DNA from: an uncultured virus (IMG/VR IMGVR_UViG_3300023174_000069)
Taxonomy: Duplodnaviria > Heunggongvirae > Uroviricota > Caudoviricetes
DNA length: 64,000 nucleotides
Direction: 5' to 3' (one strand)
IMG/VR virus record: IMGVR_UViG_3300023174_000069
This document shows positions 1 through 64,000 of the stretch, one piece after another; positions within the stretch are counted from its first letter, which is position 1; each line of letters starts with the position of its first letter. The notes beneath the pieces are model-generated. The model did not search any database, was not told the DNA's origin, and was given only the letters and a program-made list of their open reading frames with translations. Position numbers and translations under genes: made by a program.

Positions 1-946
1 TTTAGGTGATACGTTTGACCGCCGCAAGTACATTAATTTTAGTACACTACATTCTTGGCAAAATCGTGTGTTTAAGCCACTGCACGATTGGTGTGATCGT
101 GTTGATATACTAATTGGTAATCATGACACTTACTACAAAAATACCAATAAAGTAAATAGTGTTGAAGAGCTATTAAAAATTTACCCTAAATTTAATATCT
201 TTGTAGAACCTACCGAAGTTGATATTGACAATAGAAAGTTTTTGTATGTTCCTTGGATCTGTGAAGATAATCAAGAGCAAGCATTCAAGATGATCGACGA
301 ATCGCAAGCACATATTTGTGCAGGTCATCTTGAGCTAATAGGGTTTGAGATGTACGCTGGTCATATTAATACTAATCACGGCTACCGCAGTGATATGTTC
401 GACAAGTATTATATGACTCTTACAGGTCATTTTCATCAAAAATCATCCATGAGCAACATTCATTATTTAGGTGCTCCGTATGCTATGATGTGGGGTGATT
501 GTGGCTCAGCAAAGGGATTTCATGTATTGGACACAGAAACACTAGAGTTGACGTTTGTTGAAAACCCAATTCAAATGTTTCATAAGATTTATTATAACGA
601 CACTGACGAAACTTATGATTCATTGATGAATAAGAATCATTCAGATATTCCTGGTAAGTTTGTAAAGGTAATTGTTCAAAAGAAAAATAATCCCTATTGG
701 TTTGATCAATACTTTGAGAATCTGCAAAAAAATAACCCAGCAGATATTTCAGTAATCGAGTCAGCATTTGAAAATGGACTATCAGATCAAGATGACATCG
801 ATCAAGCCAAGGACACTCTTACAATATTAAAAGAATGTGTTGATACCTTAAACGTAGATGAGCACAAAAATTCTCTAAACGATTTGCTTCGAGAACTTTA
901 TATTGAAGCATTAAATAGTAATGAGCATATTCAAAGTAATAGCTAA
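1..946 (+). CDS. 47: Recombination endonuclease subunit gp47 (Mre11/SbcD-like), 5'-truncated by window
   Basis: Frame open from base 2 (LGDTFDRRK); GNHD, GHLE and GHFH metallophosphoesterase motifs; directly upstream of gp46. Confidence 0.93.
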   Translation, partial: LGDTFDRRKYINFSTLHSWQNRVFKPLHDWCDRVDILIGNHDTYYKNTNKVNSVEELLKIYPKFNIFVEPTEVDIDNRKFLYVPWICEDNQEQAFKMIDESQAHICAGHLELIGFEMYAGHINTNHGYRSDMFDKYYMTLTGHFHQKSSMSNIHYLGAPYAMMWGDCGSAKGFHVLDTETLELTFVENPIQMFHKIYYNDTDETYDSLMNKNHSDIPGKFVKVIVQKKNNPYWFDQYFENLQKNNPADISVIESAFENGLSDQDDIDQAKDTLTILKECVDTLNVDEHKNSLNDLLRELYIEALNSNEHIQSNS

Positions 947-2658
947 TGATAATTTTTAAAAAGGTGCGATGGAAAAATCTTCTATCCACCGGCAACAATT
1001 TTACAGAAATTGACTTGAGTAGTAATCATACTACTATTCTATTAGGTCAAAGTGGTAGTGGAAAAAGCACACTGCTAGATGCTATAGCATTTGGATTGTT
1101 TAATCGTCCTTTTAGAAATATCAACAAGAATCAATTAGTCAACATGATCAATCAAAAAAATTGTTTGGTTGAGGTAGAGTTTACAGTAGGAACACAAAAC
1201 TATTTGATTCGCAGAGGTATAAAACCCACAGTGTTTGAGATTTACTGTGATGATGTGCTTATCAATCAAGACTCTCACTCAAAGGATTATCAGCAGTATT
1301 TGGAGCGCAGCATACTTAAATTTAATTTTAAAGCCTTCACGCAGATTATAGTTCTTGGCGCCAGCAACTTTACACCATTCATGCAACTTAAACCGGCAGA
1401 TCGAAGAATTATTATCGAAGGACTTTTGGACATAGAAATATTTTCTGTGATGAATACAATACTAAAACAGAAAATATCCAATCTCAAGAATATAACTCAA
1501 GAAAATGAATTTAATTTGTCCATAATCAAAGAAAAAATTGAATTACAGAACAAGTATATTTCAGACTTGTCACAAAGCAAGCAAGAAAAAATTCAGGAAA
1601 ATCTTGCTATTATCGAAAAAAATAAACAACAGATGTTGACTATAGAACAACAGAATCTGGAATTAAAAAACAATATTGTTGAGTTAAAGACCAAACTTAA
1701 CTTTAAAGATGATGTTGTCATACAAATTACCAAGATAAAAGATATTAAGAATAAGTTAGACTCTAACATTAAAAAATCTAAAAAGGAAATTTTGTTTTAT
1801 GAGGAAAACAATAATTGTCCTACTTGTAGGCAAAACATTCCTGTTGATTTTAAACATATGGAAATAACAAAGAAGATGGACAAAATAACAGAGTGGCAAA
1901 CAGGATTAGCTGATGTTGACTCTGCTATGAGTAAGTTGTTATTGAAGTTAGAAGAGTCTAGGCAAATAGAAGATGAAATTGATACAATACAAAGTCAAAT
2001 TGTAAAAAATCAAAGCATGATTGATGGTATCAATCAGTTTATCAAAAAGATTGCCAAAGACACAATCGATATGAAAAATCAAGAATCTGCACCCAAAGAT
2101 TGTGTAGATAAGCTAAATGAATTGCAAGAAACTTCCACTAAACTGGAAAACAATAAAGAGCAATTTGCATTAGATAAAAATATTCACGATTTGGCTACAG
2201 CACTACTAAAAGACAGTGGTGTTAAAGCCAGAATTATTAAGCAATATCTTCCTTTGATTAATAAGCACACAAATATTTTTTTAAATGCCATGAATTTCTT
2301 TGTTACTTTTAATATTGATGAAGAGTTCAATGAAAGTATCAAGAGCAGAGGACGTGACGAGTTTGCTTATGAAAATTTTAGTGAAGGTGAAAAACAACGA
2401 ATAGATTTGGCCTTATTGTTTACTTGGCGAACCATTGCCAAAATGAAGAACAGTGTAAACACTAATCTTCTTATTATGGATGAAGTGTTAGATAGTTACT
2501 TAGATCAAACAGCCACAGAAAATGTTTTGACGCTGCTAAACTCGGATATGTTTCGTGATACCAACATTTTCGTAATTTCTCATAAAGAAACCATATCCGA
2601 CAAATTTAAGAAAACAATTCGCTTTACAAAATTTAAAAACTTTAGTACTATAACTTAA
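946..2658 (+). CDS. 46: Recombination ATPase gp46 (Rad50/SbcC-like)
   Basis: Walker A GQSGSGKST, coiled coil with CPTC zinc hook, FSEGE signature, LLIMDE Walker B, ISH. Confidence 0.96.
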   Translation: MIIFKKVRWKNLLSTGNNFTEIDLSSNHTTILLGQSGSGKSTLLDAIAFGLFNRPFRNINKNQLVNMINQKNCLVEVEFTVGTQNYLIRRGIKPTVFEIYCDDVLINQDSHSKDYQQYLERSILKFNFKAFTQIIVLGASNFTPFMQLKPADRRIIIEGLLDIEIFSVMNTILKQKISNLKNITQENEFNLSIIKEKIELQNKYISDLSQSKQEKIQENLAIIEKNKQQMLTIEQQNLELKNNIVELKTKLNFKDDVVIQITKIKDIKNKLDSNIKKSKKEILFYEENNNCPTCRQNIPVDFKHMEITKKMDKITEWQTGLADVDSAMSKLLLKLEESRQIEDEIDTIQSQIVKNQSMIDGINQFIKKIAKDTIDMKNQESAPKDCVDKLNELQETSTKLENNKEQFALDKNIHDLATALLKDSGVKARIIKQYLPLINKHTNIFLNAMNFFVTFNIDEEFNESIKSRGRDEFAYENFSEGEKQRIDLALLFTWRTIAKMKNSVNTNLLIMDEVLDSYLDQTATENVLTLLNSDMFRDTNIFVISHKETISDKFKKTIRFTKFKNFSTIT

Positions 2659-2690
2659 TTATGTCTTGTTGCATCGAGAGGAATATTATA

Positions 2691-3314
2691 ATGAGCACTG
2701 AACCAAAAATAAAAAATGCCATTCTCGTCAACGAATTTTCTGAATATGGTGTTAAAAATTTTAAATCAGATTTTGACGATCTTAATAATAGTGCTTTGCC
2801 TATAATTCCTATTTTTATCGATAGTTATGGTGGTGAAATCTACGCTCTCTTAGCTATGTTGGATATAATTTCTACTGCTACTAAGCCTATTGCTACCGTT
2901 GCTCTAGGAAAAGCTATGAGTTGTGGTAGTATTTTGTTGGCTTGTGGAGGATCTAAAAATCTTAGATTTGTAGGACCCAATTCTACAGTAATGGTACATG
3001 ATGCAGCTACAGTATCATTTGGAAAAATTGAAGAGCTAAAAGCTGACGTTGGTGAAGCCGAACGATTGAATATTAAAATTTTTGAAATGCTGAACGATTC
3101 TTGCGGAAAACCTAAAGGATTCTTTCAAAAATTGGTTGCGGAGAAAAAGCACGTTAATTGGTATTTGGACTCAAAAGAGGCTCTCAAACTAGGATTAGCC
3201 GATCATATTGGTTTGCCAGTAATTGATTCACTTTTTAATGTAGATGTAGTAAAAACATTTGCTGTAAAAACTGCTTCTGAGAAAAAGGTAAAGAAAAATA
3301 AGAAAGCAAAATAG
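2691..3314 (+). CDS. clpP: ClpP-like protease subunit
   Basis: IDSYGG, GKAMSCGS (Ser), VMVHD (His), EALKLGLAD; start moved to ATG 2691 after GAGAGG RBS. Confidence 0.88.
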   Translation: MSTEPKIKNAILVNEFSEYGVKNFKSDFDDLNNSALPIIPIFIDSYGGEIYALLAMLDIISTATKPIATVALGKAMSCGSILLACGGSKNLRFVGPNSTVMVHDAATVSFGKIEELKADVGEAERLNIKIFEMLNDSCGKPKGFFQKLVAEKKHVNWYLDSKEALKLGLADHIGLPVIDSLFNVDVVKTFAVKTASEKKVKKNKKAK

Positions 3315-3315
3315 T

Positions 3316-4056
3316 ATGAATTGTGTAAAGATTAAAGTGTCTGATATTGATGTATCAGAACATGATGATAGCTGTTTTCATTATTTAACTTTAATCGAAA
3401 ACAGCACATATTTACAAAACACTCCAGTTTATGTCAGTGAGACTGATAAAAAACTATATGGAGTTAGTCTTTCGGTGTATCATTCTTTACTTAAAACAAA
3501 TGCACAAGAATGTTTGGCTATATTGGTGCCAGGAACATACGATGAGAAGTTTGATTTGTATATGTCTAATATACAGTCAAATGTAACTTTGCTATATCAT
3601 AAAATTAAAAAGAAGTATAATCAATCAGAACAAATTAATAATTGTGAGTTTGATTGCAATCAATTAGATCTGATGTATCTGGTGGAATTAGACGATGTAA
3701 ATTTGGACATTAAAGAAATACAAGAAGAAGTTGTTAAAATTAAAAAGCAATTTAGTGTCACTATAGTTTTAAAAACTCTTGAGCAAAACTTTCGTACACA
3801 AAGATTTTTTAAAACTAATCAAAACGAAATATCGTACAATGACTTTAATCGCATCGCTAACAAAATATCAAGCCCATTTGACATTGATGATATAAACGAA
3901 CGATTCTTTAGAAGTCAGACCTATCCTGATTTTACTATCAAATGCGATAGTATAGATCAGATGAATACGGTGCTAGACTATTTTAAGATTAATAAAGACA
4001 AGATCAAAACGACCAGAATAAACTTCAATAAACTAGAGAAAATAATTCCATGTTAA
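3316..4056 (+). CDS. Hypothetical protein, possible degenerate ParB/Srx-like N-terminus
   Basis: 246 aa ORF coupled to the glycosyltransferase; KIKVSDI...PVYV...G...ECLAILV pattern loosely resembles ParB-N. Confidence 0.4.
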   Translation: MNCVKIKVSDIDVSEHDDSCFHYLTLIENSTYLQNTPVYVSETDKKLYGVSLSVYHSLLKTNAQECLAILVPGTYDEKFDLYMSNIQSNVTLLYHKIKKKYNQSEQINNCEFDCNQLDLMYLVELDDVNLDIKEIQEEVVKIKKQFSVTIVLKTLEQNFRTQRFFKTNQNEISYNDFNRIANKISSPFDIDDINERFFRSQTYPDFTIKCDSIDQMNTVLDYFKINKDKIKTTRINFNKLEKIIPC

Positions 4057-5003
4057 AGAGAGTTTTGTTTATAGGTCCATACAGTCATCATCTAAGCTCT
4101 AAAAATTTGATGGCTTGCTATCGTATTGTTAGATGGATTTGTAATAATGTTCCTGGTTGTGAGCTACTGCAATATGAAGATTATGTAAAGGCTGATTGTC
4201 ATAGAAATATTGATGCAATAGTTTACTTCTATTCTTCATACTATGCCAAGTTTGATGAAATCATTACAGTAATGAAGAAGCATCCAAATGCAAAGTTGTA
4301 TTGGTTATACAATGAATATGCATTATCCTTGAACTCTTCTATAGCCAAATATTTTCATAAAAGAGGGTATGAAGTAATTACAAATTTAAAGGATGGACAT
4401 GGAAAAGACGTTTTAACAACCTCAAAAAAAATTCATGTGTTGAACATGAATGTAACTGCATATAGAGATGAAATAGATCAAAAACCATTTGAAGTTCGTC
4501 CTCACGAATTACTGTATTATGGTATGTTTCGTCCTGATCGACAGCAATACATAAATGAATATTATCAAAATGCTATTGTAAGCACCAGCGCCAAAAACGT
4601 AACTAGATTTAAAATGAATGGTCTATCAGCAAAATTTGTTGATAAGTTGGTGTGGGGTAGAAATGATTCTACTCTTAATCGAGTAAAGTTTTCCGTGTAT
4701 GTAGAAGATAAGAGAATACATCAAGATCGATATAGTCATTTAGCCGATAGATTTTATGAATGTGTTAGTAATGGAGTAGTCTTATTTTTTGATCGAAACT
4801 GTATCAAAAATGTCACAATGTCTGGTTACAATATAGAAGATTATTTTTTCGTATCTGATAAAATTGAGCTTAGAGATAAAATGAATGAGATATCTATCAA
4901 TCTTACGATACGAGATAGATATTTTTCTAACGTAGTGCGAGATATAGAACAAGAAAAGCAAAATTTAAGACAGGAATTTTTGTCGGTTTTTGAATCATGT
5001 TAA
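4050..5003 (+). CDS. GT-B glycosyltransferase resembling T4 DNA beta-glucosyltransferase
   Basis: KLYWLYNE, LLYYGMFRPDRQ, DRFYECVSNGVVLFFD and FFVSDKIELRDKMNEI parallel T4 BGT segments (IYYLFTD, VIYGGSFRSGQR, LRVWETMASDAVMLID, FYVNNRAELIDRVNEL), recalled from memory. Confidence 0.7.
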   Translation: MLKRVLFIGPYSHHLSSKNLMACYRIVRWICNNVPGCELLQYEDYVKADCHRNIDAIVYFYSSYYAKFDEIITVMKKHPNAKLYWLYNEYALSLNSSIAKYFHKRGYEVITNLKDGHGKDVLTTSKKIHVLNMNVTAYRDEIDQKPFEVRPHELLYYGMFRPDRQQYINEYYQNAIVSTSAKNVTRFKMNGLSAKFVDKLVWGRNDSTLNRVKFSVYVEDKRIHQDRYSHLADRFYECVSNGVVLFFDRNCIKNVTMSGYNIEDYFFVSDKIELRDKMNEISINLTIRDRYFSNVVRDIEQEKQNLRQEFLSVFESC

Positions 5004-5269
5004 TTAATATTATAGGTCATATAGGAGCAATTCTGTTGGCCTTTTCATCAGCACCACAATTAATTACTACATTAAGAAAAAAAGACGTTACAGGACTATC
5101 ATTAGTCACTCTTTTACTTTGGGGGTTTGGTTGCGCCTTCATGGGAATATATGTATTCTTTACCACAGCCCAAGCTCCTTTGCTTTTTAACTATACATTC
5201 AACACCATGCTAGTTGGAACTAACATTTTACTTTACTTAAAGTATAAAAAGCCTAATAAAAACAAATAG
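4997..5269 (+). CDS. PQ-loop / SemiSWEET-like 3-TM transporter
   Basis: 90 aa, three hydrophobic helices, APQLITTLRKKDVTGLS PQ-loop motif. Confidence 0.82.
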   Translation: MLINIIGHIGAILLAFSSAPQLITTLRKKDVTGLSLVTLLLWGFGCAFMGIYVFFTTAQAPLLFNYTFNTMLVGTNILLYLKYKKPNKNK

Positions 5270-5291
5270 TTATTTGCTTATAATATAGTTG

Positions 5292-5320
5292 TTGACATTG
5301 TTTCCATAGTTTGATATACT
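5292..5320 (+). promoter_or_regulatory. Sigma70-type promoter
   Basis: TTGACA-17 nt-TATACT upstream of the 5350 ORF. Confidence 0.85.
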
Positions 5321-5349
5321 TATCGTATAAGTGATTATGATGAGGTGTT

Positions 5350-7557
5350 GTGATGTCAACTAGAATTTCTTCAAAAGAAATACTTGCCAAGTTAATGGCT
5401 AAAGAAAATATCTTAGTAGAACACGCCAATGTTCCTACGGCGGGTTTTGATTTGATCAATCGCAAGTTACTTCTTCCTAACTGGAAAAATATCTCTGATG
5501 ATGTTTATACTCTTCTTATATCTCATGAGGTTGGTCATGCTCTCTATACCCCTAAAGATGAGTGGGAAAAGGAAATCATCAAACACGCCAACATAGACTT
5601 CAAGCAAGTTGTAAATATCGTTGAAGATGTTCGCATCGAAAAACTGATTCAGAATTTATATCCTGGTACGGTTCGTGCCTTTCGTGCAGGATATAATGAG
5701 TTAGAACAGTCTAATCTTTTTGGAACAAAAGATCGTGAGATTGAATCTTATGGTCTTCTAGACAGAATCAATCTTCATTTTAAAATTGGTCATTTCGGGT
5801 ACGCTAAGGTTCCTTTTAGTGATGCTGAGAAGCCTTGGTTAGATAAGATATCCTCATGTAAGACCTTTTCTGATGTAATTAACGTTGCTACGGAGTTAAA
5901 GCAATTTGTAGAAGAAAATCCTGATTCTCAAGGTGATCAGCAGGCTCAATCGGAACAAAATTCTTCAGATAATCTTGAGTCTAAGGAGTTGTCAAAATCT
6001 TTTGCCCCTAGTAAATCACAACCGGGCGGTTCTTCGTCGCAATCTTCTAATAGGTCTAGCATGTCAGAGGAGAACCAGGAATCTTCTGCTGGTGGATCAA
6101 ATAGTCCAGAAAGCACAGATAACTCAGATGATAACGATGCAACTCAAGGATCTCAAACAGATTCATCAAAAAAACCAAAGGTTTTTTCTGAGACACAAAG
6201 TCATTTTGATTCCGAGATTCAAAAATTGGTCGATACGTCCGTTTTAGAAACATTTTATGCCAACGTTCCTAAAATACAGTTAGATAAATTAGTTGTGGAT
6301 TACAAAACGGTGCACGAACAAATAACCAATTTTTATTCTAAACACTACCCTCAGATATACGACACTTTACAAACGGATGTTGAGCAATTTAAAAACATCA
6401 ATAAAAATACGGTAAATCAACTTGCTAATCTCTTTGAGATGAAAAAGAAGGCTAAACTGGATGTTCGCTCTCTTACTTCTCGTACTGGTAAGTTAGACAC
6501 CAACAAGGTATACTCGTATCGATATAATGATGATATCTTCAAGAAGCTAACCATCACACCTCAAGGTAAGAGTCATGGTTTGGTTATGTTTATTGATATG
6601 AGCAGTAGCATGACCGAGAATATTGCAGGAACCTACGAACAGTTACTTAACTTGGTTCTGTTTTGTCGTCGTGTGAATATACCATTCGATGTTTACGGAT
6701 TTACTGATGCTTATGCCTCACGTCAAGGATTGCACAAACACCCTTCTAATTCTGGTGAGCTAATGTTTCATGAGTCATTTTGTCTTAGACATTATTTTAG
6801 TAATAGAATGTCAGGAACAGAATTTAATATGGCTCTCAAGAACATTATATGCATCATGAGACACTACACTGGACAGTATTATGGTGGTGTTCCTCCACAG
6901 GAAACACTAAACACTACTCCTATGGTGCCTGCAATTTTGGCTGCAACTCAGCTTGTTAAGCAGTTTCGTGAGCAGTATCGGTTGGATATTGTAAACACAA
7001 TTTTCCTAACAGATGGTGAAGATACTCACGGTTTGGTGTGTAATGATGGTAGCGGAGAAGGAAAATACATAGGAACATCAAGACGATTTGGATGGAATGC
7101 ACAAAAATTAAATCATTACATAAGAGATCCAAAAACTCGTAAGCAGTGGCAGATTAAGGATTGCACATCTGATATGCTCAACATTTTACGAGAAACCAAC
7201 GGAGTTAAAGTAATAGGTTTTCATATTATTAAGAAGCGAGAGTTGTCTTATCTTTTAGGTCGCACTGTTACATCCGACACCGAGCTAAATAAGCACTTAG
7301 ATAACTTTAAGAACAATAAGTTCTGTGAGATTAATAATATTTCTGGATATGATGCTTACTATATGATCCCTGCTGGTAATACTCTTAGCGTTGGATCGGA
7401 TGAGTTTGAAGGAAATGTTGACACTACGATAGATTGGGATGATCAAAAGCAAGTTAAAAAGACTTTAAAAGCGGTTACTAAAAACTTTAGTAACTTCATG
7501 AAACAAAAGATGACTAACAGAATCTTATTGAATCGTTTTATAGATCATATATCATAG
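5350..7557 (+). CDS. CobT-like protein: N-terminal zincin (HExxH) domain, Ser-rich linker, C-terminal VWA domain
   Basis: HEVGH; NIVEDVRIE; MIDAS DMSSSM...TP...TDGE; partner of the MoxR/CobS ATPase. Confidence 0.85.
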   Translation: MMSTRISSKEILAKLMAKENILVEHANVPTAGFDLINRKLLLPNWKNISDDVYTLLISHEVGHALYTPKDEWEKEIIKHANIDFKQVVNIVEDVRIEKLIQNLYPGTVRAFRAGYNELEQSNLFGTKDREIESYGLLDRINLHFKIGHFGYAKVPFSDAEKPWLDKISSCKTFSDVINVATELKQFVEENPDSQGDQQAQSEQNSSDNLESKELSKSFAPSKSQPGGSSSQSSNRSSMSEENQESSAGGSNSPESTDNSDDNDATQGSQTDSSKKPKVFSETQSHFDSEIQKLVDTSVLETFYANVPKIQLDKLVVDYKTVHEQITNFYSKHYPQIYDTLQTDVEQFKNINKNTVNQLANLFEMKKKAKLDVRSLTSRTGKLDTNKVYSYRYNDDIFKKLTITPQGKSHGLVMFIDMSSSMTENIAGTYEQLLNLVLFCRRVNIPFDVYGFTDAYASRQGLHKHPSNSGELMFHESFCLRHYFSNRMSGTEFNMALKNIICIMRHYTGQYYGGVPPQETLNTTPMVPAILAATQLVKQFREQYRLDIVNTIFLTDGEDTHGLVCNDGSGEGKYIGTSRRFGWNAQKLNHYIRDPKTRKQWQIKDCTSDMLNILRETNGVKVIGFHIIKKRELSYLLGRTVTSDTELNKHLDNFKNNKFCEINNISGYDAYYMIPAGNTLSVGSDEFEGNVDTTIDWDDQKQVKKTLKAVTKNFSNFMKQKMTNRILLNRFIDHIS

Positions 7558-7561
7558 TAGT

Positions 7562-8134
7562 ATGAAACTCATTCAATCATTCAAACAAAGATTACTCCAC
7601 GAGGCAAGCGTTAAGAGCTTGTCTCGTATATGGCAGCACACCAACGAATCAAACATTGGTATGATTACTGCCTATCGTGGTGAGCTTGATCTTAAAAAGA
7701 ATGAGATGAGAAACAAGGAACTAGCTACACTGATACGTCAAGCTGGATTCGGATACATTCAAGTAACAGGCTTTTATATCGAGAATCTTGGTCAAGATGA
7801 CGAACGAAAGGTTCAGGAAAAGTCCTTTTTGATAATGTCACAGGCAAGTGACTCTGGTAAACTACGAGATTTTCTTATTAAGATGGGCATCAAGTTCAAT
7901 CAGGATTCAGTCTTTTATAAAGATGTAACCAAGGACAAAGGTGTCCTTATAGGAACAGCTTCAGGTAGATGGCCTGGGCTTAACACAGAAGTAGTAGCTG
8001 GTAGATTCACGCCACAGAAGCTAGGAACGTATTATACGAAGATGAAAGGTGATCGTAAGTTCACATTCGAGTCGGTTGAATGTCCTCAGGGGCTCATGCC
8101 TAGAGCGTTACAAGAGAAATTAGAAAACCGCTAA
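7562..8134 (+). CDS. SAM lyase (T3 SAMase-like) with capsid-targeting-like N-terminus
   Basis: ITAYRGEL..N..R...LIRQAG..TGFYIE..QEKS..FNQDSV matches T3 SAMase VSAFRSNL..N..R...LRAA..TGCYRE..EEKT..WEQDCV (recalled). Confidence 0.68.
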   Translation: MKLIQSFKQRLLHEASVKSLSRIWQHTNESNIGMITAYRGELDLKKNEMRNKELATLIRQAGFGYIQVTGFYIENLGQDDERKVQEKSFLIMSQASDSGKLRDFLIKMGIKFNQDSVFYKDVTKDKGVLIGTASGRWPGLNTEVVAGRFTPQKLGTYYTKMKGDRKFTFESVECPQGLMPRALQEKLENR

Positions 8135-8144
8135 GTTATTGATA
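8132..8144 (-). promoter_or_regulatory. IHF-consensus site
   Basis: Reverse strand TATCAATAACTTA = WATCAANNNNTTR, just upstream of a sigma70 promoter. Confidence 0.5.
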
Positions 8145-8162
8145 TTACGTTCAATATATTTG

Positions 8163-8191
8163 TTGACATATTGATTTGGTTCCTGTAGAAT
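8163..8191 (+). promoter_or_regulatory. Sigma70-type promoter
   Basis: TTGACA-17 nt-TAGAAT. Confidence 0.85.
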
Positions 8192-8228
8192 ATTACTTAT
8201 AGAATGTAGTTATTTTGAGGATTATATC

Positions 8229-9485
8229 ATGAATACCAATAAAAATCGTAAAGAGTTTCTTGATGCTTTGGCAACAAAATTCGGAAATTCTCCGTTTAGA
8301 CGGAAGGAATTGATTGAATTTACCAAAAAACATAATTTTACCAACTATAATTGGTTCGTAAACTCTAGCGAGTATAAGCTATCTCGTGGTGAGTATCACG
8401 TTGCTTCGAGTACACCCGTCATGACTACTGCTCCTTCCACTTCTTCTGTTTCTTCTACTTCACCTTCTGTGACTACGGAATCAGCCGTTATTCATAATTT
8501 TATAGGCGAGGTGCATCGTGAGTGTTTAGTGCCTGAGGTTGATAAGTTGTTTGTCAAACATGGTGACTTTGATTTAATCTCTAAGATTATTTCATCACGA
8601 TTGTTTTACCCAATCTTTATTACAGGTCTTTCTGGTAATGGTAAGACTTTTGGTGTCGAGCAAGCCTGCGCTCAACATAATCGTGAATTGTTTCGAGTAA
8701 ATATCACTATCGAAACCGACGAGGACGACCTTCTTGGAGGATTCAGACTTGTAAACGATAGCACCAAGTGGTTTGATGGACCTGTTATTCGAGCTATGCG
8801 CTCTGGTGGTGTTCTTTTATTGGATGAAGTTGATCTTGGTAGTAACAAGCTACTTTGTTTGCAACCTATTCTTGAGGGTAAAGGCATACTTCTCAAGAAG
8901 ATTAATCAGTATGTAAAGCCAGCTCCTGGTTTTACTATCGTAGCCACCGCAAACACCAAGGGTCAGGGTTCTGAAACTGGTAAGTTTGTAGGAACCAACA
9001 TTCTTAATGAGGCTTTTCTTGAGCGTTTCTGTGCTACGTTCGAGCAGAAGTATCCAGAAGAGCGAGTAGAGAAGAGTATTCTCAAGAAGCTATTTGCCTC
9101 TCACGATTTAAAATCCGATGTTATTGACGATTTTATTTCCAAGCTAGTTACTTGGGCATTTGGTACTCGCAAGACCTTTGAGACTGGTGGAACTTCAGAC
9201 TTGATTAGTACTCGTCGATTGGTTCATATTGTAAATGCCTATGTAATTCTTGGACACCCAGACGAGAATGATAAGAAGTCCGTGGGTGATCGCCGCCGCC
9301 AAGCTATCGAGTTGTGTATTGCACGATTCGATGAAAGCACCAAAATCTCGTTTATGAACTTCTATGAAAACATAGATCCATACTTAACAGTGGATATGGA
9401 TTCAAAACAAGATTCGGTAAATGAGAGTGAAGAGTTAAAAGCGGAAGAACATGATATTCTTTCTATTTTGACTAATCAATCATAA
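8229..9485 (+). CDS. MoxR/CobS-like AAA+ ATPase
   Basis: GLSGNGKT Walker A, LLLDEVD Walker B, ATANTKG, LNEAFLERF, ISTRRL. Confidence 0.92.
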   Translation: MNTNKNRKEFLDALATKFGNSPFRRKELIEFTKKHNFTNYNWFVNSSEYKLSRGEYHVASSTPVMTTAPSTSSVSSTSPSVTTESAVIHNFIGEVHRECLVPEVDKLFVKHGDFDLISKIISSRLFYPIFITGLSGNGKTFGVEQACAQHNRELFRVNITIETDEDDLLGGFRLVNDSTKWFDGPVIRAMRSGGVLLLDEVDLGSNKLLCLQPILEGKGILLKKINQYVKPAPGFTIVATANTKGQGSETGKFVGTNILNEAFLERFCATFEQKYPEERVEKSILKKLFASHDLKSDVIDDFISKLVTWAFGTRKTFETGGTSDLISTRRLVHIVNAYVILGHPDENDKKSVGDRRRQAIELCIARFDESTKISFMNFYENIDPYLTVDMDSKQDSVNESEELKAEEHDILSILTNQS

Positions 9486-9510
9486 TAGTTCCATAATCAC
9501 TACATTCCTC

Positions 9511-9543
9511 GCCCACTTTGCCAAAAACAAAGTGGGCTTTTTT
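9511..9543 (+). terminator. Intrinsic terminator
   Basis: GCCCACTTTG-ccaaaaa-CAAAGTGGGC followed by T6. Confidence 0.85.
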
Positions 9544-9646
9544 ATTGTTTATTTTCTTGTAAAGCATTTCTCTATATGATATTGTATTATTCAAAGTGAC
9601 ATTTCACTTAATTAACTTTATTCTTTATATTATAAAGAGGATAATT

Positions 9647-9907
9647 ATGACAAACACATCGTCGCAAAATGTAAAGCTCGTTCGTCGTCTATCTAGTGGT
9701 AAGAATCTTACTGTTAGCGAGGCTCGAACTAAGTATGGAATCAAGCGTCTCGCCGCTCGTATTTTTGAGCTTCGTGAGGTTGGATTTCCTATCTTTACTA
9801 ATAAGGTAAAGATGAAGGGTGGTGTTAATCGTGGACGTAAGGTAACTGCTTATCGTCTCCATGTTTCTAAGACTCCAGATTCTCTTCTAGAATCTTTTGG
9901 AGCTTAA
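9647..9907 (+). CDS. Small winged helix-turn-helix protein
   Basis: LTVSEARTKYGIKRLAARIFELREVGFPI...AYRL; GAGG RBS; own sigma70-like promoter (TTGTAA 9557, TATTGT 9580). Confidence 0.75.
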   Translation: MTNTSSQNVKLVRRLSSGKNLTVSEARTKYGIKRLAARIFELREVGFPIFTNKVKMKGGVNRGRKVTAYRLHVSKTPDSLLESFGA

Positions 9908-9923
9908 TTAATACTTAAATTAA

Positions 9924-9966
9924 AGTGACTTAATATCGGTGTTATACGATACTATATTAAGTCACT
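9924..9966. repeat. Inverted repeat / long hairpin upstream of gp45
   Basis: AGTGACTTAATAT...ATATTAAGTCACT 13-bp perfect arms, extendable by G-U pairs. Confidence 0.7.
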
Positions 9967-9988
9967 ATATTTCAGAGGAGTTTTTGAA

Positions 9989-10660
9989 ATGAATTTGTCC
10001 AACGATACGCTAAAGATTCTGAAAAACTTTTCAGAAATTAATAATACAATTCGTATCTATAAAGGAAAGTCTATCATTACTGTAGACCCTCAGAAGCGAA
10101 TTGTAGCAGATGCTAGTATTCAAGAGAACATTCCCACAGACTTTGCGATTTATAATCTCAACGAGTTTTTAGGAGTAAGTAGCGCACATGAAAGCTCCAA
10201 TTTGGAGTTTAAATCTGACAAAGTTGTTTTTAATGGTAAGAAGAGCAACTTGGAGTATTTTTACTCCGATCCTTCTACTGTACAAGATGCAACACAAATT
10301 AGAAAGAAGATTCCTTCAGTCTTTGATGAGACTTCTATTGTGCATAGATTTACCATGACTGATGAAGATCTAAAGTGTTTACGACAAAACGCCTCGCTGT
10401 TATCACTAACTCACGTTAGTTTTGTAGGAACAGATAGTGAAGTTAAAGTTGTTGTGCATGATCTGTCGTCTCGATCAACTCAAAACAAGTTTACTCTAAC
10501 TGTCGATGGAACATCTAATAAGTCCGAGACTTATAATATGTTGTTCGAGAATCTTAAATTGTTACCAGATTCTTATGATGTAGAAGTTTCTCCTACAGTA
10601 GCACATTTTGTGGGTAAAACTACAAATGTTCACTATTGGATTGTAATGGAAGCCAACTAA
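9989..10660 (+). CDS. 45: Sliding clamp gp45
   Basis: MNLSNDTLKILKNFSEIN, FAIYNLNEFL, YWIVME; canonical position. Confidence 0.93.
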   Translation: MNLSNDTLKILKNFSEINNTIRIYKGKSIITVDPQKRIVADASIQENIPTDFAIYNLNEFLGVSSAHESSNLEFKSDKVVFNGKKSNLEYFYSDPSTVQDATQIRKKIPSVFDETSIVHRFTMTDEDLKCLRQNASLLSLTHVSFVGTDSEVKVVVHDLSSRSTQNKFTLTVDGTSNKSETYNMLFENLKLLPDSYDVEVSPTVAHFVGKTTNVHYWIVMEAN

Positions 10661-10884
10661 TGTCCAATGAACTAACATTAGATGAATATACCAAGAAAGC
10701 TCGTATTCGTATGACTATTCATGCGGAGCGAGCTATCGAGGTTTTAGAACATCAGCTACTAACAGCAAAAAGTCCGGTTAGAATATCTAAACTAAAATCT
10801 AGAATTGTAGAATATAAAGAAGCACTAATACGTTTACAGGAATCAGATGACTCGCAAAAAGACGGTAAGAAAAAGTCAGAGTAA
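10660..10884 (+). CDS. Hypothetical protein
   Basis: ORF coupled by TAATG overlap to gp45. Confidence 0.6.
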   Translation: MSNELTLDEYTKKARIRMTIHAERAIEVLEHQLLTAKSPVRISKLKSRIVEYKEALIRLQESDDSQKDGKKKSE

Positions 10885-11098
10885 AGATGAGCCTACAGAT
10901 ACGGTAAATTACAATCAAGAATTCCTAATTTTAGGACATCTTGTAAAATATAATATCTATATGCTCACAAAATCCATTATATTCTCGGCATTGTGTCAGA
11001 AGGTTGATATTAACACTGCAACCGAAATGACAAATAAGATTGTAGTTGAGCTTGATTTGGATGCTAAACAAAAGGCAGAAAAATCTAGCAATATCTAG
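10847..11098 (+). CDS. Hypothetical protein
   Basis: 83 aa ORF in operon context. Confidence 0.55.
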   Translation: MTRKKTVRKSQSKDEPTDTVNYNQEFLILGHLVKYNIYMLTKSIIFSALCQKVDINTATEMTNKIVVELDLDAKQKAEKSSNI

Positions 11099-11145
11099 CA
11101 AAAATAGCTATACTAGCTCAACACTTTATTATTTGATTGTGAACT

Positions 11146-12096
11146 ATGGAAAATACGCAAGACAGAAAACACATCCTTTGGATGGAAAAGTACAGGCCTC
11201 ATAACATAGATGATTGCATCCTCCCGCAAAAACTAAAAGATATCTTCAGAGGAATAGTAAATACTGGTGAGTTGCCTCATATGCTGTTTTGCGGCTCCGC
11301 AGGTATAGGAAAAACTACAGTAGCTAAGGCTTTGTGTGATGAATTAGATTATACTAGCATTTTGATTAATGCATCCGACGATAGAAATATCGATACACTT
11401 AGAACTACAGTTAAGCAATTTGCTTCTTCACTTTCATTTAATGGTAAAAGAAAGGTAATTATTCTTGACGAGGCTGATTATCTAAATCCTCAGAGCTTTC
11501 AACCAGCTCTCAGAGGTGTTATGGAAGAGTTTTCAAAAAACTGCTCTTTCATTTTAACGTGTAACTTTAAGAATAAGATTATAGATCCTTTACAGAGTCG
11601 CTGCTCAGTAAAGGAGTTTAGGATTCCTAAAGAAGAAAAGAAGAAAATCATCGAGCTTTGTTACAAGCGTGTAGTAAAGATTCTTGAACAAGAAAAAGTA
11701 GAGTTTGATGGTAAAGCGTTAGCTAATGTTGTTGTTAAATACTTTCCCGATTTCCGTCGTCTGTTAAATGAGCTTCAATCTTTCAGTAAACAATATGGTA
11801 AAATCGACGAGGGAATTTTATCGTTTGCTGGTGATATTAACATAACAAGACTATATCGAAGTCTCAAAGACAAAGATTTTGCTGATGTGCGAAGTTGGGT
11901 TGTAGAGAACTCTGATAATGATCCTGTAATGATCTACCGAAAACTATATGATCATCTGAAAGAGCATATGGAACCATCTTCAATTCCTAACGCCATAGTA
12001 ACTATTGCCAAATATATGAACACTATGGTCGCCGATCAGGAAATAAATCTGATGGCTTGTTTAGTTGAATTAGGACTTACTTGTAAATTTGTATGA
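11146..12096 (+). CDS. 44: Clamp loader large subunit gp44
   Basis: WMEKYRP, GSAGIGKTT, ILDEAD, LQSRC RFC motifs. Confidence 0.96.
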   Translation: MENTQDRKHILWMEKYRPHNIDDCILPQKLKDIFRGIVNTGELPHMLFCGSAGIGKTTVAKALCDELDYTSILINASDDRNIDTLRTTVKQFASSLSFNGKRKVIILDEADYLNPQSFQPALRGVMEEFSKNCSFILTCNFKNKIIDPLQSRCSVKEFRIPKEEKKKIIELCYKRVVKILEQEKVEFDGKALANVVVKYFPDFRRLLNELQSFSKQYGKIDEGILSFAGDINITRLYRSLKDKDFADVRSWVVENSDNDPVMIYRKLYDHLKEHMEPSSIPNAIVTIAKYMNTMVADQEINLMACLVELGLTCKFV

Positions 12097-12491
12097 CAAA
12101 CGATAGTGGTAAAACTACGCTGTTTGACTTTTTGAATGACATCTCGCATCTAAAAAAGAATATTCTCAGCGAAGAGAATGAGCGAGAATACAATTCTTAT
12201 ATGATCAATCGTTTCTTATCGATGGATACATCGACTGTTTTATATGCAAATGAAATGAATAAAAATAGTCATTTACCCAAGCATATGCAATATGATTATT
12301 ATTTTCATGCTATCAAAAAGCATAAGCGATATTTTAAGTATATCAAACATCAACGTCAGGATGATATAGAGATTATTTGTGAATATCATCAGTGTAATGA
12401 GGTTCGTGGACGAGAAATACTTTCACTATTCTCCAAAGATGATATTGAGTATATGAAGAGTAAGCTGTTCAAAGGAGGAACTTCAAAATGA
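12093..12491 (+). CDS. 62: Clamp loader small subunit gp62
   Basis: YNSYMINRFLS...NEMN...QYDY; follows gp44. Confidence 0.9.
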   Translation: MTNDSGKTTLFDFLNDISHLKKNILSEENEREYNSYMINRFLSMDTSTVLYANEMNKNSHLPKHMQYDYYFHAIKKHKRYFKYIKHQRQDDIEIICEYHQCNEVRGREILSLFSKDDIEYMKSKLFKGGTSK

Positions 12492-12682
12492 AAAAGGATA
12501 TAAATTCTTCTTCTATTGAACAGCTATGTGATGTAGTTAAGCAGATAGAATTACTAATAGAAGATAATAATCAAAACATAAAAGACTGCAATAATGTTTT
12601 ACGACAGATAAAGAAACAAGTTTGTCCAGAAAAGTCTTCAATCATAGCGTCTGTGATACGAAAACTACTAAATAGAAAGTAG
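12488..12682 (+). CDS. Hypothetical protein
   Basis: 64 aa, GGAGG RBS, ATGA overlap. Confidence 0.55.
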   Translation: MKKDINSSSIEQLCDVVKQIELLIEDNNQNIKDCNNVLRQIKKQVCPEKSSIIASVIRKLLNRK

Positions 12683-12716
12683 CTGTTAAGTAGCTTTTTT
12701 GGTATTGAGGAATTTA

Positions 12717-13157
12717 ATGTCTAGCGTGATTGATACTTTAATTGAAATTACTCTTACTTCTCCTGATGATTTTCTCAAAGTAAAGGAGACTCTTACACGC
12801 ATTGGTGTTGCATCCAAAAAAGACAAAACACTATATCAGTCATGTCACATTCTACACAAGAGAGATAAGACAACCAAAGAAAGCCGATACTACATAGTGC
12901 ACTTCAAAGAGTTGTTTAAGTTAGATGGAAAACCCACAGAAATTTCCCAAGATGATTTAGCCAGAAGAAACACAATAGCCAACATTTTAGCTGAATGGAA
13001 GTTGGTTACTTTGGTTGATAAATCCAAAAGTGAAAGTCCTATAGCACCAATATCTACTATCAAAATCGTACCTCACAAGGAAAAGGTTGAATGGAAACTT
13101 GAGGCGAAGTATAATATAGGTAACTCTAAGAAAAAGGAGAATAAATCTCCAAAATAA
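12717..13157 (+). CDS. regA: Translational repressor RegA
   Basis: DDFLKVKETLTRIGVAS, YQSCHILHK, YYIVHFKELF. Confidence 0.96.
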   Translation: MSSVIDTLIEITLTSPDDFLKVKETLTRIGVASKKDKTLYQSCHILHKRDKTTKESRYYIVHFKELFKLDGKPTEISQDDLARRNTIANILAEWKLVTLVDKSKSESPIAPISTIKIVPHKEKVEWKLEAKYNIGNSKKKENKSPK

Positions 13158-13169
13158 AGTATCTATATT

Positions 13170-13697
13170 ATGCTAGGTGTTTTTAAGTGTGTTCCTGAGG
13201 CTACGGTTCCTTCGTATGCTACAAAATTTTCTGCTTGTTTTGATTTGCACTCCTGCATCCCCGCCGGCACAGTAGTCAAAGCAATAATTCCTACCGAAGT
13301 CTCTTATAGAGGTAGCAGTACAGAAGATACTTGCACATTACTCTCTGATGAAAATGGGTGTTTAATCATTCCTCCTAGAGCTAGAGTTTTAATTCCTACG
13401 GGTCTTAAATTTAATATTCCTCTTCGATGTTCTGTGCGGTTGCACCCAAGATCTGGACTATCATTTAAGAATGGATTAATATTAGCAAACTGTGAAGGAG
13501 TAATCGACGAGGACTACGTTGATCAAGTTTTTATTATACTGCACAATATATCAAACGTAAATGCCACTATTAAACATGGTGATAGAGTGTGTCAAGCAGA
13601 GTTAGTTAGAGACAGTAGAGAACCCGTCAAAGAAATTTTACAAGAACCGCAGAAGAAAACTGATAGAACCGGTGGTATTGGTTCAACCGGAGTTTAA
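13170..13697 (+). CDS. dut: Trimeric dUTPase
   Basis: SACFDL, PRSGL, GVIDEDY, RVCQ, RTGGIGSTG motifs. Confidence 0.95.
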   Translation: MLGVFKCVPEATVPSYATKFSACFDLHSCIPAGTVVKAIIPTEVSYRGSSTEDTCTLLSDENGCLIIPPRARVLIPTGLKFNIPLRCSVRLHPRSGLSFKNGLILANCEGVIDEDYVDQVFIILHNISNVNATIKHGDRVCQAELVRDSREPVKEILQEPQKKTDRTGGIGSTGV

Positions 13698-14413
13698 TGA
13701 TGCGAATATTATGCATTTCAGATACTCATCAAAGACAGAATAGATTGCGTTTGATTGAGTGTGATGTATTGTTAATAGCAGGAGATGTGTGCTCTTCAGG
13801 TGAAATTTGGCAGCTTGAGAATTTTGTTAAGTGGCTAAAGCAAGAATCTGATAAGTTTAGAAAAGCATATATAATCGCTGGCAATCATGACTGGTGTTTT
13901 ATGAAAACCAAAACTCTTGCTTTAGATGTTTTGAAAGAGAATTTTGGTGATAAAGTAGAGTATTTGGAAGATTCTGAGTCTGTTTTTGAGGGACTAAAAT
14001 TTTATGGTAGTCCTTGGCAACCAGAGTTTAATCGATGGGCGTTTAACGCACCTAGAGGTGAAAAGTTAAAGAGCATTTGGGATAATATTCCTAATGATGT
14101 TGATGTATTGATAACTCATTGTCCACCTCACGGTATCGGTGATTTGACCAGTAACATTCATGTAGGGTGTGCAGATCTTTTTGAGCGTGTAAGAAAATTA
14201 GATCACTTATTTTTGCACGTTTTCGGACATATACATAGTGGTAATGGACATTATACTAGCGAAGCGGCTGACGGGGTAAATTTTTGTAATGCGGCTATTT
14301 GCGATGAGCAATATGATCCTTGTAATATGGCACATTTTGTGACTTTAACTAATGTAGGTACTCATCACTTTATTACTTGCACCGAAATAGATTTAGGAAT
14401 TAAAAATGACTAA
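13697..14413 (+). CDS. Calcineurin-like metallophosphoesterase
   Basis: SDTH, AGD, GNHD, THCPP, GHIH. Confidence 0.9.
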   Translation: MMRILCISDTHQRQNRLRLIECDVLLIAGDVCSSGEIWQLENFVKWLKQESDKFRKAYIIAGNHDWCFMKTKTLALDVLKENFGDKVEYLEDSESVFEGLKFYGSPWQPEFNRWAFNAPRGEKLKSIWDNIPNDVDVLITHCPPHGIGDLTSNIHVGCADLFERVRKLDHLFLHVFGHIHSGNGHYTSEAADGVNFCNAAICDEQYDPCNMAHFVTLTNVGTHHFITCTEIDLGIKND

Positions 14414-14852
14414 AAAAACTGGTGCATCAGGAAAATCTTTAATCAAAGAGTTTGAGGGGTTCAGAGCAGTGGCGTATTTGTGTCCAGCGGATGTTGTTAC
14501 TATTGGATATGGTACAACTAGAATTCGTGGAAAAGCAGTAAAATTGGGTATGAAAATAACTACAGAAGAAGCCGAAGTATTTTTGGAAGAAGATTTAAAG
14601 AGTTTTGAGGATGTAGTAAACCAAAATGTAAACGTAGAATTAACACAAAATCAGTTTGACGCCTTGGTGTCTTTTGTGTATAATGTAGGAGCAGCTAATT
14701 TTAAAAAATCCACTTTGCTAAAAAAGATAAATGTCAATAAATTGATTGAAGCTAGTGACGAGTTTTTAAAATGGAATAAAGCTGGTGGTAAGACTCTTGC
14801 AGGTCTTACTCGCAGACGTGAAGCGGAAAAAAACTTATTTTTAATGGATTAA
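14406..14852 (+). CDS. Endolysin, GH24 phage lysozyme
   Basis: IKEFEG..AYLCPADVVTIGYG, QFDALVSFVYNVG, GLTRRREAE. Confidence 0.93.
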   Translation: MTKKTGASGKSLIKEFEGFRAVAYLCPADVVTIGYGTTRIRGKAVKLGMKITTEEAEVFLEEDLKSFEDVVNQNVNVELTQNQFDALVSFVYNVGAANFKKSTLLKKINVNKLIEASDEFLKWNKAGGKTLAGLTRRREAEKNLFLMD

Positions 14853-14853
14853 T

Positions 14854-15162
14854 ATGAATATAATGATAACTAGACTTATTACGGGAGAAGAAATTTTAGG
14901 AGATGTTACTGCTTCTACGAATGACACTTGCACGATAAGCAACCCTACTCAAATCGCTGCGATGCAAAACCCCTCTTCTAGCAAAGTTGATATTCACATG
15001 GGCCCATTTGCACCTCTCTCCGCAGATAAGAGCATTATCATTCAGGTTAGAAACATACTTTGTCAGTATGAGCCTGTAGTAGAAATAAAAAACAAGTATA
15101 GCACAATGTTCGGAAGCGGGATCATCCTTCCTAAAAATTCTGGTCTAGCTACACTAGATTAA
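14854..15162 (+). CDS. Conserved T4-like small beta-rich protein
   Basis: RLITGEEILG...Y..MFGSGII pattern typical of small ORFs upstream of gp43 in T4-like phages. Confidence 0.6.
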   Translation: MNIMITRLITGEEILGDVTASTNDTCTISNPTQIAAMQNPSSSKVDIHMGPFAPLSADKSIIIQVRNILCQYEPVVEIKNKYSTMFGSGIILPKNSGLATLD

Positions 15163-15171
15163 ATTATATTC

Positions 15172-15200
15172 TTGATTTTTTAGTACAACTGCTGTACTAT
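15172..15200 (+). promoter_or_regulatory. Sigma70-type promoter of gp43A (leaderless)
   Basis: TTGATT-17-TACTAT; ATG begins 6 nt after the -10 box. Confidence 0.7.
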
Positions 15201-15206
15201 AGTTAA

Positions 15207-16667
15207 ATGTCTGAACGATTTTATACAAATTGCACCTGCGTTGGCAACAACATTCTTTATAGAGGAGTTGAAAACAATAAGCGAATTAGTAAAAAGTTTA
15301 CTTTTCGTCCAAGTCTTTTCATACCCACAGATAAACAAACAAAATGGAAGACACTAGATGGTAAATGCGTTGATAAGATTCAGTTTGACGATATTAATGA
15401 TGCCAAAGATTTTGTTAGAAAGTATGAGCATATCGATAATTTTACTTATTATGGAAACACAAAGTATCAGTATGTTCATATAGCAGATTCTTTTCCTGAG
15501 ATGATCGATTACGAGTTTTCTCAGATTGTTATTGCTAACATCGATATCGAGGTTGCATCTGAAGCAGGCTTTGCGCCTGTAGAAAACCCATTTGAGCAAG
15601 TAATTGCTATCACAGTTGAGTGTCGTGGTACTTATGTTGTGTTTGGTTGTGGAGATTTTACTACTGAAAATCCTCAAGTAAAATACATCAAGTGTGACGA
15701 TGAGATGGACTTGTTGAAGCGATTCATGACTCACTGGGAACATATTGCTCCTGATGTAGTCACTGGATGGAACGTACAGTTTTATGATATTCCTTACCTT
15801 GTAAATCGCATCTCTAGATTGTTCAGCGACAAAGAAGCCAAGCGATTGTCACCATGGAAGTATCTTTCAACTAGATCTGCTTATTATAAGGGTCGCCAAC
15901 AGCAAGTAGTAGAGCTTGTAGGTATATCAACACTAGATTACTTAGAGCTTTATGGTAAGTTTCAGCCTAAGCAAGAGAGTCAAAAGCTAAACTACATCGC
16001 TCACGTTGAGTTAGGAGAAAAGAAGATTTCATATGAAGAATATGGCGATCTTCATACATTATACAAGCAGAACTATCAAAAGTTTATCGAGTATAACATA
16101 AAAGACGTAGAGCTTGTTAAAAAGCTAGAAGAAAAGCTAAAGCTGATAGAGATGTGTGCTGCTTTGGCTTATGATGCTAAGGTTAATTTAACAGATGTAT
16201 TCGCTCAAGTTAGAATGTGGGATACTATCATATTCAATCATCTCAAGAAGCAAAACATAGTAATGCCTCGTCTAGTTGATAATGAGAAGAATGCTGACTA
16301 CGCCGGCGCATATGTTAAAGAAGTTGTTCCTGGTATGTACGAGTGGGTTGTATCATTCGATTTGAACTCTCTGTATCCTAATTTGATTGCACAGTTTAAT
16401 ATTTCTCCTGAGTGTCTTATTACCAACAAGTATAGAAATGTTACCGTTCAATCATTATTGGACAAGTCCATGGATACCAAGGATTTGACTTCGGATAATA
16501 TTAGTTTGGCTGCCAATGGACACTGCTTCAGCAACGATAAGATTGGCTTTTTACCAGATATTCTTATGCGTATGTACGAAGATCGAAAGACCTACAAAAA
16601 GAAGATGTTGGAATCTCAGAAAGAATTGGAAAGAGTTAAAGAAGAATTAGCTCGTCGTGGATTATAA
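15207..16667 (+). CDS. 43: Family B DNA polymerase, N-terminal subunit (gp43A)
   Basis: ExoI DIEV, ExoII GWNVQFYDIPY, ExoIII YNIKDV, motif A SFDLNSLYP; ends in the first fingers helix. Confidence 0.95.
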   Translation: MSERFYTNCTCVGNNILYRGVENNKRISKKFTFRPSLFIPTDKQTKWKTLDGKCVDKIQFDDINDAKDFVRKYEHIDNFTYYGNTKYQYVHIADSFPEMIDYEFSQIVIANIDIEVASEAGFAPVENPFEQVIAITVECRGTYVVFGCGDFTTENPQVKYIKCDDEMDLLKRFMTHWEHIAPDVVTGWNVQFYDIPYLVNRISRLFSDKEAKRLSPWKYLSTRSAYYKGRQQQVVELVGISTLDYLELYGKFQPKQESQKLNYIAHVELGEKKISYEEYGDLHTLYKQNYQKFIEYNIKDVELVKKLEEKLKLIEMCAALAYDAKVNLTDVFAQVRMWDTIIFNHLKKQNIVMPRLVDNEKNADYAGAYVKEVVPGMYEWVVSFDLNSLYPNLIAQFNISPECLITNKYRNVTVQSLLDKSMDTKDLTSDNISLAANGHCFSNDKIGFLPDILMRMYEDRKTYKKKMLESQKELERVKEELARRGL

Positions 16668-16695
16668 ACCATTTTTATTCCAATAATTTTTGCTA

Positions 16696-16724
16696 TTGCT
16701 CGTGTATTCAGGTTTTGATATACT
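16696..16724 (+). promoter_or_regulatory. Sigma70-type promoter (leaderless)
   Basis: TTGCTC-17-TATACT; ATG 6 nt downstream. Confidence 0.7.
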
Positions 16725-16730
16725 GAATAT

Positions 16731-17366
16731 ATGAACAGAAAGCAATTAAAATCCATCTTTCAAAAAGAAATGACAGATTCTTATAATCAAGATTTATTGT
16801 TGGCTTTCGCCAAAGGATGTTCGGTAATATGTGCTTCTGAAGAGTTTGATGCAAGATCCAAATTATCTCTAAAGTCAGAGACTCAGCAAAATTTATTTGA
16901 AAGATTGAGCAAAGATTTTTCTTACAGACTTCACAACGGAAAAATTATATCAGCCTCTTCAGTGTTTACTTTTTTATCAGAAACCGCAAACGAGTTTGAT
17001 TGGATACATAATCCAACTAACTTTAAACTATCAATAAAACATAGCAAAAATAATTTAACAATTTGTATTAAAAATTGTTTAAGCAACAAAACAATACCAA
17101 ATAATATAGACTATATTTTTACAACAACTACAGGAAGCTATAGAGAACCTGGTGTTATGTACATATCAGACTATGATCTTGTAAAGCCGGGATTAAAGTT
17201 TGATAAATCATCAAAAATTAATTACAAAATTAATTATAATCATCTTATCCATTATGTAGAATTTCCCTACACTTCTGTATCTACCACAACAAAAACTTTA
17301 GTGAATAATTTAGTAAATCAGACACAAGAAAAACTTGTAGATTTGTTTTATAATGTAATAATATAA
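16731..17366 (+). CDS. Hypothetical protein, possible PD-(D/E)xK restriction-endonuclease-like fold
   Basis: EFDW...FKLSIK resembles the D...SxK variant motif; weak. Confidence 0.35.
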   Translation: MNRKQLKSIFQKEMTDSYNQDLLLAFAKGCSVICASEEFDARSKLSLKSETQQNLFERLSKDFSYRLHNGKIISASSVFTFLSETANEFDWIHNPTNFKLSIKHSKNNLTICIKNCLSNKTIPNNIDYIFTTTTGSYREPGVMYISDYDLVKPGLKFDKSSKINYKINYNHLIHYVEFPYTSVSTTTKTLVNNLVNQTQEKLVDLFYNVII

Positions 17367-18506
17367 GTGAGTGATTGTATGAAACGTCCCATGTCTCCTG
17401 CTAATTCTGATAAAACTTTTGCTAAAATTTGCGATCTGCGAGAGTTTGATTATTTACCAACACCCGAGCTTACACAATTAATTAATAAAGCTCCTTACAT
17501 GGTAAAAGGATTGTATGATTTTGTTTGTAGCATGGTAGTTTTGGTTGCACTGTGCAAAGCCGGTATAATTGATCAAGATCATGACAACAATAGAGGTAAA
17601 GTCTGGGATCCAGAAAGAGATGATAGTTTTTTAAAATCATTTGCTAATGGAACAAACAGTTATATCCCAGTTTTTAGTGTAGAGTTTAATAGAAATGGAA
17701 AACCCACATTATTGGTGTGGGATGCTAATAATAGAACATATACTCTCAAAGAGTTTTTTGCTGGATGTAAACTCTTGCAGAAAGAAGGTATAAACCTTCC
17801 TAAGACATTTTACGGAAAACTCTTCATAAAAACTCCACGAGAAGAGTGTAAAGAATATTATTGTAACATAAACAATACAGAAGCCCAATCCGCCGGAGAA
17901 ATTTTTTCTTCTGCTTCCGGAAAAACCGTGGAAAATATCAAAAATTATATCAATTCTTCTACGGGAATTTATGCCAAAAAGGGTAGAAGCTACAGATATT
18001 TAGACAAATGCTCTAATACCAGAAAAAAACTTATGGAATATGAAACAAAAAATGTTTTCTTTTTTAATGACAAATTAACCAAAGGAGCAGATAATCTTAA
18101 TACGGATAAGTTTCATCTTCGTGAAAGATTGAACACTGATGATGTTGAAGAAGAAGCACTATCGACTCTTAGAAATAATTACTATGAAAAAATTACATCC
18201 ACTCTGGATGAAATTCATAAAACACATGACTCATACAGAATTGACCCGGCTCATTTTCGCTGGCTTTTATTGTTTTATGCAGAAATGAATCAATTAGGTG
18301 GATATAAGATAAAAAATAATGTAAAGTTTCTAAAATCATTAGTAAATGATTTGAAAGCCATACAAAAAATAGATACAAATGAGATTAATAGTCAAAAGAA
18401 AATATTAAAAATTGAGTTAAGTCATCAATTAAATGATTCACGAGTTTTTATATTTAAACACATCTTTAAAAAGATGAAACGATCTCCTAGCAAATATGGT
18501 CTATGA
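17367..18506 (+). CDS. DUF262 / ParB-Srx-like (GmrS-like) domain protein with divergent motif
   Basis: NRGKVW...FLKSFANG..YIP...VWDANNRTYTLKEF...YCNINN...SAGEI follows the DUF262 pattern (QR..VW, S...G.PIP, DGQQR, F..IN...L...E). Confidence 0.55.
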   Translation: MSDCMKRPMSPANSDKTFAKICDLREFDYLPTPELTQLINKAPYMVKGLYDFVCSMVVLVALCKAGIIDQDHDNNRGKVWDPERDDSFLKSFANGTNSYIPVFSVEFNRNGKPTLLVWDANNRTYTLKEFFAGCKLLQKEGINLPKTFYGKLFIKTPREECKEYYCNINNTEAQSAGEIFSSASGKTVENIKNYINSSTGIYAKKGRSYRYLDKCSNTRKKLMEYETKNVFFFNDKLTKGADNLNTDKFHLRERLNTDDVEEEALSTLRNNYYEKITSTLDEIHKTHDSYRIDPAHFRWLLLFYAEMNQLGGYKIKNNVKFLKSLVNDLKAIQKIDTNEINSQKKILKIELSHQLNDSRVFIFKHIFKKMKRSPSKYGL

Positions 18507-18509
18507 TAG

Positions 18510-19001
18510 ATGAATATTACTTGGCAGCAATACTTCATGGGAGTAGCACTACTAGCATCGAAGCGAAGCAAAGATCCCAGCACACAAGTAGGCGCAGTAG
18601 TTGTTACACCCGACAATAGAATAATTGGTGTAGGTTGGAATGGAATGCCTAAATCAATTTATCCTCAGAATGATGTTTGTTTTCCTTGGGGTAAAGAGTC
18701 ACAAGATCCTTTAGAAAACAAATATATGTACGTTGTTCATGCCGAACCTAATGCTATATTTCATGCGTCTGAAAGTGTTAGAGGTTGCACAATGTACTTA
18801 ACTTGGTTTCCTTGTAGTGATTGTGCGAAATCCATAGCACAATCTGGTGTCAAAAGATTGGTGTATTTGGATGAATATACGACAGATAGATATAGAACAA
18901 GTATGGAAGGAGCCAAGAAAATCTTTCGAGTTGCGGGTGTCGAGTGCGAAAAATACTCAGAAGATAGAGTATCAATAAAAATTGAATTTCATAAAAATTA
19001 G
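18510..19001 (+). CDS. cd: dCMP deaminase
   Basis: RSKDPSTQVGA, HAEPNAI, PCSDC zinc motif. Confidence 0.95.
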   Translation: MNITWQQYFMGVALLASKRSKDPSTQVGAVVVTPDNRIIGVGWNGMPKSIYPQNDVCFPWGKESQDPLENKYMYVVHAEPNAIFHASESVRGCTMYLTWFPCSDCAKSIAQSGVKRLVYLDEYTTDRYRTSMEGAKKIFRVAGVECEKYSEDRVSIKIEFHKN

Positions 19002-19010
19002 TGATATAAT
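18982..19010 (+). promoter_or_regulatory. Sigma70-type promoter of tRNA cluster
   Basis: TTGAAT-17-TATAAT. Confidence 0.75.
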
Positions 19011-19019
19011 AAAACATAT

Positions 19020-19094
19020 TGGCGAGTAATTCAGTGGAAGAATGGCTGACTGTTAATCAGCTCGTCGTAGGTTCGATCCCTACCTCGCCAGCCA
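19020..19094 (+). tRNA. tRNA-Asn(GTT)
   Basis: Acceptor TGGCGAG/CTCGCCA, anticodon arm GCTGA-CTGTTAA-TCAGC, T loop TTCGATC, encoded CCA. Confidence 0.93.
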
Positions 19095-19099
19095 AAGTT

Positions 19100-19175
19100 G
19101 CGCTTGTAGCTCAGTTGGTAGAGCAGGAGACTTTTAATCTCAAGGTCACAGGTTCGATCCCTGTCGAGCGCACCA
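19100..19175 (+). tRNA. tRNA-Lys(TTT)
   Basis: Acceptor GCGCTTG/CGAGCGC, anticodon loop CTTTTAA, T loop TTCGATC, encoded CCA. Confidence 0.93.
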
Positions 19176-19178
19176 TGA

Positions 19179-19251
19179 GTCTCCATCGTCTAGTGGCCTA
19201 GGACACCCGCCTTTCACGCAGGTAACACGGGTTCAAATCCCGTTGGAGACA
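19179..19251 (+). tRNA. tRNA-Glu(TTC)
   Basis: Acceptor GTCTCCA/TGGAGAC, anticodon loop CTTTCAC, T loop TTCAAAT; CCA not encoded. Confidence 0.92.
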
Positions 19252-19270
19252 TTTTTTATGGGATTTTTAT

Positions 19271-19840
19271 ATGATATTTTTTACGGCAGATACACATTTT
19301 GGTCACAGTAACATAATAAATTATTGTGATCGTCCTTTCACATGTAAAGAAGAACATGATGCCGCCCTAATAGAAAGATGGAATTCTGTAGTAAAACCTG
19401 GAGATATTGTATATCATCTAGGTGATTTCGGCTTCGGCTCGTCACAATATCTAAAAAGTATCTGTGATCGTCTTAGAGGACAAATAAATCTAATACGAGG
19501 CAATCACGACAAGAATATAAGTCAAATTCAATCAAGATTTGGTTTTGTAAAGGATGTTCATCTTCTAGAAACAAAACTAATGGATAAAAAACTAAAAATC
19601 TTTATGTCGCATTATCCTCACAGAAGTTGGATACATAAGCCTAGAGATGCATATCATCTTTTTGGTCATGTTCATGGAAATATGGGTCCATTTGGTCTTT
19701 CTTTTGATGTTGGTGTCGATTGCTGGAATTATACACCAATTTCAATCGAGCAAGTGCATACACATATAGAGCAAAATCTAATGCCTGCTTGGGTAGAAGA
19801 AAAACAAAAACATAAAAATGTTGATGTCATAGAAAAATAG
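19271..19840 (+). CDS. Calcineurin-like metallophosphoesterase
   Basis: ADTHFGH, HLGDF, GNHD, HYP, GHVH, DVGVD. Confidence 0.9.
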   Translation: MIFFTADTHFGHSNIINYCDRPFTCKEEHDAALIERWNSVVKPGDIVYHLGDFGFGSSQYLKSICDRLRGQINLIRGNHDKNISQIQSRFGFVKDVHLLETKLMDKKLKIFMSHYPHRSWIHKPRDAYHLFGHVHGNMGPFGLSFDVGVDCWNYTPISIEQVHTHIEQNLMPAWVEEKQKHKNVDVIEK

Positions 19841-19849
19841 GTATATACT
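19821..19849 (+). promoter_or_regulatory. Sigma70-type promoter of gp43B
   Basis: TTGATG-17-TATACT; ATG 9 nt downstream. Confidence 0.7.
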
Positions 19850-19858
19850 GTTGCATCT

Positions 19859-20968
19859 ATGACTCAAGATTTGTCCAAACTCTCTGATATTGAACTAAAA
19901 GCCTACGCTAGAAAATTGTCATTTGATATTTCAAAATATCATAACTTTCAGCTTACAAAAAAGATTCAGCTAAACTCTGCCTATGGTGCCATGGGTAATC
20001 AATACTTTCGTTTCTACGATATTCGTTTGGCTGAAGCCGTTACACTTTCAGGACAGTTAGTGATTCAGTGGCTTGCTAAAGATATCAACAAGTATCTTAA
20101 CACGTTGCTTAAAACTTCAGATATCGATTATGTAATTGCCATCGACACAGATTCCATATATCTAAATCTTAAACAGCTTGTTGAGATGGTGTACAAAGAC
20201 AAGTTGCCTGATGATAAGTCCAAGATAGTTGATTTCTTAGATAAGGTTGCGGAAGAAAAGATACAAAAGGTAATCGATAAGAGCTGTCAAGAGCTTAGAC
20301 AATATTTAAATGCTCGCTCCCAAAAGATGCAGATGAAGCGAGAGTCTATTGCTGACAAAGCAATTTGGACAGCCAAGAAACGATACATTCTTAACGTATA
20401 TGATTCTGAAGGCGTCCGCTACGAAACACCAAAGCTAAAGATTCAAGGCATTGAAGCTGTCAAGTCATCAACTCCTGAAGTGTGTCGCCAAAAGATTAAA
20501 GATGCTATTAAGCTGATACTTACCAAAACACAATCAGATTTGCATCAGTACATAAACACATTCAAAGAACAGTTCAAGCAGTTGTCACCAGAGTTTGTGG
20601 CGTTTCCACGAGGTTGTAATGGTATTGGAACGTATTCTGATCCCAAAGCCATTTATAAGAAAGGAACTCCAATTCATGTTCGTGGTGCCTTGGTTTATAA
20701 TCGTCTCATAAAAGACAAGAAATTGGACAAAAAATATCCTTGCATCCATGAAGGAGATAAGATAAAGTTTATATACTTGAGAGAGCCTAATCCAGTACAA
20801 GAAAATGTTATCACTATGAGTGAAGAAGGTTTGCCGCAAGAGCTAAATCTACACAAGTATGTTGATTACGAATTGCAGTTTGAAAAGACGTTTGTTGATC
20901 CTCTCAAGATTATTTTGAACGCAATTAATTGGTCGACAAAGAAGACAGTGAGTTTTGATGATTTATAG
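19859..20968 (+). CDS. 43: Family B DNA polymerase, C-terminal subunit (gp43B)
   Basis: Motif B KKIQLNSAYG, motif C IDTDSIY, KKRY, KSSTP; C-terminal clamp-binding SFDDL. Confidence 0.95.
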   Translation: MTQDLSKLSDIELKAYARKLSFDISKYHNFQLTKKIQLNSAYGAMGNQYFRFYDIRLAEAVTLSGQLVIQWLAKDINKYLNTLLKTSDIDYVIAIDTDSIYLNLKQLVEMVYKDKLPDDKSKIVDFLDKVAEEKIQKVIDKSCQELRQYLNARSQKMQMKRESIADKAIWTAKKRYILNVYDSEGVRYETPKLKIQGIEAVKSSTPEVCRQKIKDAIKLILTKTQSDLHQYINTFKEQFKQLSPEFVAFPRGCNGIGTYSDPKAIYKKGTPIHVRGALVYNRLIKDKKLDKKYPCIHEGDKIKFIYLREPNPVQENVITMSEEGLPQELNLHKYVDYELQFEKTFVDPLKIILNAINWSTKKTVSFDDL

Positions 20969-20978
20969 GAGATAGACT

Positions 20979-22049
20979 ATGGCAAAAAATAATCCGTTTA
21001 GTGATGTGTTAAAGGTGTTGGAGAATGAATATGCGGCTGTCGCCGAGGATGGTACTTCTGCTGACGTTGTAGGTTTTATTGATACTGGTTCATATGCACT
21101 AAACGCACTTTATTCAGGTAGCATTTTTAAAGGTATGCCAGCTAATAAAATTAGCGCACTTGCTGGTGAAGAAGCCACAGGAAAAACATTCTTTGCTCTG
21201 GGTATTATCAAGAATTTTTTGGATACTAACGATAAAGCCCTTAGCATTGTTTTTGAGTCCGAAGGCTCAGTTACGAAAGAAATATTAGATTCTCGTGGCG
21301 TTGACACCAAGCGTGTTCTAATCGTGCCTGTAGAGACAATTCAACAGTTTAAGACACAAGCCTTGCGAGTTGTGGAAAATCATCTTAGTGTAGCTGAGAA
21401 AGATCGTAGACCACTTATGATGTGTTTGGATTCTTTGGGTATGTTATCGACAACCAAAGAAATGAATGACTCTGGAACTGGCAAAGAAGTAAAAGATATG
21501 ACCAGAACCGCAGAAATTAAGGCTGCGTTTCGAGTTCTCACACTCAAGTTGAGTAAAGCAAAGATTCCTCTTCTTGTGACTAATCACGTTTATCAAACTA
21601 TGGGTATGTTTCCAACCAAAGAAATGGGTGGAGGAGGTGGACTCAAATACGCAGCCAACAATATTATTGCACTGTCAAAGTCCAAGAACAAAGACGCCGA
21701 CGGTACTGTAACAGGAATTTTTATTCGATGTAAGAATTTAAAGTCTCGTCTGACTAAAGAAAATACTGAAACCAGTGTTATGCTTTCTTATGCTAGAGGA
21801 CTAGATAGATACTATGGTCTAATTGATCTTGCAATCGAGCATGGAATCTTTAAGAAGATTTCTACTAAGATTGAAGTTACGGATGGTAAGACTGTATTTG
21901 AAAAGCAAATTATCAATAACCCCGAAAAGTTTTTTACTGACGAGGTACTTCAGAGAATTGATGCTGCGGCTCAAAAAGAGTTTAGCTACGGTACTGGCGG
22001 TGTTGATACAGAAGATGTAGTGGAGGAAATACTAAATGACGCTCACTGA
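20979..22049 (+). CDS. uvsX: RecA-like recombinase UvsX
   Basis: DTGSYALN, AGEEATGKT, DSLGML, DMTR, GGGGLKYAA. Confidence 0.95.
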   Translation: MAKNNPFSDVLKVLENEYAAVAEDGTSADVVGFIDTGSYALNALYSGSIFKGMPANKISALAGEEATGKTFFALGIIKNFLDTNDKALSIVFESEGSVTKEILDSRGVDTKRVLIVPVETIQQFKTQALRVVENHLSVAEKDRRPLMMCLDSLGMLSTTKEMNDSGTGKEVKDMTRTAEIKAAFRVLTLKLSKAKIPLLVTNHVYQTMGMFPTKEMGGGGGLKYAANNIIALSKSKNKDADGTVTGIFIRCKNLKSRLTKENTETSVMLSYARGLDRYYGLIDLAIEHGIFKKISTKIEVTDGKTVFEKQIINNPEKFFTDEVLQRIDAAAQKEFSYGTGGVDTEDVVEEILNDAH

Positions 22050-22389
22050 GATTAAACAAAAGTATCGAATCGTTTTTGATCCACAAGATGCTAAAAAGTG
22101 GTGCGTAGAGCTTTTAGGTCCATGTGATCCTTTCCATGGAGTTATAGTATCTTTTGGTGAATTTAGTATTAAAAAGAATGAGGAAGATGATTCTAATCCC
22201 AAATTTTCATTTCAAACTGAAATCATTTATGTGCCAGAAAGACTTAAAGATGTAACGCTTCCTGATGAGGAAGAGGATAAAATGCAAACTTTGCTTGCAC
22301 AAATACTGCTTGATATTATAGAATCAAATGCAAACAGAGCAAAGTCACAAGACGGTAAGTTATATCTTGAGTTGATTAAAGATGACTAA
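22036..22389 (+). CDS. Hypothetical protein (position of T4 gp40)
   Basis: ORF between uvsX and gp41. Confidence 0.55.
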   Translation: MTLTEIKQKYRIVFDPQDAKKWCVELLGPCDPFHGVIVSFGEFSIKKNEEDDSNPKFSFQTEIIYVPERLKDVTLPDEEEDKMQTLLAQILLDIIESNANRAKSQDGKLYLELIKDD

Positions 22390-23794
22390 TGATAGAATTG
22401 AAACTCTAATACTAAGCAATTTACTCTTCGATGACAGCTACACACGAAGAGTTTTGCCGTTCATAAAATCCGAATACTTTGCTGATGAAGCAGAAAAGCA
22501 AGTTTATGAGAAGATATCCAATTTTGTAATTAAGTATGATTCTCTTCCTTCAAAAGAAGCTCTAATAATATCCGTAGTAAATGATAATCAATTAGTAGAT
22601 TCTGTAGAAAAGACCTGTAAAGATATAATAACTTCTTTAGAGCATCATAAGATAGATTCTCGATGGATATTAGACGAGACTGAAAGTTGGTGTAAAGAAC
22701 GAGCCATGTATTTGGCTCTCATGAGCAGCATTAAAATAGCCGATGATAAAAAAGGAAAATTAAGCAGAGGTATAATTCCTAAGTTATTGACAGATGCATT
22801 AAGTGTTTCTTTTGATCCTAATGTTGGACATAGTTATCTGGACGACACAGACTCCAGATACGAGTTCTATCACAAAGTAGAAGAAAAGTTTACGTTCGAT
22901 CTTGATTGTATGAACAAGATCACTAAGAATGGTGTTCCTAGAAAAACTCTTAATGTAATCTTGGCAGGAACAGCAGTAGGAAAATCTCTTGCTCTTTGTC
23001 ACATGGCAGCCAGCTACTTTATGTCAGGAAAAAATGTATTGTATATTACTCTTGAAATGGCTGAAGCCAGAATAGCTGAACGCATAGACGCCAATCTATT
23101 GAATATATCTTTACAAGATTTACAATCTATTTCTAAGGATATGTACGATAGAAAAATTGAAGCGATCAAAAGTAAAACTGTAGGTCGAATGATCATCAAA
23201 GAGTATCCTACAGCAACAGCTAACGTAACACACTTTCGTTCACTATTGAATGAGCTATATCTAAAAAAGAATTTTGTTCCTGATATAATTTTTGTAGATT
23301 ACTTGAATATAGCAGCCTCAGCCAGAATTAACAACTCTAATCATGTAAACAGCTACACTTATGTAAAAAGTATTGCCGAAGAGTTTAGAGGATTGGCTGT
23401 CGAGTTTAATGTTCCTTTGTGGACTGCAACACAAACAAATAGACAGGGATTTGTTTCAAGTGATATAGGTCTTGAGAATACATCTGAGTCATTTGGACTT
23501 CCAGCAACCGCCGATTTTATGATTGCGCTTTCTACAACAGAAGAGCTTGAAAAGATGGGACAGATTCTGGTGAAGCAACTAAAGAATCGTTACAATGACA
23601 TCTCTACACTACGACGATTTGTTGTTGGAATTGATAGATCAAAAATGCGATTGTTTGACTTAGATGATTCTGCTCAACAAGAGCTAGTAGATACGGATAT
23701 GAAAGATAAAAAGGACACATCCGCATTTGACAAGTCTAAATTTGGATCTGCTATGTTAGCTGAACGAAAAGACGTGGATGATTTCAAGTGGTGA
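22382..23794 (+). CDS. 41: Replicative DnaB-like helicase gp41
   Basis: AGTAVGKS, ITLEMAE, IKEYPT, VDYLN, ATQTNR, SESFGLPATAD, KNRY. Confidence 0.96.
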   Translation: MTNDRIETLILSNLLFDDSYTRRVLPFIKSEYFADEAEKQVYEKISNFVIKYDSLPSKEALIISVVNDNQLVDSVEKTCKDIITSLEHHKIDSRWILDETESWCKERAMYLALMSSIKIADDKKGKLSRGIIPKLLTDALSVSFDPNVGHSYLDDTDSRYEFYHKVEEKFTFDLDCMNKITKNGVPRKTLNVILAGTAVGKSLALCHMAASYFMSGKNVLYITLEMAEARIAERIDANLLNISLQDLQSISKDMYDRKIEAIKSKTVGRMIIKEYPTATANVTHFRSLLNELYLKKNFVPDIIFVDYLNIAASARINNSNHVNSYTYVKSIAEEFRGLAVEFNVPLWTATQTNRQGFVSSDIGLENTSESFGLPATADFMIALSTTEELEKMGQILVKQLKNRYNDISTLRRFVVGIDRSKMRLFDLDDSAQQELVDTDMKDKKDTSAFDKSKFGSAMLAERKDVDDFKW

Positions 23795-23799
23795 AATAT

Positions 23800-23880
23800 A
23801 TGGTGTCCAAAACAGAAAGAGTAGTTTTAGCTATACTAGCATTATTAATATCCATAGTGCTTAATCTTGTTCATACATAA
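23800..23880 (+). CDS. Putative 26-aa single-TM peptide
   Basis: MVSKTERVVLAILALLISIVLNLVHT*; fills the gap after gp41. Confidence 0.45.
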   Translation: MVSKTERVVLAILALLISIVLNLVHT

Positions 23881-23885
23881 TGCGG

Positions 23886-23893
23886 CATAAATA
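23886..23893 (+). promoter_or_regulatory. T4-type late promoter variant
   Basis: CATAAATA (T4 consensus TATAAATA) at the head of the late cluster. Confidence 0.65.
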
Positions 23894-23920
23894 CTTGGTT
23901 GTGTGAGATGGTGACAGCCA

Positions 23921-25141
23921 ATGATAACGTTCAAACAGTATATAATTGAATCTGCAAGTAAAAATACTCATCTTGAACATTTAGAAGATGAGATATTTAA
24001 CGGCGGAATCAATGGCACTAGAAAAGCTCTCGACTTTTTGCGAGGTCTGAGAGATATGCTCAAAGGCTCTTCAAAATCGTCGGTAAACGTTACAGTAAAG
24101 TGGGATGGTGCTCCTTCGATAATTTGTGGAATAAATCCAGAAAACAAAAAGTTTTTTGTAGCCACTAAAGCTGCGTTCAATAAAGATCCAAAATTAAATT
24201 ATACTCATGCTGATATAGACAAGAATCATGCTGGTGCTGGTACGCTAATCGATAAGCTAAAACTTGCTCTAGATTCGCTTTCGACCTCAGGAATAAAGGG
24301 TATCATACAAGGCGATATTCTGTTCACTAGAAGTAGCTTGCAAAGAAAAGAAATTAATGGTGAGCAGCTTTTAACTTTCACTCCTAACACTATTACATAT
24401 GCAGTGCCAGCAGACTCTCAATTAGCACATGAGATGAGCATGGCTAATATAGGTATTGTGTTTCATACCTCATATTCTGGTAATAAAATAGCGAAGCTAA
24501 AAGCAACATTTAATGCAAACATCTCCGGGCTTAAAAAAACTCCGGCTGCGTGGATAACTGATGCAACGTTTAGAGACGAAAGTGGTTCTGCAACACTCAC
24601 CAAAGATGAGACTGACTACGTTTCTGTTCGCTTGAGTGAAATAGGTAGATTGTTCAATCAAATGGATTCTACAAGCATTAATAAGATAGTTTCTGATGCC
24701 GAATTAATTTTAATGGTAAAGACCTATATTAACACTAAAGTTAGAGTTGGAGAAAACATAACTGGTACCAAAAAATATGCCAAGGGTCTTATCACGTTTA
24801 TTAAAGAGCGATATCAAAAAGAAATAGATAAACTAAAAACTGACAGAGGAAAAGAAGGACGAAAATTAAAGTTAAAAGAAATAGTGTCTTTTATAAACAC
24901 ACATCAAGATCAGTTTATTATTATGTTTATGATTGCTGCTTTGATGGCTGATGTTAAAGGTGTGTTTTTGAAAAAATTAAGAAAAGTCAATTCAGTTGGA
25001 ACATTCTTAGAGACTCCAGAAGGATTTAAAGTAACATCACCTGAAGGGTTTGTTGCAGTAGATCAGATGGGTTCTGCGGTGAAGCTAGTTGATAGATTAG
25101 AGTTTAGTAGAGCTAATTTTACACAAACAAAAAATTGGTAA
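23921..25141 (+). CDS. DUF6267-like protein with ligase-type (KxDG) nucleotidyltransferase motifs; capsid-targeting-like N-terminus
   Basis: MITFKQYIIE; HLEHLED; VTVKWDG, IQGDILF, PEGFV, VKLVDRLEFS. Confidence 0.65.
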   Translation: MITFKQYIIESASKNTHLEHLEDEIFNGGINGTRKALDFLRGLRDMLKGSSKSSVNVTVKWDGAPSIICGINPENKKFFVATKAAFNKDPKLNYTHADIDKNHAGAGTLIDKLKLALDSLSTSGIKGIIQGDILFTRSSLQRKEINGEQLLTFTPNTITYAVPADSQLAHEMSMANIGIVFHTSYSGNKIAKLKATFNANISGLKKTPAAWITDATFRDESGSATLTKDETDYVSVRLSEIGRLFNQMDSTSINKIVSDAELILMVKTYINTKVRVGENITGTKKYAKGLITFIKERYQKEIDKLKTDRGKEGRKLKLKEIVSFINTHQDQFIIMFMIAALMADVKGVFLKKLRKVNSVGTFLETPEGFKVTSPEGFVAVDQMGSAVKLVDRLEFSRANFTQTKNW

Positions 25142-25144
25142 GAT

Positions 25145-25489
25145 ATGTTTGAGTATTCTGCAAAAGTTTTAGAAGTGATCGACGGAGATACTATTGACGT
25201 AGCTATAGATTTGGGGTTTAATGTGCTACACACAATACGAGTTAGATTGTATGGTATTAACACACCAGAAACTCGCACAAAGAATAAAGAAGAAAAGCAA
25301 AAGGGACTAAGGGCTAAAGAGCGTCTAAAAGAGCTGATAGAAGGTAAGATAGTAACTATCAAAACACAAAAAGACGACACAGAAAAATTTGGAAGATATT
25401 TAGGAATAGTGTTCTTAGATAACACGGATATAAATCAGACATTAATTTCAGAAGGTCATGCCACAGAATACTTTGGAGGAAAAAGATAG
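25145..25489 (+). CDS. Thermonuclease (SNase-like)
   Basis: VIDGDTI, RVRLYGINTPE, KFGRYLG, LISEGHA. Confidence 0.92.
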   Translation: MFEYSAKVLEVIDGDTIDVAIDLGFNVLHTIRVRLYGINTPETRTKNKEEKQKGLRAKERLKELIEGKIVTIKTQKDDTEKFGRYLGIVFLDNTDINQTLISEGHATEYFGGKR

Positions 25490-25491
25490 TT

Positions 25492-26943
25492 ATGAAGCGT
25501 TTAAAACAAATTTTGACAGAAGACAAATACACACAAAAACAGCCTTGGGCTCTTGTTGACACGTCTGCAAATAATAAAATTATTGCCACCGCTTCTGATG
25601 AGACTGGAGTTAAACGGAGCATATCATCAGCACATCTTCCTCCACTCAGAGTTAAAGATAAAAGCACACTCAAGATTGTTAAGATGAAAAAGCCTCAGCA
25701 GGCTGGAGAAATGCTAAAATCTGATAATCTTGTTGAGTCAAAAGATACTCTTAAAATTGGTGATAAAATACGAACAAAACTGGGTGGTCAAACTCCTGGT
25801 ATTATTACTAAAATTGAAGGTGATAAGATTTATTTTGATCATGCAACCGCAAAATACGACACTGTGTGGTCTGGTGCAAAGGGAAAACCTAAACAGTATG
25901 TAGCTCATAGAAGCAACGTAGTGAAAGAAGAAATAAACGAAGCATTTTCAAAAGATCAACTTGCGGTTCTAAAGAAAGAATACGAAACACTACAAAAAAT
26001 GGATGTTACATCCAATTCGTATAAAAAATTGATTGCTTTGTTAAACAATTTACCACAGTCTCATCTAAAAAGTCTTGTTGATGCTGACATTAAGTTTGTG
26101 TCAAAACTTGCAAAAAATCGTTTAAAAGAAGAGACAGAAATTGACGAGCGATGTTGGGATGGATATAAACCAACTCCAGGTAAGAAACCCTATGAAAAGG
26201 GGTCTTGCATGAAAGAGAATGATAAGATTAGTGAAGCTGCTTCAGGACCAACCAGAATGGAATTGCAAAAGCATTTTGAGAAAACTCCTGGTTCTAAAGC
26301 TCAAAAACTTGCTAGTGTGGAAAAAACATTTCGAGTAAAAAACATAGTTTTGAATAGTAAACAGCAGATAGTAAATTTTGATTTAAATGAATCTTATGAT
26401 GATCTTCAAGAAGAAGCTGAACATGAAGGGAAAAAAGTTACATTAAACAAACCTTTTAGAACACCAGATGGTCCTAAAAAGTTTGCTGTGTATGTAAAGA
26501 ACGATAAGGGAAACGTGGTAAAGGTAACGTTTGGTGATCCTAATATGGAAATTAAACGTGATAATCCCGAGCGAAGAAAGAATTATCGTGCTAGACATAA
26601 CTGTTCAGATCCTGGGCCTAAATGGAAAGCAAACTACTGGTCTTGTAAGATGTGGGCTGATAAACCGGTGTCTAAAATGACTGAAGCAAAAACCACTTTT
26701 GATTTTGTCGAACTAGATGGACCAAAAACCAAGCGAGTCGTAGGTGGAATTACATCTATATCGGGAGAAAGTCCAGAGTCTGCACTGACTAATAGATTTA
26801 AAAGTATGGGTTATCAAGATATTGTTGTGACCAATACTAACGATGTTATAATGGTGTCAGCATCACATGGTAACAGCAAAGAAAAGAATTATTACAAACT
26901 TAAAAAATCTATATCTGAAGTAATTTCTTCGGATAGTAAATAA
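25492..26943 (+). CDS. Putative internal head polyprotein (modular, Glu-punctuated)
   Basis: MKRLKQILTE start; modules separated by LVES, INEA, IDER, ISEA, LQEEAE, MTEA; contains CWDGYK and FGDPNM...RARHNC...YWSC modules. Confidence 0.55.
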   Translation: MKRLKQILTEDKYTQKQPWALVDTSANNKIIATASDETGVKRSISSAHLPPLRVKDKSTLKIVKMKKPQQAGEMLKSDNLVESKDTLKIGDKIRTKLGGQTPGIITKIEGDKIYFDHATAKYDTVWSGAKGKPKQYVAHRSNVVKEEINEAFSKDQLAVLKKEYETLQKMDVTSNSYKKLIALLNNLPQSHLKSLVDADIKFVSKLAKNRLKEETEIDERCWDGYKPTPGKKPYEKGSCMKENDKISEAASGPTRMELQKHFEKTPGSKAQKLASVEKTFRVKNIVLNSKQQIVNFDLNESYDDLQEEAEHEGKKVTLNKPFRTPDGPKKFAVYVKNDKGNVVKVTFGDPNMEIKRDNPERRKNYRARHNCSDPGPKWKANYWSCKMWADKPVSKMTEAKTTFDFVELDGPKTKRVVGGITSISGESPESALTNRFKSMGYQDIVVTNTNDVIMVSASHGNSKEKNYYKLKKSISEVISSDSK

Positions 26944-26956
26944 ATTAGGAGAATGT

Positions 26957-27199
26957 ATGTTAGTAAAACCAATGACCGAAGAAGTAAGCCTCGCCACGGA
27001 AACTGATGTTGATAAAGCATCCGTTGTTAGAGTAGTGAATACAGGCGCAGCAACTCTTGTAACAGTAAAAGATGGTGCTACAACCGTAGCGTCTCTAACT
27101 TTGACTCAGGGTGAAGTGCTACATTTACAAAAAACACCCACACATAAACTCGTTGCAACCGCAAGTGTTAAAGCTGTTAAAGTGGCTCATGCAAATTAA
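26957..27199 (+). CDS. Small hypothetical (probable virion) protein
   Basis: AGGAG RBS, upstream GTAAATA, beta-rich 80 aa. Confidence 0.65.
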   Translation: MLVKPMTEEVSLATETDVDKASVVRVVNTGAATLVTVKDGATTVASLTLTQGEVLHLQKTPTHKLVATASVKAVKVAHAN

Positions 27200-28210
27200 A
27201 TGAAACCCTTAAAAACGATACTAAAAAAGAAAACGGCAGTGTTTGCTTTTGGAAGAATGAACCCTCCTACGGCAGGTCACGAAAAGCTAATAAAAAAAGT
27301 GCTTGAAGTTGCCAAGAAATCTTCTGCTACTCCTTTTTTGTTTGTCTCACATACACAAGATGCCAAAAAGAATCCTTTAACTAGCAAGCAAAAAGTAAAA
27401 TACATTAAGTTAGGAATACCAGCAATAGCAAAAAATGTTGTGTATGATCCTAATATTAAGACACCATTTCAAGCTCTAAAACACATAGAAGAGTTGGGAT
27501 ACACTGATGTCATAATGATAGCAGGAGCAGACAGAGTTGCAGAATTTAACAAAACTATAGGTAGCTATGTGAATCATCCAGATCCTAGCAAAAGTTTTAA
27601 TTTAGATTCTTTTAAAGTAGTTTCTGCCGGAGATAGAGATCCTGACGCCGAAGGAGTCACGGGAATAAGTGGCTCAAAGATGCGAGAATTTGTAACAAAA
27701 AATGATTTTGCATCATTCAAGAAAGGTGTTCCTTCCAATTTGAGTGATAAGTATGCCAAAGAGATGTTTGATGCTATTAAAAAATCTATGAATGTTATGG
27801 AGATGTTTGAAGAGGTAAAGCGCATAACTAACTCACTCAACATTCCTAGAAACAAGATGCCTCAGATTAAAAAAGATAATATACCAGAGTTTATTAAAAC
27901 CTTAAAGAGAAGTGGTGTTGATATTCAAAATCGAGAAATTTCTGTTAAATCGTTGAAGCCTACACAAAATGAAATCAACATGAACAAGGTCAAAGAAAAG
28001 TATGATAAGCTATCGGATGGTGGCTCAATTAAACCTTTTATCGTGTCTTACGATAATTATATTTTGGATGGTCATCATCAACTTTTCGCACTTAAAACTT
28101 TGGATTCAGACATGAAAGTTTCTTGTTTTGTTATCAGTGTTAGTATGAAAGATTTACTCAAACACGCCCGAGCTTTTCCAAAAACTACCTATAAAACTAT
28201 CGCTGACTAA
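27200..28210 (+). CDS. Cytidylyltransferase-like (HIGH-class) protein fused to a C-terminal ParB/Srx-like domain
   Basis: FGRMNPPTAGH, GADR, SAGDRD, SGSKMR; C-terminal LKPTQ...ILDGHH. Confidence 0.8.
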   Translation: MKPLKTILKKKTAVFAFGRMNPPTAGHEKLIKKVLEVAKKSSATPFLFVSHTQDAKKNPLTSKQKVKYIKLGIPAIAKNVVYDPNIKTPFQALKHIEELGYTDVIMIAGADRVAEFNKTIGSYVNHPDPSKSFNLDSFKVVSAGDRDPDAEGVTGISGSKMREFVTKNDFASFKKGVPSNLSDKYAKEMFDAIKKSMNVMEMFEEVKRITNSLNIPRNKMPQIKKDNIPEFIKTLKRSGVDIQNREISVKSLKPTQNEINMNKVKEKYDKLSDGGSIKPFIVSYDNYILDGHHQLFALKTLDSDMKVSCFVISVSMKDLLKHARAFPKTTYKTIAD

Positions 28211-28213
28211 ATA
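28206..28213 (+). promoter_or_regulatory. T4-type late promoter variant
   Basis: ACTAAATA, 5 nt before ATG 28219. Confidence 0.6.
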
Positions 28214-28218
28214 CTTCT

Positions 28219-28560
28219 ATGAAGACCTTAAAAGAAATTTTACAAGAAGCCAAATCTACTCCTCAGATTGCCAAAAACAAACCACCTACTGCTGTAGATC
28301 AGGTTCGTAAACGTCATGAGAGAGAAAAGAAAGAGTTAAAAAATAAGCAAAGTCGAGAAGCTGAAAAGGCTCGTGAAAGAGATTTTAGAGCCAAGGAATC
28401 AGAAAGACGAACCAAAGATCAGCAAAAGGCGGCACAGCAAGCAGCAAAGAGCGAAGATGTAGATTTTGGACAGAACAATGAAAATATATATGAGTATTTG
28501 GAAGATGGTACCTTGGAGCTAGTACAAACTTACAAAAAAAGTTTGCCTGGTCAAGAATAA
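28219..28560 (+). CDS. Charged hypothetical protein with capsid-targeting-like N-terminus
   Basis: MKTLKEILQEA; highly charged helix. Confidence 0.65.
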   Translation: MKTLKEILQEAKSTPQIAKNKPPTAVDQVRKRHEREKKELKNKQSREAEKARERDFRAKESERRTKDQQKAAQQAAKSEDVDFGQNNENIYEYLEDGTLELVQTYKKSLPGQE

Positions 28561-28600
28561 TTATATATAATAACAATTATTATACCTTTTGGAGACTGTT

Positions 28601-28867
28601 ATGACCGATACAACAACTGCCGAGACATCTGAAACCACCGAGACGCAACCTTTGCAGAAGCTAACCGCAGAGCAAGAGATTAATGCTCTTCGCAGCGTTC
28701 ACAAATTTTTGTCAGAGTTTGATCGTGTTCCTGGTGCACTAGCAACCACTTGGGGTCAGGCTCTTGATACCATCGCCGTTGTGGCCAATTCTCTAATCGC
28801 CAAGAACACTACAGATGCAGCAACAGTCGATGCATCAGCAGCCGACTCTGCCGCTACTGCCAACTAA
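28601..28867 (+). CDS. Hypothetical protein
   Basis: GGAG RBS, T/A-rich termini. Confidence 0.6.
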   Translation: MTDTTTAETSETTETQPLQKLTAEQEINALRSVHKFLSEFDRVPGALATTWGQALDTIAVVANSLIAKNTTDAATVDASAADSAATAN

Positions 28868-28893
28868 TTTTTGCAATAAATATACTTGTTGTT

Positions 28894-29082
28894 ATGCCAA
28901 TATACGAGTATAGTTGTAAAAATTGTGGGACTATAGAAGTTCGACAGAGTATCAAAGACGAACCTCTCAAGAAGTGTCCAACCTGTAAAGAAAAGATCAA
29001 GCGTCTTATATCTCTTACTGGTAATCCACAATTTAAAGGTGATGGATTTTATCAGACAGATTATAAGAAGGTCAAATCTTAA
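28894..29082 (+). CDS. FmdB-family zinc-ribbon protein
   Basis: MPIYEYSCKNCG...CPTC...FKGDGFYQTDY. Confidence 0.88.
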   Translation: MPIYEYSCKNCGTIEVRQSIKDEPLKKCPTCKEKIKRLISLTGNPQFKGDGFYQTDYKKVKS

Positions 29083-29951
29083 TGTGTGTTGTTGTCTGTA
29101 AGTACATAGATGAACTCGGTTGGGTCATAGCAAAAAATCGAGATAGAAATTATAAGCCGATTGTTCGCATTCGCAAATCTTTTCGTGAAAATATCGAACG
29201 TCTTTACATTTGGGACGAACGAACAAAATACACAGAAGGAGTAAACGAGTTTGGTGTAGCAATCATCAGCGCCAGCGTTACAGTCAAAGAAGATGAAGCA
29301 GAAGGTTCACAAGCACTAAAAAATAAAAAGGATAATATATCAAAGAAGAAAAGAACGTTTTATTCTCCAGACGGATTGAGAATCAGAACTGCACTGTTTG
29401 AAAAGACTTCACTAGATGCTACACGAAAACTGATTGATTTAGAGATACCAGGAAATACCATAGTTGCTGATAAGGAACGATGCTTTCTTTTAGAAGGTGC
29501 GTTTGTAGAAGATGAATACGTTTACAAAGTCGTAGAAGTTCCTAAAAATAAGATAGCAGTCAGAACTAATCATGGAATATTTCTTCCATGGACGGGCTAC
29601 AGTGCTGATATTCCTGAGCAAGCAGAAAAAAGAAAAAGTAGCGAAACCAGATATACTAAGGTAGTGAAGATTCTGGTAAAATCCAAAACGCTAGACGAAA
29701 TTTTAGATGCCTTATCTGACACTTCAGATCGAAATCCACAAATGAATCCTCTTAGAATTGACTTAAAAAAGAACTCCATGCGTACAACAGGGCAAATTGT
29801 AATAGTTCCAAGAGAACATGCGCTACACTATAGAACAGTTTGGTGTGAAACGGTATTCGATTTAGATAAACTAAATACAGCAGAAGAAAAAACATTTTTT
29901 GAAGTAGTTTCTACCAGAAAGTTATTGAGTTTTAAAAATTTTACCAACTAG
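29082..29951 (+). CDS. N-terminal-nucleophile (Cys) hydrolase
   Basis: Met-Cys start, AKNRDR, EGVNEFG, RTNHG. Confidence 0.75.
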   Translation: MCVVVCKYIDELGWVIAKNRDRNYKPIVRIRKSFRENIERLYIWDERTKYTEGVNEFGVAIISASVTVKEDEAEGSQALKNKKDNISKKKRTFYSPDGLRIRTALFEKTSLDATRKLIDLEIPGNTIVADKERCFLLEGAFVEDEYVYKVVEVPKNKIAVRTNHGIFLPWTGYSADIPEQAEKRKSSETRYTKVVKILVKSKTLDEILDALSDTSDRNPQMNPLRIDLKKNSMRTTGQIVIVPREHALHYRTVWCETVFDLDKLNTAEEKTFFEVVSTRKLLSFKNFTN

Positions 29952-29958
29952 AGGAAAT

Positions 29959-30753
29959 ATGTCTTTGAGAGATTTACCAAAATCATTAATTGATTCTGTA
30001 GTAGAAATAACCACAGAATCTCAACACAAGCACGACAAACAAACAAGCAAGCTAATCGAGCAGAGTCTTAAACGATTTGGTGTGAAATCTGTGAGCGATC
30101 TTACAGAAAACGATCAAAAAGCTCTTCATGCTTGGGTGCAAATACAACTCACTGAATCTTCCTGTGGTTGTGAAAGTGATATGACAGAAGATGATATGCC
30201 TGGAGATTCTGTATATCATAAAGATGGTAAAGAAGATGCGGAAAAGAAAACGGAATTAGATGAGAGTGAAGCTGCACAAGCGGTGGTAAAGGCTGAGTTA
30301 AAAAAATTAGGAAAAACTTTGGGTGAGCTATCTCCTGAAGAAAAGAAAGATTTGTTCAATCGTGTTGATGCTCGTGTTACTGCAAAAAATGAGGCCAGTG
30401 CTTGTGACATTTTGGACGACATTTATGAAGGCATGACTTTAGAAGCGAATGAAATTGCAACTAATGGTGCTGTAGGTGTTACAGACGCAGAGTCTCAGCT
30501 TCCTGTTCATGCAGACGTTCTTAAAGACACTTCTGTGGATGGTAAGCACGAGTTTCGATTGTTTGTTCAGTTTAATACAAACACTTTGCCAGTAATTGTA
30601 CCTCCAGTAACACTACCAGGAGCACCTACAGTAGATGCGCTTAGAGATGTTGTGGAAGGACTACCATTCTTTTGTGATGTTTGTGAGAAAGCTCTGACTG
30701 ATGCTATGGACATCCCTCACAATCGCCCAGAGCATAAAGGTAATAATGTTTAA
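29959..30753 (+). CDS. Acidic hypothetical protein, possible internal head protein
   Basis: GAGG RBS; several L/I/M-x-E sites (LTES, MTED, LDES). Confidence 0.55.
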   Translation: MSLRDLPKSLIDSVVEITTESQHKHDKQTSKLIEQSLKRFGVKSVSDLTENDQKALHAWVQIQLTESSCGCESDMTEDDMPGDSVYHKDGKEDAEKKTELDESEAAQAVVKAELKKLGKTLGELSPEEKKDLFNRVDARVTAKNEASACDILDDIYEGMTLEANEIATNGAVGVTDAESQLPVHADVLKDTSVDGKHEFRLFVQFNTNTLPVIVPPVTLPGAPTVDALRDVVEGLPFFCDVCEKALTDAMDIPHNRPEHKGNNV

Positions 30754-30756
30754 TTT

Positions 30757-31329
30757 ATGAAATCGTTTTCTCAATATCTAAAAGAAGATGTTGCAACACA
30801 AGTAAAGTTGCCAGAACTATACTTAGATATGGATGAAACGCTTGTAGATTGGATGTCAGGAGCCAATGCAGCATTAATAGCAGCAGGTAAACCCGAATGG
30901 AAAGATCCTTATTGGAAAGAAAATCACTCTGACGAAGAAGCCGATGAGATTAGATGGGCTATATTAAACAAAACTCCAAATTTTTGGGAAAATCTTGAAT
31001 TTACACCTGATGGTCTAATAATTTGGAAGTTTGTTAAAAAATATAGACCTAATATTTTAAGTGCTTGTGGTACACTAGCTAAGACCTGTAAAGCCGGTAA
31101 AAGACGATGGTTAGCTAGACGATTAGGTATGAAGAATTTAGGAAAGATATATTTGGTCAAAAGAAGTCAAAAGAAGTTGTTTGCTAGAACCGAAGACAAA
31201 AAGTCTACTGTATTAATAGACGATTATATAAAAAATTGTCAGGAATACAAAGCCGCCGGTGGAATAGCAATCCAAGTTACTACCGCTAATCAAGTTATAG
31301 GCAAACTAAAGAAACTGGGATTTCGATAA
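30757..31329 (+). CDS. HAD-family phosphatase (5'(3')-nucleotidase-like) with capsid-targeting-like N-terminus
   Basis: MKSFSQYLKE; YLDMDETL, ILSA, GK..W, LIDDY. Confidence 0.85.
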   Translation: MKSFSQYLKEDVATQVKLPELYLDMDETLVDWMSGANAALIAAGKPEWKDPYWKENHSDEEADEIRWAILNKTPNFWENLEFTPDGLIIWKFVKKYRPNILSACGTLAKTCKAGKRRWLARRLGMKNLGKIYLVKRSQKKLFARTEDKKSTVLIDDYIKNCQEYKAAGGIAIQVTTANQVIGKLKKLGFR

Positions 31330-31332
31330 ATA
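31325..31332 (+). promoter_or_regulatory. T4-type late promoter variant
   Basis: GATAAATA upstream of the AAGGAG RBS. Confidence 0.55.
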
Positions 31333-31366
31333 CTAATGCTTAATGCTATTTTTAAAGGAGAAATAT

Positions 31367-31681
31367 ATGTCACTTTGGGGAAAATCAGATACGACAGCTA
31401 ATCGTCCAAAATTTGTAGAGCTAAAACCCGACGGGTCCATTGCTCAAGATGCTTCTGGAAAAAAACTTGTTCTAATCGATAATGACGAAGCGATTCTCTC
31501 TGCCAATAAAGCCAAGGGCATCACAAGCCCCGGTTGGTATTTAATTCAAAAAGTCGGTAGCAGAGTTAAGGCTGAGCTTCTTATTGCACTATCTGACGCT
31601 CCTCGTCAAGTCTCTGGTGTAGTTAAAGATGAAAGCGATGCTGCGGAAACCAGTGTTGATGTTGGTGCCGATCCTGCTTAA
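31367..31681 (+). CDS. Conserved T4-like hypothetical (virion) protein
   Basis: MSLWG start, GITSPGW, RVKAELLIAL; AAGGAG RBS. Confidence 0.65.
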   Translation: MSLWGKSDTTANRPKFVELKPDGSIAQDASGKKLVLIDNDEAILSANKAKGITSPGWYLIQKVGSRVKAELLIALSDAPRQVSGVVKDESDAAETSVDVGADPA

Positions 31682-31695
31682 TTATTTTTTTCATT

Positions 31696-32109
31696 ATGCT
31701 TGATACTATTGATTCAAATATGGCAACAAGACTTACAGAAAAGAATCTTGTGATGTATGCCATGAAACATTATGATAACGTTCAGTGTGTTGATGTTGAT
31801 GAGTTTTATGATGATCTAAAAAGAATTAATTACATAAAGCGTCTGTTTGTCAGATATCAAAATTCTGATGAACTAAAAGATCGTCTGATACTCAATCATC
31901 TTATCATATTATACAACGTATTTCCTATAGAAGTTGCTACTAATATTCTGTTTTTCAAAATCGACAGCGATTATTGGTCATATCTAAAAACATTTTTGGT
32001 ATATTTGAATTATATGCCAGACAAACTGACCTTCTTAGAAAATTGCGAAATAATAACTACAGATATTCCACTAGATCAGGGAATAATATCAGTTTTGAGA
32101 CAGATATGA
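31696..32109 (+). CDS. Conserved T4-like hypothetical protein
   Basis: YAMKHYDN..C...EFYDDLKRINYIKRL...RLILNHLIILYNVF. Confidence 0.75.
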   Translation: MLDTIDSNMATRLTEKNLVMYAMKHYDNVQCVDVDEFYDDLKRINYIKRLFVRYQNSDELKDRLILNHLIILYNVFPIEVATNILFFKIDSDYWSYLKTFLVYLNYMPDKLTFLENCEIITTDIPLDQGIISVLRQI

Positions 32110-32471
32110 AGTCATTTAAAAGCTATTTGCTCTCAGAAGGAAAACTTTCGCTAGATGATGCGAAAAAATTAGGCGACAGTCTTTCTGTAGATTGGAAAAA
32201 AATCGATATAAAGCAGTTTAAAATGGGACTAGATGTAGAATCCGAACACGATGACGGGTCAGAGCTAGATGTGGTAGATTCCAAAAAAGATTTAGCCAAA
32301 ATTGTTTTAGCACATTTAAAAGAAAGACCAGACTATTACACCAGACTCAAGAGTGTGGAAGAAGATGTTCCTGCAAACAATGTTGGATCTGGCAATATTT
32401 CTGGAATAAAAGAGCCAATATTATCAAAAAATCCAGTTTTACTCAAGAGAAAACGATTAAATATACATTGA
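32106..32471 (+). CDS. DUF5661-like protein with capsid-targeting-like N-terminus
   Basis: Real start ATG 32106: MKSFKSYLLSE; MGLDVESEH...AKIVLAHLKERPDYYTRL. Confidence 0.65.
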   Translation: MKSFKSYLLSEGKLSLDDAKKLGDSLSVDWKKIDIKQFKMGLDVESEHDDGSELDVVDSKKDLAKIVLAHLKERPDYYTRLKSVEEDVPANNVGSGNISGIKEPILSKNPVLLKRKRLNIH

Positions 32472-32496
32472 TGCTTTAGTGTTTTCGTGTTACTAT
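32468..32496 (+). promoter_or_regulatory. Sigma70-type promoter
   Basis: TTGATG-17-TACTAT with TG extension. Confidence 0.65.
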
Positions 32497-32531
32497 TAAA
32501 TTATAGTAATCATTTACACTTTGGTAATCAT

Positions 32532-32861
32532 ATGACTGATAAACTTCATAATGAAAATAATACACTTGACTCTTTGGGTCTCTCCGTACAGCATGGAGAA
32601 GTTGAAGTAGGACATACCTATCCTTTATATGGAATGATAACGAATATTTTATCGATGACTCCCGGTAATATGAGAGTCCTCGTTAATTATAATATTGAGT
32701 TGCTGCTTTCTGTTGAAGATGCTGATAAGATCGAATTAATTAAGGAAAGATGTTTTGACCCTGGAATATTTGTAACAACGATAGAAGAAAAGGGAGAAAA
32801 AATCAAAGGAACGTGTACAACGGTTGTTTTCGGAAAAAAAACTAATCAAGAAATTAATTAA
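32532..32861 (+). CDS. Hypothetical protein
   Basis: ORF downstream of the promoter. Confidence 0.6.
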   Translation: MTDKLHNENNTLDSLGLSVQHGEVEVGHTYPLYGMITNILSMTPGNMRVLVNYNIELLLSVEDADKIELIKERCFDPGIFVTTIEEKGEKIKGTCTTVVFGKKTNQEIN

Positions 32862-32862
32862 T

Positions 32863-33204
32863 ATGGAAACTAAAACTGTCTTAGAAATTAAGCGTGAATT
32901 GCAAATGAGCATGAACGAGTTAAGGCGTTCTATTACCACCGCTTGCGACAAAATGAGTGAAATGTATTCTGAAGATCACTATATTGTAAAAAGAATTCGC
33001 TCCTATTATTCAGCTTTAGAAAAGCAACAAGAATATGTAAATATGTTAGATATTTTAATCGAGCGCAAGGATTTTGAGGGAATCGATTTGTTGTCATTAA
33101 AAATAAAGGCAATCGCCGACATGATTAAATCGGATGCAAGATCTTTGTTGAGTAGCATAAACACAGGTTCTGAGGATCTACCCGAAGATCTCGTATGGAA
33201 TTAA
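32863..33204 (+). CDS. Hypothetical helical protein
   Basis: ORF in operon context. Confidence 0.6.
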   Translation: METKTVLEIKRELQMSMNELRRSITTACDKMSEMYSEDHYIVKRIRSYYSALEKQQEYVNMLDILIERKDFEGIDLLSLKIKAIADMIKSDARSLLSSINTGSEDLPEDLVWN

Positions 33205-33215
33205 TTTAAAGATCG

Positions 33216-33605
33216 ATGCCGGCGTATTTTATTTTTAATAATCTGAAAGTAAATACGTTTGCGCTGCAAGATCAGCCTTTTCCCGGCTTCGAGCTATTAA
33301 CCTGGGAACACGAAACTTTTGTAGATGGAACTCTGTGGGATTTGGGTGTGGATGCAGGCTACACACCCATAGGAATAACACAGATATATGGGCAAATTTG
33401 GTTGTCACATGACTCCAATCAAATAGCTGAGTTTGAATATTTTATTGGTGCAAAATCTGGACTAACAGAACCAATGAGAACAAAGTGTTATGTGTTATGT
33501 GATGGTTTTGTGGATCAACTTTCAGTAATTATTTACCGTCTTAAAGAAATTAAGACTATATATAATGTAGTACCTGATGGTAAATGGATTATTAAGCGAG
33601 CGTGA
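33216..33605 (+). CDS. Gamma-glutamylcyclotransferase (AIG2)-like protein, divergent
   Basis: YFIFNNLK (cf. YFVYGTLK), GTLWDLG, IYGQIW, C-terminal PDGKW. Confidence 0.5.
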   Translation: MPAYFIFNNLKVNTFALQDQPFPGFELLTWEHETFVDGTLWDLGVDAGYTPIGITQIYGQIWLSHDSNQIAEFEYFIGAKSGLTEPMRTKCYVLCDGFVDQLSVIIYRLKEIKTIYNVVPDGKWIIKRA

Positions 33606-33611
33606 GATATC

Positions 33612-34043
33612 ATGACATCTTTTTTGATATATTTGAAAATAATTTGGGAAAATAGAAAAACCATCTTAGTCGTATCAGCACTAGGTGTTTTAGCATCTTT
33701 TTACATTTACTATCTTCGCACCAGTCATCTAATAGAAAATCTAAAGCAAGAAAAACAGCATTTAGAAGAAGTTGTAGAAAAGCAACAAAAACAAATGCAA
33801 CTCCTAAAAGAGAGTTATGAGAAGATTATTGCTTCAAAAGAAGAGCTTAATAAACAAATAATAGAAGCACAAAAAGAGCTTGACGAACTTCGTAATAAGC
33901 TGTTTAGAGAAAATCATGGAAAAATGTCATTAGAGGAATTAGCCAGAAAAAAGCCGGCTCTGGTGGAAAAAATAATTAATAAAGCAACTGAGGATGTATT
34001 AAATTGTTTTGAAACTATGTCTAATGGTAAGGAGTGCAAATGA
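33612..34043 (+). CDS. i-spanin (Rz-like)
   Basis: N-terminal TM followed by a long coiled coil and C-terminal Cys; overlaps a lipoprotein gene. Confidence 0.75.
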   Translation: MTSFLIYLKIIWENRKTILVVSALGVLASFYIYYLRTSHLIENLKQEKQHLEEVVEKQQKQMQLLKESYEKIIASKEELNKQIIEAQKELDELRNKLFRENHGKMSLEELARKKPALVEKIINKATEDVLNCFETMSNGKECK

Positions 34044-34381
34044 AATATCTATTAGGCATTCTTTGCTGTTTCTTATGCTCTTGCTCTACTGTGACTGATA
34101 TGTTTGAGCCAGATCCTCTTCCTGCACTAAATCTTCCTGCACCCAGACCTATAAAAATGGAAAAGGTTAAAATCAAAGTATTGACCAAAGATAATATTGA
34201 AGAGTATTTTAAGTCTATGGATGAAGATACTCGTCGTGCTGTTGTATTTGCCTTGACTGGTCAAGATTATAAAAATTTGGCAATAAATATGCAAAAGTTA
34301 AAGGCATATATTCAAGAGCAAGCCAAAATTATACGGCTATACAAAGAATACTATGAAAATGGAGAGAGAAATGGTAAGTAA
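34040..34381 (+). CDS. o-spanin (Rz1-like lipoprotein)
   Basis: MKYLLGILCCFLCSC lipobox, Pro-rich segment, LAINM..LKAYI. Confidence 0.75.
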   Translation: MKYLLGILCCFLCSCSTVTDMFEPDPLPALNLPAPRPIKMEKVKIKVLTKDNIEEYFKSMDEDTRRAVVFALTGQDYKNLAINMQKLKAYIQEQAKIIRLYKEYYENGERNGK

Positions 34382-34598
34382 GAATAAGAAAAAGTCCAAA
34401 AAGGAATCAACAGAAGTTTCAGCACCTTTGATAGAGACTTCAAAAAAAGTAGTAGCACCGGTTGCCAAACCTTCTCCAACTTTTCCTGTTCAAACCAAAA
34501 GATTACTTCCTCATAATCTTTTAATGGAAATAGATCTTCTTAGTGAGCGATTGAGTTTGGTGGAAAAACAACTAGAAGAATTAAAATCTAAAATCTAG
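34371..34598 (+). CDS. Hypothetical protein
   Basis: Basic N-terminus, C-terminal coiled coil, GGAG RBS. Confidence 0.55.
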   Translation: MVSKNKKKSKKESTEVSAPLIETSKKVVAPVAKPSPTFPVQTKRLLPHNLLMEIDLLSERLSLVEKQLEELKSKI

Positions 34599-34626
34599 TT
34601 GCACATCACAATGTTTCTGATATAAT
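34599..34626 (+). promoter_or_regulatory. Sigma70-type promoter of primase (leaderless)
   Basis: TTGCAC-16-TATAAT; ATG 6 nt downstream. Confidence 0.7.
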
Positions 34627-34632
34627 GCAGAA

Positions 34633-35643
34633 ATGCTTTATGTTGATTTAAAATACATATCCACAATAGGAACGCATCTTCGCAATTTTAAGAAAAAGAA
34701 AGAGAATCTTTATAATTGCTCTTGTCCAATTTGTGGAGATAGTGAAAAGAAAAAGACAAAGGCTAGAGGGTATTTCTATCAAAAAAATAATTCCATGTTC
34801 TACAGATGTCACAACTGTGGGACTGGTTTAGGAATATCAAATTTTCTCAAGCAGCATTTTCCATCTCATCACGATCAATATCTCTTAGAGAAATATAAAT
34901 CAGGTGTTGATAATAAAACCATTCGTAAGGTTGTAGAAGCAGCTTCTAAGATTACGCTATCCTCTTTTGTTACTTCCAAAGCAACTAAGTTGCTAGATTT
35001 GTCCGATGAACACTATGCCAAAAAATATGTGTTAGCAAGAAAAATTCCTACACAATTTTTAGCAAAAATATATTTTACTGATGACTTCGCCGATTTGATA
35101 GACGATGTTTTTCCTGGTAAATATTCAAATTTAACCAGAAATGATCCTAGATTGGTAATTCCTTTTTTTAATTCGGATAGCAAGTTGATAGGACTTCAAG
35201 GTCGCTCCTTTACACCAGAACGTTCATTACGATATATTACAATACGAGCAGAATCAAATATTAATTTAATTTATGGGTTGGATAAATTTGACAGTAGAAA
35301 AATTGGTTATGTTGTCGAAGGTCCAATAGATAGTATGTTTTTACCAAATTGTTTAGCCGCAGCCAACTCTGATTTAGAATCCGTGTGCAAAAAGGTTGCA
35401 GCAGATAACTTAGTTTTAATTTACGATAACGAGCCTAGAAATAAAGAAATTGTTAGACTGTTGGAATCATCAATAAATGATGGAAAAAAAGTTTGTATTT
35501 GGCCTTCATCCATAGTTGAAAAAGATATAAATGATATGATACTGAGCGGAAAGTCCTCAGAAGATTTGCTCTCTATTATAAAGACAAGAACTTTTTTCGG
35601 GTTAGAAGCTCAATTAGAATTTTGCAGATGGAAAAAAATATGA
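34633..35643 (+). CDS. 61: DNA primase gp61
   Basis: CPICGDS...CHNCG zinc finger, VEGPIDS, YDNEPRN, KDINDM TOPRIM. Confidence 0.96.
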   Translation: MLYVDLKYISTIGTHLRNFKKKKENLYNCSCPICGDSEKKKTKARGYFYQKNNSMFYRCHNCGTGLGISNFLKQHFPSHHDQYLLEKYKSGVDNKTIRKVVEAASKITLSSFVTSKATKLLDLSDEHYAKKYVLARKIPTQFLAKIYFTDDFADLIDDVFPGKYSNLTRNDPRLVIPFFNSDSKLIGLQGRSFTPERSLRYITIRAESNINLIYGLDKFDSRKIGYVVEGPIDSMFLPNCLAAANSDLESVCKKVAADNLVLIYDNEPRNKEIVRLLESSINDGKKVCIWPSSIVEKDINDMILSGKSSEDLLSIIKTRTFFGLEAQLEFCRWKKI

Positions 35644-35900
35644 TACAAAGCACATCAGAAGTCTTAAATTGGTTGCCAGTCGGATATATGATCAATTTTC
35701 CCACAGATAATTTTCCTAGCAATTTTATAGAAGTTGACGGACAAAGATTGTGTAAGAAAGAGCATCAAGACGTTTTTGAAATTCTTAAAGGGACTGTGAA
35801 AGACGATGTTGATTCATTTGTACTTCCAACAAAAATGGAACTATCTAACAAATTTAATTCGTTCACTGGAAAAATAATATTAAAATTGCATCATTTTTAA
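35640..35900 (+). CDS. Stand-alone tail collar-like domain protein
   Basis: LPVGYMINF...PSNFIEVDGQ.L....DVFEIL...FVLP. Confidence 0.6.
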   Translation: MIQSTSEVLNWLPVGYMINFPTDNFPSNFIEVDGQRLCKKEHQDVFEILKGTVKDDVDSFVLPTKMELSNKFNSFTGKIILKLHHF

Positions 35901-35925
35901 TTTTTATTAATAAACATAAGCAAGT

Positions 35926-37233
35926 ATGAGAAAATCCATATTTTTATTATTTTTATCATTTTTTTCGTTGATTTGTATTGAATCTTCTTTCGGTGATCAA
36001 GAAAACGTAGAGTCTTCGGGTCTGACTAACATTGGTTATGCACCATTTAATCTTACCTCTCCCAAATTTAATTGCGATGGTTTTATCGAATCTTTGAGTC
36101 CTTTGACTGAAATTCACATAGCATTTTTGTACAATACCTTTGGTAATAATTTTTCATGTTTGAATCGTTTGCTTGCAGATAGTAGACTGAAGACTCTTGA
36201 GGTGAATTTGATTAACGAACCGGGTCATAGAAACAATAGACTAGGTTCCTACGAATTTTTATATGATGTTGGCTCAGTCAGCACTTACAATAAAAAGTTG
36301 GTATCACGCTCCGCACCGCTAAAACAAAAATACATAAACTATGTAAAGCCTCTTCAAGATGTGCTATCACAAAATTTACAGACTCACACATCTCTTCTAA
36401 TTAATCCTGGGCTTGAGAGCAATCTAAGCGCAAGAGCTGGTCGAGTTCTTATAGAATGGACTCGCCCACTTTTTCCTGATGCTCGAATAGTATGGAACCC
36501 ATATAGAGTCTCTCTCACCACACGAAAGATTGTTGGTGCAGATTTAATAGAAGGTCATGGACAATTTCCATCATTAACTGCACCGTGTGTTTACAACATG
36601 GATGGTACAGACGTAAAGTATAAAAATCGTCCAGCATTAGGAGAAGGGTCAGGCACAAAAAATTATTATCACTCAGGATCACCACTGTTTCAACAGCTAG
36701 AAAAATATGGAAATAGATGTGAAATCGCACTTGTTTGGACTCAAGAAGGCAACGGCTTGAGTTACAAAGAAGGGTTTAAAGACCCTCGCAAGAGAAATAA
36801 TTTTATTAAAACTGATATGTACAAACAGATTATGCGAGATGTAATTGCTGTTCATAGACGAGGTAAAATTGCACCCATTACTGATACATATACGACCGAA
36901 GATAATGCAATAGTAAACACATGCTCTGTAGTCTCAACCAATTTTGAAGATGGTCAAAAATCTGGTAGATTATTAAAGCAGTCTGAATTTCCTGATAGAG
37001 GTGGTGTGATGCTTTTACCAAAAGAGTTTAGGTCAGTTCGCACAGCAGTGATAGTAAAAGGAGAAACTACTGTTGATGAATATAGAAATACTGGACCATA
37101 TCATGACGGTCGCCCACTTTTTAGATCATCAATTTCTCCTACAAAATATCCATTTAACACTTATCTGGTGTTTGATAAGGGATCCACTAGATATTGCTAT
37201 AAACTTCCCAATCCTAGAATTAGACTCGATTAA
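35926..37233 (+). CDS. Secreted/periplasmic hypothetical protein
   Basis: N-terminal signal peptide MRKSIFLLFLSFFSLICIESSFG; several Cys. Confidence 0.65.
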   Translation: MRKSIFLLFLSFFSLICIESSFGDQENVESSGLTNIGYAPFNLTSPKFNCDGFIESLSPLTEIHIAFLYNTFGNNFSCLNRLLADSRLKTLEVNLINEPGHRNNRLGSYEFLYDVGSVSTYNKKLVSRSAPLKQKYINYVKPLQDVLSQNLQTHTSLLINPGLESNLSARAGRVLIEWTRPLFPDARIVWNPYRVSLTTRKIVGADLIEGHGQFPSLTAPCVYNMDGTDVKYKNRPALGEGSGTKNYYHSGSPLFQQLEKYGNRCEIALVWTQEGNGLSYKEGFKDPRKRNNFIKTDMYKQIMRDVIAVHRRGKIAPITDTYTTEDNAIVNTCSVVSTNFEDGQKSGRLLKQSEFPDRGGVMLLPKEFRSVRTAVIVKGETTVDEYRNTGPYHDGRPLFRSSISPTKYPFNTYLVFDKGSTRYCYKLPNPRIRLD

Positions 37234-37251
37234 ATAAATTCAAGATACGTC

Positions 37252-37280
37252 TTGACTGAATTAAATTGAGTTAGTATACT
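37252..37280 (+). promoter_or_regulatory. Sigma70-type promoter
   Basis: TTGACT-17-TATACT. Confidence 0.8.
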
Positions 37281-37308
37281 GCATCAGCACTTATTTTTGA
37301 GGTATTAC

Positions 37309-39237
37309 ATGAAAAATCTGCCTTCTTTGTATCAAGAGTTTATTCATCTTTCTCGCTATAGTCGATGGTTGCCTGAAGAGGGAAGAAGAGAAACTTGGAC
37401 AGAAACCGTAGATAGATATTTTGTATTTTTTGAAAAACATTTAAAAGAAAGATGCAACTTTGACTTTAAAAAGTCCATTCAAAATGAACTAAAAGATGCT
37501 ATATCAAAATTGGATGTAATGCCATCCATGCGATGTCTGATGACAGCCGGAGAAGCTCTCGAAAGAGATGAAACCGCAGGATATAATTGCTCATTTATTG
37601 CCATAGATAATCCTAGAGCGTTTGACGAAATTTTGTATATTCTTTCATGTGGAACGGGAGTTGGCTTCTCTGTCGAACGTCAATATGTGTCTCAGCTTCC
37701 TGTGATTGCAGAATCTTTTTATGAATCAGACACCACAGTAGTTGTTCAAGATTCAAGAATTGGATGGGCAAAGTCTCTAAAAGAAATTATAGGGTTGCTA
37801 TATCAGGGACAAATACCCAAAATTGATGTTAGTCGAGTCAGACTCGCAGGAACTCCACTAAAAACTTTTGGTGGACGAGCCTCTGGTCCAGAACCTTTAG
37901 TTGCACTTTTTGATTTTTGTGTAAAGACATTCAAAACCGCCGCAGGAAGAAAACTACAATCAATAGAATGTCATGATATTGTATGTAAGATTGCAGAGGT
38001 AATTGTAGTTGGGGGTGTTAGACGATCGGCACTTATTTCTTTGAGCAATCTATCGGATGACAGAATGCGTGCCGCAAAGGGTGGTCAGTGGTGGATTGAA
38101 AACGTTCAACGTGCTCTAGCAAACAACTCGGCTTGCTATACAGAAAAGCCTGATATTGGTATTTTCATGGATGAATGGAAATCTCTCTACGAGTCCAGAT
38201 CTGGTGAGAGAGGTATTTTTAATTTAGTTGCAGCAAAGAAAAGCGCCGAATCTTTAATGTCATTGAATAATAGTCCTAGAAGAGATTCTTCTAAAATTGC
38301 AGGAACAAACCCCTGCGCCGAGATTCTTCTTCGTAATAGAGGATTTTGCAATTTGTCGGAAGTAGTTGTTAGAGCAGAGGATACCAAAGAAACTCTGTTC
38401 AAAAAGGTTGAATACGCCACTATACTCGGAACTATTCAGTCTACTCTTACCAACTTTCGCTATTTAACAAAAGAGTGGCAAAAGAATGCTGAAGAAGAGA
38501 GATTGTTAGGCGTTTCTTTGACTGGAATATTAGATAATCTAATGATGTCAACTCCTAATGAGGATCTAAAAACTCTTTTAACAGAGCTTAGAAATCATGC
38601 AGTAAAGGTAAATGCCAAATGGGCTAAGATGTTGGGAATAGAAATATCTGCATCTATTACTTGTGTTAAGCCCTCAGGTACAGTATCTCAGCTAGTAGAT
38701 AGTGCGTCAGGAATTCATCCTAGACACTCTAGATATTATATTAGAACAGTGCGTTCAGATAACAAAGATCCTCTATGCATACTTATGAAGCAAATGGGGT
38801 TTCCTCACGAGCCTGACGTAACTAAACCGGAACACACTACTGTGTTTTCTTTTCCTGTTGCTTCGCCACAAAATGCTATGTTTAGAGATCAGCTTACAGC
38901 CATTCAGCATCTTGAACTTTGGTTGTTTTATAAAAAACATTGGGCCGAACACACGGTCTCCATAACCATTTCAGTAAAAGAAAATGAATGGTTGGATGTA
39001 GCAGCATTTGTTTATAAAAACTTTGATCAAATTTCTGGAATATCTTTTCTTCCATTTAGTGATCATGTGTACAAGCAAGCTCCTTATCAAGATTGTACTA
39101 AAGACCAGTATTTGGCTTTGTTAGAAAAGATGCCAATGCACGCCGACTGGTCTAATTTACATATATACGAAAAGGAAGATACAACTACTTCCACCCATGA
39201 ACTTGCTTGTAGTTCTGGAAACTGTGAGATTATTTAA
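37309..39237 (+). CDS. nrdJ: Class II (adenosylcobalamin-dependent) ribonucleotide reductase
   Basis: RRETW, PSMR, YNCS, GGVRRSA, TNPCAE, CNLSE, TCVKPSGT, C-terminal CSSGNCE; no adjacent nrdB. Confidence 0.93.
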   Translation: MKNLPSLYQEFIHLSRYSRWLPEEGRRETWTETVDRYFVFFEKHLKERCNFDFKKSIQNELKDAISKLDVMPSMRCLMTAGEALERDETAGYNCSFIAIDNPRAFDEILYILSCGTGVGFSVERQYVSQLPVIAESFYESDTTVVVQDSRIGWAKSLKEIIGLLYQGQIPKIDVSRVRLAGTPLKTFGGRASGPEPLVALFDFCVKTFKTAAGRKLQSIECHDIVCKIAEVIVVGGVRRSALISLSNLSDDRMRAAKGGQWWIENVQRALANNSACYTEKPDIGIFMDEWKSLYESRSGERGIFNLVAAKKSAESLMSLNNSPRRDSSKIAGTNPCAEILLRNRGFCNLSEVVVRAEDTKETLFKKVEYATILGTIQSTLTNFRYLTKEWQKNAEEERLLGVSLTGILDNLMMSTPNEDLKTLLTELRNHAVKVNAKWAKMLGIEISASITCVKPSGTVSQLVDSASGIHPRHSRYYIRTVRSDNKDPLCILMKQMGFPHEPDVTKPEHTTVFSFPVASPQNAMFRDQLTAIQHLELWLFYKKHWAEHTVSITISVKENEWLDVAAFVYKNFDQISGISFLPFSDHVYKQAPYQDCTKDQYLALLEKMPMHADWSNLHIYEKEDTTTSTHELACSSGNCEII

Positions 39238-39473
39238 TGAAAAAAAAGAAACAAACGTGTGTGTGTCATGAGTGTGCAGTAACTATCGAAATAGTAGTGA
39301 CTGGCACACTAACCGGAGATAAACGCTCAAAATTTACTCCTGAAATATGTCCTTTCTGCGGAGATAGTGTTGATTTAGAAGATGATCGTCCATTTTTAAA
39401 AGACTTTGATGATTATGATGATTTTGACGACGACAAATATTACACAGATGAAGATGAGATAGAAGATGACTAA
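39237..39473 (+). CDS. Small zinc-ribbon protein with acidic tail
   Basis: CHEC...CPFCG; D/E-rich C-terminus. Confidence 0.7.
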   Translation: MKKKKQTCVCHECAVTIEIVVTGTLTGDKRSKFTPEICPFCGDSVDLEDDRPFLKDFDDYDDFDDDKYYTDEDEIEDD

Positions 39474-40041
39474 ATGCGTGGTGGGTATAGATTATTCTAT
39501 GTCAAGTCCTAGCATATGTGTTCATCAAGGTGACAACTGGTCTCTGGACAACTGCAAGTTTTTCTTTTTAACTCAAAAAAAGAAATGCACTATGAAAACA
39601 AAAATGTTTCATGGTGACACACAAGTTGTTTACAAAACACAAGAAGAACGATTTGCAAAAATCGCAGCCTGGGCTAGAGACAAGATCCCACTTCACGCTG
39701 AAGTTTTTATTGAAGGTTATGCCTATGCTTCCAAAGGAGTTGTCTTTCATATTGGAGAAAACACAGGTTTGCTAAAGCATAAACTGTGGGAAAAAGACAT
39801 TACATTTGTCGAAGTTTCTCCACCAGCCATTAAGAAGTTTGCCACCAGCAAAGGTAATGCCAACAAAATGGTAATGTACGAGAGCTTTATTGCAGAAACA
39901 CATCTTGATATCTCATCGATAATTCCCTGTAATGAGGGTGACTCTCCTATGTCAGATATTATAGACTCATATTTTGTAGCCAAGTATGGATTTGACAAAA
40001 CGTTTGGAAGAGCTTCCAATCAAAAAACTGCAAAGGGATAG
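39466..40041 (+). CDS. RuvC-like nuclease / Holliday junction resolvase
   Basis: VGIDYS, FIEGY, P..IKKFAT.KGNA.K, DIIDS. Confidence 0.85.
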   Translation: MTKCVVGIDYSMSSPSICVHQGDNWSLDNCKFFFLTQKKKCTMKTKMFHGDTQVVYKTQEERFAKIAAWARDKIPLHAEVFIEGYAYASKGVVFHIGENTGLLKHKLWEKDITFVEVSPPAIKKFATSKGNANKMVMYESFIAETHLDISSIIPCNEGDSPMSDIIDSYFVAKYGFDKTFGRASNQKTAKG

Positions 40042-40093
40042 CTCAGAGTATAGCTCCTGCAGGAAAATCGATCCTAATTGATTTTTAAAAAGT

Positions 40094-40106
40094 TAAGTTA
40101 TTGATT
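40094..40106 (-). promoter_or_regulatory. IHF-consensus site
   Basis: Reverse strand AATCAATAACTTA = WATCAANNNNTTR; same 12-mer core as 8132. Confidence 0.5.
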
Positions 40107-40134
40107 TTATTAAATAAAAAAATAGACTTTTTTA

Positions 40135-40163
40135 TTGTCTCTGAGACGATAATGCTGTAAACT
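40135..40163 (+). promoter_or_regulatory. Sigma70-type promoter
   Basis: TTGTCT-17-TAAACT. Confidence 0.6.
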
Positions 40164-40198
40164 TAGTATCAGATAAATCATATTCTTTTTGGATTGAT

Positions 40199-41323
40199 AT
40201 GAAACAAACATCTTCACGCACTCGTGCACCAAAAATCAATGACTATGAACCCAGATGGAAAGCAGATGATGGTGATTCTCAGTTGGCTTTGATGCTAACT
40301 TGGTATGGCTATAATAAAACTTCAGAAGATGCTAAAAAATATTTTATAGAATTTCTAAAGAGTGAAGGCGAATCTGTCGATCTTTTGAACAAGATTGCCA
40401 AAACTGATAATATTCCATTTACCAATACAATAGGTTGGTTGTGTAGAATTAAAGTTATAAATGGTGATTTAGTTCCTTCAAAGTATAACAAACACATAGA
40501 AGAAACAAAAAATAAAATTGTAGCTGTTTTTGCCGAAAAGACTTCCTCATCCGATGATACTACACATACAGTAAGTGTTACTAATAAACCCAGTGTTCAA
40601 GATCATTTACAGCATCAATTAAGAGAATATTTGGGTGAAATTGACGAAAAGATTGATCAGTTTTTAGCTAGTAAGTGTAAAAAGACTTTTGATGTATATG
40701 ATTGGTTAAAAACAAAGAATATAAAGCACACACAAGCCAATAATATTGGTAAGTATTTTTCTGATACGGTGTTACCAGAACTTCAAGAAGCCATTTCGGG
40801 CGAGTGTGAGCAACTAAAAGAAGGCTATTCATTTCTTTCAAAAAAGCAACTGAAGGAGTATGCACAGTTTGTAGAACAGATAGTTTCCGATACTGCTCGC
40901 TGGTGTGATGTTGCAAAACAAATATCGCTTAACAATAGAGCACCTAGAGCTAAGAAACCAAAGCCTGCAATAAAGCAGGTGGCTAAGTTAAACTTTTTGC
41001 GAGAGCACGAAAATCTCAAGAGTATCCCACCCACACAAATTTGTGGAGCAACGCAGCTTTGGATCTATAACACCAAATATAAGACACTGGGTCTTTATGT
41101 GTGTAATAATGCTCATGGCTTTTCTGTCAAGGGATCAACTATCTTAAATTTTGATGCGGCAGATTCCATTGCCAAAAAGCTAAGAAAACCAGAAGAAATT
41201 ATACCAAAAGTATTAGAAGCCGGTAAGGTAGCTTTGCGTAAAATACTTCCTGGTATCAGAGCTAAGGATAAAAAATTGACTGGAAGAATTAATAGAGATA
41301 CTATACTTTTAAAAGCATTGTAG
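40199..41323 (+). CDS. Conserved T4-like hypothetical protein
   Basis: C-terminal GATQLWIYNTK...VKGSTI...KLRKP...GRIN motif typical of T4-like phages. Confidence 0.7.
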   Translation: MKQTSSRTRAPKINDYEPRWKADDGDSQLALMLTWYGYNKTSEDAKKYFIEFLKSEGESVDLLNKIAKTDNIPFTNTIGWLCRIKVINGDLVPSKYNKHIEETKNKIVAVFAEKTSSSDDTTHTVSVTNKPSVQDHLQHQLREYLGEIDEKIDQFLASKCKKTFDVYDWLKTKNIKHTQANNIGKYFSDTVLPELQEAISGECEQLKEGYSFLSKKQLKEYAQFVEQIVSDTARWCDVAKQISLNNRAPRAKKPKPAIKQVAKLNFLREHENLKSIPPTQICGATQLWIYNTKYKTLGLYVCNNAHGFSVKGSTILNFDAADSIAKKLRKPEEIIPKVLEAGKVALRKILPGIRAKDKKLTGRINRDTILLKAL

Positions 41324-41324
41324 T

Positions 41325-42695
41325 ATGACGACTATATTTTTTGACTTAGAAACCACAGATTTAAATCCTGTGGGACAAATATTAAATTATGCATTTGTAG
41401 AAGTTGATGACAACTGGAATATTAAATCTTGTTTAAGAGATAAGATTAAACTTTCTAGACTTCAGCTTCCTTCTCCATATGCTATAGTTGCATCAAAAAC
41501 GGATATTCTTGCACACTGTCAAGAAGCTCGTGATGCTGAACATATCGCTATGGCTAAAATTCAAAAGTATCTCCAAGATATTGTTGAGTGGACTGAAACT
41601 AGATTGGTTGGGTACAATTCAAACACTTTTGATGTACCATTTCTACGAACAAGTATGATTAGAAATGGACTTAATCCATATTTTGGTGGTTCTATAAAAT
41701 ATGGTGATGTGCTTCATGTTGTAAAACGATTGGCTTGTGATAGACCCGACTTTTACGAAAAATTAGAAAAGAAAGAAAGTGGAAAACCTAGCTTTAAATT
41801 AGAGTCAGTAGCAAAGTCGCTAGGCATAATGGAAAAAGATGCCACGCAAGATCATGAATCGTTATCAGATGTGTTACTAACGATCAAATTGGCCGAACAC
41901 TTACATAAAAATTATGGAATAGATGTAAGAACTTATAGCTCATATGAGATTGGCAAAAATAATTTTGATGTAGTAAAGGTTTTTCCTTTTGTAGATCAAA
42001 ACAATCAGAAAATTTCTGATGAATATTGCTACATGGCTCTACTAGAGCAAAATAAAACACAAGCTCTTTGGATAAATCTTAAAAAGTTTGAGGATGGATT
42101 GGGGAAAAAAGCTATATCTTGGTATAATAAGAATACTTCTCCATTTTTTGTAGAAAAAGTTATTAGAGGAGATGATCACAAGAAGCGTGCCGCAACTGCA
42201 AGAGTTGGATTATCGGATATTAATATAGAAAATTTCTGGCCCGATAAAAACTGTGATATAGAACAGTTTGTTTACATGATGCCTATAGGACATATAACAT
42301 CACTATACGATGCTATTTGGAGAAAAGACTTGTTTTTAATTAAAGAAACCAAAAGCAAGTTTGCCAGTCAGCTTTATCTTAGATTCTTGATGAATAATGC
42401 AGACGTAGATCAGGTAGAAAATCAAATTAAAGAATATGCCAAATATAGATATGGTGGAAAACTAAAGACCGATAAGGAGAACTTTGATGCAAAATATCAA
42501 GAAGGAGTATACAGCGAGAGTTTTCATACAACATACAATGAGTTGCTTGCTCAAATAGATGAGTTAAGCAAAAAGCCTGAGAATGCTCATTTGATGAAAC
42601 AACTGAAGAAATTTTATGATAGCAGTATTATAACCAGTCTGGCTGAAGATGACTTGTCAGTTATTAACAGAGTTAAGATAGATGAAAAAAATTAG
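41325..42695 (+). CDS. Exonuclease I (SbcB)-like DEDDh 3'-5' exonuclease
   Basis: FDLETT, LPSP.A, GYNSNTFD, SFKLE, HESLSDV. Confidence 0.82.
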   Translation: MTTIFFDLETTDLNPVGQILNYAFVEVDDNWNIKSCLRDKIKLSRLQLPSPYAIVASKTDILAHCQEARDAEHIAMAKIQKYLQDIVEWTETRLVGYNSNTFDVPFLRTSMIRNGLNPYFGGSIKYGDVLHVVKRLACDRPDFYEKLEKKESGKPSFKLESVAKSLGIMEKDATQDHESLSDVLLTIKLAEHLHKNYGIDVRTYSSYEIGKNNFDVVKVFPFVDQNNQKISDEYCYMALLEQNKTQALWINLKKFEDGLGKKAISWYNKNTSPFFVEKVIRGDDHKKRAATARVGLSDINIENFWPDKNCDIEQFVYMMPIGHITSLYDAIWRKDLFLIKETKSKFASQLYLRFLMNNADVDQVENQIKEYAKYRYGGKLKTDKENFDAKYQEGVYSESFHTTYNELLAQIDELSKKPENAHLMKQLKKFYDSSIITSLAEDDLSVINRVKIDEKN

Positions 42696-42996
42696 TGAAC
42701 TTTTAAAAGCAATATTTTCTGTTCTTGGTAAAAAGTCCAAGCTGGACAATTTTACATACAGAAAAAGCAACTTAATTGTTCAGTTAGATTTTTTGATAGA
42801 CACATTGAACATGAATAAAATGGATCTCATGTATATGGAAAATTTAAAGATGCCATTGACTTCAGATCAGAAAGTATATTTTATTCAGCAGATAGATAGA
42901 ATCAATAGTGCTATTAAGATTCTACTTTGGTTTAGAGAGAATGTTAGAGCAAATGAAAGATTTTGGACTAAATTTTTTAATTGGACTAGAATATGA
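42682..42996 (+). CDS. Hypothetical protein
   Basis: Overlapping ORF in operon. Confidence 0.55.
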   Translation: MKKISELLKAIFSVLGKKSKLDNFTYRKSNLIVQLDFLIDTLNMNKMDLMYMENLKMPLTSDQKVYFIQQIDRINSAIKILLWFRENVRANERFWTKFFNWTRI

Positions 42997-43223
42997 GTTT
43001 TATAGTAACCGTCGTTTGCACATTTTTGGCCTTTTTGTTAGGACGAACTTCAGCAAAAATAGAAAATCAGATTGTTTTTAGAGATCAACTAATCATAATT
43101 ATAGACGCCATAATAAAAGTTGATCAGCTATTGTCCTTTAAGGGTCAATCAATCAAAGATTTGAAAATTGTAGAAGTGGTTAATAAAGTGACCGAACAAC
43201 TCGATTTAAAGAACAAGCAATAG
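42993..43223 (+). CDS. Small membrane-anchored protein
   Basis: N-terminal hydrophobic helix; ATGA overlap. Confidence 0.55.
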   Translation: MSFIVTVVCTFLAFLLGRTSAKIENQIVFRDQLIIIIDAIIKVDQLLSFKGQSIKDLKIVEVVNKVTEQLDLKNKQ

Positions 43224-43224
43224 T

Positions 43225-43344
43225 ATGCAATTTTTGTTATTATTTCTATTTGTGCTTTATACTATCATGATATTCTCTTGTGGAGTAATTGTAGGTTACG
43301 AAAAAGCCATAAATGATATGAAAAAGGTTCGAAATAGAAAATGA
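43225..43344 (+). CDS. Putative 39-aa single-TM protein
   Basis: MQFLLLFLFVLYTIMIFSCGVIVGYEKAINDMKKVRNRK*; stop overlaps the ung ATG (ATGA). Confidence 0.55.
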   Translation: MQFLLLFLFVLYTIMIFSCGVIVGYEKAINDMKKVRNRK

Positions 43345-43982
43345 CCTGGGAAGATTTGCTTTCAGAAGAAATAAAAAAATCATATTTTTTGGAATTAGCA
43401 GCAGCAATAAAACAAAAGTCAGATGTATGTCCATCTAAACAAGATATGTTTAGAGCGTTAGAGCTTGTGAAGTTTGATGAAATCACTGTCGTAATTATAG
43501 GACAAGATCCCTATCACGGAGAAGCTCAAGCAAATGGTTTGGCATTTTCTGTCAATAAAGATCAGAGCATACCACCCTCGCTGAGAAATATCTTTAAGGA
43601 AATAGAAACAGATGTTTCTATAAAAAATAATTGTGGAGATTTAACACATTGGGCAAAGCAAGGAGTGTTGTTATTAAACAGCATTTTGACGGTAACTAAA
43701 GATCATCCCGGCTCTCATGCAAATTTAGGATGGGAAAAATTTACTAATAAAATTATACTGGACATTTCCACACATTTAAATGATGTGGTTTTTCTTCTGT
43801 GGGGTGCGTATGCTCGATCTAAAAATTCATTGATAGATAGTAATAAGCATCTAATATTAGAAAGTCCACATCCTTCTCCCTTATCAGCACATACGGGATT
43901 TTTAGGAGGTAAACACTTTTCTAGGACGAATGAGTTTTTAAATTCTAAAGGTAAAGCCGTAATTGATTGGAGAACCATATGA
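43341..43982 (+). CDS. ung: Uracil-DNA glycosylase, family 1
   Basis: GQDPYH, GLAFS, PPSLRNIF, GVLLLN, HPSPLS. Confidence 0.96.
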   Translation: MTWEDLLSEEIKKSYFLELAAAIKQKSDVCPSKQDMFRALELVKFDEITVVIIGQDPYHGEAQANGLAFSVNKDQSIPPSLRNIFKEIETDVSIKNNCGDLTHWAKQGVLLLNSILTVTKDHPGSHANLGWEKFTNKIILDISTHLNDVVFLLWGAYARSKNSLIDSNKHLILESPHPSPLSAHTGFLGGKHFSRTNEFLNSKGKAVIDWRTI

Positions 43983-44233
43983 TAGAGTATTTTGTGTTTT
44001 TTGTTGTCATCTCGCTTAATTTTTTGTTAGGTCTTTCCTCAGGGTTCTTGATTGCCATGAGAAGAAAAATCTATGTAAAAGAAGAAACAGAAAAGGAAAT
44101 ATACTGTCATGGATTTGAGTCTGGCATTTATTATACTTTGGATGAATATTGTCCAGAAATGTTTCGAGTAGAAATTGCCGAAGATTCTTACAAAGAATAC
44201 AAAGCCATAAAGTATGGTCCAGAAAAGCACTAA
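43979..44233 (+). CDS. Small membrane-anchored protein
   Basis: N-terminal TM helix. Confidence 0.55.
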   Translation: MIEYFVFFVVISLNFLLGLSSGFLIAMRRKIYVKEETEKEIYCHGFESGIYYTLDEYCPEMFRVEIAEDSYKEYKAIKYGPEKH

Positions 44234-44237
44234 TAGC

Positions 44238-44266
44238 TTGTCTTTAATTTTTAGCTGTGTTATAAT
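44238..44266 (+). promoter_or_regulatory. Sigma70-type promoter of rnh (leaderless)
   Basis: TTGTCT-17-TATAAT; ATG 6 nt downstream. Confidence 0.75.
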
Positions 44267-44272
44267 AATAGA

Positions 44273-45160
44273 ATGATATTAATCGACTTCAATCAAACAC
44301 TTATCTCCAATCTGATGTCTCAGATTAGCTCAAACCCAAATGCTGAGTTGTCAGAAAATCTAATCAGACACATGGTTTTGTCATCAATTCTTTCATATAA
44401 GAAAAAGTTTGGTGACAAATATGGTAAAATGGTATTTTGTGCTGATGACAAGAAATATTGGAGAAAAGAAGTATTTCCCTACTACAAAGCCAATAGAAAG
44501 AAAATGCGTGAACAATCTAAGTTTGATTGGAATTTAATTTTCAACACTCTTAATAAGATTCGAGATGAAATTAGAGATAAGTTTCCTTATCAGGTTCTTC
44601 AGGTAGAAGGTGCAGAAGCCGATGATATCATAGCCACTATGGTTAAATATTCTCAGACACATGAGTTGTTATCAAATTCATTAGACCCATCTCCTCAAGA
44701 TGTTTTGATACTATCTGGTGATAAAGACTTCGTTCAGTTACAGAAATATTCTAATGTAAAGCAGTTTTCTCCTATGCAAAAGAAGTTTTTAACTACTGAT
44801 GACCCACATAGAACTTTGCTAGAGCATATTTTGACTGGTGATTCCGGTGATGGTATACCCAATTTTTTATCTAACGATTCTGTATTTGTGACAGAGGGAG
44901 AAAGACAGAAGCCTATCAGAAAGGATAAGTTGGATTTGTGGCTAGCTGCTGTCGATCCAGAAAAATTCTGCGATGACACTATGCTAAGAAATTTTAAGCG
45001 CAACGAACTTTTAATTAATTTGGATAACACACCCGAACACATTCAATCAAAAATTATAGACTGTTATCAAAAAGGCCCAACAGGAGACAAGCGAAATTTA
45101 CTAAATTATTTTGTAGAGAATAAATTGAAATACTTGTTGGAAAGTATTTCAGAGTTTTGA
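44273..45160 (+). CDS. rnh: T4-type RNase H / 5'-3' exonuclease
   Basis: LIDFNQ, YWRK..FPYYKANR, EADD, SGDKDFVQL, GDSGDGIPN. Confidence 0.95.
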   Translation: MILIDFNQTLISNLMSQISSNPNAELSENLIRHMVLSSILSYKKKFGDKYGKMVFCADDKKYWRKEVFPYYKANRKKMREQSKFDWNLIFNTLNKIRDEIRDKFPYQVLQVEGAEADDIIATMVKYSQTHELLSNSLDPSPQDVLILSGDKDFVQLQKYSNVKQFSPMQKKFLTTDDPHRTLLEHILTGDSGDGIPNFLSNDSVFVTEGERQKPIRKDKLDLWLAAVDPEKFCDDTMLRNFKRNELLINLDNTPEHIQSKIIDCYQKGPTGDKRNLLNYFVENKLKYLLESISEF

Positions 45161-45169
45161 GGAATAACT

Positions 45170-45673
45170 ATGAGCGAAATGAGCATAGCTGAAGTTGTGG
45201 ATAAACTTGAAAAAGCAAGAACCAAGTCTGAACGACTTGATATATTGAAAGCTAATGATTGTGGTGCCCTTAGAGGCATTTTAAGAATGAATTTTGATGC
45301 TTCTCTTAAACTTGCTTTACCTGAGGGAACTCCACCTTTCAAGAAATCTGCCTCTCCCGTGGGTTTTGGTGACACAACGCTAAAAGCCAGCGCAAAGGGA
45401 TGGTATGTTTTTTCTAAAGAGCTTGCTCCTTCATTGACGCAGACTAAAAGAGAGAGTATTTTTATAAGTCTTTTGGAAAAATTGGATGCAAGAGAAGCAG
45501 AAATTTTGCTAAGTGCTAAAGATAAAAAACTAGATTTGGGGTTGACCAAAAAATTAATAGATGAGGTTTTTCCTGGTCTAATTCGCAGCGAGAGTACAAA
45601 AAATGGCGGTAAAAAAGAGTCAGCAAAAACCACAAACACCAGCTCCACTAAGAGCGATGGTGAAAGTGTATGA
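45170..45673 (+). CDS. Conserved T4-like hypothetical protein
   Basis: LPEGTPPF...KRESIFISLLE.L...EAEIL...KDK. Confidence 0.7.
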   Translation: MSEMSIAEVVDKLEKARTKSERLDILKANDCGALRGILRMNFDASLKLALPEGTPPFKKSASPVGFGDTTLKASAKGWYVFSKELAPSLTQTKRESIFISLLEKLDAREAEILLSAKDKKLDLGLTKKLIDEVFPGLIRSESTKNGGKKESAKTTNTSSTKSDGESV

Positions 45674-45863
45674 GCTTGTACTAACCTTTGACACCAACAA
45701 GCCCAACGAGCAAATTGAAGACGAGACTAACGAACTCATCGACAAGATAAATCAACTGTTGGCTAAAACTATAAAAGATTCTTTACCACAGATCTTTAAA
45801 GATAAGCAAAGAAAATCCAAGATTGCCATAATACCCATAAAACCAGAAGATTTGGAAGATTAG
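45603..45863 (+). CDS. Hypothetical protein
   Basis: 86 aa ORF overlapping the upstream gene end. Confidence 0.5.
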   Translation: MAVKKSQQKPQTPAPLRAMVKVYELVLTFDTNKPNEQIEDETNELIDKINQLLAKTIKDSLPQIFKDKQRKSKIAIIPIKPEDLED

Positions 45864-45918
45864 ATTGATCTAAAGAACCTTGAATGTCTAAATAAAGATT
45901 TAGACACGAGGAAGTTGA

Positions 45919-46635
45919 GTGAGAACCAATAATAAGAACCTAAAAAAAGTAGTAAAAATCCTAAAAGCTGGATTAAAAGTTGGTAAAGTAATACTGTTCT
46001 CAACATATCATCTTATAGTATTTACTTTGGCGAGTACGTTTGTTTTAAGCGTAATTTATCAACCTCAAATAGAGTTGTTTAGAGGAGAAGGTATTCCGGG
46101 ACAAGGAAATGATCCTCAATCAACATATATGATTCATGAGTTATTTCCTCACGCCTCATGGAATGATCTTGAGCCATGCGGGTTGCACTTTGATGAGCAA
46201 AAAGAATTTAATACTGCACTACAGTGTGTTAATCAAAATGTTTGGCCTCAGTCGCCAATAGTTGAAGAAACTGTAACGCATTTGCCCAGATGTTTTATAG
46301 TAAAAGCTAAAACTGTAGATGTTTACACTAAACCTCAAATAGGGTTTAATTTTATTCCTATTTTTGAAGCCACTCCTATGGGGATACAAGTAGGTGCTGT
46401 AGTTGGAGTCTATCAACCCGAAACTAGAACAGTTTATATAATAGAGAATGTTGATGCACCTATGATATATCGTCATGAGCTTCAGCATTATTTTCTTCAT
46501 GCTCACAACCCTGAGACTGGTGGTGGTGGACATCATCAGGAAATATGGCAAAAGTGCGAACCACCTTACTACGAACCTTCAGATAAAGTAAAGGCTGGTG
46601 TGAAACCAGCCCCTACAAAAACTCCGTCTAAGTAG
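45919..46635 (+). CDS. Membrane-anchored zincin-like metallopeptidase
   Basis: Basic N-terminus plus TM helix; GVY, RHELQHY...GHH; GAGG RBS; TCTAAATA upstream. Confidence 0.6.
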   Translation: MRTNNKNLKKVVKILKAGLKVGKVILFSTYHLIVFTLASTFVLSVIYQPQIELFRGEGIPGQGNDPQSTYMIHELFPHASWNDLEPCGLHFDEQKEFNTALQCVNQNVWPQSPIVEETVTHLPRCFIVKAKTVDVYTKPQIGFNFIPIFEATPMGIQVGAVVGVYQPETRTVYIIENVDAPMIYRHELQHYFLHAHNPETGGGGHHQEIWQKCEPPYYEPSDKVKAGVKPAPTKTPSK

Positions 46636-46652
46636 TTTTACTTAGATTTTTT
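46627..46652 (+). terminator. Intrinsic terminator between convergent genes
   Basis: TCTAAGTA-gttt-TACTTAGA followed by T6. Confidence 0.6.
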
Positions 46653-46784
46653 GGATGTATTTTTCTTGGCTTTCTTGGGTGCAGATACTGGAAGAGGCCC
46701 AGCCTTGCAAGACTCTACGCTCTTTAGACCAAGCGCAACTAGCAATCGACATACCAAACACTTAACTTTCTTTTTAATACTCAT
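46638..46784 (-). CDS. Small basic 48-aa protein, probably late
   Basis: MSIKKKVKCLVCRLLVALGLKSVESCKAGPLPVSAPKKAKKNTSKKSK*; AGGTG RBS; CATAAATA at 46827-46820 on minus strand. Confidence 0.6.
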   Translation of the reverse strand: MSIKKKVKCLVCRLLVALGLKSVESCKAGPLPVSAPKKAKKNTSKKSK

Positions 46785-46922
46785 AATTAACACCTATAAA
46801 AGTTGTTTACGCATATTTCTATTTATGTTATATTAATAGTGTTGAATATGAACTTATTCCAACATAATTTTTATGACATAAATAAATCTGTGTGGATTTA
46901 TCAATTTATAGTGGAGAAAATA

Positions 46923-47183
46923 ATGCCAACATACGATTACCTCTGCACAGAATGTCAGTTTAAATTTGATAAAATATTAAGAATTGACGACAGAGAAACT
47001 CCGACAAAAGATCCTTGTCCAAATTGTAACAACACTTCTGTTACTTTAACGTTATCTGCACCATCATTAGTCAGTCCTTTTAGAATAGACGGATTAAAAA
47101 AACCTTCAGGAGCATTTAAAGACAGAATGACTCAAATTAAAACGGGATTGGGCAAAACGAAACATAATTTAAGGGATCACTAA
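46923..47183 (+). CDS. FmdB-family zinc-ribbon protein
   Basis: MPTYDYLCTEC...CPNC; GGAG RBS. Confidence 0.8.
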   Translation: MPTYDYLCTECQFKFDKILRIDDRETPTKDPCPNCNNTSVTLTLSAPSLVSPFRIDGLKKPSGAFKDRMTQIKTGLGKTKHNLRDH

Positions 47184-47947
47184 TGGGCAAAAGATCTAGA
47201 CAGTCGTCTCGCCAGCCGGAAGAAGTAACTTTAATAGAAGAAATTAGAGACGAATACAGACGGCAAAAGAAAATATTAAAACACAATTTTTCTTTAGCGA
47301 CCATAACTCCTTTAACAGACAATCAAGAAGGAGCGTTTCATGCTAACGGCTCAGGAAAAAATCTTCTTCTTTATGGTGTAGCAGGAACCGGAAAAACTTT
47401 TCTTGCAACATACTTTGCACTTAATGATCTTTTGTCTGGAATGGCAAAAAGAATAATTATTGTTAGAAGTGCAGTAACGACTAGAGATCAGGGATTTCTT
47501 CCAGGCACTTTGCAAGAAAAAATGGCATTATACGAAGCACCATATCGTGAAATCTTTGCCGAGCTTTGTGGTGGAAGAAGAGATGTGTATGATCTTTTAA
47601 AAAAGAGAGACTATCTTGAGTTTATGTCAACTTCGTTCATACGAGGTGTTACATTCGATGATGCAATAATTATTGTAGATGAGGTGCAGAATTGTACCGA
47701 TCATGAAATCAATTCTATTCTTACTCGTGTAGGAAAAAACACTCGTGTAGTTTTGTGCGGAGATCATCGTCAAGACGACTTGAAAATGACTGGTAAAAAA
47801 AATCAAGTATCAGGAATAGAAAACTTGATAAAAATTGCCAAATTTATGAATAGTTTTTCCTTGGTACAATTTGATGTAAATGATATCGTAAGATCTGGAT
47901 TTGTAAAAGAATACATCATTGCCAGAATAAATCTGGGTCTAGATTAA
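47183..47947 (+). CDS. phoH: PhoH-like ATPase
   Basis: GVAGTGKT, GFLPG, FIRGVTF, VDEVQN, TRVG, GDHRQDDL, DIVRSG. Confidence 0.95.
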   Translation: MGKRSRQSSRQPEEVTLIEEIRDEYRRQKKILKHNFSLATITPLTDNQEGAFHANGSGKNLLLYGVAGTGKTFLATYFALNDLLSGMAKRIIIVRSAVTTRDQGFLPGTLQEKMALYEAPYREIFAELCGGRRDVYDLLKKRDYLEFMSTSFIRGVTFDDAIIIVDEVQNCTDHEINSILTRVGKNTRVVLCGDHRQDDLKMTGKKNQVSGIENLIKIAKFMNSFSLVQFDVNDIVRSGFVKEYIIARINLGLD

Positions 47948-48014
47948 TCAAATTGTTTGATATTTTTTAGTGCGTGTGTTATACATAAGATAACAATTAT
48001 CTAGGAGTCTCAGC

Positions 48015-48470
48015 ATGACAAAAAGCAAAAAAACAGAAGGTGTAAAGCACGATCAACAAAAAATTCGCTGGGATTTGGTACCATATGATGCGGTTAATGA
48101 AATAGCAAAAGTATTGACTTTTGGTGCAGCAAAGTATGAAGCTCGAAACTGGGAAAAAGGTATGAATTGGTCTAGAGTTTTTGGTGCTTTGCAAAGACAT
48201 CTAACTAGATGGTTTCATGGACAAGACAAGGACAAAGAAACTAGACTCACTCATTTAGCGAACGCCGGCTGTTGTTTGTTTTTTCTTCTGGCGTGGGAGC
48301 TACGACAAGTTGGAACAGACGATAGACCTAAGCTAGACCCAAAATTACTAGAACACATGGACAATACAGAATTCATGGAAAATATCTTTGAGATGTTAAA
48401 AGTTGCTCACGTTACCAGCGACTCTGATTCTGATCAAGATAGAAAAGAAGAGGAAGTATTAGCCAACTAA
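48015..48470 (+). CDS. DUF5664 dATP/dGTP diphosphohydrolase-like protein
   Basis: KHDQQKIRWDLVP, VLTFGAAKY..RNWEKG, ALQRHL, D.ET.L.HLA. Confidence 0.85.
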   Translation: MTKSKKTEGVKHDQQKIRWDLVPYDAVNEIAKVLTFGAAKYEARNWEKGMNWSRVFGALQRHLTRWFHGQDKDKETRLTHLANAGCCLFFLLAWELRQVGTDDRPKLDPKLLEHMDNTEFMENIFEMLKVAHVTSDSDSDQDRKEEEVLAN

Positions 48471-48478
48471 ATATTTGT

Positions 48479-48802
48479 ATGAGTTTTGATAAACAAATAT
48501 TTTTAAATTATCTGTATAAGCTATCCGAGTCTTCCATGGACTACAAGTATGCTTATTCATATATGGGGTCACTAGATGTTCCTAAAAAACAGTTTTCTTC
48601 AAACTGCAATAAGTTTTCGTCTGAATTGGCTAAAATATCGTCAACAAAATCTTCATATCAGAAGCAAATATTAAAATCCATATCTATTAATATCAAGAAT
48701 GAAAATTTGTTGTTAGCTCAAGATTTAATAGACAAATTGGATTCAGGAACAAAAAAATTAATACCCATACATATTTTGCATTTTGTTGCTAGAAATTCTT
48801 GA
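48479..48802 (+). CDS. Hypothetical protein
   Basis: ACTAAATA late-type motif 5 nt before ATG. Confidence 0.55.
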   Translation: MSFDKQIFLNYLYKLSESSMDYKYAYSYMGSLDVPKKQFSSNCNKFSSELAKISSTKSSYQKQILKSISINIKNENLLLAQDLIDKLDSGTKKLIPIHILHFVARNS

Positions 48803-48826
48803 TTTTTTCTTATTTTTATATATACT
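48799..48826 (+). promoter_or_regulatory. Sigma70-type promoter of tmRNA
   Basis: TTGATT-16-TATACT. Confidence 0.6.
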
Positions 48827-48835
48827 AGAAAATAC

Positions 48836-49232
48836 GGGCCTGCGTAGTTTCGACTTAATGCTCGGAGCTATTTCCCACAACACGATGATAGTCCTTGGCA
48901 TCGTAATAAATGGACTAACGTTTAAGTGCAAACTTTAACGAATCTGCTTACGCCTTAGCCGCATAAGCCGTGATTTATAGATGTTCTGCTAGTTACTCTA
49001 TAAATTGCGTAAGTCAAACTAGCGGTGCTCACAGATAACCATCCGTTATGTGAGGTTAAAACCTAATCTTGGGTGAGAAAGCTGATTGATCAGCCCCTTG
49101 TGACTGAGAGTTGTTTGAACGGAATGTCAACAGGGTTAAGTGCCTGAAAAGCAAGAAAGTTCAAACTATTGTTGTACACGGAATAGCAAAGACATTATGG
49201 ACATCGAGTGCGACTCTCGATCAGGTCCACCA
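48836..49232 (+). ncRNA. ssrA: tmRNA (transfer-messenger RNA)
   Basis: Acceptor GGGCCTG/CAGGTCC-A-CCA with G3-U70; TTCGAC after the 5' strand; helix GCTATTTCC/GGAATAGC; T arm TCGAG-TGCGACT-CTCGA; tag 48928-48966 ANFNESAYALAA*. Confidence 0.95.
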
Positions 49233-49238
49233 ATTTTT

Positions 49239-49562
49239 ATGACGAACACTAGATTATATATTTTGTCCATATTTTTTGGACTTCTTCAAATTGCAGACGG
49301 TGTGCTAACGTATATAGGCGTTACCCGTCTAGGTATTTCAGCCGAAGGAAACCCACTGGTTGGATATTTCATTCGACTTTTAGGACCATTTCAAGGATTA
49401 TTTTTTGTTAAGACCATAGGAATAATAGTTATATTCATCATAGGTGTTCGATGCATCAGAGCCGAAGATAGAAAATGGCTACACAATTTTTTGGTGTCTA
49501 TGATAGGGTTTTATGTAACTTTTGCAATTATTCCTTGGGTGTATGTTTTAAGTAGAGTCTGA
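49239..49562 (+). CDS. DUF5658-like membrane protein
   Basis: LQIADGVLTY.G.....EGNPL, three TM helices; start moved 3' of the tmRNA. Confidence 0.75.
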   Translation: MTNTRLYILSIFFGLLQIADGVLTYIGVTRLGISAEGNPLVGYFIRLLGPFQGLFFVKTIGIIVIFIIGVRCIRAEDRKWLHNFLVSMIGFYVTFAIIPWVYVLSRV

Positions 49563-49563
49563 T

Positions 49564-49890
49564 ATGATATATGAAATTTATGGAAATACTAAGTTTGAAA
49601 CAGATCTTTTAAATAGCTCTGATATAATGAATTTAGTTATGGACGAAACTTTTGCCAAAAATCTTTATGCATCATTGTGTAATAAAATATGGGTAAAAAA
49701 TGATGAGAAGTTTTCTGCATCTTGGCGTTATGCAGGAGGTTTAGTTGCAAATTTAAGAAATGTCGGCGGTGGACTAAATGAAGATTACTTGGATTTTTAT
49801 CTATCTGGGAATGAGGGAGAAGTTTTCCCAGATGTGCTAGATGTTTTATCCAAATTAGGATGGACAAAAACCGATTATGTTGATTGCTAA
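49564..49890 (+). CDS. Conserved phage hypothetical protein
   Basis: FAKNLYASLCN, SWRYAGGLVA, DYLDFY.SG.EG.V. Confidence 0.7.
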   Translation: MIYEIYGNTKFETDLLNSSDIMNLVMDETFAKNLYASLCNKIWVKNDEKFSASWRYAGGLVANLRNVGGGLNEDYLDFYLSGNEGEVFPDVLDVLSKLGWTKTDYVDC

Positions 49891-50003
49891 ATACTATTGG
49901 GTTACTTGCTAGGGAGTGTTTTTATCGTTTCCTGCTCCGAATCTGATTCTGTAGCGGAACGGTGTCAAGAGTCAGAAGCAAGTAGCCCACTCAAAAGGAT
50001 TTT

Positions 50004-50216
50004 ATGATGAAAATTTTAACATCAATTTTAACTGTTTGTTTTGTTGTTGCACTATTGATTGGTGTTGCTCTGTTAGGAAAGTATCAACACAAAAATTTAA
50101 ATCTTCCTATTTGTTTAAATCAGTGTGGAGATAGTATTTGTTCGCCTATGGTTTGTAGCGGTCAAGGATGTCCTTGTCCTGAGACAAAATTTTCTTGTCC
50201 TGGTGATTGTAATTAG
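50004..50216 (+). CDS. Small membrane-anchored Cys-rich protein
   Basis: TM helix followed by C..CGD.IC...C....CPC.E....CP.DC. Confidence 0.65.
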   Translation: MMKILTSILTVCFVVALLIGVALLGKYQHKNLNLPICLNQCGDSICSPMVCSGQGCPCPETKFSCPGDCN

Positions 50217-50217
50217 T

Positions 50218-51096
50218 ATGAAATCTTTTAATAATTTTTTGCATGAGTCTATATTAGACCCAGAACAATCAAGTTTAAGTTCTGTGGTGTTTGATCTAAA
50301 CGATGAGCCTAAACTTAAAGATTCTGTAAGAGATGAGATTTTGACTAAAATTGCACATTTAGGCAAAACAGTTGATATAATCGACTATACTCTGATAGGT
50401 AGCATTTTAACTAGACGATTTGCAAACGATTCTGATATTGACATCAATGTTTTGGTGTCAGCTTCAGATGAAAAAATGAATCAAATTAGAAAAACTGCGG
50501 TTGAACTTAGTGGAGATTTTCTTTCAAACACAACACATCCCATAAACTTACATGTTTTAAACGACAAAGCCGACTATGACAATGCCAATAATTCGGCTGA
50601 CGGGGTTTTCGACATTAGCAATAATAAGTTTGTTCGCAAGCCTATAGAAAAACCATTTCATATAGAAAAATATATGAAATTATTTAAAGATGCGATTTCA
50701 AAGATTGATATTCTTAAAGACGAACTTAAAGACGATATCGTTGATTACAATGAGTTAAAACATTTTTCTAAAGACGATATGAAATCTTTACAAAAAGAAA
50801 TTGAATCAAAAATTAAAGAAATAGAAAGTGATGCACAAGGTTTGGTGAATCTATACGACAACATAAAAAAACAACGTGCCGATGGGTTTGCAAGATCATT
50901 AAGTGCATCCGAAATTAGACAGTATGGTGTTAAAAATAGGCTTCCAGGAAACGTCTTGTACAAGTTGCTGGAGCGTCATTTGTACCTTAATTTTTTACAC
51001 AAGATACAAGAGATTCTTGGAGATGATGAAAAACTCTCATCCAAAGAGATAGACCAACTAGATAATCTAGTAAAAACACAAAGTTATCAACTATAA
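50218..51096 (+). CDS. Pol-beta-superfamily nucleotidyltransferase with capsid-targeting-like N-terminus
   Basis: Real start ATG 50218: MKSFNNFLHE; IGS....F...SDIDINV, HPINLHV. Confidence 0.75.
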   Translation: MKSFNNFLHESILDPEQSSLSSVVFDLNDEPKLKDSVRDEILTKIAHLGKTVDIIDYTLIGSILTRRFANDSDIDINVLVSASDEKMNQIRKTAVELSGDFLSNTTHPINLHVLNDKADYDNANNSADGVFDISNNKFVRKPIEKPFHIEKYMKLFKDAISKIDILKDELKDDIVDYNELKHFSKDDMKSLQKEIESKIKEIESDAQGLVNLYDNIKKQRADGFARSLSASEIRQYGVKNRLPGNVLYKLLERHLYLNFLHKIQEILGDDEKLSSKEIDQLDNLVKTQSYQL

Positions 51097-51104
51097 AATA
51101 GTAA

Positions 51105-51133
51105 TTGACAAGACTGTTAGTGTTTGTTATCAT
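51105..51133 (+). promoter_or_regulatory. Sigma70-type promoter (leaderless)
   Basis: TTGACA-17-TATCAT with TGn extension; ATG 7 nt downstream. Confidence 0.75.
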
Positions 51134-51140
51134 AGTAAAT

Positions 51141-51581
51141 ATGAGAACGAAACTACTATTATCCATCATCGCATTAGGTGTTTGCACGTCCGCCAGTGCA
51201 GATCCTAGAGACATATATGATAACTATCGCAGTTTCGACAGTGATCGTTATGTTGATTCAAGAGACTCAAGCAACTCTTCTTTGAGTTCTGATCAAGAAC
51301 GCATCATCGCAAATGAGAGGTTTGAGACCGAGATGCTCAGACAAGAGGCTCAGCAAGAAACCTATAGACAGCAAATAGCCTCCAGACAAAACTCTCAAAG
51401 AATTGCGGAAAATTCCAGAGAGATTCAAGAGAATCAACGACGATATGAGAACAACTCAAACATGATCAATAACGTAAACCAAGCAGCCAACGCAGCGACC
51501 AACGTAGCTAGACAAGCAAAGACTATTGGAACGCTGATGAATGGTGGATGGGACGCATATCGTGATGCATTTAATTGGTAA
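51141..51581 (+). CDS. Secreted hypothetical protein
   Basis: Signal peptide MRTKLLLSIIALGVCTSASA; Q/N/R-rich coiled coil. Confidence 0.65.
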   Translation: MRTKLLLSIIALGVCTSASADPRDIYDNYRSFDSDRYVDSRDSSNSSLSSDQERIIANERFETEMLRQEAQQETYRQQIASRQNSQRIAENSREIQENQRRYENNSNMINNVNQAANAATNVARQAKTIGTLMNGGWDAYRDAFNW

Positions 51582-51616
51582 AAATTTTTAGAATAAGAGA
51601 TTGGTTTTTATATATA

Positions 51617-51765
51617 GTAGTCTCATAGTAACAGCCCTATTTCGACTAACATGAAGCTGGTAGCGCATCAAACTGCTTCTATCTTTGGAAGACTTAGGAT
51701 TCTGGCTGTGAGTTTTATAAGTCGCTCTTGTGAGCGCAAGAATGGAAAAATGAGCTATGGCGCTT
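51617..51765 (+). ncRNA. Putative structured RNA of unknown family, upstream of the hammerhead
   Basis: GC-richer intergenic DNA with several helices and a loop (GGCTGT) complementary to upstream ACAGCC. Confidence 0.5.
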
Positions 51766-51838
51766 CTGCACCTGACGAGCCCTGAAGGGCGAAACAGTGC
51801 GTAGACACGGCAACTATCGTGTCTCGCCTGTAGTGCAG
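51766..51838 (+). ncRNA. Hammerhead ribozyme, type I
   Basis: Stem I CTGCAC/GTGCAG; core CTGACGA; stem II GCCC-TGAA-GGGC; GAAA; stem III CAG..GCG.AGACACG/CGTGTCT-CGC-CTG; GTA cleavage triplet (cut after 51832). Confidence 0.9.
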
Positions 51839-51854
51839 TTATATTAAATAATCA

Positions 51855-51883
51855 TAGACTTGTAAAAATCTCTGTGTTATTCT
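51855..51883 (+). promoter_or_regulatory. Sigma70-type promoter of DNA ligase
   Basis: TAGACT-17-TATTCT with TGn extension. Confidence 0.55.
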
Positions 51884-51917
51884 AAAACAACCACTTGCTT
51901 GTGGTTGTTTTTTTTTT
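51884..51917 (+). terminator. Intrinsic terminator
   Basis: AAAACAACCAC-ttgctt-GTGGTTGTTTT plus T run. Confidence 0.75.
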
Positions 51918-51922
51918 ATTTT

Positions 51923-52813
51923 ATGATTACTAGACCACTTTTAGCAGCAACATTAGAAGATTTGAGCACTCTCAAGTTTCCTGTTTTAGCAACACCAAAG
52001 CTAGATGGTATTCGAGTCTTAAAAATAAACGGACAAGCAGTAACAAGAAAATTCAAACTTATACCAAATGTTCACATAAGAGAGCTGTTAGAAAAGCATT
52101 TGCCCGACGGTGTTGATGGTGAAGTTATGACACCTGGCACATTCAACGATATTCAATCAAAAGTCATGTCATTCGATGGTGAGCCTGAGTTTACATTTTA
52201 TGCATTTGATTACGTCAAAGACTCTCTGATAAAACCCTATAAAGATAGAATGCTAGACATGGTGAACACTCTTGAGTCTGTTGTAAAAGATTCAACTTTA
52301 CCATTTTCTATCAATTTATTAACACCAGTATTAGTACGCACCATGCAAGAATTGCTAGAGCTTGAATCGCAGTGCTTAGAGCATGGGTTTGAAGGTGTGA
52401 TGATTCGTCAGCCAGATGGTAAGTATAAATGCGGCCGCTCTACACCAAAAGAACAAATACTCATGAAACTCAAACGGTTCTATGATTCGGAGGCTCAAAT
52501 AGTTGGCTTTGAAGAGAAGATGCACAACGAAAACAAGCAGGAAAAGGATGAATTTGGTCTATCAAAACGTTCTACTAAAAAGGATGGATTGATACCAGCA
52601 GACACACTAGGTGCACTAATAGTTGAAGATTTAAAAACCGGTGTAAAATTTGGTTTAGGATCGGGCTTTACAGATGAGCTAAAGAAGGAAATTTGGTCAC
52701 ATCGCAAGAAGTACAAGAATAAAATAATCAAATATAAATATCAATCAGTTGGTGTTAAAGACGCCCCGAGATTTCCTGTATTTCTTGGGTTTAGAAGTAA
52801 ATTGGATCTGTGA
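51923..52813 (+). CDS. Minimal ATP-dependent DNA ligase
   Basis: TPKLDGIR, DGE, FYAFD, FEGVMIR, LMKLK, GSGF, PRFPVF. Confidence 0.94.
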   Translation: MITRPLLAATLEDLSTLKFPVLATPKLDGIRVLKINGQAVTRKFKLIPNVHIRELLEKHLPDGVDGEVMTPGTFNDIQSKVMSFDGEPEFTFYAFDYVKDSLIKPYKDRMLDMVNTLESVVKDSTLPFSINLLTPVLVRTMQELLELESQCLEHGFEGVMIRQPDGKYKCGRSTPKEQILMKLKRFYDSEAQIVGFEEKMHNENKQEKDEFGLSKRSTKKDGLIPADTLGALIVEDLKTGVKFGLGSGFTDELKKEIWSHRKKYKNKIIKYKYQSVGVKDAPRFPVFLGFRSKLDL

Positions 52814-52867
52814 TTAAAAAATATATTTGAGTTCTATTTAGGAAACATAGTCTTTTGGAGGAAAGTA

Positions 52868-53101
52868 ATGAAAATTGCCTTTGCTAGTCTCGTTAGAACC
52901 AATTTGGGCTTTCCTTCAGAGTGGGAAGGAAAATCCGATGACGATCAAAAGATAAAAATTTCTTATCGACATGGTAGAACAAAAGTTTTTTGTAATGATA
53001 AATTGATAGCAACATTATCTATAGATCAATTCGATGTTGGTGGATATATGGATGATGAAGTATTAGAAAAACTGTTAAAAGATAATGGGATGATAGCATG
53101 A
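52868..53101 (+). CDS. Hypothetical protein
   Basis: GGAGG RBS; PSEWEG...YRHG. Confidence 0.6.
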   Translation: MKIAFASLVRTNLGFPSEWEGKSDDDQKIKISYRHGRTKVFCNDKLIATLSIDQFDVGGYMDDEVLEKLLKDNGMIA

Positions 53102-53325
53102 AAATTCATACACAAACTACATTTTCGCAAGAAATAGAAAAGCTCGTAAGAGAAAATAAGATTTCATATTTTGAAGCGGTGTGTAATTATATGACAACTT
53201 ATAACATTGAACCAGAATCTGTTCCTCGATTGTTGAATATAAACATTAAGCAAAAAATAGAAGCAGAAGCAACAGATTTAAATCTTATAAACAGAGGAAA
53301 GAAGTCAGCCAAATTTTTGTTGTAA
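53098..53325 (+). CDS. 33: Late transcription coactivator gp33
   Basis: FSQEIEKLV...SYFEAV...IEPE.V..L...IKQKIEAEA..LN; precedes gp59. Confidence 0.88.
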   Translation: MKIHTQTTFSQEIEKLVRENKISYFEAVCNYMTTYNIEPESVPRLLNINIKQKIEAEATDLNLINRGKKSAKFLL

Positions 53326-53328
53326 GCT

Positions 53329-53952
53329 ATGAATGCATATGAAGCGTATAAAAAATACGTTGCATTAAAATTACATTTTCAACGAGAAAATTACGACTAT
53401 TTTAAATTTTCTGGTGGTGTAAAAGTCTCTCGTGATAAGTTTGAAACTCGCAGAGACAAATATTTCTTTCAAAGAATTTCCAAATTGTATACTGAAAAAC
53501 AATTTGAGCAACTGCTAGTCTCAAATTTTATAGTAAATAAAAATGTTTGGGTGGGTGAACTTCTATCAGAAGATGGTAGAAAGTTGTACATGAACTGGAA
53601 AAAAACCTATCAGAGCTTGGAGTATTCTTTTACTGAAGACCTAAATAAAATAAAAGAAATTATCGAAACTTCATATGATTTGGATAATTTAGATGATTTG
53701 TTTGTCACGAATGATAGTAATAATTGGCCAGAGATAGTCAATTTGGTTGTACAGAACACAATTACACTAGAAACTTTTATCATAATGAATAAGATACTGA
53801 ATTTTATACCAAGAATAGACAAACAAATTGATGATGGACTTGTTTGGCCAGAATTTAGAACTCTTTGTATAAAATATAGTCCATTTTTGGACATAGATGC
53901 AAAAAGATATAAGTCCATAATGAAAAAGATTTTTGTTTCAAAAAATGCTTGA
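53329..53952 (+). CDS. 59: Helicase loader gp59
   Basis: YVALKLHF...YDYFKF.G, RRDKYFF, ITLET, KYSPFL. Confidence 0.9.
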   Translation: MNAYEAYKKYVALKLHFQRENYDYFKFSGGVKVSRDKFETRRDKYFFQRISKLYTEKQFEQLLVSNFIVNKNVWVGELLSEDGRKLYMNWKKTYQSLEYSFTEDLNKIKEIIETSYDLDNLDDLFVTNDSNNWPEIVNLVVQNTITLETFIIMNKILNFIPRIDKQIDDGLVWPEFRTLCIKYSPFLDIDAKRYKSIMKKIFVSKNA

Positions 53953-53977
53953 ACATCTTGTATAAATCTGTTAGATT
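53949..53977 (+). promoter_or_regulatory. Sigma70-type promoter of gp32
   Basis: TTGAAC-17-TAGATT with TGn extension. Confidence 0.55.
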
Positions 53978-54023
53978 GATTATAACACTATTATTAGTGA
54001 ACTATTTTTAATTGGAGAAAAAT

Positions 54024-54968
54024 ATGTCATTTGCCGATCTAAAGAAAAATCAAGGAGTAGCAGGTCTAAAGAATCTTCAAGACGAACTTGAGAAGATGAA
54101 TAAGAAGGATTCTGCAACTTCTAGTGACGATGATAGGTTTTGGAAGCTGGCTGTTGATAAGTCTGGAGTCGGTGCAGCAGTTATCAGATTTCTTCCTGAG
54201 TCTGAGGGCGATTCTTTGCCATGGGTTTTGATGTATGAACACGCATTCAAGGGACCTGGTGGTTGGTATATTGAGAAGTCTAGAACAAGTCTAGGAAAAG
54301 GCAACCCAGATCCTGTGTTTGAGTACAACAATCAACTCTGGAACTCTGGTATTGATGCAAACAAAGAGCTTGCTAGAAAGCAAAAGAGAACGCCTCGATA
54401 CATCTCAAACATTTTAGTTCTAAAAGATCCTGCTAATCCTGAAAACGAAGGAAAGGTTTTCTTGTTTAAGTACGGTAAGAAGATCTTTCAGAAGATTCAA
54501 GAAGCTATGATTCCTGAATCTGATCCTGTAGATCAGAAAGATCCTCTAAATCCATTCTGTCCATGGAAAGGAGCAAACTTTAAGCTCAAGTGCAGAAAGG
54601 TGGATGGCTATCCTAATTATGATCAGTCAGATTTTTCAAATTCTGAGGCCATTCTTGGTGGGGATGATAAGAGAATTGAATCTCTTTGGCAAAGTCAGCA
54701 CAAGCTAACTGAGCTATTGAACCCAACTCAATTTAAGTCCTATGATGATCTAAAGAAGAGATTAGATCGAGTTTTAGGATTGAGTGCGGGAATTAAGGTA
54801 GAAGATTCAACCGCATCCGCTTCTGCAACCAAGACCACAACTAGAGCATCAGTTGCCGAAAGCGCAGCAGATGTTGGTGAGGTTACGACACAAGAAACAA
54901 CATTCTCTGATGATGAAGATATTTCGGATGATTTGTCCTATTTGCAACAGCTTGCTAATGAGGATTAA
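54024..54968 (+). CDS. 32: Single-stranded DNA-binding protein gp32
   Basis: DDRFWK, AVIRFLP, GGWYIE, FKYGKKIF, GANFKLK, NYDQS; acidic tail. Confidence 0.96.
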   Translation: MSFADLKKNQGVAGLKNLQDELEKMNKKDSATSSDDDRFWKLAVDKSGVGAAVIRFLPESEGDSLPWVLMYEHAFKGPGGWYIEKSRTSLGKGNPDPVFEYNNQLWNSGIDANKELARKQKRTPRYISNILVLKDPANPENEGKVFLFKYGKKIFQKIQEAMIPESDPVDQKDPLNPFCPWKGANFKLKCRKVDGYPNYDQSDFSNSEAILGGDDKRIESLWQSQHKLTELLNPTQFKSYDDLKKRLDRVLGLSAGIKVEDSTASASATKTTTRASVAESAADVGEVTTQETTFSDDEDISDDLSYLQQLANED

Positions 54969-54982
54969 TATACAATAGTCGA

Positions 54983-57646
54983 TTAGGTCTGCCAAGCTCT
55001 CTGAGCCGTAGGCCTCATCGACGAAGTTCCAACGTCATTAGGTCGACTTGCTGGAGTCTGTCCTCCACCCGACACACTTGTTGCATTATTTGTATTATTA
55101 ATTACTGTAGCTTGTGGTTGAGCGGAACTAGCAGACTTTTTATTTACCATATCATAGTTTGCAGGAATAACCGCAGCACCACTCATGTCGGGATTAAGAC
55201 TTGCAGTTACTACTGGTGCAGATGGTTGTATTTGCTCCGGTCTTAAAACACCACTGGCTGATATTTTTCCAGAAGCCATTTCTCCTTTAAGTTGCTGTGC
55301 ATACTGAGCCCTTCTGAGATTTTCTTGAGCGCCACCCGCATGACCTGTAGCCTTGGCTACTTGATTTATATTCGTATAGTCAAACTTAGATTTTCTATCT
55401 GCATAATATTGAGCAGATATTTTAGCAGCTATTTGAGGATCATTAGCAAGATCTGGATTGCTAATCAGATCTACTCCTAGTTTTTTACTCATAGCTGTAT
55501 AATTGTCTTTTCCGGTTAATTGAACTAGACCACGTCCTCGATATTTGTATCCTTCATCACCGGCGTTACCCATTCTTCCACCATAGATTAAATTTCCTAC
55601 AGCTTCTGGACCTTTATCGACTATTGCTTGAGCTTCTTCTAAACTTCTGACTCGCACCTTATTTCCACTTCCTGGACCATATAATTTCATAAGTGTTTTT
55701 GCGGAGTAATTTAAATTTTCGCTTTGAGCTTTAAATCCAGACTCTGCTTGTAAGTTAGCTAGAATATTTGCTTGAGCATCTGGATCTGTTATTCCCTTTG
55801 CTTGTAGTTCTGCCAACACCGCACTCTTTGTTTCATCTTTCGATAGATTTGTTCCACCGGGTGTTATACCTCCAGAACCTATCATAGGTGTTACAGGACT
55901 GGTTTGACTACCAACATTAGTTCCTCCGGCACTTTGAACTACCCCACGCTCTGCTTGTTTGGTTTGTCTGAGTTCCTGTCTAGCTTCTTTTGCGCTCTGT
56001 TGTTTTTGTCTTTGAGTGCTTAGATTGGCTCGTCTCTTTTGAGAATTTTCTTCTCTTTGTTGTATACTATCATTTCTCTCCTGCATTCTGCTTTCAATTT
56101 GTTTTTTCTCTTGATCGAGAGAATCAACTACAGAATTGGCACCAGGGATCCAATCTGCAATTTTTTTGACCCATTCTATAACTGACAATTTTATAGAGTC
56201 TACAATATTTAATACTTTGTCAATCATACTTCTGGCATTTCCCCACATATCGGAGAAAAAGTTTTTCATCATATCAAACCCGTTGTTGAAATTGTCTGAT
56301 ATCCAATAGCCAAATTCATCGAAGAATCCCGCTATGTTTTCTCCTCCTATCCACCCCATCAATCCACCAATCAGAGCACCAATAAGTCCTCCGATCGCAG
56401 TTCCTATAACTGGTATAAAACTTCCGATGCCGGCTCCCATGAGTGCCCATTTACCCATGTTTGCTATGGTTCTTTTTACTTGATTGTCTCCGGTGCCACC
56501 AAAAAATCCGCCTATAAATCCTGAGATTTTACTCACACCCCAATCTTCAGATTTTAACCATCCTGTGATACCATCTACCGTAGCCCAAACCAATCCTGTG
56601 ACGAGAGCTGTAGTTCCACTAAACAAAACTTTGCTTAGACTACCCATGGCTCCTTTAGCCACTCCACCTATTCCTTTCATATCGGGCATCATCGAGCCCA
56701 TTTTTCCTAAAAGACCTCCACCAGCTTTAGATGTTTGTGCTCCGGCTTGAGACGATGCTCCAGGAAAAAGACCCCCACCTTCCATCGAACCTTCTGCTCT
56801 ATCAAGAGCAAGTTGGTCTTGTAAATCTGCTTGTGTTTGTGATGCTTGAACTAATTTTTGTACATCGGATGCTATATGCTCTATTGGTTTAAGCTGATCT
56901 ATTATGATTAATAAAGATTCTGCGATGAAATGAACATCACTTGCTATAACACTTGAATTATTTCCATAACTTGGTCCAGACTCTTGTACTAGAGACTCTG
57001 ATAGATACCCAGATTCTCCACCAAATGGTGCCTTAGGAAGATCAAATCCTTCTGGTGCTGGAGTATCACTCTCAGAAGGGAATCCTTCTGGTGTAGTGGA
57101 TGTAGTTTGCAAAGAAGATCCGTATAAAGATCGAGCATCTCCTTTGATTATATCTTTTTGCTCTTTGCTTCTCTGCATCTTGTCTTTTACTAGCTGCGAT
57201 ATTTTACCACCAGCCATGACAGCAAGTTGCACAACAGGATTATTTTTAGTCATTCCTAATAGACTATCACCCAAGTGTGGAGCTATTTTTGATATTGCTC
57301 CACTAGCCTTGCTAAGAACTTTTCTCTTTTCGTCTATGTGCTTTTGAATTGCAAACGTAACTCTTGAGATACAAGATCGCAATACACCAGATTCTTCTTG
57401 ACCTAATTCGGCTTTTTCTAAATTTTTGTTTAGTTCTTCCGCTCTTTTAATTCTGTGTTTTAATCCATCTAATGAGTCTGATTCGGCTCCATCAAGTATT
57501 TGTTTAATTACATTTAATATTGCAGAACCAACGTCACTCTGAACATCTTTGACCGACTCAATATCTTCTGTCACACCAGCGTAAGGTCTTTCATTTTTGT
57601 CTGACAGATCGTGAATATCTTTTAGTAATTTATTTTTTAAATCCAT
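54983..57646 (-). CDS. Tape-measure / baseplate hub (gp29-like) protein with GH19-type lytic domain
   Basis: Coiled coils, Gly-rich hydrophobic segments, AESGF...ENLNYS...YKYRGRGLVQLTGKDNY; next to gp51/gp26. Confidence 0.75.
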   Translation of the reverse strand: MDLKNKLLKDIHDLSDKNERPYAGVTEDIESVKDVQSDVGSAILNVIKQILDGAESDSLDGLKHRIKRAEELNKNLEKAELGQEESGVLRSCISRVTFAIQKHIDEKRKVLSKASGAISKIAPHLGDSLLGMTKNNPVVQLAVMAGGKISQLVKDKMQRSKEQKDIIKGDARSLYGSSLQTTSTTPEGFPSESDTPAPEGFDLPKAPFGGESGYLSESLVQESGPSYGNNSSVIASDVHFIAESLLIIIDQLKPIEHIASDVQKLVQASQTQADLQDQLALDRAEGSMEGGGLFPGASSQAGAQTSKAGGGLLGKMGSMMPDMKGIGGVAKGAMGSLSKVLFSGTTALVTGLVWATVDGITGWLKSEDWGVSKISGFIGGFFGGTGDNQVKRTIANMGKWALMGAGIGSFIPVIGTAIGGLIGALIGGLMGWIGGENIAGFFDEFGYWISDNFNNGFDMMKNFFSDMWGNARSMIDKVLNIVDSIKLSVIEWVKKIADWIPGANSVVDSLDQEKKQIESRMQERNDSIQQREENSQKRRANLSTQRQKQQSAKEARQELRQTKQAERGVVQSAGGTNVGSQTSPVTPMIGSGGITPGGTNLSKDETKSAVLAELQAKGITDPDAQANILANLQAESGFKAQSENLNYSAKTLMKLYGPGSGNKVRVRSLEEAQAIVDKGPEAVGNLIYGGRMGNAGDEGYKYRGRGLVQLTGKDNYTAMSKKLGVDLISNPDLANDPQIAAKISAQYYADRKSKFDYTNINQVAKATGHAGGAQENLRRAQYAQQLKGEMASGKISASGVLRPEQIQPSAPVVTASLNPDMSGAAVIPANYDMVNKKSASSAQPQATVINNTNNATSVSGGGQTPASRPNDVGTSSMRPTAQRAWQT

Positions 57647-57777
57647 TATTCGTCAGCCTTTTTTCCATCTTTGCACCACTTATCGTCGAGAGTAGAAAAC
57701 CCAACATACGCTCCTACTATAACTTCTTTTATAGAAAGTTGACTTGTTTCCATGAGCTTGCATAGAGATACACAAGT

Positions 57778-57951
57778 CTATTTAGTCTTATTTCTGGTCT
57801 CCTGATCCTTTAGAAAAGACGCTAACATATCAACATAGATATCTAATTCGTATGGAACCATGCTTTCCAATTCTGTTAGAGAATATTTGTGATGCTGAAT
57901 CATACTGAATAGAGTCTGGTATAAAATAGCCAGATTTGTGTGATTCAGCAT
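57778..57951 (-). CDS. 51: Baseplate hub assembly protein gp51-like
   Basis: MLNHTNLAILYQTLFSMIQHHKYSLTELESMVPYELDIYVDML; not in ORF track (57 aa); coupled to gp26. Confidence 0.8.
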   Translation of the reverse strand: MLNHTNLAILYQTLFSMIQHHKYSLTELESMVPYELDIYVDMLASFLKDQETRNKTK

Positions 57952-58682
57952 TAGGCGAAAAAATTTTCTAACCCCGTCAGAACAAAGTCTTGTTCAAACT
58001 CACAGCTTTTACATTTTACATTTATCTTTTGCTGCAATTTTGGCATAGATGTTAAAAATTGCTCTATTTTGATAAACTGCTGAGAGTTCAAAGATTCCAA
58101 AAAATCTAGCCCTTCTTTAAGACTGACATCTTTGGTAGAAATTACCTTATCATCGTCGTACACACACTCGATACAAGACCAAATGATATTAAAAAAATCA
58201 TTGGGGTCAGAACTCTTTTTGGCAGTTTCTATTTTTCCCAACATCTTAGTTGTGGGATATCTTAGCATGAGCCCAATTTTATCAGTCAACTGAACTTTTT
58301 TTTCTGGTAAATTAGAAACATCAACTGCGGCTTCTCTAAGATTGATTTCTACTTCTCGATGCTTTTTACAATCTGAGCAATTAGTGTTTTCTCTGGGCAT
58401 AAATCGAATTTTTGTTGAGTCTCCCACAGAAACAATTCTAAGTTGAAGAATCAGATATTCTAAATCAAAAATTTCTAGCTTATCAATATCTATACCAGGA
58501 GTTACAATACAGTTATTTACAATCTGTTTTGTTGCTGTTGCTATATCTTCGGGATCTTCTCCGGTGAGAGCAGTCAGAAGAATTTTTTGCTCTTTTACTA
58601 GAAATGGTCGAATAGTAATTTCCTTCTTTGTCGAAGGTATTACTGCTTGGTGTGTAGCTACGTCAATTTTTGGTAAATTCAT
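57951..58682 (-). CDS. 26: Baseplate hub subunit gp26
   Basis: LPKI...PST...RPFLVKEQKILL, DLEYL.LQLR..SVG, MPKL, GLENFF. Confidence 0.9.
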   Translation of the reverse strand: MNLPKIDVATHQAVIPSTKKEITIRPFLVKEQKILLTALTGEDPEDIATATKQIVNNCIVTPGIDIDKLEIFDLEYLILQLRIVSVGDSTKIRFMPRENTNCSDCKKHREVEINLREAAVDVSNLPEKKVQLTDKIGLMLRYPTTKMLGKIETAKKSSDPNDFFNIIWSCIECVYDDDKVISTKDVSLKEGLDFLESLNSQQFIKIEQFLTSMPKLQQKINVKCKSCEFEQDFVLTGLENFFA

Positions 58683-58716
58683 ATAAACTCCATTGTATAC
58701 GATTAATTATATTTAT

Positions 58717-59388
58717 TTAGATAATAGGAATAATAGGAGTTCTTCTAGTAATAGGGTTGGGGTTTAGTGGGTTAGTTACTCCCGGGTCTCCAGGAAATAT
58801 ATTATCCAATGTACAAAGCCATCTAGCATATTCAAATTCAACAGTCACTTTAAGATATTCATCTCCGCCAGAATAACTTAATTCTTGTTCTGAAATGGAT
58901 TTAGGATACGCCTCTTCTAAAATGTAAGTTGCTAATACTTGACCTACTTTAGATATCGCATCATTATCATTACTGGTTTTTTGAATAATAACTTGTCCTA
59001 CATAATCTTTATAGTATTCCATGTATTGAGATGTTGGAGAAATAATAAATTGGTGCCAAACATCAAAAAAGGATCTTTCTACCATAGAGTTTGTGCATAT
59101 AAAAGTGATAGAAACTGGTGCATACACCACTCCATATGGCATTTCTCTTTTTGTTCCAAACATTTTATGAGGTGTTGTCATTAGTTGGCGACCCGGCAAA
59201 ACTGCGGTTTCGGCCAATAATGATACTTGTCGTGCTGCATATAATGATAAAGCCGTTCCTATAGGTCCTAAATTTCCTGTAGGAGATACCATAGAAGATG
59301 GTGGAATAATAGAACATATGTAATGACAAGGCTGTGCTGGTCCCGCCGACTTGTTAAGTATTGATTTTATAGTTTTGATATCAGTCAT
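58717..59388 (-). CDS. Tail tube initiator / tube-like protein (gp54-like)
   Basis: LPGRQ, ITF, FFDVW, YYKDYVG, AYPKSI...LSY, VTVEFEY; start at ATG 59388. Confidence 0.75.
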   Translation of the reverse strand: MTDIKTIKSILNKSAGPAQPCHYICSIIPPSSMVSPTGNLGPIGTALSLYAARQVSLLAETAVLPGRQLMTTPHKMFGTKREMPYGVVYAPVSITFICTNSMVERSFFDVWHQFIISPTSQYMEYYKDYVGQVIIQKTSNDNDAISKVGQVLATYILEEAYPKSISEQELSYSGGDEYLKVTVEFEYARWLCTLDNIFPGDPGVTNPLNPNPITRRTPIIPII

Positions 59389-59984
59389 GGTATCTCGTTT
59401 TCGGAGTCTGTCCAAACTTTTTGTCTTTTTGCACCCACAAATTTTTCTGTAGGTAAAAATAGTGCAAAATCCCATTCCGAAGGTAAAAGAGTATAAAACA
59501 TGGTTCCTATATTTCTAGTTCTATATCTTTTTATGCAAGGTTTATACATCGATAATTTACTGGTACTTTTCAGTATTTTATATGACATATTTATTTTGAA
59601 GGTTTCGTCTTTTTTAGAGAATGTTTGATATTTGTATAGTCTATCCATAAACCAAGCACGATATTTAGGAGAAAGATAATGAAAGTTAAGACCCAAAAAA
59701 CCATCGGGCAAAATCTTTAATACTAAAACCAAAGGATACAAATCATAATACGGTAGTGTGTTGGCCAATTTAGGATTATATCTGAAGGTAACTATATTAC
59801 CTATCTGCGGTTTATTTGGATATCTATTCTTATCAAATAAAGTCTGAGGATCAATGTTTTTATCACCAAACTCGGCAAAGATTTTTTTTCTGTACCACTC
59901 AAGAGCGTCTCCGGTTCTTTGTTTGAAAACATTCTTGTCAGCTATCGCTGCTATACGCTCAAATAGTGGTGCTGTATCTTTCAT
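59385..59984 (-). CDS. 2: DNA end protector gp2
   Basis: F.YNPK...LPYYDLYPLV, GFLGLNFHYL, PCIKRY, EW..A.FLPTEKF. Confidence 0.9.
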   Translation of the reverse strand: MKDTAPLFERIAAIADKNVFKQRTGDALEWYRKKIFAEFGDKNIDPQTLFDKNRYPNKPQIGNIVTFRYNPKLANTLPYYDLYPLVLVLKILPDGFLGLNFHYLSPKYRAWFMDRLYKYQTFSKKDETFKINMSYKILKSTSKLSMYKPCIKRYRTRNIGTMFYTLLPSEWDFALFLPTEKFVGAKRQKVWTDSENEIP

Positions 59985-59996
59985 TTATTTATTTAT

Positions 59997-60440
59997 TCAT
60001 TTTCCAAGAATCTTTATGCCTAAATCCTTTAGTGTATTTTCTGTCCATACTTGAAAGATTATATTCTTGGATTTAGCATGATCATTAGCTGCTTTCCATT
60101 TGGCTTGATTCTTTACATATTGAAACACTTCTGTGACATATCTTTTGCTGGTCTTGCTCGGTTTTTCGGGAAGTTTTGTGTATTTTTCGGGTTTTAATTC
60201 TATCCAATAGGTTTGTCCTGTTTGGAATGTAATAGTAAAATCTACGAAATAGCGATGGATAGCATTGTCGGTGGGACATAAATATGGAATGACTAATTCT
60301 TCGGAAGACCACTGTTTTATAGATGAGTTATTATCACACCACATCATGACAGAAAATTCCCACGAGGAGCGATAATATACATTAGTGATGTCACCAATGT
60401 ATTTGTTTGGATTTTTAATTTTAAATCGGCCTTGATGCAT
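59997..60440 (-). CDS. 4: Head completion nuclease gp4
   Basis: NPNKYIGD, YRSSWE, WSSEE, HRYFVDF, IELKP, NQAKWKAA, TE..L. Confidence 0.92.
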   Translation of the reverse strand: MHQGRFKIKNPNKYIGDITNVYYRSSWEFSVMMWCDNNSSIKQWSSEELVIPYLCPTDNAIHRYFVDFTITFQTGQTYWIELKPEKYTKLPEKPSKTSKRYVTEVFQYVKNQAKWKAANDHAKSKNIIFQVWTENTLKDLGIKILGK

Positions 60441-60442
60441 AT

Positions 60443-61396
60443 ATGTCTAAGGGATATTTAGAGTTTATAAAAAAGATGGCCGGTGCGGCCGATATAGTAA
60501 ATAAAATTGTCGCCGCAGGCGCTGCTACAGGAAATTTAAATCCAGCGGCAGGTGCAGACATACAAGCTAATCTTGATCCTGACGCAGGAACAAAATTAGA
60601 AAGCAAGAACACAGAAGATGAGCAGTGGATGAAAGATAAGGGTGCTCTTATCTACCCACAAAATTTATTTACCCCTGGACTGCAAGCATACATTTTATTT
60701 TTGATGAGAGATTCTAATCTTAGAAGCACCACGGTATACAAAAGAATTGGGATGTATATGCCTCCAGCCATAAAGGTTTCTTATGGTTCTAATTGGGAGG
60801 AAATTAATATGCCAGTTTCTCAAGCCGTAGATATGGGAAAAGATGTGGTTGATGCCGCAGGCAGCGCATTTGGTGGAACTTCCGCAGAAAAATCGTCGGC
60901 TGTTGATCTTGCATCAAATATCGCAACTTCAGGCGCAGCTAATATGGCTGACATGGCTACCGGGGGTGAAGCCTTCGGTAATTACCGAGATGTTCAAACT
61001 AGAAACACTACAAATCCTCATCAAGCTCTTCTTTTTAAAGGTGTCAGTTTTCGTGAATTTCAATTTAGTTTTGAGTTGTTAGCTAGAAGTCCAGAAGAAA
61101 GCGATAGCATACGACAAATAATAAAAACATTTAAGTGGGGTATGCATCCAGGAGGTGAACAAGATGCTTCATTTTGGTCTTATCCCAATACATTTGATGT
61201 TTATCTTCTAACACCTTCACACAAATATATGTTTAATATTTCTCAGTGTGTACTAACAAACATGGAAGTTGATTATGGCGGTTCTGGCGCCGCCAGTTTT
61301 TTCAAAAATACAGGAGCCCCAGTACATATAAATCTTAGTTTATCATTCAAAGAACTTTCAGTTCTTACCAAAAAACTTATCGAAGCCGATTATTAG
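60443..61396 (+). CDS. 48: Baseplate tail tube cap gp48-like
   Basis: MYMPP, NPHQALLFKGVSFREFQFSF, FKWGMHP, CVLTNMEVDY, LSLSFKE; start could be ATG 60476. Confidence 0.82.
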   Translation: MSKGYLEFIKKMAGAADIVNKIVAAGAATGNLNPAAGADIQANLDPDAGTKLESKNTEDEQWMKDKGALIYPQNLFTPGLQAYILFLMRDSNLRSTTVYKRIGMYMPPAIKVSYGSNWEEINMPVSQAVDMGKDVVDAAGSAFGGTSAEKSSAVDLASNIATSGAANMADMATGGEAFGNYRDVQTRNTTNPHQALLFKGVSFREFQFSFELLARSPEESDSIRQIIKTFKWGMHPGGEQDASFWSYPNTFDVYLLTPSHKYMFNISQCVLTNMEVDYGGSGAASFFKNTGAPVHINLSLSFKELSVLTKKLIEADY

Positions 61397-61398
61397 TT

Positions 61399-61929
61399 AT
61401 GAAGCATTTTGCATATTATCCTAAAATTGAATATGGCAACGAGTTAGCTGTCAATTTAATGATTAGAGGAAAAATTCGTGACGCCATATTAGAAAAATCC
61501 GCACTATACTATAGGTACATTATACAAGATGGTGATAGAGCCGACATAATTTCTACAAAATATTATGGAAACCCCAGCTATACATGGGCTATATTCTATG
61601 CTAACAATATGTTTCATCCAATACATGATTGGCCTTTGTCGCAGCTTTACTTTGCAAAATATTTAGAAAGCAAGTATGGTTCCATAGATAATACATATAG
61701 AAGTCCTCCACATCACTATGAATATGTGGATCAAGAAAAAAATGTTTATGTAATAGATAAAAAAACCTACGATCTTTATAAGACCGATCGAGATTTTCCA
61801 AAAGAAGTTAAAGAAGTATCATTTTTTGAATACGAATATCGATTAAACGAAAACAAAAGACATATTATAGTCTTAGATAAAGCATATCTCATGAACATAA
61901 CCAACGAGCTAAAAAATCTATTTAAATAA
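61399..61929 (+). CDS. 53: Baseplate wedge subunit gp53
   Basis: F..YPKIEY, Y.IQDGDRAD.IS..YYG, W.I..AN, DWP, HHYE, YE...NE.KR.I. Confidence 0.9.
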   Translation: MKHFAYYPKIEYGNELAVNLMIRGKIRDAILEKSALYYRYIIQDGDRADIISTKYYGNPSYTWAIFYANNMFHPIHDWPLSQLYFAKYLESKYGSIDNTYRSPPHHYEYVDQEKNVYVIDKKTYDLYKTDRDFPKEVKEVSFFEYEYRLNENKRHIIVLDKAYLMNITNELKNLFK

Positions 61930-61934
61930 GCATC

Positions 61935-63368
61935 ATGACTAATGCAGAGCTTCCTCGTAATGAAAATGACTATATTTTAAATTATGTGAAGATAATTTCA
62001 CATGATGGAAAAGAATATGATTTTTCGTCTCATTTTTTACAATTTACTTATGAAGAAGGAATTTTCAACGTTGGTGTTCACGGTTCCTTATTTGCTTTAG
62101 ATGCGGTCGATTATCCCACTTTGTTACCTTTAATCGGTGAAGAAAAGATTAAAATTTCTTTTACTCGTCAAGATGAAAAAGCAGAAAATGGTGGTAAGTT
62201 AGACCCCATAGAATTTGAATTGCCCATTTATAAAATGGATGGTCAAACACAAGATGCAGGTTCAAGAAAGCGTCAGGTATATACTCTGTATTTCGGATCA
62301 AAATCTATGTTTAAGAACTTAAACACTAGAGTTTTTAAGGCTTACAAAAATATACCATATTCTGAGATGATTGAAAAAATATATGATACTTATTTAAAAG
62401 ACGATAAACCACTAAAAGGTGGTCCAGGAAATACTACCCCCGAAAAAACAAAATATCCTCAGACGTACATAGTTCAAAATATGTCTCCAGCCAAGGCCAT
62501 CTCAAAGTTGTCTGCAAGATCCATTTCAGAAGAAAAAAATGGATACTATTTTGTATTTTATGAAGATAGAGATCAATTTAATTTTGTAACGTTGAGCAAG
62601 TTAGCCAAACAAGATCCTATTTCTACACTCAAATATAAATTAAAGAATGTTGCTGAACAGACTGAGGGTATGCAACACAAGCCAAAGAATCTTGAAGAAG
62701 ATTTATACAACACAGAAACCGTCAAAAATGATAATGGCTTTGATATGCTTAAATCAGCCATGTCTGGTGAAGGTTCGTCTAGCTTGTTTTCTGTAGATCC
62801 CATCAGAAGAAAGTTTTCGTTAAAAGCATTTGATCTTCGAGGAGAAGCATCAACTTCTCAGCATAAGCTACCATTAGTATCAGAATCTAATTATGATGCC
62901 ATCCCACATATGGGTAAGGGAAAACCATTCAAAGACAATAGTAGAATGTTTGTTGATCCTAGAGCAAATATGGCCATGCTTATAAGTGATAATGGGCAAG
63001 ACACTCACGAGTATATTTCTACTAGAGATGCGACTGTTACACCATATAATCCTGAAGATTTCTTTTTGCAAAGAGAGTCGCAAAAAAATCAAATGTTAAA
63101 ATATGTGATAAGAACCACACTATCGGGCGATCCCAGAATCAAAGCCGGATGTACTATACAGTTTGATATACCAGAATTTTTGGGAAAAATTGGAACTCAC
63201 GCTCCAGAAGAAAAGAGCAAATATATGCAAGGTAAGTATTTGGTTATTGCCGTGGCCCACATTGTGGAACGAGGCAAATATCGAATGAATATAGAGATGG
63301 TTAAAGACTCCTTCTTTAGCGACATCGAGTCCAGAAATCCCGTCGAGGAATACAAAGATACCTACTAA
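61935..63368 (+). CDS. Baseplate hub (gp27-like) protein
   Basis: E.IF...HG....D...LPLIGEEKI, FVFYED..FNF.TL, GDPRIKAG, GKYLV.AV.H. Confidence 0.7.
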   Translation: MTNAELPRNENDYILNYVKIISHDGKEYDFSSHFLQFTYEEGIFNVGVHGSLFALDAVDYPTLLPLIGEEKIKISFTRQDEKAENGGKLDPIEFELPIYKMDGQTQDAGSRKRQVYTLYFGSKSMFKNLNTRVFKAYKNIPYSEMIEKIYDTYLKDDKPLKGGPGNTTPEKTKYPQTYIVQNMSPAKAISKLSARSISEEKNGYYFVFYEDRDQFNFVTLSKLAKQDPISTLKYKLKNVAEQTEGMQHKPKNLEEDLYNTETVKNDNGFDMLKSAMSGEGSSSLFSVDPIRRKFSLKAFDLRGEASTSQHKLPLVSESNYDAIPHMGKGKPFKDNSRMFVDPRANMAMLISDNGQDTHEYISTRDATVTPYNPEDFFLQRESQKNQMLKYVIRTTLSGDPRIKAGCTIQFDIPEFLGKIGTHAPEEKSKYMQGKYLVIAVAHIVERGKYRMNIEMVKDSFFSDIESRNPVEEYKDTY

Positions 63369-63445
63369 TAGTTTTGTTTCTTCAAAAAATACTAGATTAA
63401 TTTTTCTGATGTGTTATATTAAGTATAGGAGGATATTAAATCCAA

Positions 63446-63637
63446 ATGTCTAATGAGTCTAATAAAAAAGTAAAAATGGAAAAAAATAAAACTGAGCTTT
63501 CAGAAGAACAAAAAAGAAAGAAGGCTCTCAGAAAGCAGAAAAAACAGATAGAAGAACAAAATAGATTTGAAGAAGCTCTTGATGAATTGTTAGAAGATCC
63601 TCAAATGTACGAGCTTCTAAAAAAATTGAAAGATTAA
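63446..63637 (+). CDS. Small charged hypothetical protein
   Basis: AGGAGG RBS, K/E-rich. Confidence 0.55.
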   Translation: MSNESNKKVKMEKNKTELSEEQKRKKALRKQKKQIEEQNRFEEALDELLEDPQMYELLKKLKD

Positions 63638-63639
63638 CT

Positions 63640-64000
63640 ATGAGTTATAACACTTTATATTATTTGGCATCACCCTATACTCATTCTGATCCTGCAATAA
63701 AGAAAGCAAGAGCCGAAGCGGTGACTGAAGCTGCTGTGGATTTACTTCGTCACGGAGTATATGTTTTTGCACCTATTTCTTACAACGAGCCTTGGGAAAA
63801 ATACAACCTTCCTGGTGACTGGCATTTTTGGAGTGAGTTTGACAAAACGTTCGTATCCCGCTGTGATGGAGGAATTATAGTTTTAATGCTTGATGGTTGG
63901 GAAAAAAGTGTCGGAGTAACAGCCGAAATAGAATTTGCAAAATCTGTTGGTTTGCCAGTTTATTATGCAACAGTAGAGCAAGTTAAAAATGGTCAGTTGT
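63640..64000 (+). CDS. DUF1937 / nucleoside 2-deoxyribosyltransferase-like protein, 3'-truncated by window
   Basis: YYLASPYTH, VFAPI, W...D....RCD, GWEKSVGVTAEIEFA; not in ORF track. Confidence 0.75.
   Translation, partial: MSYNTLYYLASPYTHSDPAIKKARAEAVTEAAVDLLRHGVYVFAPISYNEPWEKYNLPGDWHFWSEFDKTFVSRCDGGIIVLMLDGWEKSVGVTAEIEFAKSVGLPVYYATVEQVKNGQL

Follow-up and report, generated by a model that had tools for sequence, protein, structure and literature searches.

A predicted SAM lyase of an uncultured T4-like phage with a leader loosely resembling T4 capsid-targeting propeptides

Among the host defences that SAM lyases disable are Type I restriction and BREX. In the podovirus T3 the SAM lyase is the first early protein, and we know of no packaging of this enzyme into the T3 virion. 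A second way of protecting incoming DNA is found among the internal proteins of T4, where IPI blocks a restriction enzyme.

Binding of SAM has been described for the lyase Svi3-3, in which the substrate is held by G56, Y58, E69 and Q104; residue E68 of the T3 enzyme is equivalent to E69, and mutants of this key SAM-binding glutamate have been described (PMC7877911). The same source ascribes to the GxY element packing against the ribose and a cation-pi contact with the sulfonium. The T3 enzyme has been described as a monomeric barrel on MetK, Svi3-3 as a trimer (bioRxiv 10.1101/2023.02.27.530186). For T4, propeptides of 10–19 residues are reported, from which gp21 releases the mature protein by cutting after L/I-x-E; residues 4 and 7 are the main determinants of targeting, residues 8 and 10 those of processing (PMC9026906). 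Both themes meet in phage S-CREM2. Its virion proteome comprises 52 detected proteins, and among them gp6, annotated as a 'SAM hydrolase', was found in CsCl-purified particles with 19 unique peptides; the authors proposed entry of the virion SAM enzyme into the host (PMC10665884, 2023). A SAM lyase in a virion has thus been in print since 2023, as far as that report goes, and the idea of packaging is not new.

The DNA analysed here, called the window in the following, is a stretch of 64,000 nt from an uncultured virus (IMG/VR record IMGVR_UViG_3300023174_000069). It is part of a T4-like myovirus, judged by genes for gp46/47-type nucleases, clamp, clamp loader, regA and a split gp43 polymerase as well as uvsX, gp41, gp61, gp32 and baseplate genes. 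Its gp41 is 55–59% identical to gp41 of cyanomyoviruses and of the Methylophilales phage Melnitz; the head module of the phage falls outside the window. We computed family, fold, SAM-binding residues and leader layout of one small protein encoded here, the occurrence of this layout on other genes of the phage, and the head protease of a relative. The gene and its surroundings are as follows.

5292–5320, + strand: sigma-70-like promoter (11/12), preceding the CobT-like gene
5350–7557, + strand: gene for a CobT-like protein of 735 aa, phrog_459 'peptidase' (phrog E 2.8e-188), partner of CobS
7562–8134, + strand: ORF of the predicted SAM lyase with N-terminal leader, 190 aa, ATG to TAA
8163–8191, + strand: sigma-70-like promoter (11/12) in the 94-nt gap ahead of cobS
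8229–9485, + strand: gene for a CobS/MoxR-type AAA_5 ATPase, identified by family matches

The ORF is real, its frame running from ATG to TAA exactly over 7562–8134. Only 4 nt separate its start from the stop of the CobT-like gene, and 94 nt lie between its end and cobS. It is likely that the promoter at 5292–5320 drives a two-gene unit of CobT-like protein and SAM lyase, with the lyase last. The original prediction had seen the gene between a VWA gene and its MoxR partner. The position is right, but the name of the upstream neighbour is not supported: no VWA domain was found in the 735-aa protein by Pfam at E <= 1, and NCBIfam was also blank. TATAAATA occurs once in the window compared with 7.4 expected occurrences and is uninformative near the lyase gene.

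The gene had also been described 'as if inserted'. This is a fair description, because relatives differ in what fills the slot that separates the 'peptidase' gene from cobS. In S-CREM1 the slot is empty, in P-SSM7 and S-MbCM6 it is filled by small ORFs and a denV-type glycosylase, and in P-TIM68 it holds five genes including gp123, a homologue of the window lyase. The slot genes of P-SSM7 and S-MbCM6 were considered as distant lyase homologues and rejected, as BLASTP remained blank and the proteins belong to Pyr_excise (denV-type).

For the enzyme part of the protein, four elements have to be distinguished.

7661–8047, + strand: S-AdoMet lyase domain (codons 34–162; Pfam PF23780)
7769–7777, + strand: G70-F71-Y72, equivalent to G55-C56-Y57 of T3 and G56-V57-Y58 of Svi3-3
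7817–7819, + strand: E86, equivalent to E68 of T3 and E69 of Svi3-3, the key SAM-binding glutamate
7901–7909, + strand: Q114-D115-S116, equivalent to Q94-D95-C96 of T3 and Q104-E105-S106 of Svi3-3

Residues 34–162 match the Pfam family PF23780 (S-AdoMet_lyase) with an E-value of 3.4e-13 and 50.1 bits, compared with a gathering cut-off of 28, and the same domain is present in all 44 sequence relatives from metagenomes. NCBIfam holds no model matching the protein, and a single-sequence search of the PDB gave no match at E <= 10. When an HMM profile of 19 relatives was compared with the PDB, the T3 SAM lyase 7OCK appeared with E 0.037 as the sole chain at E <= 10. With hhalign, direct alignment to gene 0.3 as given in the T3 record yielded E 0.0019 and 26% identity over 110 columns. 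A resemblance of several short motifs to the T3 SAMase had been noted in the original prediction, and they do track that enzyme: in the profile alignment to 7OCK and in the hhalign alignment the window motifs ITAYRGEL, TGFYIE, QEKS and NQDSV are paired with LVSAFRSNL, TGCYRE, EEKT and EQDCV of T3. Given the PF23780 score, the resemblance is, as judged at the level of sequence, beyond chance.

An AlphaFold (AF2) model built on the 19 relatives reached a mean pLDDT of 75.5 with about 90 in the core. Comparison with known structures had been proposed as a check, and Foldseek placed the T3 SAM lyase chains 8BB1 and 7OCK at the top of the PDB (E 2.4e-4, probability 1.00), followed by Svi3-3 (6ZM9). 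Both the HMM and the Foldseek search thus point to the T3 SAM lyase. In a VIA-align search of 48,161 representative chains only the T3 SAM lyase reached Z >= 8, with Z 11.1 and an rmsd of 3.4–3.8 Å over 125–127 residues; Svi3-3 followed with Z 7.0–7.6 over about 100 residues, and unrelated ferredoxin-like folds remained at Z <= 6.4.

The residues that hold SAM are all in place. G70, Y72, E86 and Q114 are invariant both in an alignment of 19 close relatives (A1) and in a mixed one of 11 close and distant sequences (A2), and because these four are invariant we assume that the protein is active as a SAM lyase. Very probably, then, the gene encodes such an enzyme: the assignment made originally is backed by family score, fold and SAM-binding residues, and activity would follow from them. 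The protein is basic, with a pI of 9.6. With T3 gp0.3 it shares the Pfam family, the best structural match and the equivalent Gly, Tyr, Glu and Gln, and by analogy it would be expected to convert SAM to MTA and homoserine lactone and to act against Type I restriction and BREX. It differs from the T3 protein in overall identity (about 14–17% in structural alignments, 26% in hhalign), in about 18 additional N-terminal residues and in the lack of the MetK-binding tail and loop residues. To Svi3-3 (6ZM9, 6ZNB) it is related by family and by the equivalents of G56, Y58, E69 and Q104, with the weaker structural match given above.

The additional N-terminal residues form two further elements.

7562–7603, + strand: putative head-targeting propeptide MKLIQSFKQRLLHE, codons 1–14, assigned by comparison with the layout of T4 ipI–III
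7604–7660, + strand: N-terminal helix with the S-L-S-R motif (residues 19–22), codons 15–33, found family-wide

The translation of 7562–8134 (+ strand) begins with MKLIQSFKQRLLHE. In the T4 record the leader of ipII and ipIII is MKTYQEFIAE, that of ipI is MKTFKEFTSTTTPVSTITE, each followed by A. The leader of the window protein has in common with these M1, K2, a hydrophobic residue at position 4, F7 and, further on, L-x-E followed by A. The two positions that matter most for targeting in T4 are occupied by I4 and F7, with Ile instead of Tyr or Phe at position 4, and the processing motif L/I-x-E is present as L12-H13-E14 ahead of A15. By analogy, a head-protease cut would be expected after this L-x-E, between E14 and A15. 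Two departures are evident, K instead of L or I at position 8 and the location of L-x-E four residues later, at 12–14. The resemblance to leaders of T4 internal proteins noted originally is therefore a loose match and not an exact one. Taken as a whole, the sequence resembles T4 IPI, IPII and IPIII in the length of its N-terminal leader (10–19 residues in T4), the initial M-K, the hydrophobic residues 4 and 7, the L/I-x-E and what appears to be a small basic anti-defence cargo; it differs in that the cargo is an enzyme of another fold and in I4, K8 and the motif at 12–14.

The leader has no counterpart in the T3 SAM lyase; residue 21 of the model is aligned with residue 3 of that enzyme. In the AF2 model a helix extends over residues 7–29, and residues 1–18 have a pLDDT < 50. 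Within the S-L-S-R motif S19, L20 and S21 are nearly invariant and R22 is invariant (A2). F7, L12, H13 and E14 are kept in relatives 56–95% identical to the window protein; as far as this comparison of sequences reaches, the leader is conserved and not decayed, which we count in favour of loading, together with the low pLDDT of residues 1–18, their lack of a T3 counterpart and the basic pI of the protein. Within the clade the conserved F stands at position 4, 5 or 7 from Met1, always five residues before L-H-E, a fixed spacing equally compatible with a tag and a structural helix. The register of the sub-clade of the window, M-[KR]-x-[IL]-x-x-F, agrees with the T4 positions 4 and 7.

Much closer T4-like start words occur elsewhere in the SAM lyase family. 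P-TIM68 gp123 begins, counted from its third Met, with MKTYKEFIQD.. (MKTYKEFIQDIQE, followed by S), gp48 of Paraglaciecola phage GD1 with MKTFSEFLGE before S, the IMG/VR locus L092 with MKTYKEFLQE before K, and S-CREM2 gp6 with MKDFDSFLEE... We compiled 58 distinct N-termini of the family from 80 IMG/VR loci, seven isolates and the window. A hydrophobic-x-E lies 16–26 residues ahead of the first strand in 56 of them; 28 continue with A and 20 with S. Of the 58, 15 contain inside the leader the heptad M-[KQRN]-x-hydrophobic-x-x-hydrophobic. Two family members with leaders of only six residues still keep hydrophobic-x-E before the S-L-S-R helix, therefore this element may be structural. Indeed, our initial reading, derived from conservation in relatives, was that the N-terminus is a family-specific helix only. 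For the family this was displaced by three results, on which the interpretation of the leader as a tag rests: the T4-like start words, the presence of gp6 in virions and the fact that the leader is common to unrelated virion proteins.

The third of these results comes from S-CREM2, a T4-like marine phage of Synechococcus with a split DNA polymerase like the phage of the window, whose record has 221 annotated features. Its gp6 (414 aa, PF23780 with 70.1 bits) is 31% identical to the window protein over residues 9–176. Both are homologues with an N-terminal tag, with L-x-E followed by S in gp6 and by A in the window protein, and with the S-L-S-R helix. They differ in that gp6 has a Lys/Gly-rich C-terminal half, a canonical 10-residue tag and a late motif 28 nt upstream, and in that its gene sits in a cluster of virion-detected tagged genes and not between CobT-like and CobS genes. 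The lack of the Lys/Gly-rich C-terminal half in the window protein is counted against loading. When bases 1–170,000 of S-CREM2, all but the last 4.9 kb, were scanned for the 10-residue layout, six of 4,735 start candidates matched, each of them an annotated gene start; the five register-shifted control patterns gave 1, 1, 0, 1 and 0 matches. Five of the six genes (gp6, gp13, gp14 kinase, gp136 and gp154 cytidylyltransferase) belong to the virion proteome as published, from which the sixth, gp175 with 55 aa, is absent (PMC10665884). For S-SCSM2R a virion proteome of 23 proteins is given with no SAM lyase among them, which concerns virion proteins and not gene content (PMC12801897).

The layout extends beyond these isolates. 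Among 7,945 distinct ATG starts from the window and the 80 loci its aromatic form occurs 21 times, while seven shifted controls have counts of 0, 0, 0, 0, 6, 0 and 2. Most of the 21 are not SAM lyases and include a family of about 300 aa (DGDGDCM) and a HAD-like family of 177 aa. In the window itself we required a hydrophobic residue at positions 4 and 7, [LIVMF] at position 8 and E at position 10. Between 68 and 54968 this exact layout is found in five of 67 + strand genes compared with 0.10 +/- 0.31 for shuffled N-termini (maximum 2 in 2000); the start of the gene at 50218 was set to an internal ATG once the motif had been noticed, otherwise the count is 4 of 67.

23921, + strand: start of a tagged gene, MITFKQYIIE
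25492, + strand: start of a tagged gene, MKRLKQILTE
28219, + strand: start of a tagged gene, MKTLKEILQE
30757, + strand: start of a tagged gene, MKSFSQYLKE
50218, + strand: start of a tagged gene, MKSFNNFLHE

A sixth gene, at 32106, fits with one additional residue (MKSFKSYLLSE). All five are unrelated to the lyase, which itself fits only the loose form of the layout. MKTLKEILQE and MKRLKQILTE have Leu at position 4 and Ile at position 7, hence an aliphatic residue at position 4 as in the lyase. The tag consensus of this phage, MKSFxx[FY]LxE, is one from which the lyase leader deviates, and this too we count against loading. The cytidylyltransferase gene at 27200 encodes a homologue of the virion protein gp154 of S-CREM2.

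A protease that could cut such leaders is encoded by relatives. The contig L013, whose lyase is 94% identical to that of the window, has a gp21-type protease of the Peptidase_S77 family (E 3.2e-39), and the scaffold-like protein encoded beside it begins with MAITSKFLRDIRE, followed by S. Peptidase_S77 was found in three of five related records, including both of the two that are at least 90% complete.

Summarizing, packaging is well supported for the SAM lyase family. For the copy in the window the best explanation as a whole is, in our view, a T3-type SAM lyase with a diverged T4-type propeptide and head loading of this very copy, which we regard as about even, or slightly under. The proposal that the enzyme is pre-packaged and injected thus stands for the family, where the 31%-identical gp6 of S-CREM2 is present in virions and the leader heads other virion proteins of this phage. 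It is only plausible for the copy studied here, with its off-consensus leader, its missing late motif and its location in an early-type unit.

These latter features would be expected if the same enzyme acted only inside the cell, as in T3, being made early together with the CobT-like protein, and if its leader were a relic of a tag or the start of a helix. We consider this distinctly less than even, though of substantial probability. The 11/12 promoter at 5292–5320, the 4-nt intergenic gap and the lack of a strong promoter of its own before the lyase gene are in line with early synthesis, and the arrangement is common to the whole clade: in nine out of nine distinct clade genes (the window, L013–L015 and L017–L021) the lyase gene abuts the CobT-like stop or starts within about 10 nt of it. 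Furthermore, the leader is off consensus, its conserved F is tied to L-H-E and not to Met1, and in four clade members (L018, L019, L021 and L022) E is followed by L or I. On the other side, F7, L12, H13 and E14 are retained across relatives 56–95% identical, so that the leader is not a decayed one, the register of the sub-clade is that of T4 positions 4 and 7, and these residues are dispensable in the T3 SAM lyase, where they have no counterpart.

The late-promoter-like word ATAAATA bears on the same alternative. It occurs 12 times in the window compared with 30 expected, with copies ahead of baseplate and neck genes, at 31326 and 28 nt upstream of the tagged gene at 23921. It precedes structural genes and a tagged gene, yet no copy is found between window base 1 and the lyase gene at 7562 (+ strand), nor upstream of any of the nine distinct genes of the clade. 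For other members of the family, namely S-CREM2 gp6, the S-N03 homologue and P-TIM68 gp123, the word precedes the gene by about 28 nt, and in S-CREM2 it is also located 20–30 nt upstream of gp13, gp15, gp136 and gp154. Altogether 12 of 62 distinct family genes have it 15–45 nt upstream; for comparison, it occurs anywhere within 100 nt at 55 of 1,760 random positions. As a marker of tagged family members, however, the motif had to be rejected, as the heptad is present in four of the 12 genes with the late word versus 13 of the 50 without it. Since late word and heptad are not associated in the family, tagged and untagged members cannot be told apart by a missing late motif, which weighs little against loading.

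A second alternative concerns the substrate, which could be a SAM derivative such as the type III CRISPR signal SAM-AMP, so that the enzyme would be an anti-CRISPR. SAM-AMP lyases, among them the C. botulinum enzyme and the phage candidate AcrIIIB4, belong to the same superfamily as the window protein and share with SAM lyases their fold and two catalytic residues, Glu and Gln; one phage enzyme described in 2025 cleaved SAM-AMP and not SAM (PMC12255297). One phage member has an added N-terminal part, substrate and ligand pose differ, and in the C. botulinum enzyme the pocket for the extra AMP includes residues such as W64, F84, T110 and Y122. The residues conserved in the window protein do not tell the substrate, and no SAM-AMP lyase was among the matches listed in the sequence searches or in the Foldseek and VIA-align searches, which excludes nothing. 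We nevertheless regard this alternative as improbable: the T3 SAM lyase is the nearest solved structure by a wide margin (Z 11.1 compared with 7.0 for the next), it is the only PDB chain reached by the profile of relatives at E <= 10, and the Tyr that in Svi3-3 stacks on the sulfonium is retained. That SAM is lowered mainly by binding and blocking of the host SAM synthetase MetK, with catalysis secondary, is highly improbable even though the T3 SAM lyase binds MetK and its fold, including the C-terminal strands, is present here (model residues 21–174 on chain residues 3–145), because the T3 contacts, described as the N-terminal tail residues 1–9 and Q103, T104 and H105 and as kept in close T3 relatives only (bioRxiv 10.1101/2023.02.27.530186), are not retained in the window protein, in which nothing aligns with the tail and V122, T123 and K124 take the place of the three further residues, one of three being kept. 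The remaining probability lies with other substrates such as SAM-AMP or with other modes of action.

For this copy we infer that the enzyme is active and that it is loaded, cleaved and injected in the following way. From the early-type promoter the lyase would be made together with the CobT-like protein. Its first 14 residues would be a diverged form of the T4-type capsid-targeting propeptide that heads the whole protein family, and the hydrophobic pair near the N-terminus may dock the protein on the prohead core, so that part of the lyase pool would enter assembling heads. There a gp21-type head protease would cut at L-x-E and create the mature start A15. In the next infection the trimmed lyase would accompany the injected DNA into the host and would act before phage gene expression, cleaving SAM to methylthioadenosine and homoserine lactone. 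The loss of SAM would starve SAM-dependent defences of the host such as Type I restriction and BREX.

The comparison made here joins the virion proteomics of 2023, the T4 capsid targeting sequence with its gp21 site, and the occurrence of the same signal on other genes. Literature searches that covered few subscription journals turned up no paper connecting the capsid targeting sequence with cyanophages or SAM lyases. Somewhat below even, and hence only tentatively, we suggest that marine T4-like phages run a modular head loading, in which many unrelated enzymes share one T4-type tag (M-K-x-F-x-x-[FY]-L-x-E) and the whole kit is injected. At least six such genes would be present here, the enzymes would comprise the SAM lyase, an NMNAT-like cytidylyltransferase, a HAD-type nucleotidase, a Pol-beta-type nucleotidyltransferase, a kinase and a nuclease, and the lyase would work in a dual mode, being made early and also carried to the next host. 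If this is true, a SAM-free moment would be created exactly as the naked DNA arrives. A SAM lyase that has to be expressed acts after the DNA has been exposed, and a pre-loaded enzyme would close this gap. If the signal is confirmed, injected cargo would become predictable by sequence alone in uncultured T4-like phages, and the loading of proteins into the heads of marine phages may become possible.

Besides the lyase gene, six genes of the window, which are unrelated to one another, start with a T4-type capsid-targeting tag, the type of leader that in T4 is cut by gp21 after L/I-x-E:

23921-25141, + strand, tagged gene, N-terminus MITFKQYIIE
25492-26943, + strand, tagged gene, MKRLKQILTE
28219-28560, + strand, tagged gene, MKTLKEILQE
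30757-31329, + strand, tagged gene, HAD/deoxyribonucleotidase-like, MKSFSQYLKE
32106-32471, + strand, tagged gene, DUF5661, MKSFKSYLLSE (one extra residue)
50218-51096, + strand, tagged gene, weak Pol-beta nucleotidyltransferase match, MKSFNNFLHE (internal ATG, chosen after the motif was seen there)

A further leader lacks the E at position 10:

27200-28210, + strand, NMNAT-like cytidylyltransferase, MKPLKTILKK

The homologue of this product in cyanophage S-CREM2, gp154 (29% identity, E 2.7e-22), carries by contrast the full tag and was detected in virions. Tags are also found at the N-termini of gp13, gp14 and gp15 in an S-CREM2 block that adjoins the lyase homologue gp6, and in the Cas9-like gp12 of the same block the sequence LRFASFMAE, with the putative cut before A, lies at residues 18-26 and is not N-terminal:

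L011 (S-CREM2) 7704-13331, - strand, gp12 to gp15, all virion-detected

The contig of the relative with the 94%-identical lyase gene encodes, adjoining its gp21-type protease gene, an acidic scaffold-like protein:

L100 4449-5678, - strand, 409 aa, N-terminus MAITSKFLRDIRE, putative cut before S

Its leader has the layout F-[IL]-x-D-I-x-E, with S after the putative cut, in common with that of gp123, the lyase homologue of P-TIM68:

L007 (P-TIM68) 2941-3456, gp123, annotated N-terminus MIMPQT

The annotated gp123 start falls in an interval that has an ATAAATA motif at one end and the third Met at the other. An alternative start, MKTYKEF, is located 18 nt downstream of it and 28 nt past the motif, and is more likely to be the true one.

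In the window, ATAAATA is rarer than expected (12 sites versus 30, e.g. 23887, 28876, 31326 and, on the minus strand, 58710 and 59986) and is found mostly directly upstream of structural genes and of the tagged gene 23921. The motif appears to be the core of the phage's late promoters. Directly downstream of cobS lies a strong terminator-like hairpin:

9511-9537, + strand, 10 pairs, then a T run

Three further genes of the window are:

2661-3314, + strand, ClpP-family protease, between the SbcC-like and CobT-like genes
15207-16667 and 19859-20968, + strand, gp43 DNA polymerase, split into two genes

The former belongs to PF00574 (E 6.4e-23) and is not the gp21-type head protease. The two gp43 genes are separated by 3.2 kb with dCMP deaminase and phosphoesterase genes; S-CREM2 gp43 is split likewise, its parts being annotated as subunits A and B.

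In two cluster-C cyanophages, a DNA adenine methylase gene is followed by one small ORF and then the long SAM lyase gene:

L005 (S-N03) 1949-4113
L004 (S-CREM2) 2905-5203

DNA adenine methylase itself needs SAM.

The six tagged genes of the window are candidates for head-loaded cargo.

Follow-up and report, generated by a model that had tools for sequence, protein, structure and literature searches.

The stretch of DNA analysed here, referred to as the window, comprises 64,000 nucleotides of an uncultured member of the Caudoviricetes (IMG/VR record IMGVR_UViG_3300023174_000069). It spans replication and structural genes of a T4-type phage, has a G+C content of about 35%, and encodes gp32, gp59, RNase H, the clamp loader, RegA, UvsX-like and gp41-like proteins, and baseplate proteins. 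Upstream of a DNA ligase gene on the same strand, a complete type I hammerhead motif can be read straight from the sequence at 51766-51838 (+). The hammerhead forms the 3′ third of a conserved module that consists of an A/T box, a folded RNA body of ~144 nt, and the hammerhead itself (Table 1).

Two further non-coding RNA genes were observed nearby. The tmRNA gene at 48836-49232 (+) matches Rfam family RF00023 (74.8 bits, E 3e-27) and was not called as a tmRNA by ARAGORN, while a CyVA-1 RNA match at 49906-49981 (+) scores 43.4 bits, just over the gathering score of 41.4. Together with the hammerhead-capped RNA, these make three non-coding RNA genes within 3 kb. Elsewhere in the window, the family B DNA polymerase is apparently split into ORFs at 15207-16667 and 19859-20968 (+), about 3.2 kb apart, which enclose two unknown ORFs, a dCMP deaminase, tRNAs Asn/Lys/Glu (19020-19251), and a metallophosphoesterase. 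A protein with a dATP/dGTP diphosphohydrolase N-terminal domain (48015-48470, +; PF18909, E 5e-33) adjoins PhoH (47183-47947), a protein with a TnsA-like endonuclease N-terminal domain (59997-60440, -) lies among baseplate and tail genes, and an S-adenosylmethionine lyase family protein is encoded at 7562-8134 (+).

The nucleotidyltransferase upstream of the RNA carries a GS...DSDxD motif, and its N-terminal domain is modelled with a pLDDT of about 90. Foldseek matches to the model are weak (best E 0.0036) and fall among the TENT5/FAM46, MNT, ANT, and CD-NTase folds; they establish a Pol-beta-type fold and nothing narrower. The listed GTG start at 50125 probably lies 31 codons upstream of the true one.

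Table 1 Positions of the hammerhead-capped RNA module and adjoining features in the window
Feature	Position	Strand	Description
Pol-beta-type nucleotidyltransferase	50218-51096	+	GS...DSDxD motif
Promoter-like box	51602-51616	+	T-run, then TATATATA (51609-51616); 5 nt before first RNA helix
Long irregular hairpin of RNA body	51622-51712	+	RNAalifold
P1	51622-51629/51705-51712	+	First helix of long hairpin
Further long-hairpin pairs	51632-51634/51702-51704; 51636-51639/51695-51698; 51642-51643/51691-51692	+	RNAalifold
Upper long-hairpin pairs	51646-51649/51685-51688; 51653-51659/51673-51679	+	RNAalifold
Apical loop	51660-51672	+	First eight bases, GUAGCGCA (51660-51667), invariant
Second hairpin	51723-51736	+	CGCUC/GAGCG, loop UUGU; 3/5 pairs change on both sides
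Linker	51737-51765	+	A-rich, ends in GAGCUAUGGCGC(U/A)U; directly 5′ of stem I
Whole hammerhead domain	51766-51839	+	Ends with invariant U at 51839
Stem I	51766-51771/51833-51838	+	CUGCAC/GUGCAG; 6 bp, open end
Core CUGACGA	51772-51778	+	Hammerhead catalytic core
Stem II	51779-51782/51787-51790	+	GCCC/GGGC; 4 bp, loop UGAA (51783-51786)
GAAA	51791-51794	+	Core; G12 A13 A14 = 51791-51793
Stem III	51794-51831	+	19 pairs, bulged: ACAG/CUGU, U 51798, GCG/CGC, U 51802, AGACACGG/UCGUGUCU
Stem III loop	51811-51816	+	6 nt
H17 (A17)	51832	+	GUA site; predicted cut between 51832 and 51833
Predicted 3′ cleavage fragment (5′-OH)	51833-51921	+	To terminator-like hairpin and T-run; not conserved in relatives
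Terminator-like intrinsic hairpin	51884-51911	+	Strong, run of ten T; 45 nt after hammerhead

Architecture of the hammerhead motif

The bases C3 U4 G5 A6 N7 G8 A9 and G12 A13 A14 that mark the hammerhead class are all present. Three helices (6, 4, and 19 pairs) surround this core, an A15.1-U16.1 pair opens stem III, and the cleavage site has the form NUH, where H is not G. Stem I is open and loops cap stems II and III only, which is the type I topology. The original prediction of a type I hammerhead therefore stands, as all of the defining features at the sequence level are found in the window and are kept, with covariation, in ten relatives; its description of three closed stems does not, given that the open stem I is what defines the type. 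The long bulged stem III that it described is borne out by the 19 pairs and two bulged U residues, and the predicted cut after 51832 coincides with the site obtained by reading the motif (51832/51833).

To examine how distinctive the motif is, we scanned both strands with a descriptor requiring stems of at least 5, 3, and 3 pairs, which returned this site alone in the 64 kb. Among dinucleotide-preserving shuffles of the window, 3 of 300 contained any descriptor site. The predicted fold of the isolated 74 nt is the hammerhead junction (-34.1 kcal/mol), and this fold is retained in the 219-nt RNA (-71 kcal/mol, z = -2.1).

At gathering thresholds, Rfam yields no hammerhead match in the window for any family of clan CL00010. 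A permissive scan finds a local match to Hammerhead_HH9 (model positions 13-61) with a score of 21.4 bits and an E-value of 0.0065, against a gathering score of 52. Thirty-two stem III bases, lying between the ends that align, are counted in this alignment as an insertion relative to the 5-position loop of the model. The gathering score is an operational cut-off of particular seed alignments and not a property of the ribozyme class. Stem I has no internal loop, and the 4-bp pseudoknot is absent. No other ribozyme family, the HDV-like families included, matched anywhere in the window at E-values up to 0.5.

Conservation and reach of the family

Relatives were gathered by pattern scans and by a search with the ligase protein. 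These yielded eight viral contigs and two metagenome contigs, which with the window make 11 distinct sequences. The metagenome pattern scan gave 18 matches, of which three are genuine (L021, L022, and L024, the last being equal to L002); the remaining 15 fall by chance within unrelated genes and were dropped. The motif is kept in 11 of 11 sequences, all of which come from one phage clade, and shared ancestry inflates the conservation reported below.

All core bases are identical in the 11 sequences except at the free position N7, which is C in ten and A in L039, and the A15.1-U16.1 pair is present throughout. Base 17 is A in four, C in six, U in one, and G in none (GUA, GUC, GUU, and GUG, respectively; n = 11). 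Across the alignment, 93.8% of cells are paired in the hammerhead structure (n = 11), compared with 27-47% in slid controls. Six pairs have changed on both sides, all of them in stem III, a level reached by 0 of 500 shuffles, and stem III occurs in two alternative forms among the relatives. One G-C to G-U change is the only variation in stems I and II, so covariation says nothing for or against these two helices. Folded in isolation, the segment has the exact hammerhead junction as its minimum-energy structure in nine of the 11 sequences; the exceptions are L039, which gains one A-U pair involving base 17, and L022, in which the core is misfolded.

Loop II has six different sequences, every one of which ends in A, and all 11 have U immediately after stem I (51839), with everything beyond it diverging. 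The terminal A of loop II and U 51839 would fit a putative A-U loop contact within the tertiary contact between stem I and loop II. This tertiary contact is needed for fast cleavage at cellular Mg2+ concentrations. DNA contigs of a strain that is 95-99% alike show no change in the hammerhead, one in the linker, five in the upstream gene, and five in the terminator, where the differences are four bases in the loop and one T in the run.

The family of hammerhead-capped RNAs is narrow and is confined in our set to a small group of uncultured T4-related lake phages. Among 50,697 GenBank phage records, nothing similar was found to the 381-nt region (blastn) or to the surrounding 13 kb (megablast). 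A pattern combining linker and core had 0 matches in 185,579 bacterial and archaeal genomes, and a covariance model of the RNA body, searched against 52 sources, matched the window alone. Relatives of the nucleotidyltransferase number 53 in viral contigs, and most are without a hammerhead-capped RNA: nhmmer and the type I descriptor found the module around these 53 loci only in six contigs already in the set; a further locus, L065, is truncated by the end of its contig. Rfam gave no match at 20 distant nucleotidyltransferase loci.

The non-coding RNA module and its boundaries

The RNA body consists of the long hairpin, a second hairpin, and the linker, and four sequences (L004, L008, L010, and L022) have an optional third hairpin after the second. 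In the body structure (33 pairs, including the second hairpin), 95.6% of cells are paired (n = 11) and 13 of the 33 pairs change on both sides, a level that 0 of 500 shuffles reach. The long hairpin accounts for 28 of these pairs, ten of which have changed on both sides. The plus strand is the folded strand because G-U pairs are present, for example at pair 23:100 (10/11). The linker element GAGCUAUGGCGC is identical in ten of the 11 sequences, with a single C>U change in L039, and the 12-mer at the linker end is near-invariant. The linker is also complementary to part of the invariant apical loop, either through GUAGC with GCUAU or through AGCGC with GCGCU. This possible pairing has no covariation support because neither side varies.

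Two other identities were considered for the body and rejected. A reading as a 44-aa gene (51651-51785) fails in L003, where the frame stops after six codons, and in L008 and L010, where the start codon is changed; a reading as a tRNA or tmRNA fails with ARAGORN, which calls nothing there. Rfam 15, searched on both strands at E-values up to 10, has no match overlapping 51613-51765, and no aptamer-like family is found. The module is single-copy, as nhmmer detects no second copy within the window, and candidate targets of the apical loop or the linker occur within the window at chance level. Body and hammerhead together constitute a predicted RNA family that is supported by covariation and is absent from Rfam 15.

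The promoter-like box lies at the same place in all 11 loci, as TATATATAGTA in seven, CTAAATAGT in three, and CTAAATAAAC in one, and L039 retains it despite having a different upstream gene. The same TTTTTATATATA string is found at 48812-48824, 12 nt before the tmRNA gene, and CTAAATA precedes several gene starts in the window by 12-38 nt, those of baseplate genes among them. These boxes resemble the A/T-only late-promoter box of T4-type phages, and the box in front of the RNA is a putative promoter.

The conserved block begins at the A/T box and stops one base past stem I. Mean pairwise identity is 0.30 in the 100-nt upstream flank, rises to 0.69 in the RNA body and 0.75 in the hammerhead, and falls to 0.25 in the 100-nt downstream flank. 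On the upstream side, the nucleotidyltransferase is found in seven of 11 loci (54-81% identical over the aligned length), with a small variable ORF following it.

On the downstream side, a convergent gene on the minus strand abuts the hammerhead in eight of 11 loci (L036, L008, L037, L038, L039, L041, L042, and L021), its end lying -1 to 11 nt from the hammerhead. The encoded proteins are 245-411 aa long (187 aa in L021, where the contig end cuts the gene) and are mostly unrelated, the one mutual match being between those of L042 and L021. They belong to no Pfam family or match only PHROGs of unknown function, apart from a weak helix-hairpin-helix match below the Pfam threshold in L038. The slot 3′ of the hammerhead is thus occupied by swapped-in, mostly unrelated minus-strand genes, and the 3′ edge of the hammerhead looks like a recombination boundary. 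Because the convergent gene abuts the hammerhead, there is no room for a terminator in these eight loci.

The next gene lies on the same strand only in the window (ligase), in L040 (Hsp20, then ligase), and in L022 (ligase). The ligase gene lies 0.2-1.9 kb from the module, and in L039 it is on the opposite side and the opposite strand. L001, the closest ligase relative, has no module in the 840 nt examined. The shifts in distance and orientation, together with the absence from L001, indicate that the module is not a leader of the ligase gene, and the tie to DNA ligase made in the original prediction is incidental.

A probable ribozyme-made 3′ end

These features are most readily explained by a phage non-coding RNA that is transcribed on its own and has the hammerhead built in as its 3′ domain. 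Transcription would start a few bases past the A/T box, near 51622, and the RNA would fold its long hairpin body first and the hammerhead next. Once the 3′ strand of stem I (51833-51838) has been made, the motif predicts a cut between A51832 and G51833. The released RNA of ~211 nt (about 51622-51832) would retain the ribozyme core and carry a 2′,3′-cyclic phosphate, as expected from hammerhead chemistry. The later transcript would be left as a 5′-OH fragment, which in the window phage would be a piece of ~88 nt extending to the terminator and in most relatives would be an antisense RNA of the convergent neighbour gene. The phage could in this way obtain a precise 3′ end without a terminator, a host nuclease, or help from a protein.

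We consider it likely that cleavage after 51832 yields this RNA and that the hammerhead sets its 3′ end. A device for maturing the 3′ end of the upstream RNA had already been proposed for the locus, and this is the best-supported reading of it, in view of the covarying non-coding body directly upstream, the promoter-like box, the conservation that ends one base past stem I, and the lack of room for a terminator in 8/11 loci. Several observations weigh on the other side. For a trimming role, it is odd that about 67 nt of ribozyme stay behind on the product of a type I hammerhead. Stems I and II never covary, the Rfam score is below threshold (21.4 vs 52 bits), and the family is small (11 sequences, one clade). 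Furthermore, the ribozyme is not strictly needed to end the RNA in the window because a terminator lies 45 nt downstream.

The ribozyme could instead serve the downstream message, removing a structured leader and giving the mRNA of the ligase or next gene a 5′-OH that affects its stability or translation. Such a role would suit the three loci with a co-directional next gene (the window, L040, and L022) and the mere 6 nt that a type I hammerhead leaves on the downstream product, and hammerheads just before start codons and flanking genes have been published (Perreault et al. 2011, PMC3088659). The next gene is nevertheless convergent and unrelated in eight of 11 loci, the terminator-like hairpin separates the hammerhead from the ligase gene in the window, the closest ligase relative is without the module in 840 nt, and conservation lies upstream of the cut rather than downstream, all of which make a service to the next gene very improbable. 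A different objection concerns activity. The fold could be kept as a stable 3′ structure that does not cleave in vivo, serving to protect the end, to bind a protein, or to form part of a terminator; the invariance of stems I and II, the match below the Rfam threshold, and a run of seven U directly after stem I of L022, which resembles an intrinsic terminator, would all be compatible with this. The U-run, however, occurs in only one of 11 sequences. Apart from N7, the 11 non-helical core bases and the 15.1-16.1 pair show no variation in 11/11, base 17 takes only the three letters with which cleavage is possible, and the last A of loop II and the U after stem I are present in 11/11. These are the constraints that catalysis demands, rather than those of a mere hairpin, and we regard a non-cleaving role as decidedly improbable. 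That chance produced a hammerhead-like motif in this A/T-rich intergenic region is hardly credible: some site passes the loose descriptor in 3/300 shuffles of the window and Rfam makes no call at gathering thresholds, but the motif is conserved in ten relatives whose flanks are at random-level identity, and stem III covaries, so that this explanation is already refuted.

Body and hammerhead might also form one regulated device, an allosteric hammerhead in which the apical loop pairs with the linker and builds or gates the active fold in response to a ligand or protein. The apical-loop element GUAGCGCA and the linker element GAGCUAUGGCGC are the most conserved unpaired stretches and are complementary over 5 bp in two registers, the sole linker change (C>U in L039) still allows a G-U pair, and the module always moves as one unit. 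Against this, the pairing lacks covariation, both sides being invariant, the hammerhead folds alone in 9/11 sequences, no aptamer-like family matches, and invariant loops are equally expected of a protein-binding site; we judge regulation of this kind quite unlikely. It is likewise unlikely, when taken broadly, that the RNA is not merely trimmed and that body and hammerhead are one device, either by loop-linker gating or with the retained ribozyme as the business end. If the gating version were true, an apical loop docking on the linker beside stem I would make a natural allosteric hammerhead. If the retained-ribozyme version were true, the 2′,3′-cyclic-phosphate end could join 5′-OH RNAs, or the RNA could act as a decoy aimed at host machinery for the sensing or repair of such ends. 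The capacity of type I hammerheads for joining to 5′-OH RNAs is discussed in PMC3088659.

For the ribozyme-made 3′ end, the context offers a concrete and testable job, namely a phage RNA gene whose ribozyme would replace a terminator or host nucleases, with a 3′ end placed where an opposite-strand gene leaves a terminator no space. To our knowledge, hammerheads are common in phage DNA and a role is known for almost none. The clean boundaries of the family suit biochemical work on cleavage kinetics, on the invariant loop and linker, and on protein partners such as the syntenic nucleotidyltransferase.

T4-type phages encode small stable RNAs, the species 1 and 2 RNAs, which belong to the tRNA cluster and depend on host enzymes for maturation. 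The RNA reported here shares with them the character of a discrete, structured non-coding RNA of a T4-type phage; unlike them, it lies in the replication-gene region and has its own promoter-like box and its own ribozyme. Our search of openly accessible papers found no description of a T4-type phage in which a hammerhead is the constant 3′ domain of an RNA gene dedicated to a non-coding RNA. Phage intergenic hammerheads (PaP3 and Bcep176) and gene-flanking ones are described by Perreault et al. 2011 (PMC3088659). With the type I hammerheads of bacteria, phages, and prophages (CL00010, PMC3088659), the present motif has in common the core, the three-helix junction, the NUH site, and the open stem I, and with the phage examples it also shares a location in an intergenic region. 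It differs from them in its long, bulged stem III of 19 pairs, which takes two forms among relatives, in a 6-bp stem I that has no internal loop, in the absence of the 4-bp pseudoknot, and in an Rfam score below gathering. Here, rather than an intergenic spacer, the ribozyme would form the constant 3′ domain of a non-coding RNA with a gene of its own.

A further parallel is provided by the theta ribozymes, minimal HDV-like ribozymes that adjoin tRNA genes of gut Caudoviricetes and for which processing of the tRNA 3′ trailer has been postulated (PMC10879173). The idea in common is a cis-acting ribozyme placed 3′ of a phage non-coding RNA, which gives it an end without host RNases. The ribozyme class differs, however: an HDV-like ribozyme cleaves at its own 5′ edge, so that its product is ribozyme-free, whereas about 67 nt of hammerhead would stay on the RNA here; the cargo is a tRNA there and another kind of RNA here, and hosts and habitat differ. 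The nested double pseudoknot of HDV ribozymes is lacking, the motif being a hammerhead, and the likeness to theta ribozymes is functional only. As read from its sequence, the motif is a real hammerhead and a new member of an established class of ribozymes. Its arrangement, in which it caps a novel family of non-coding RNAs, is new.
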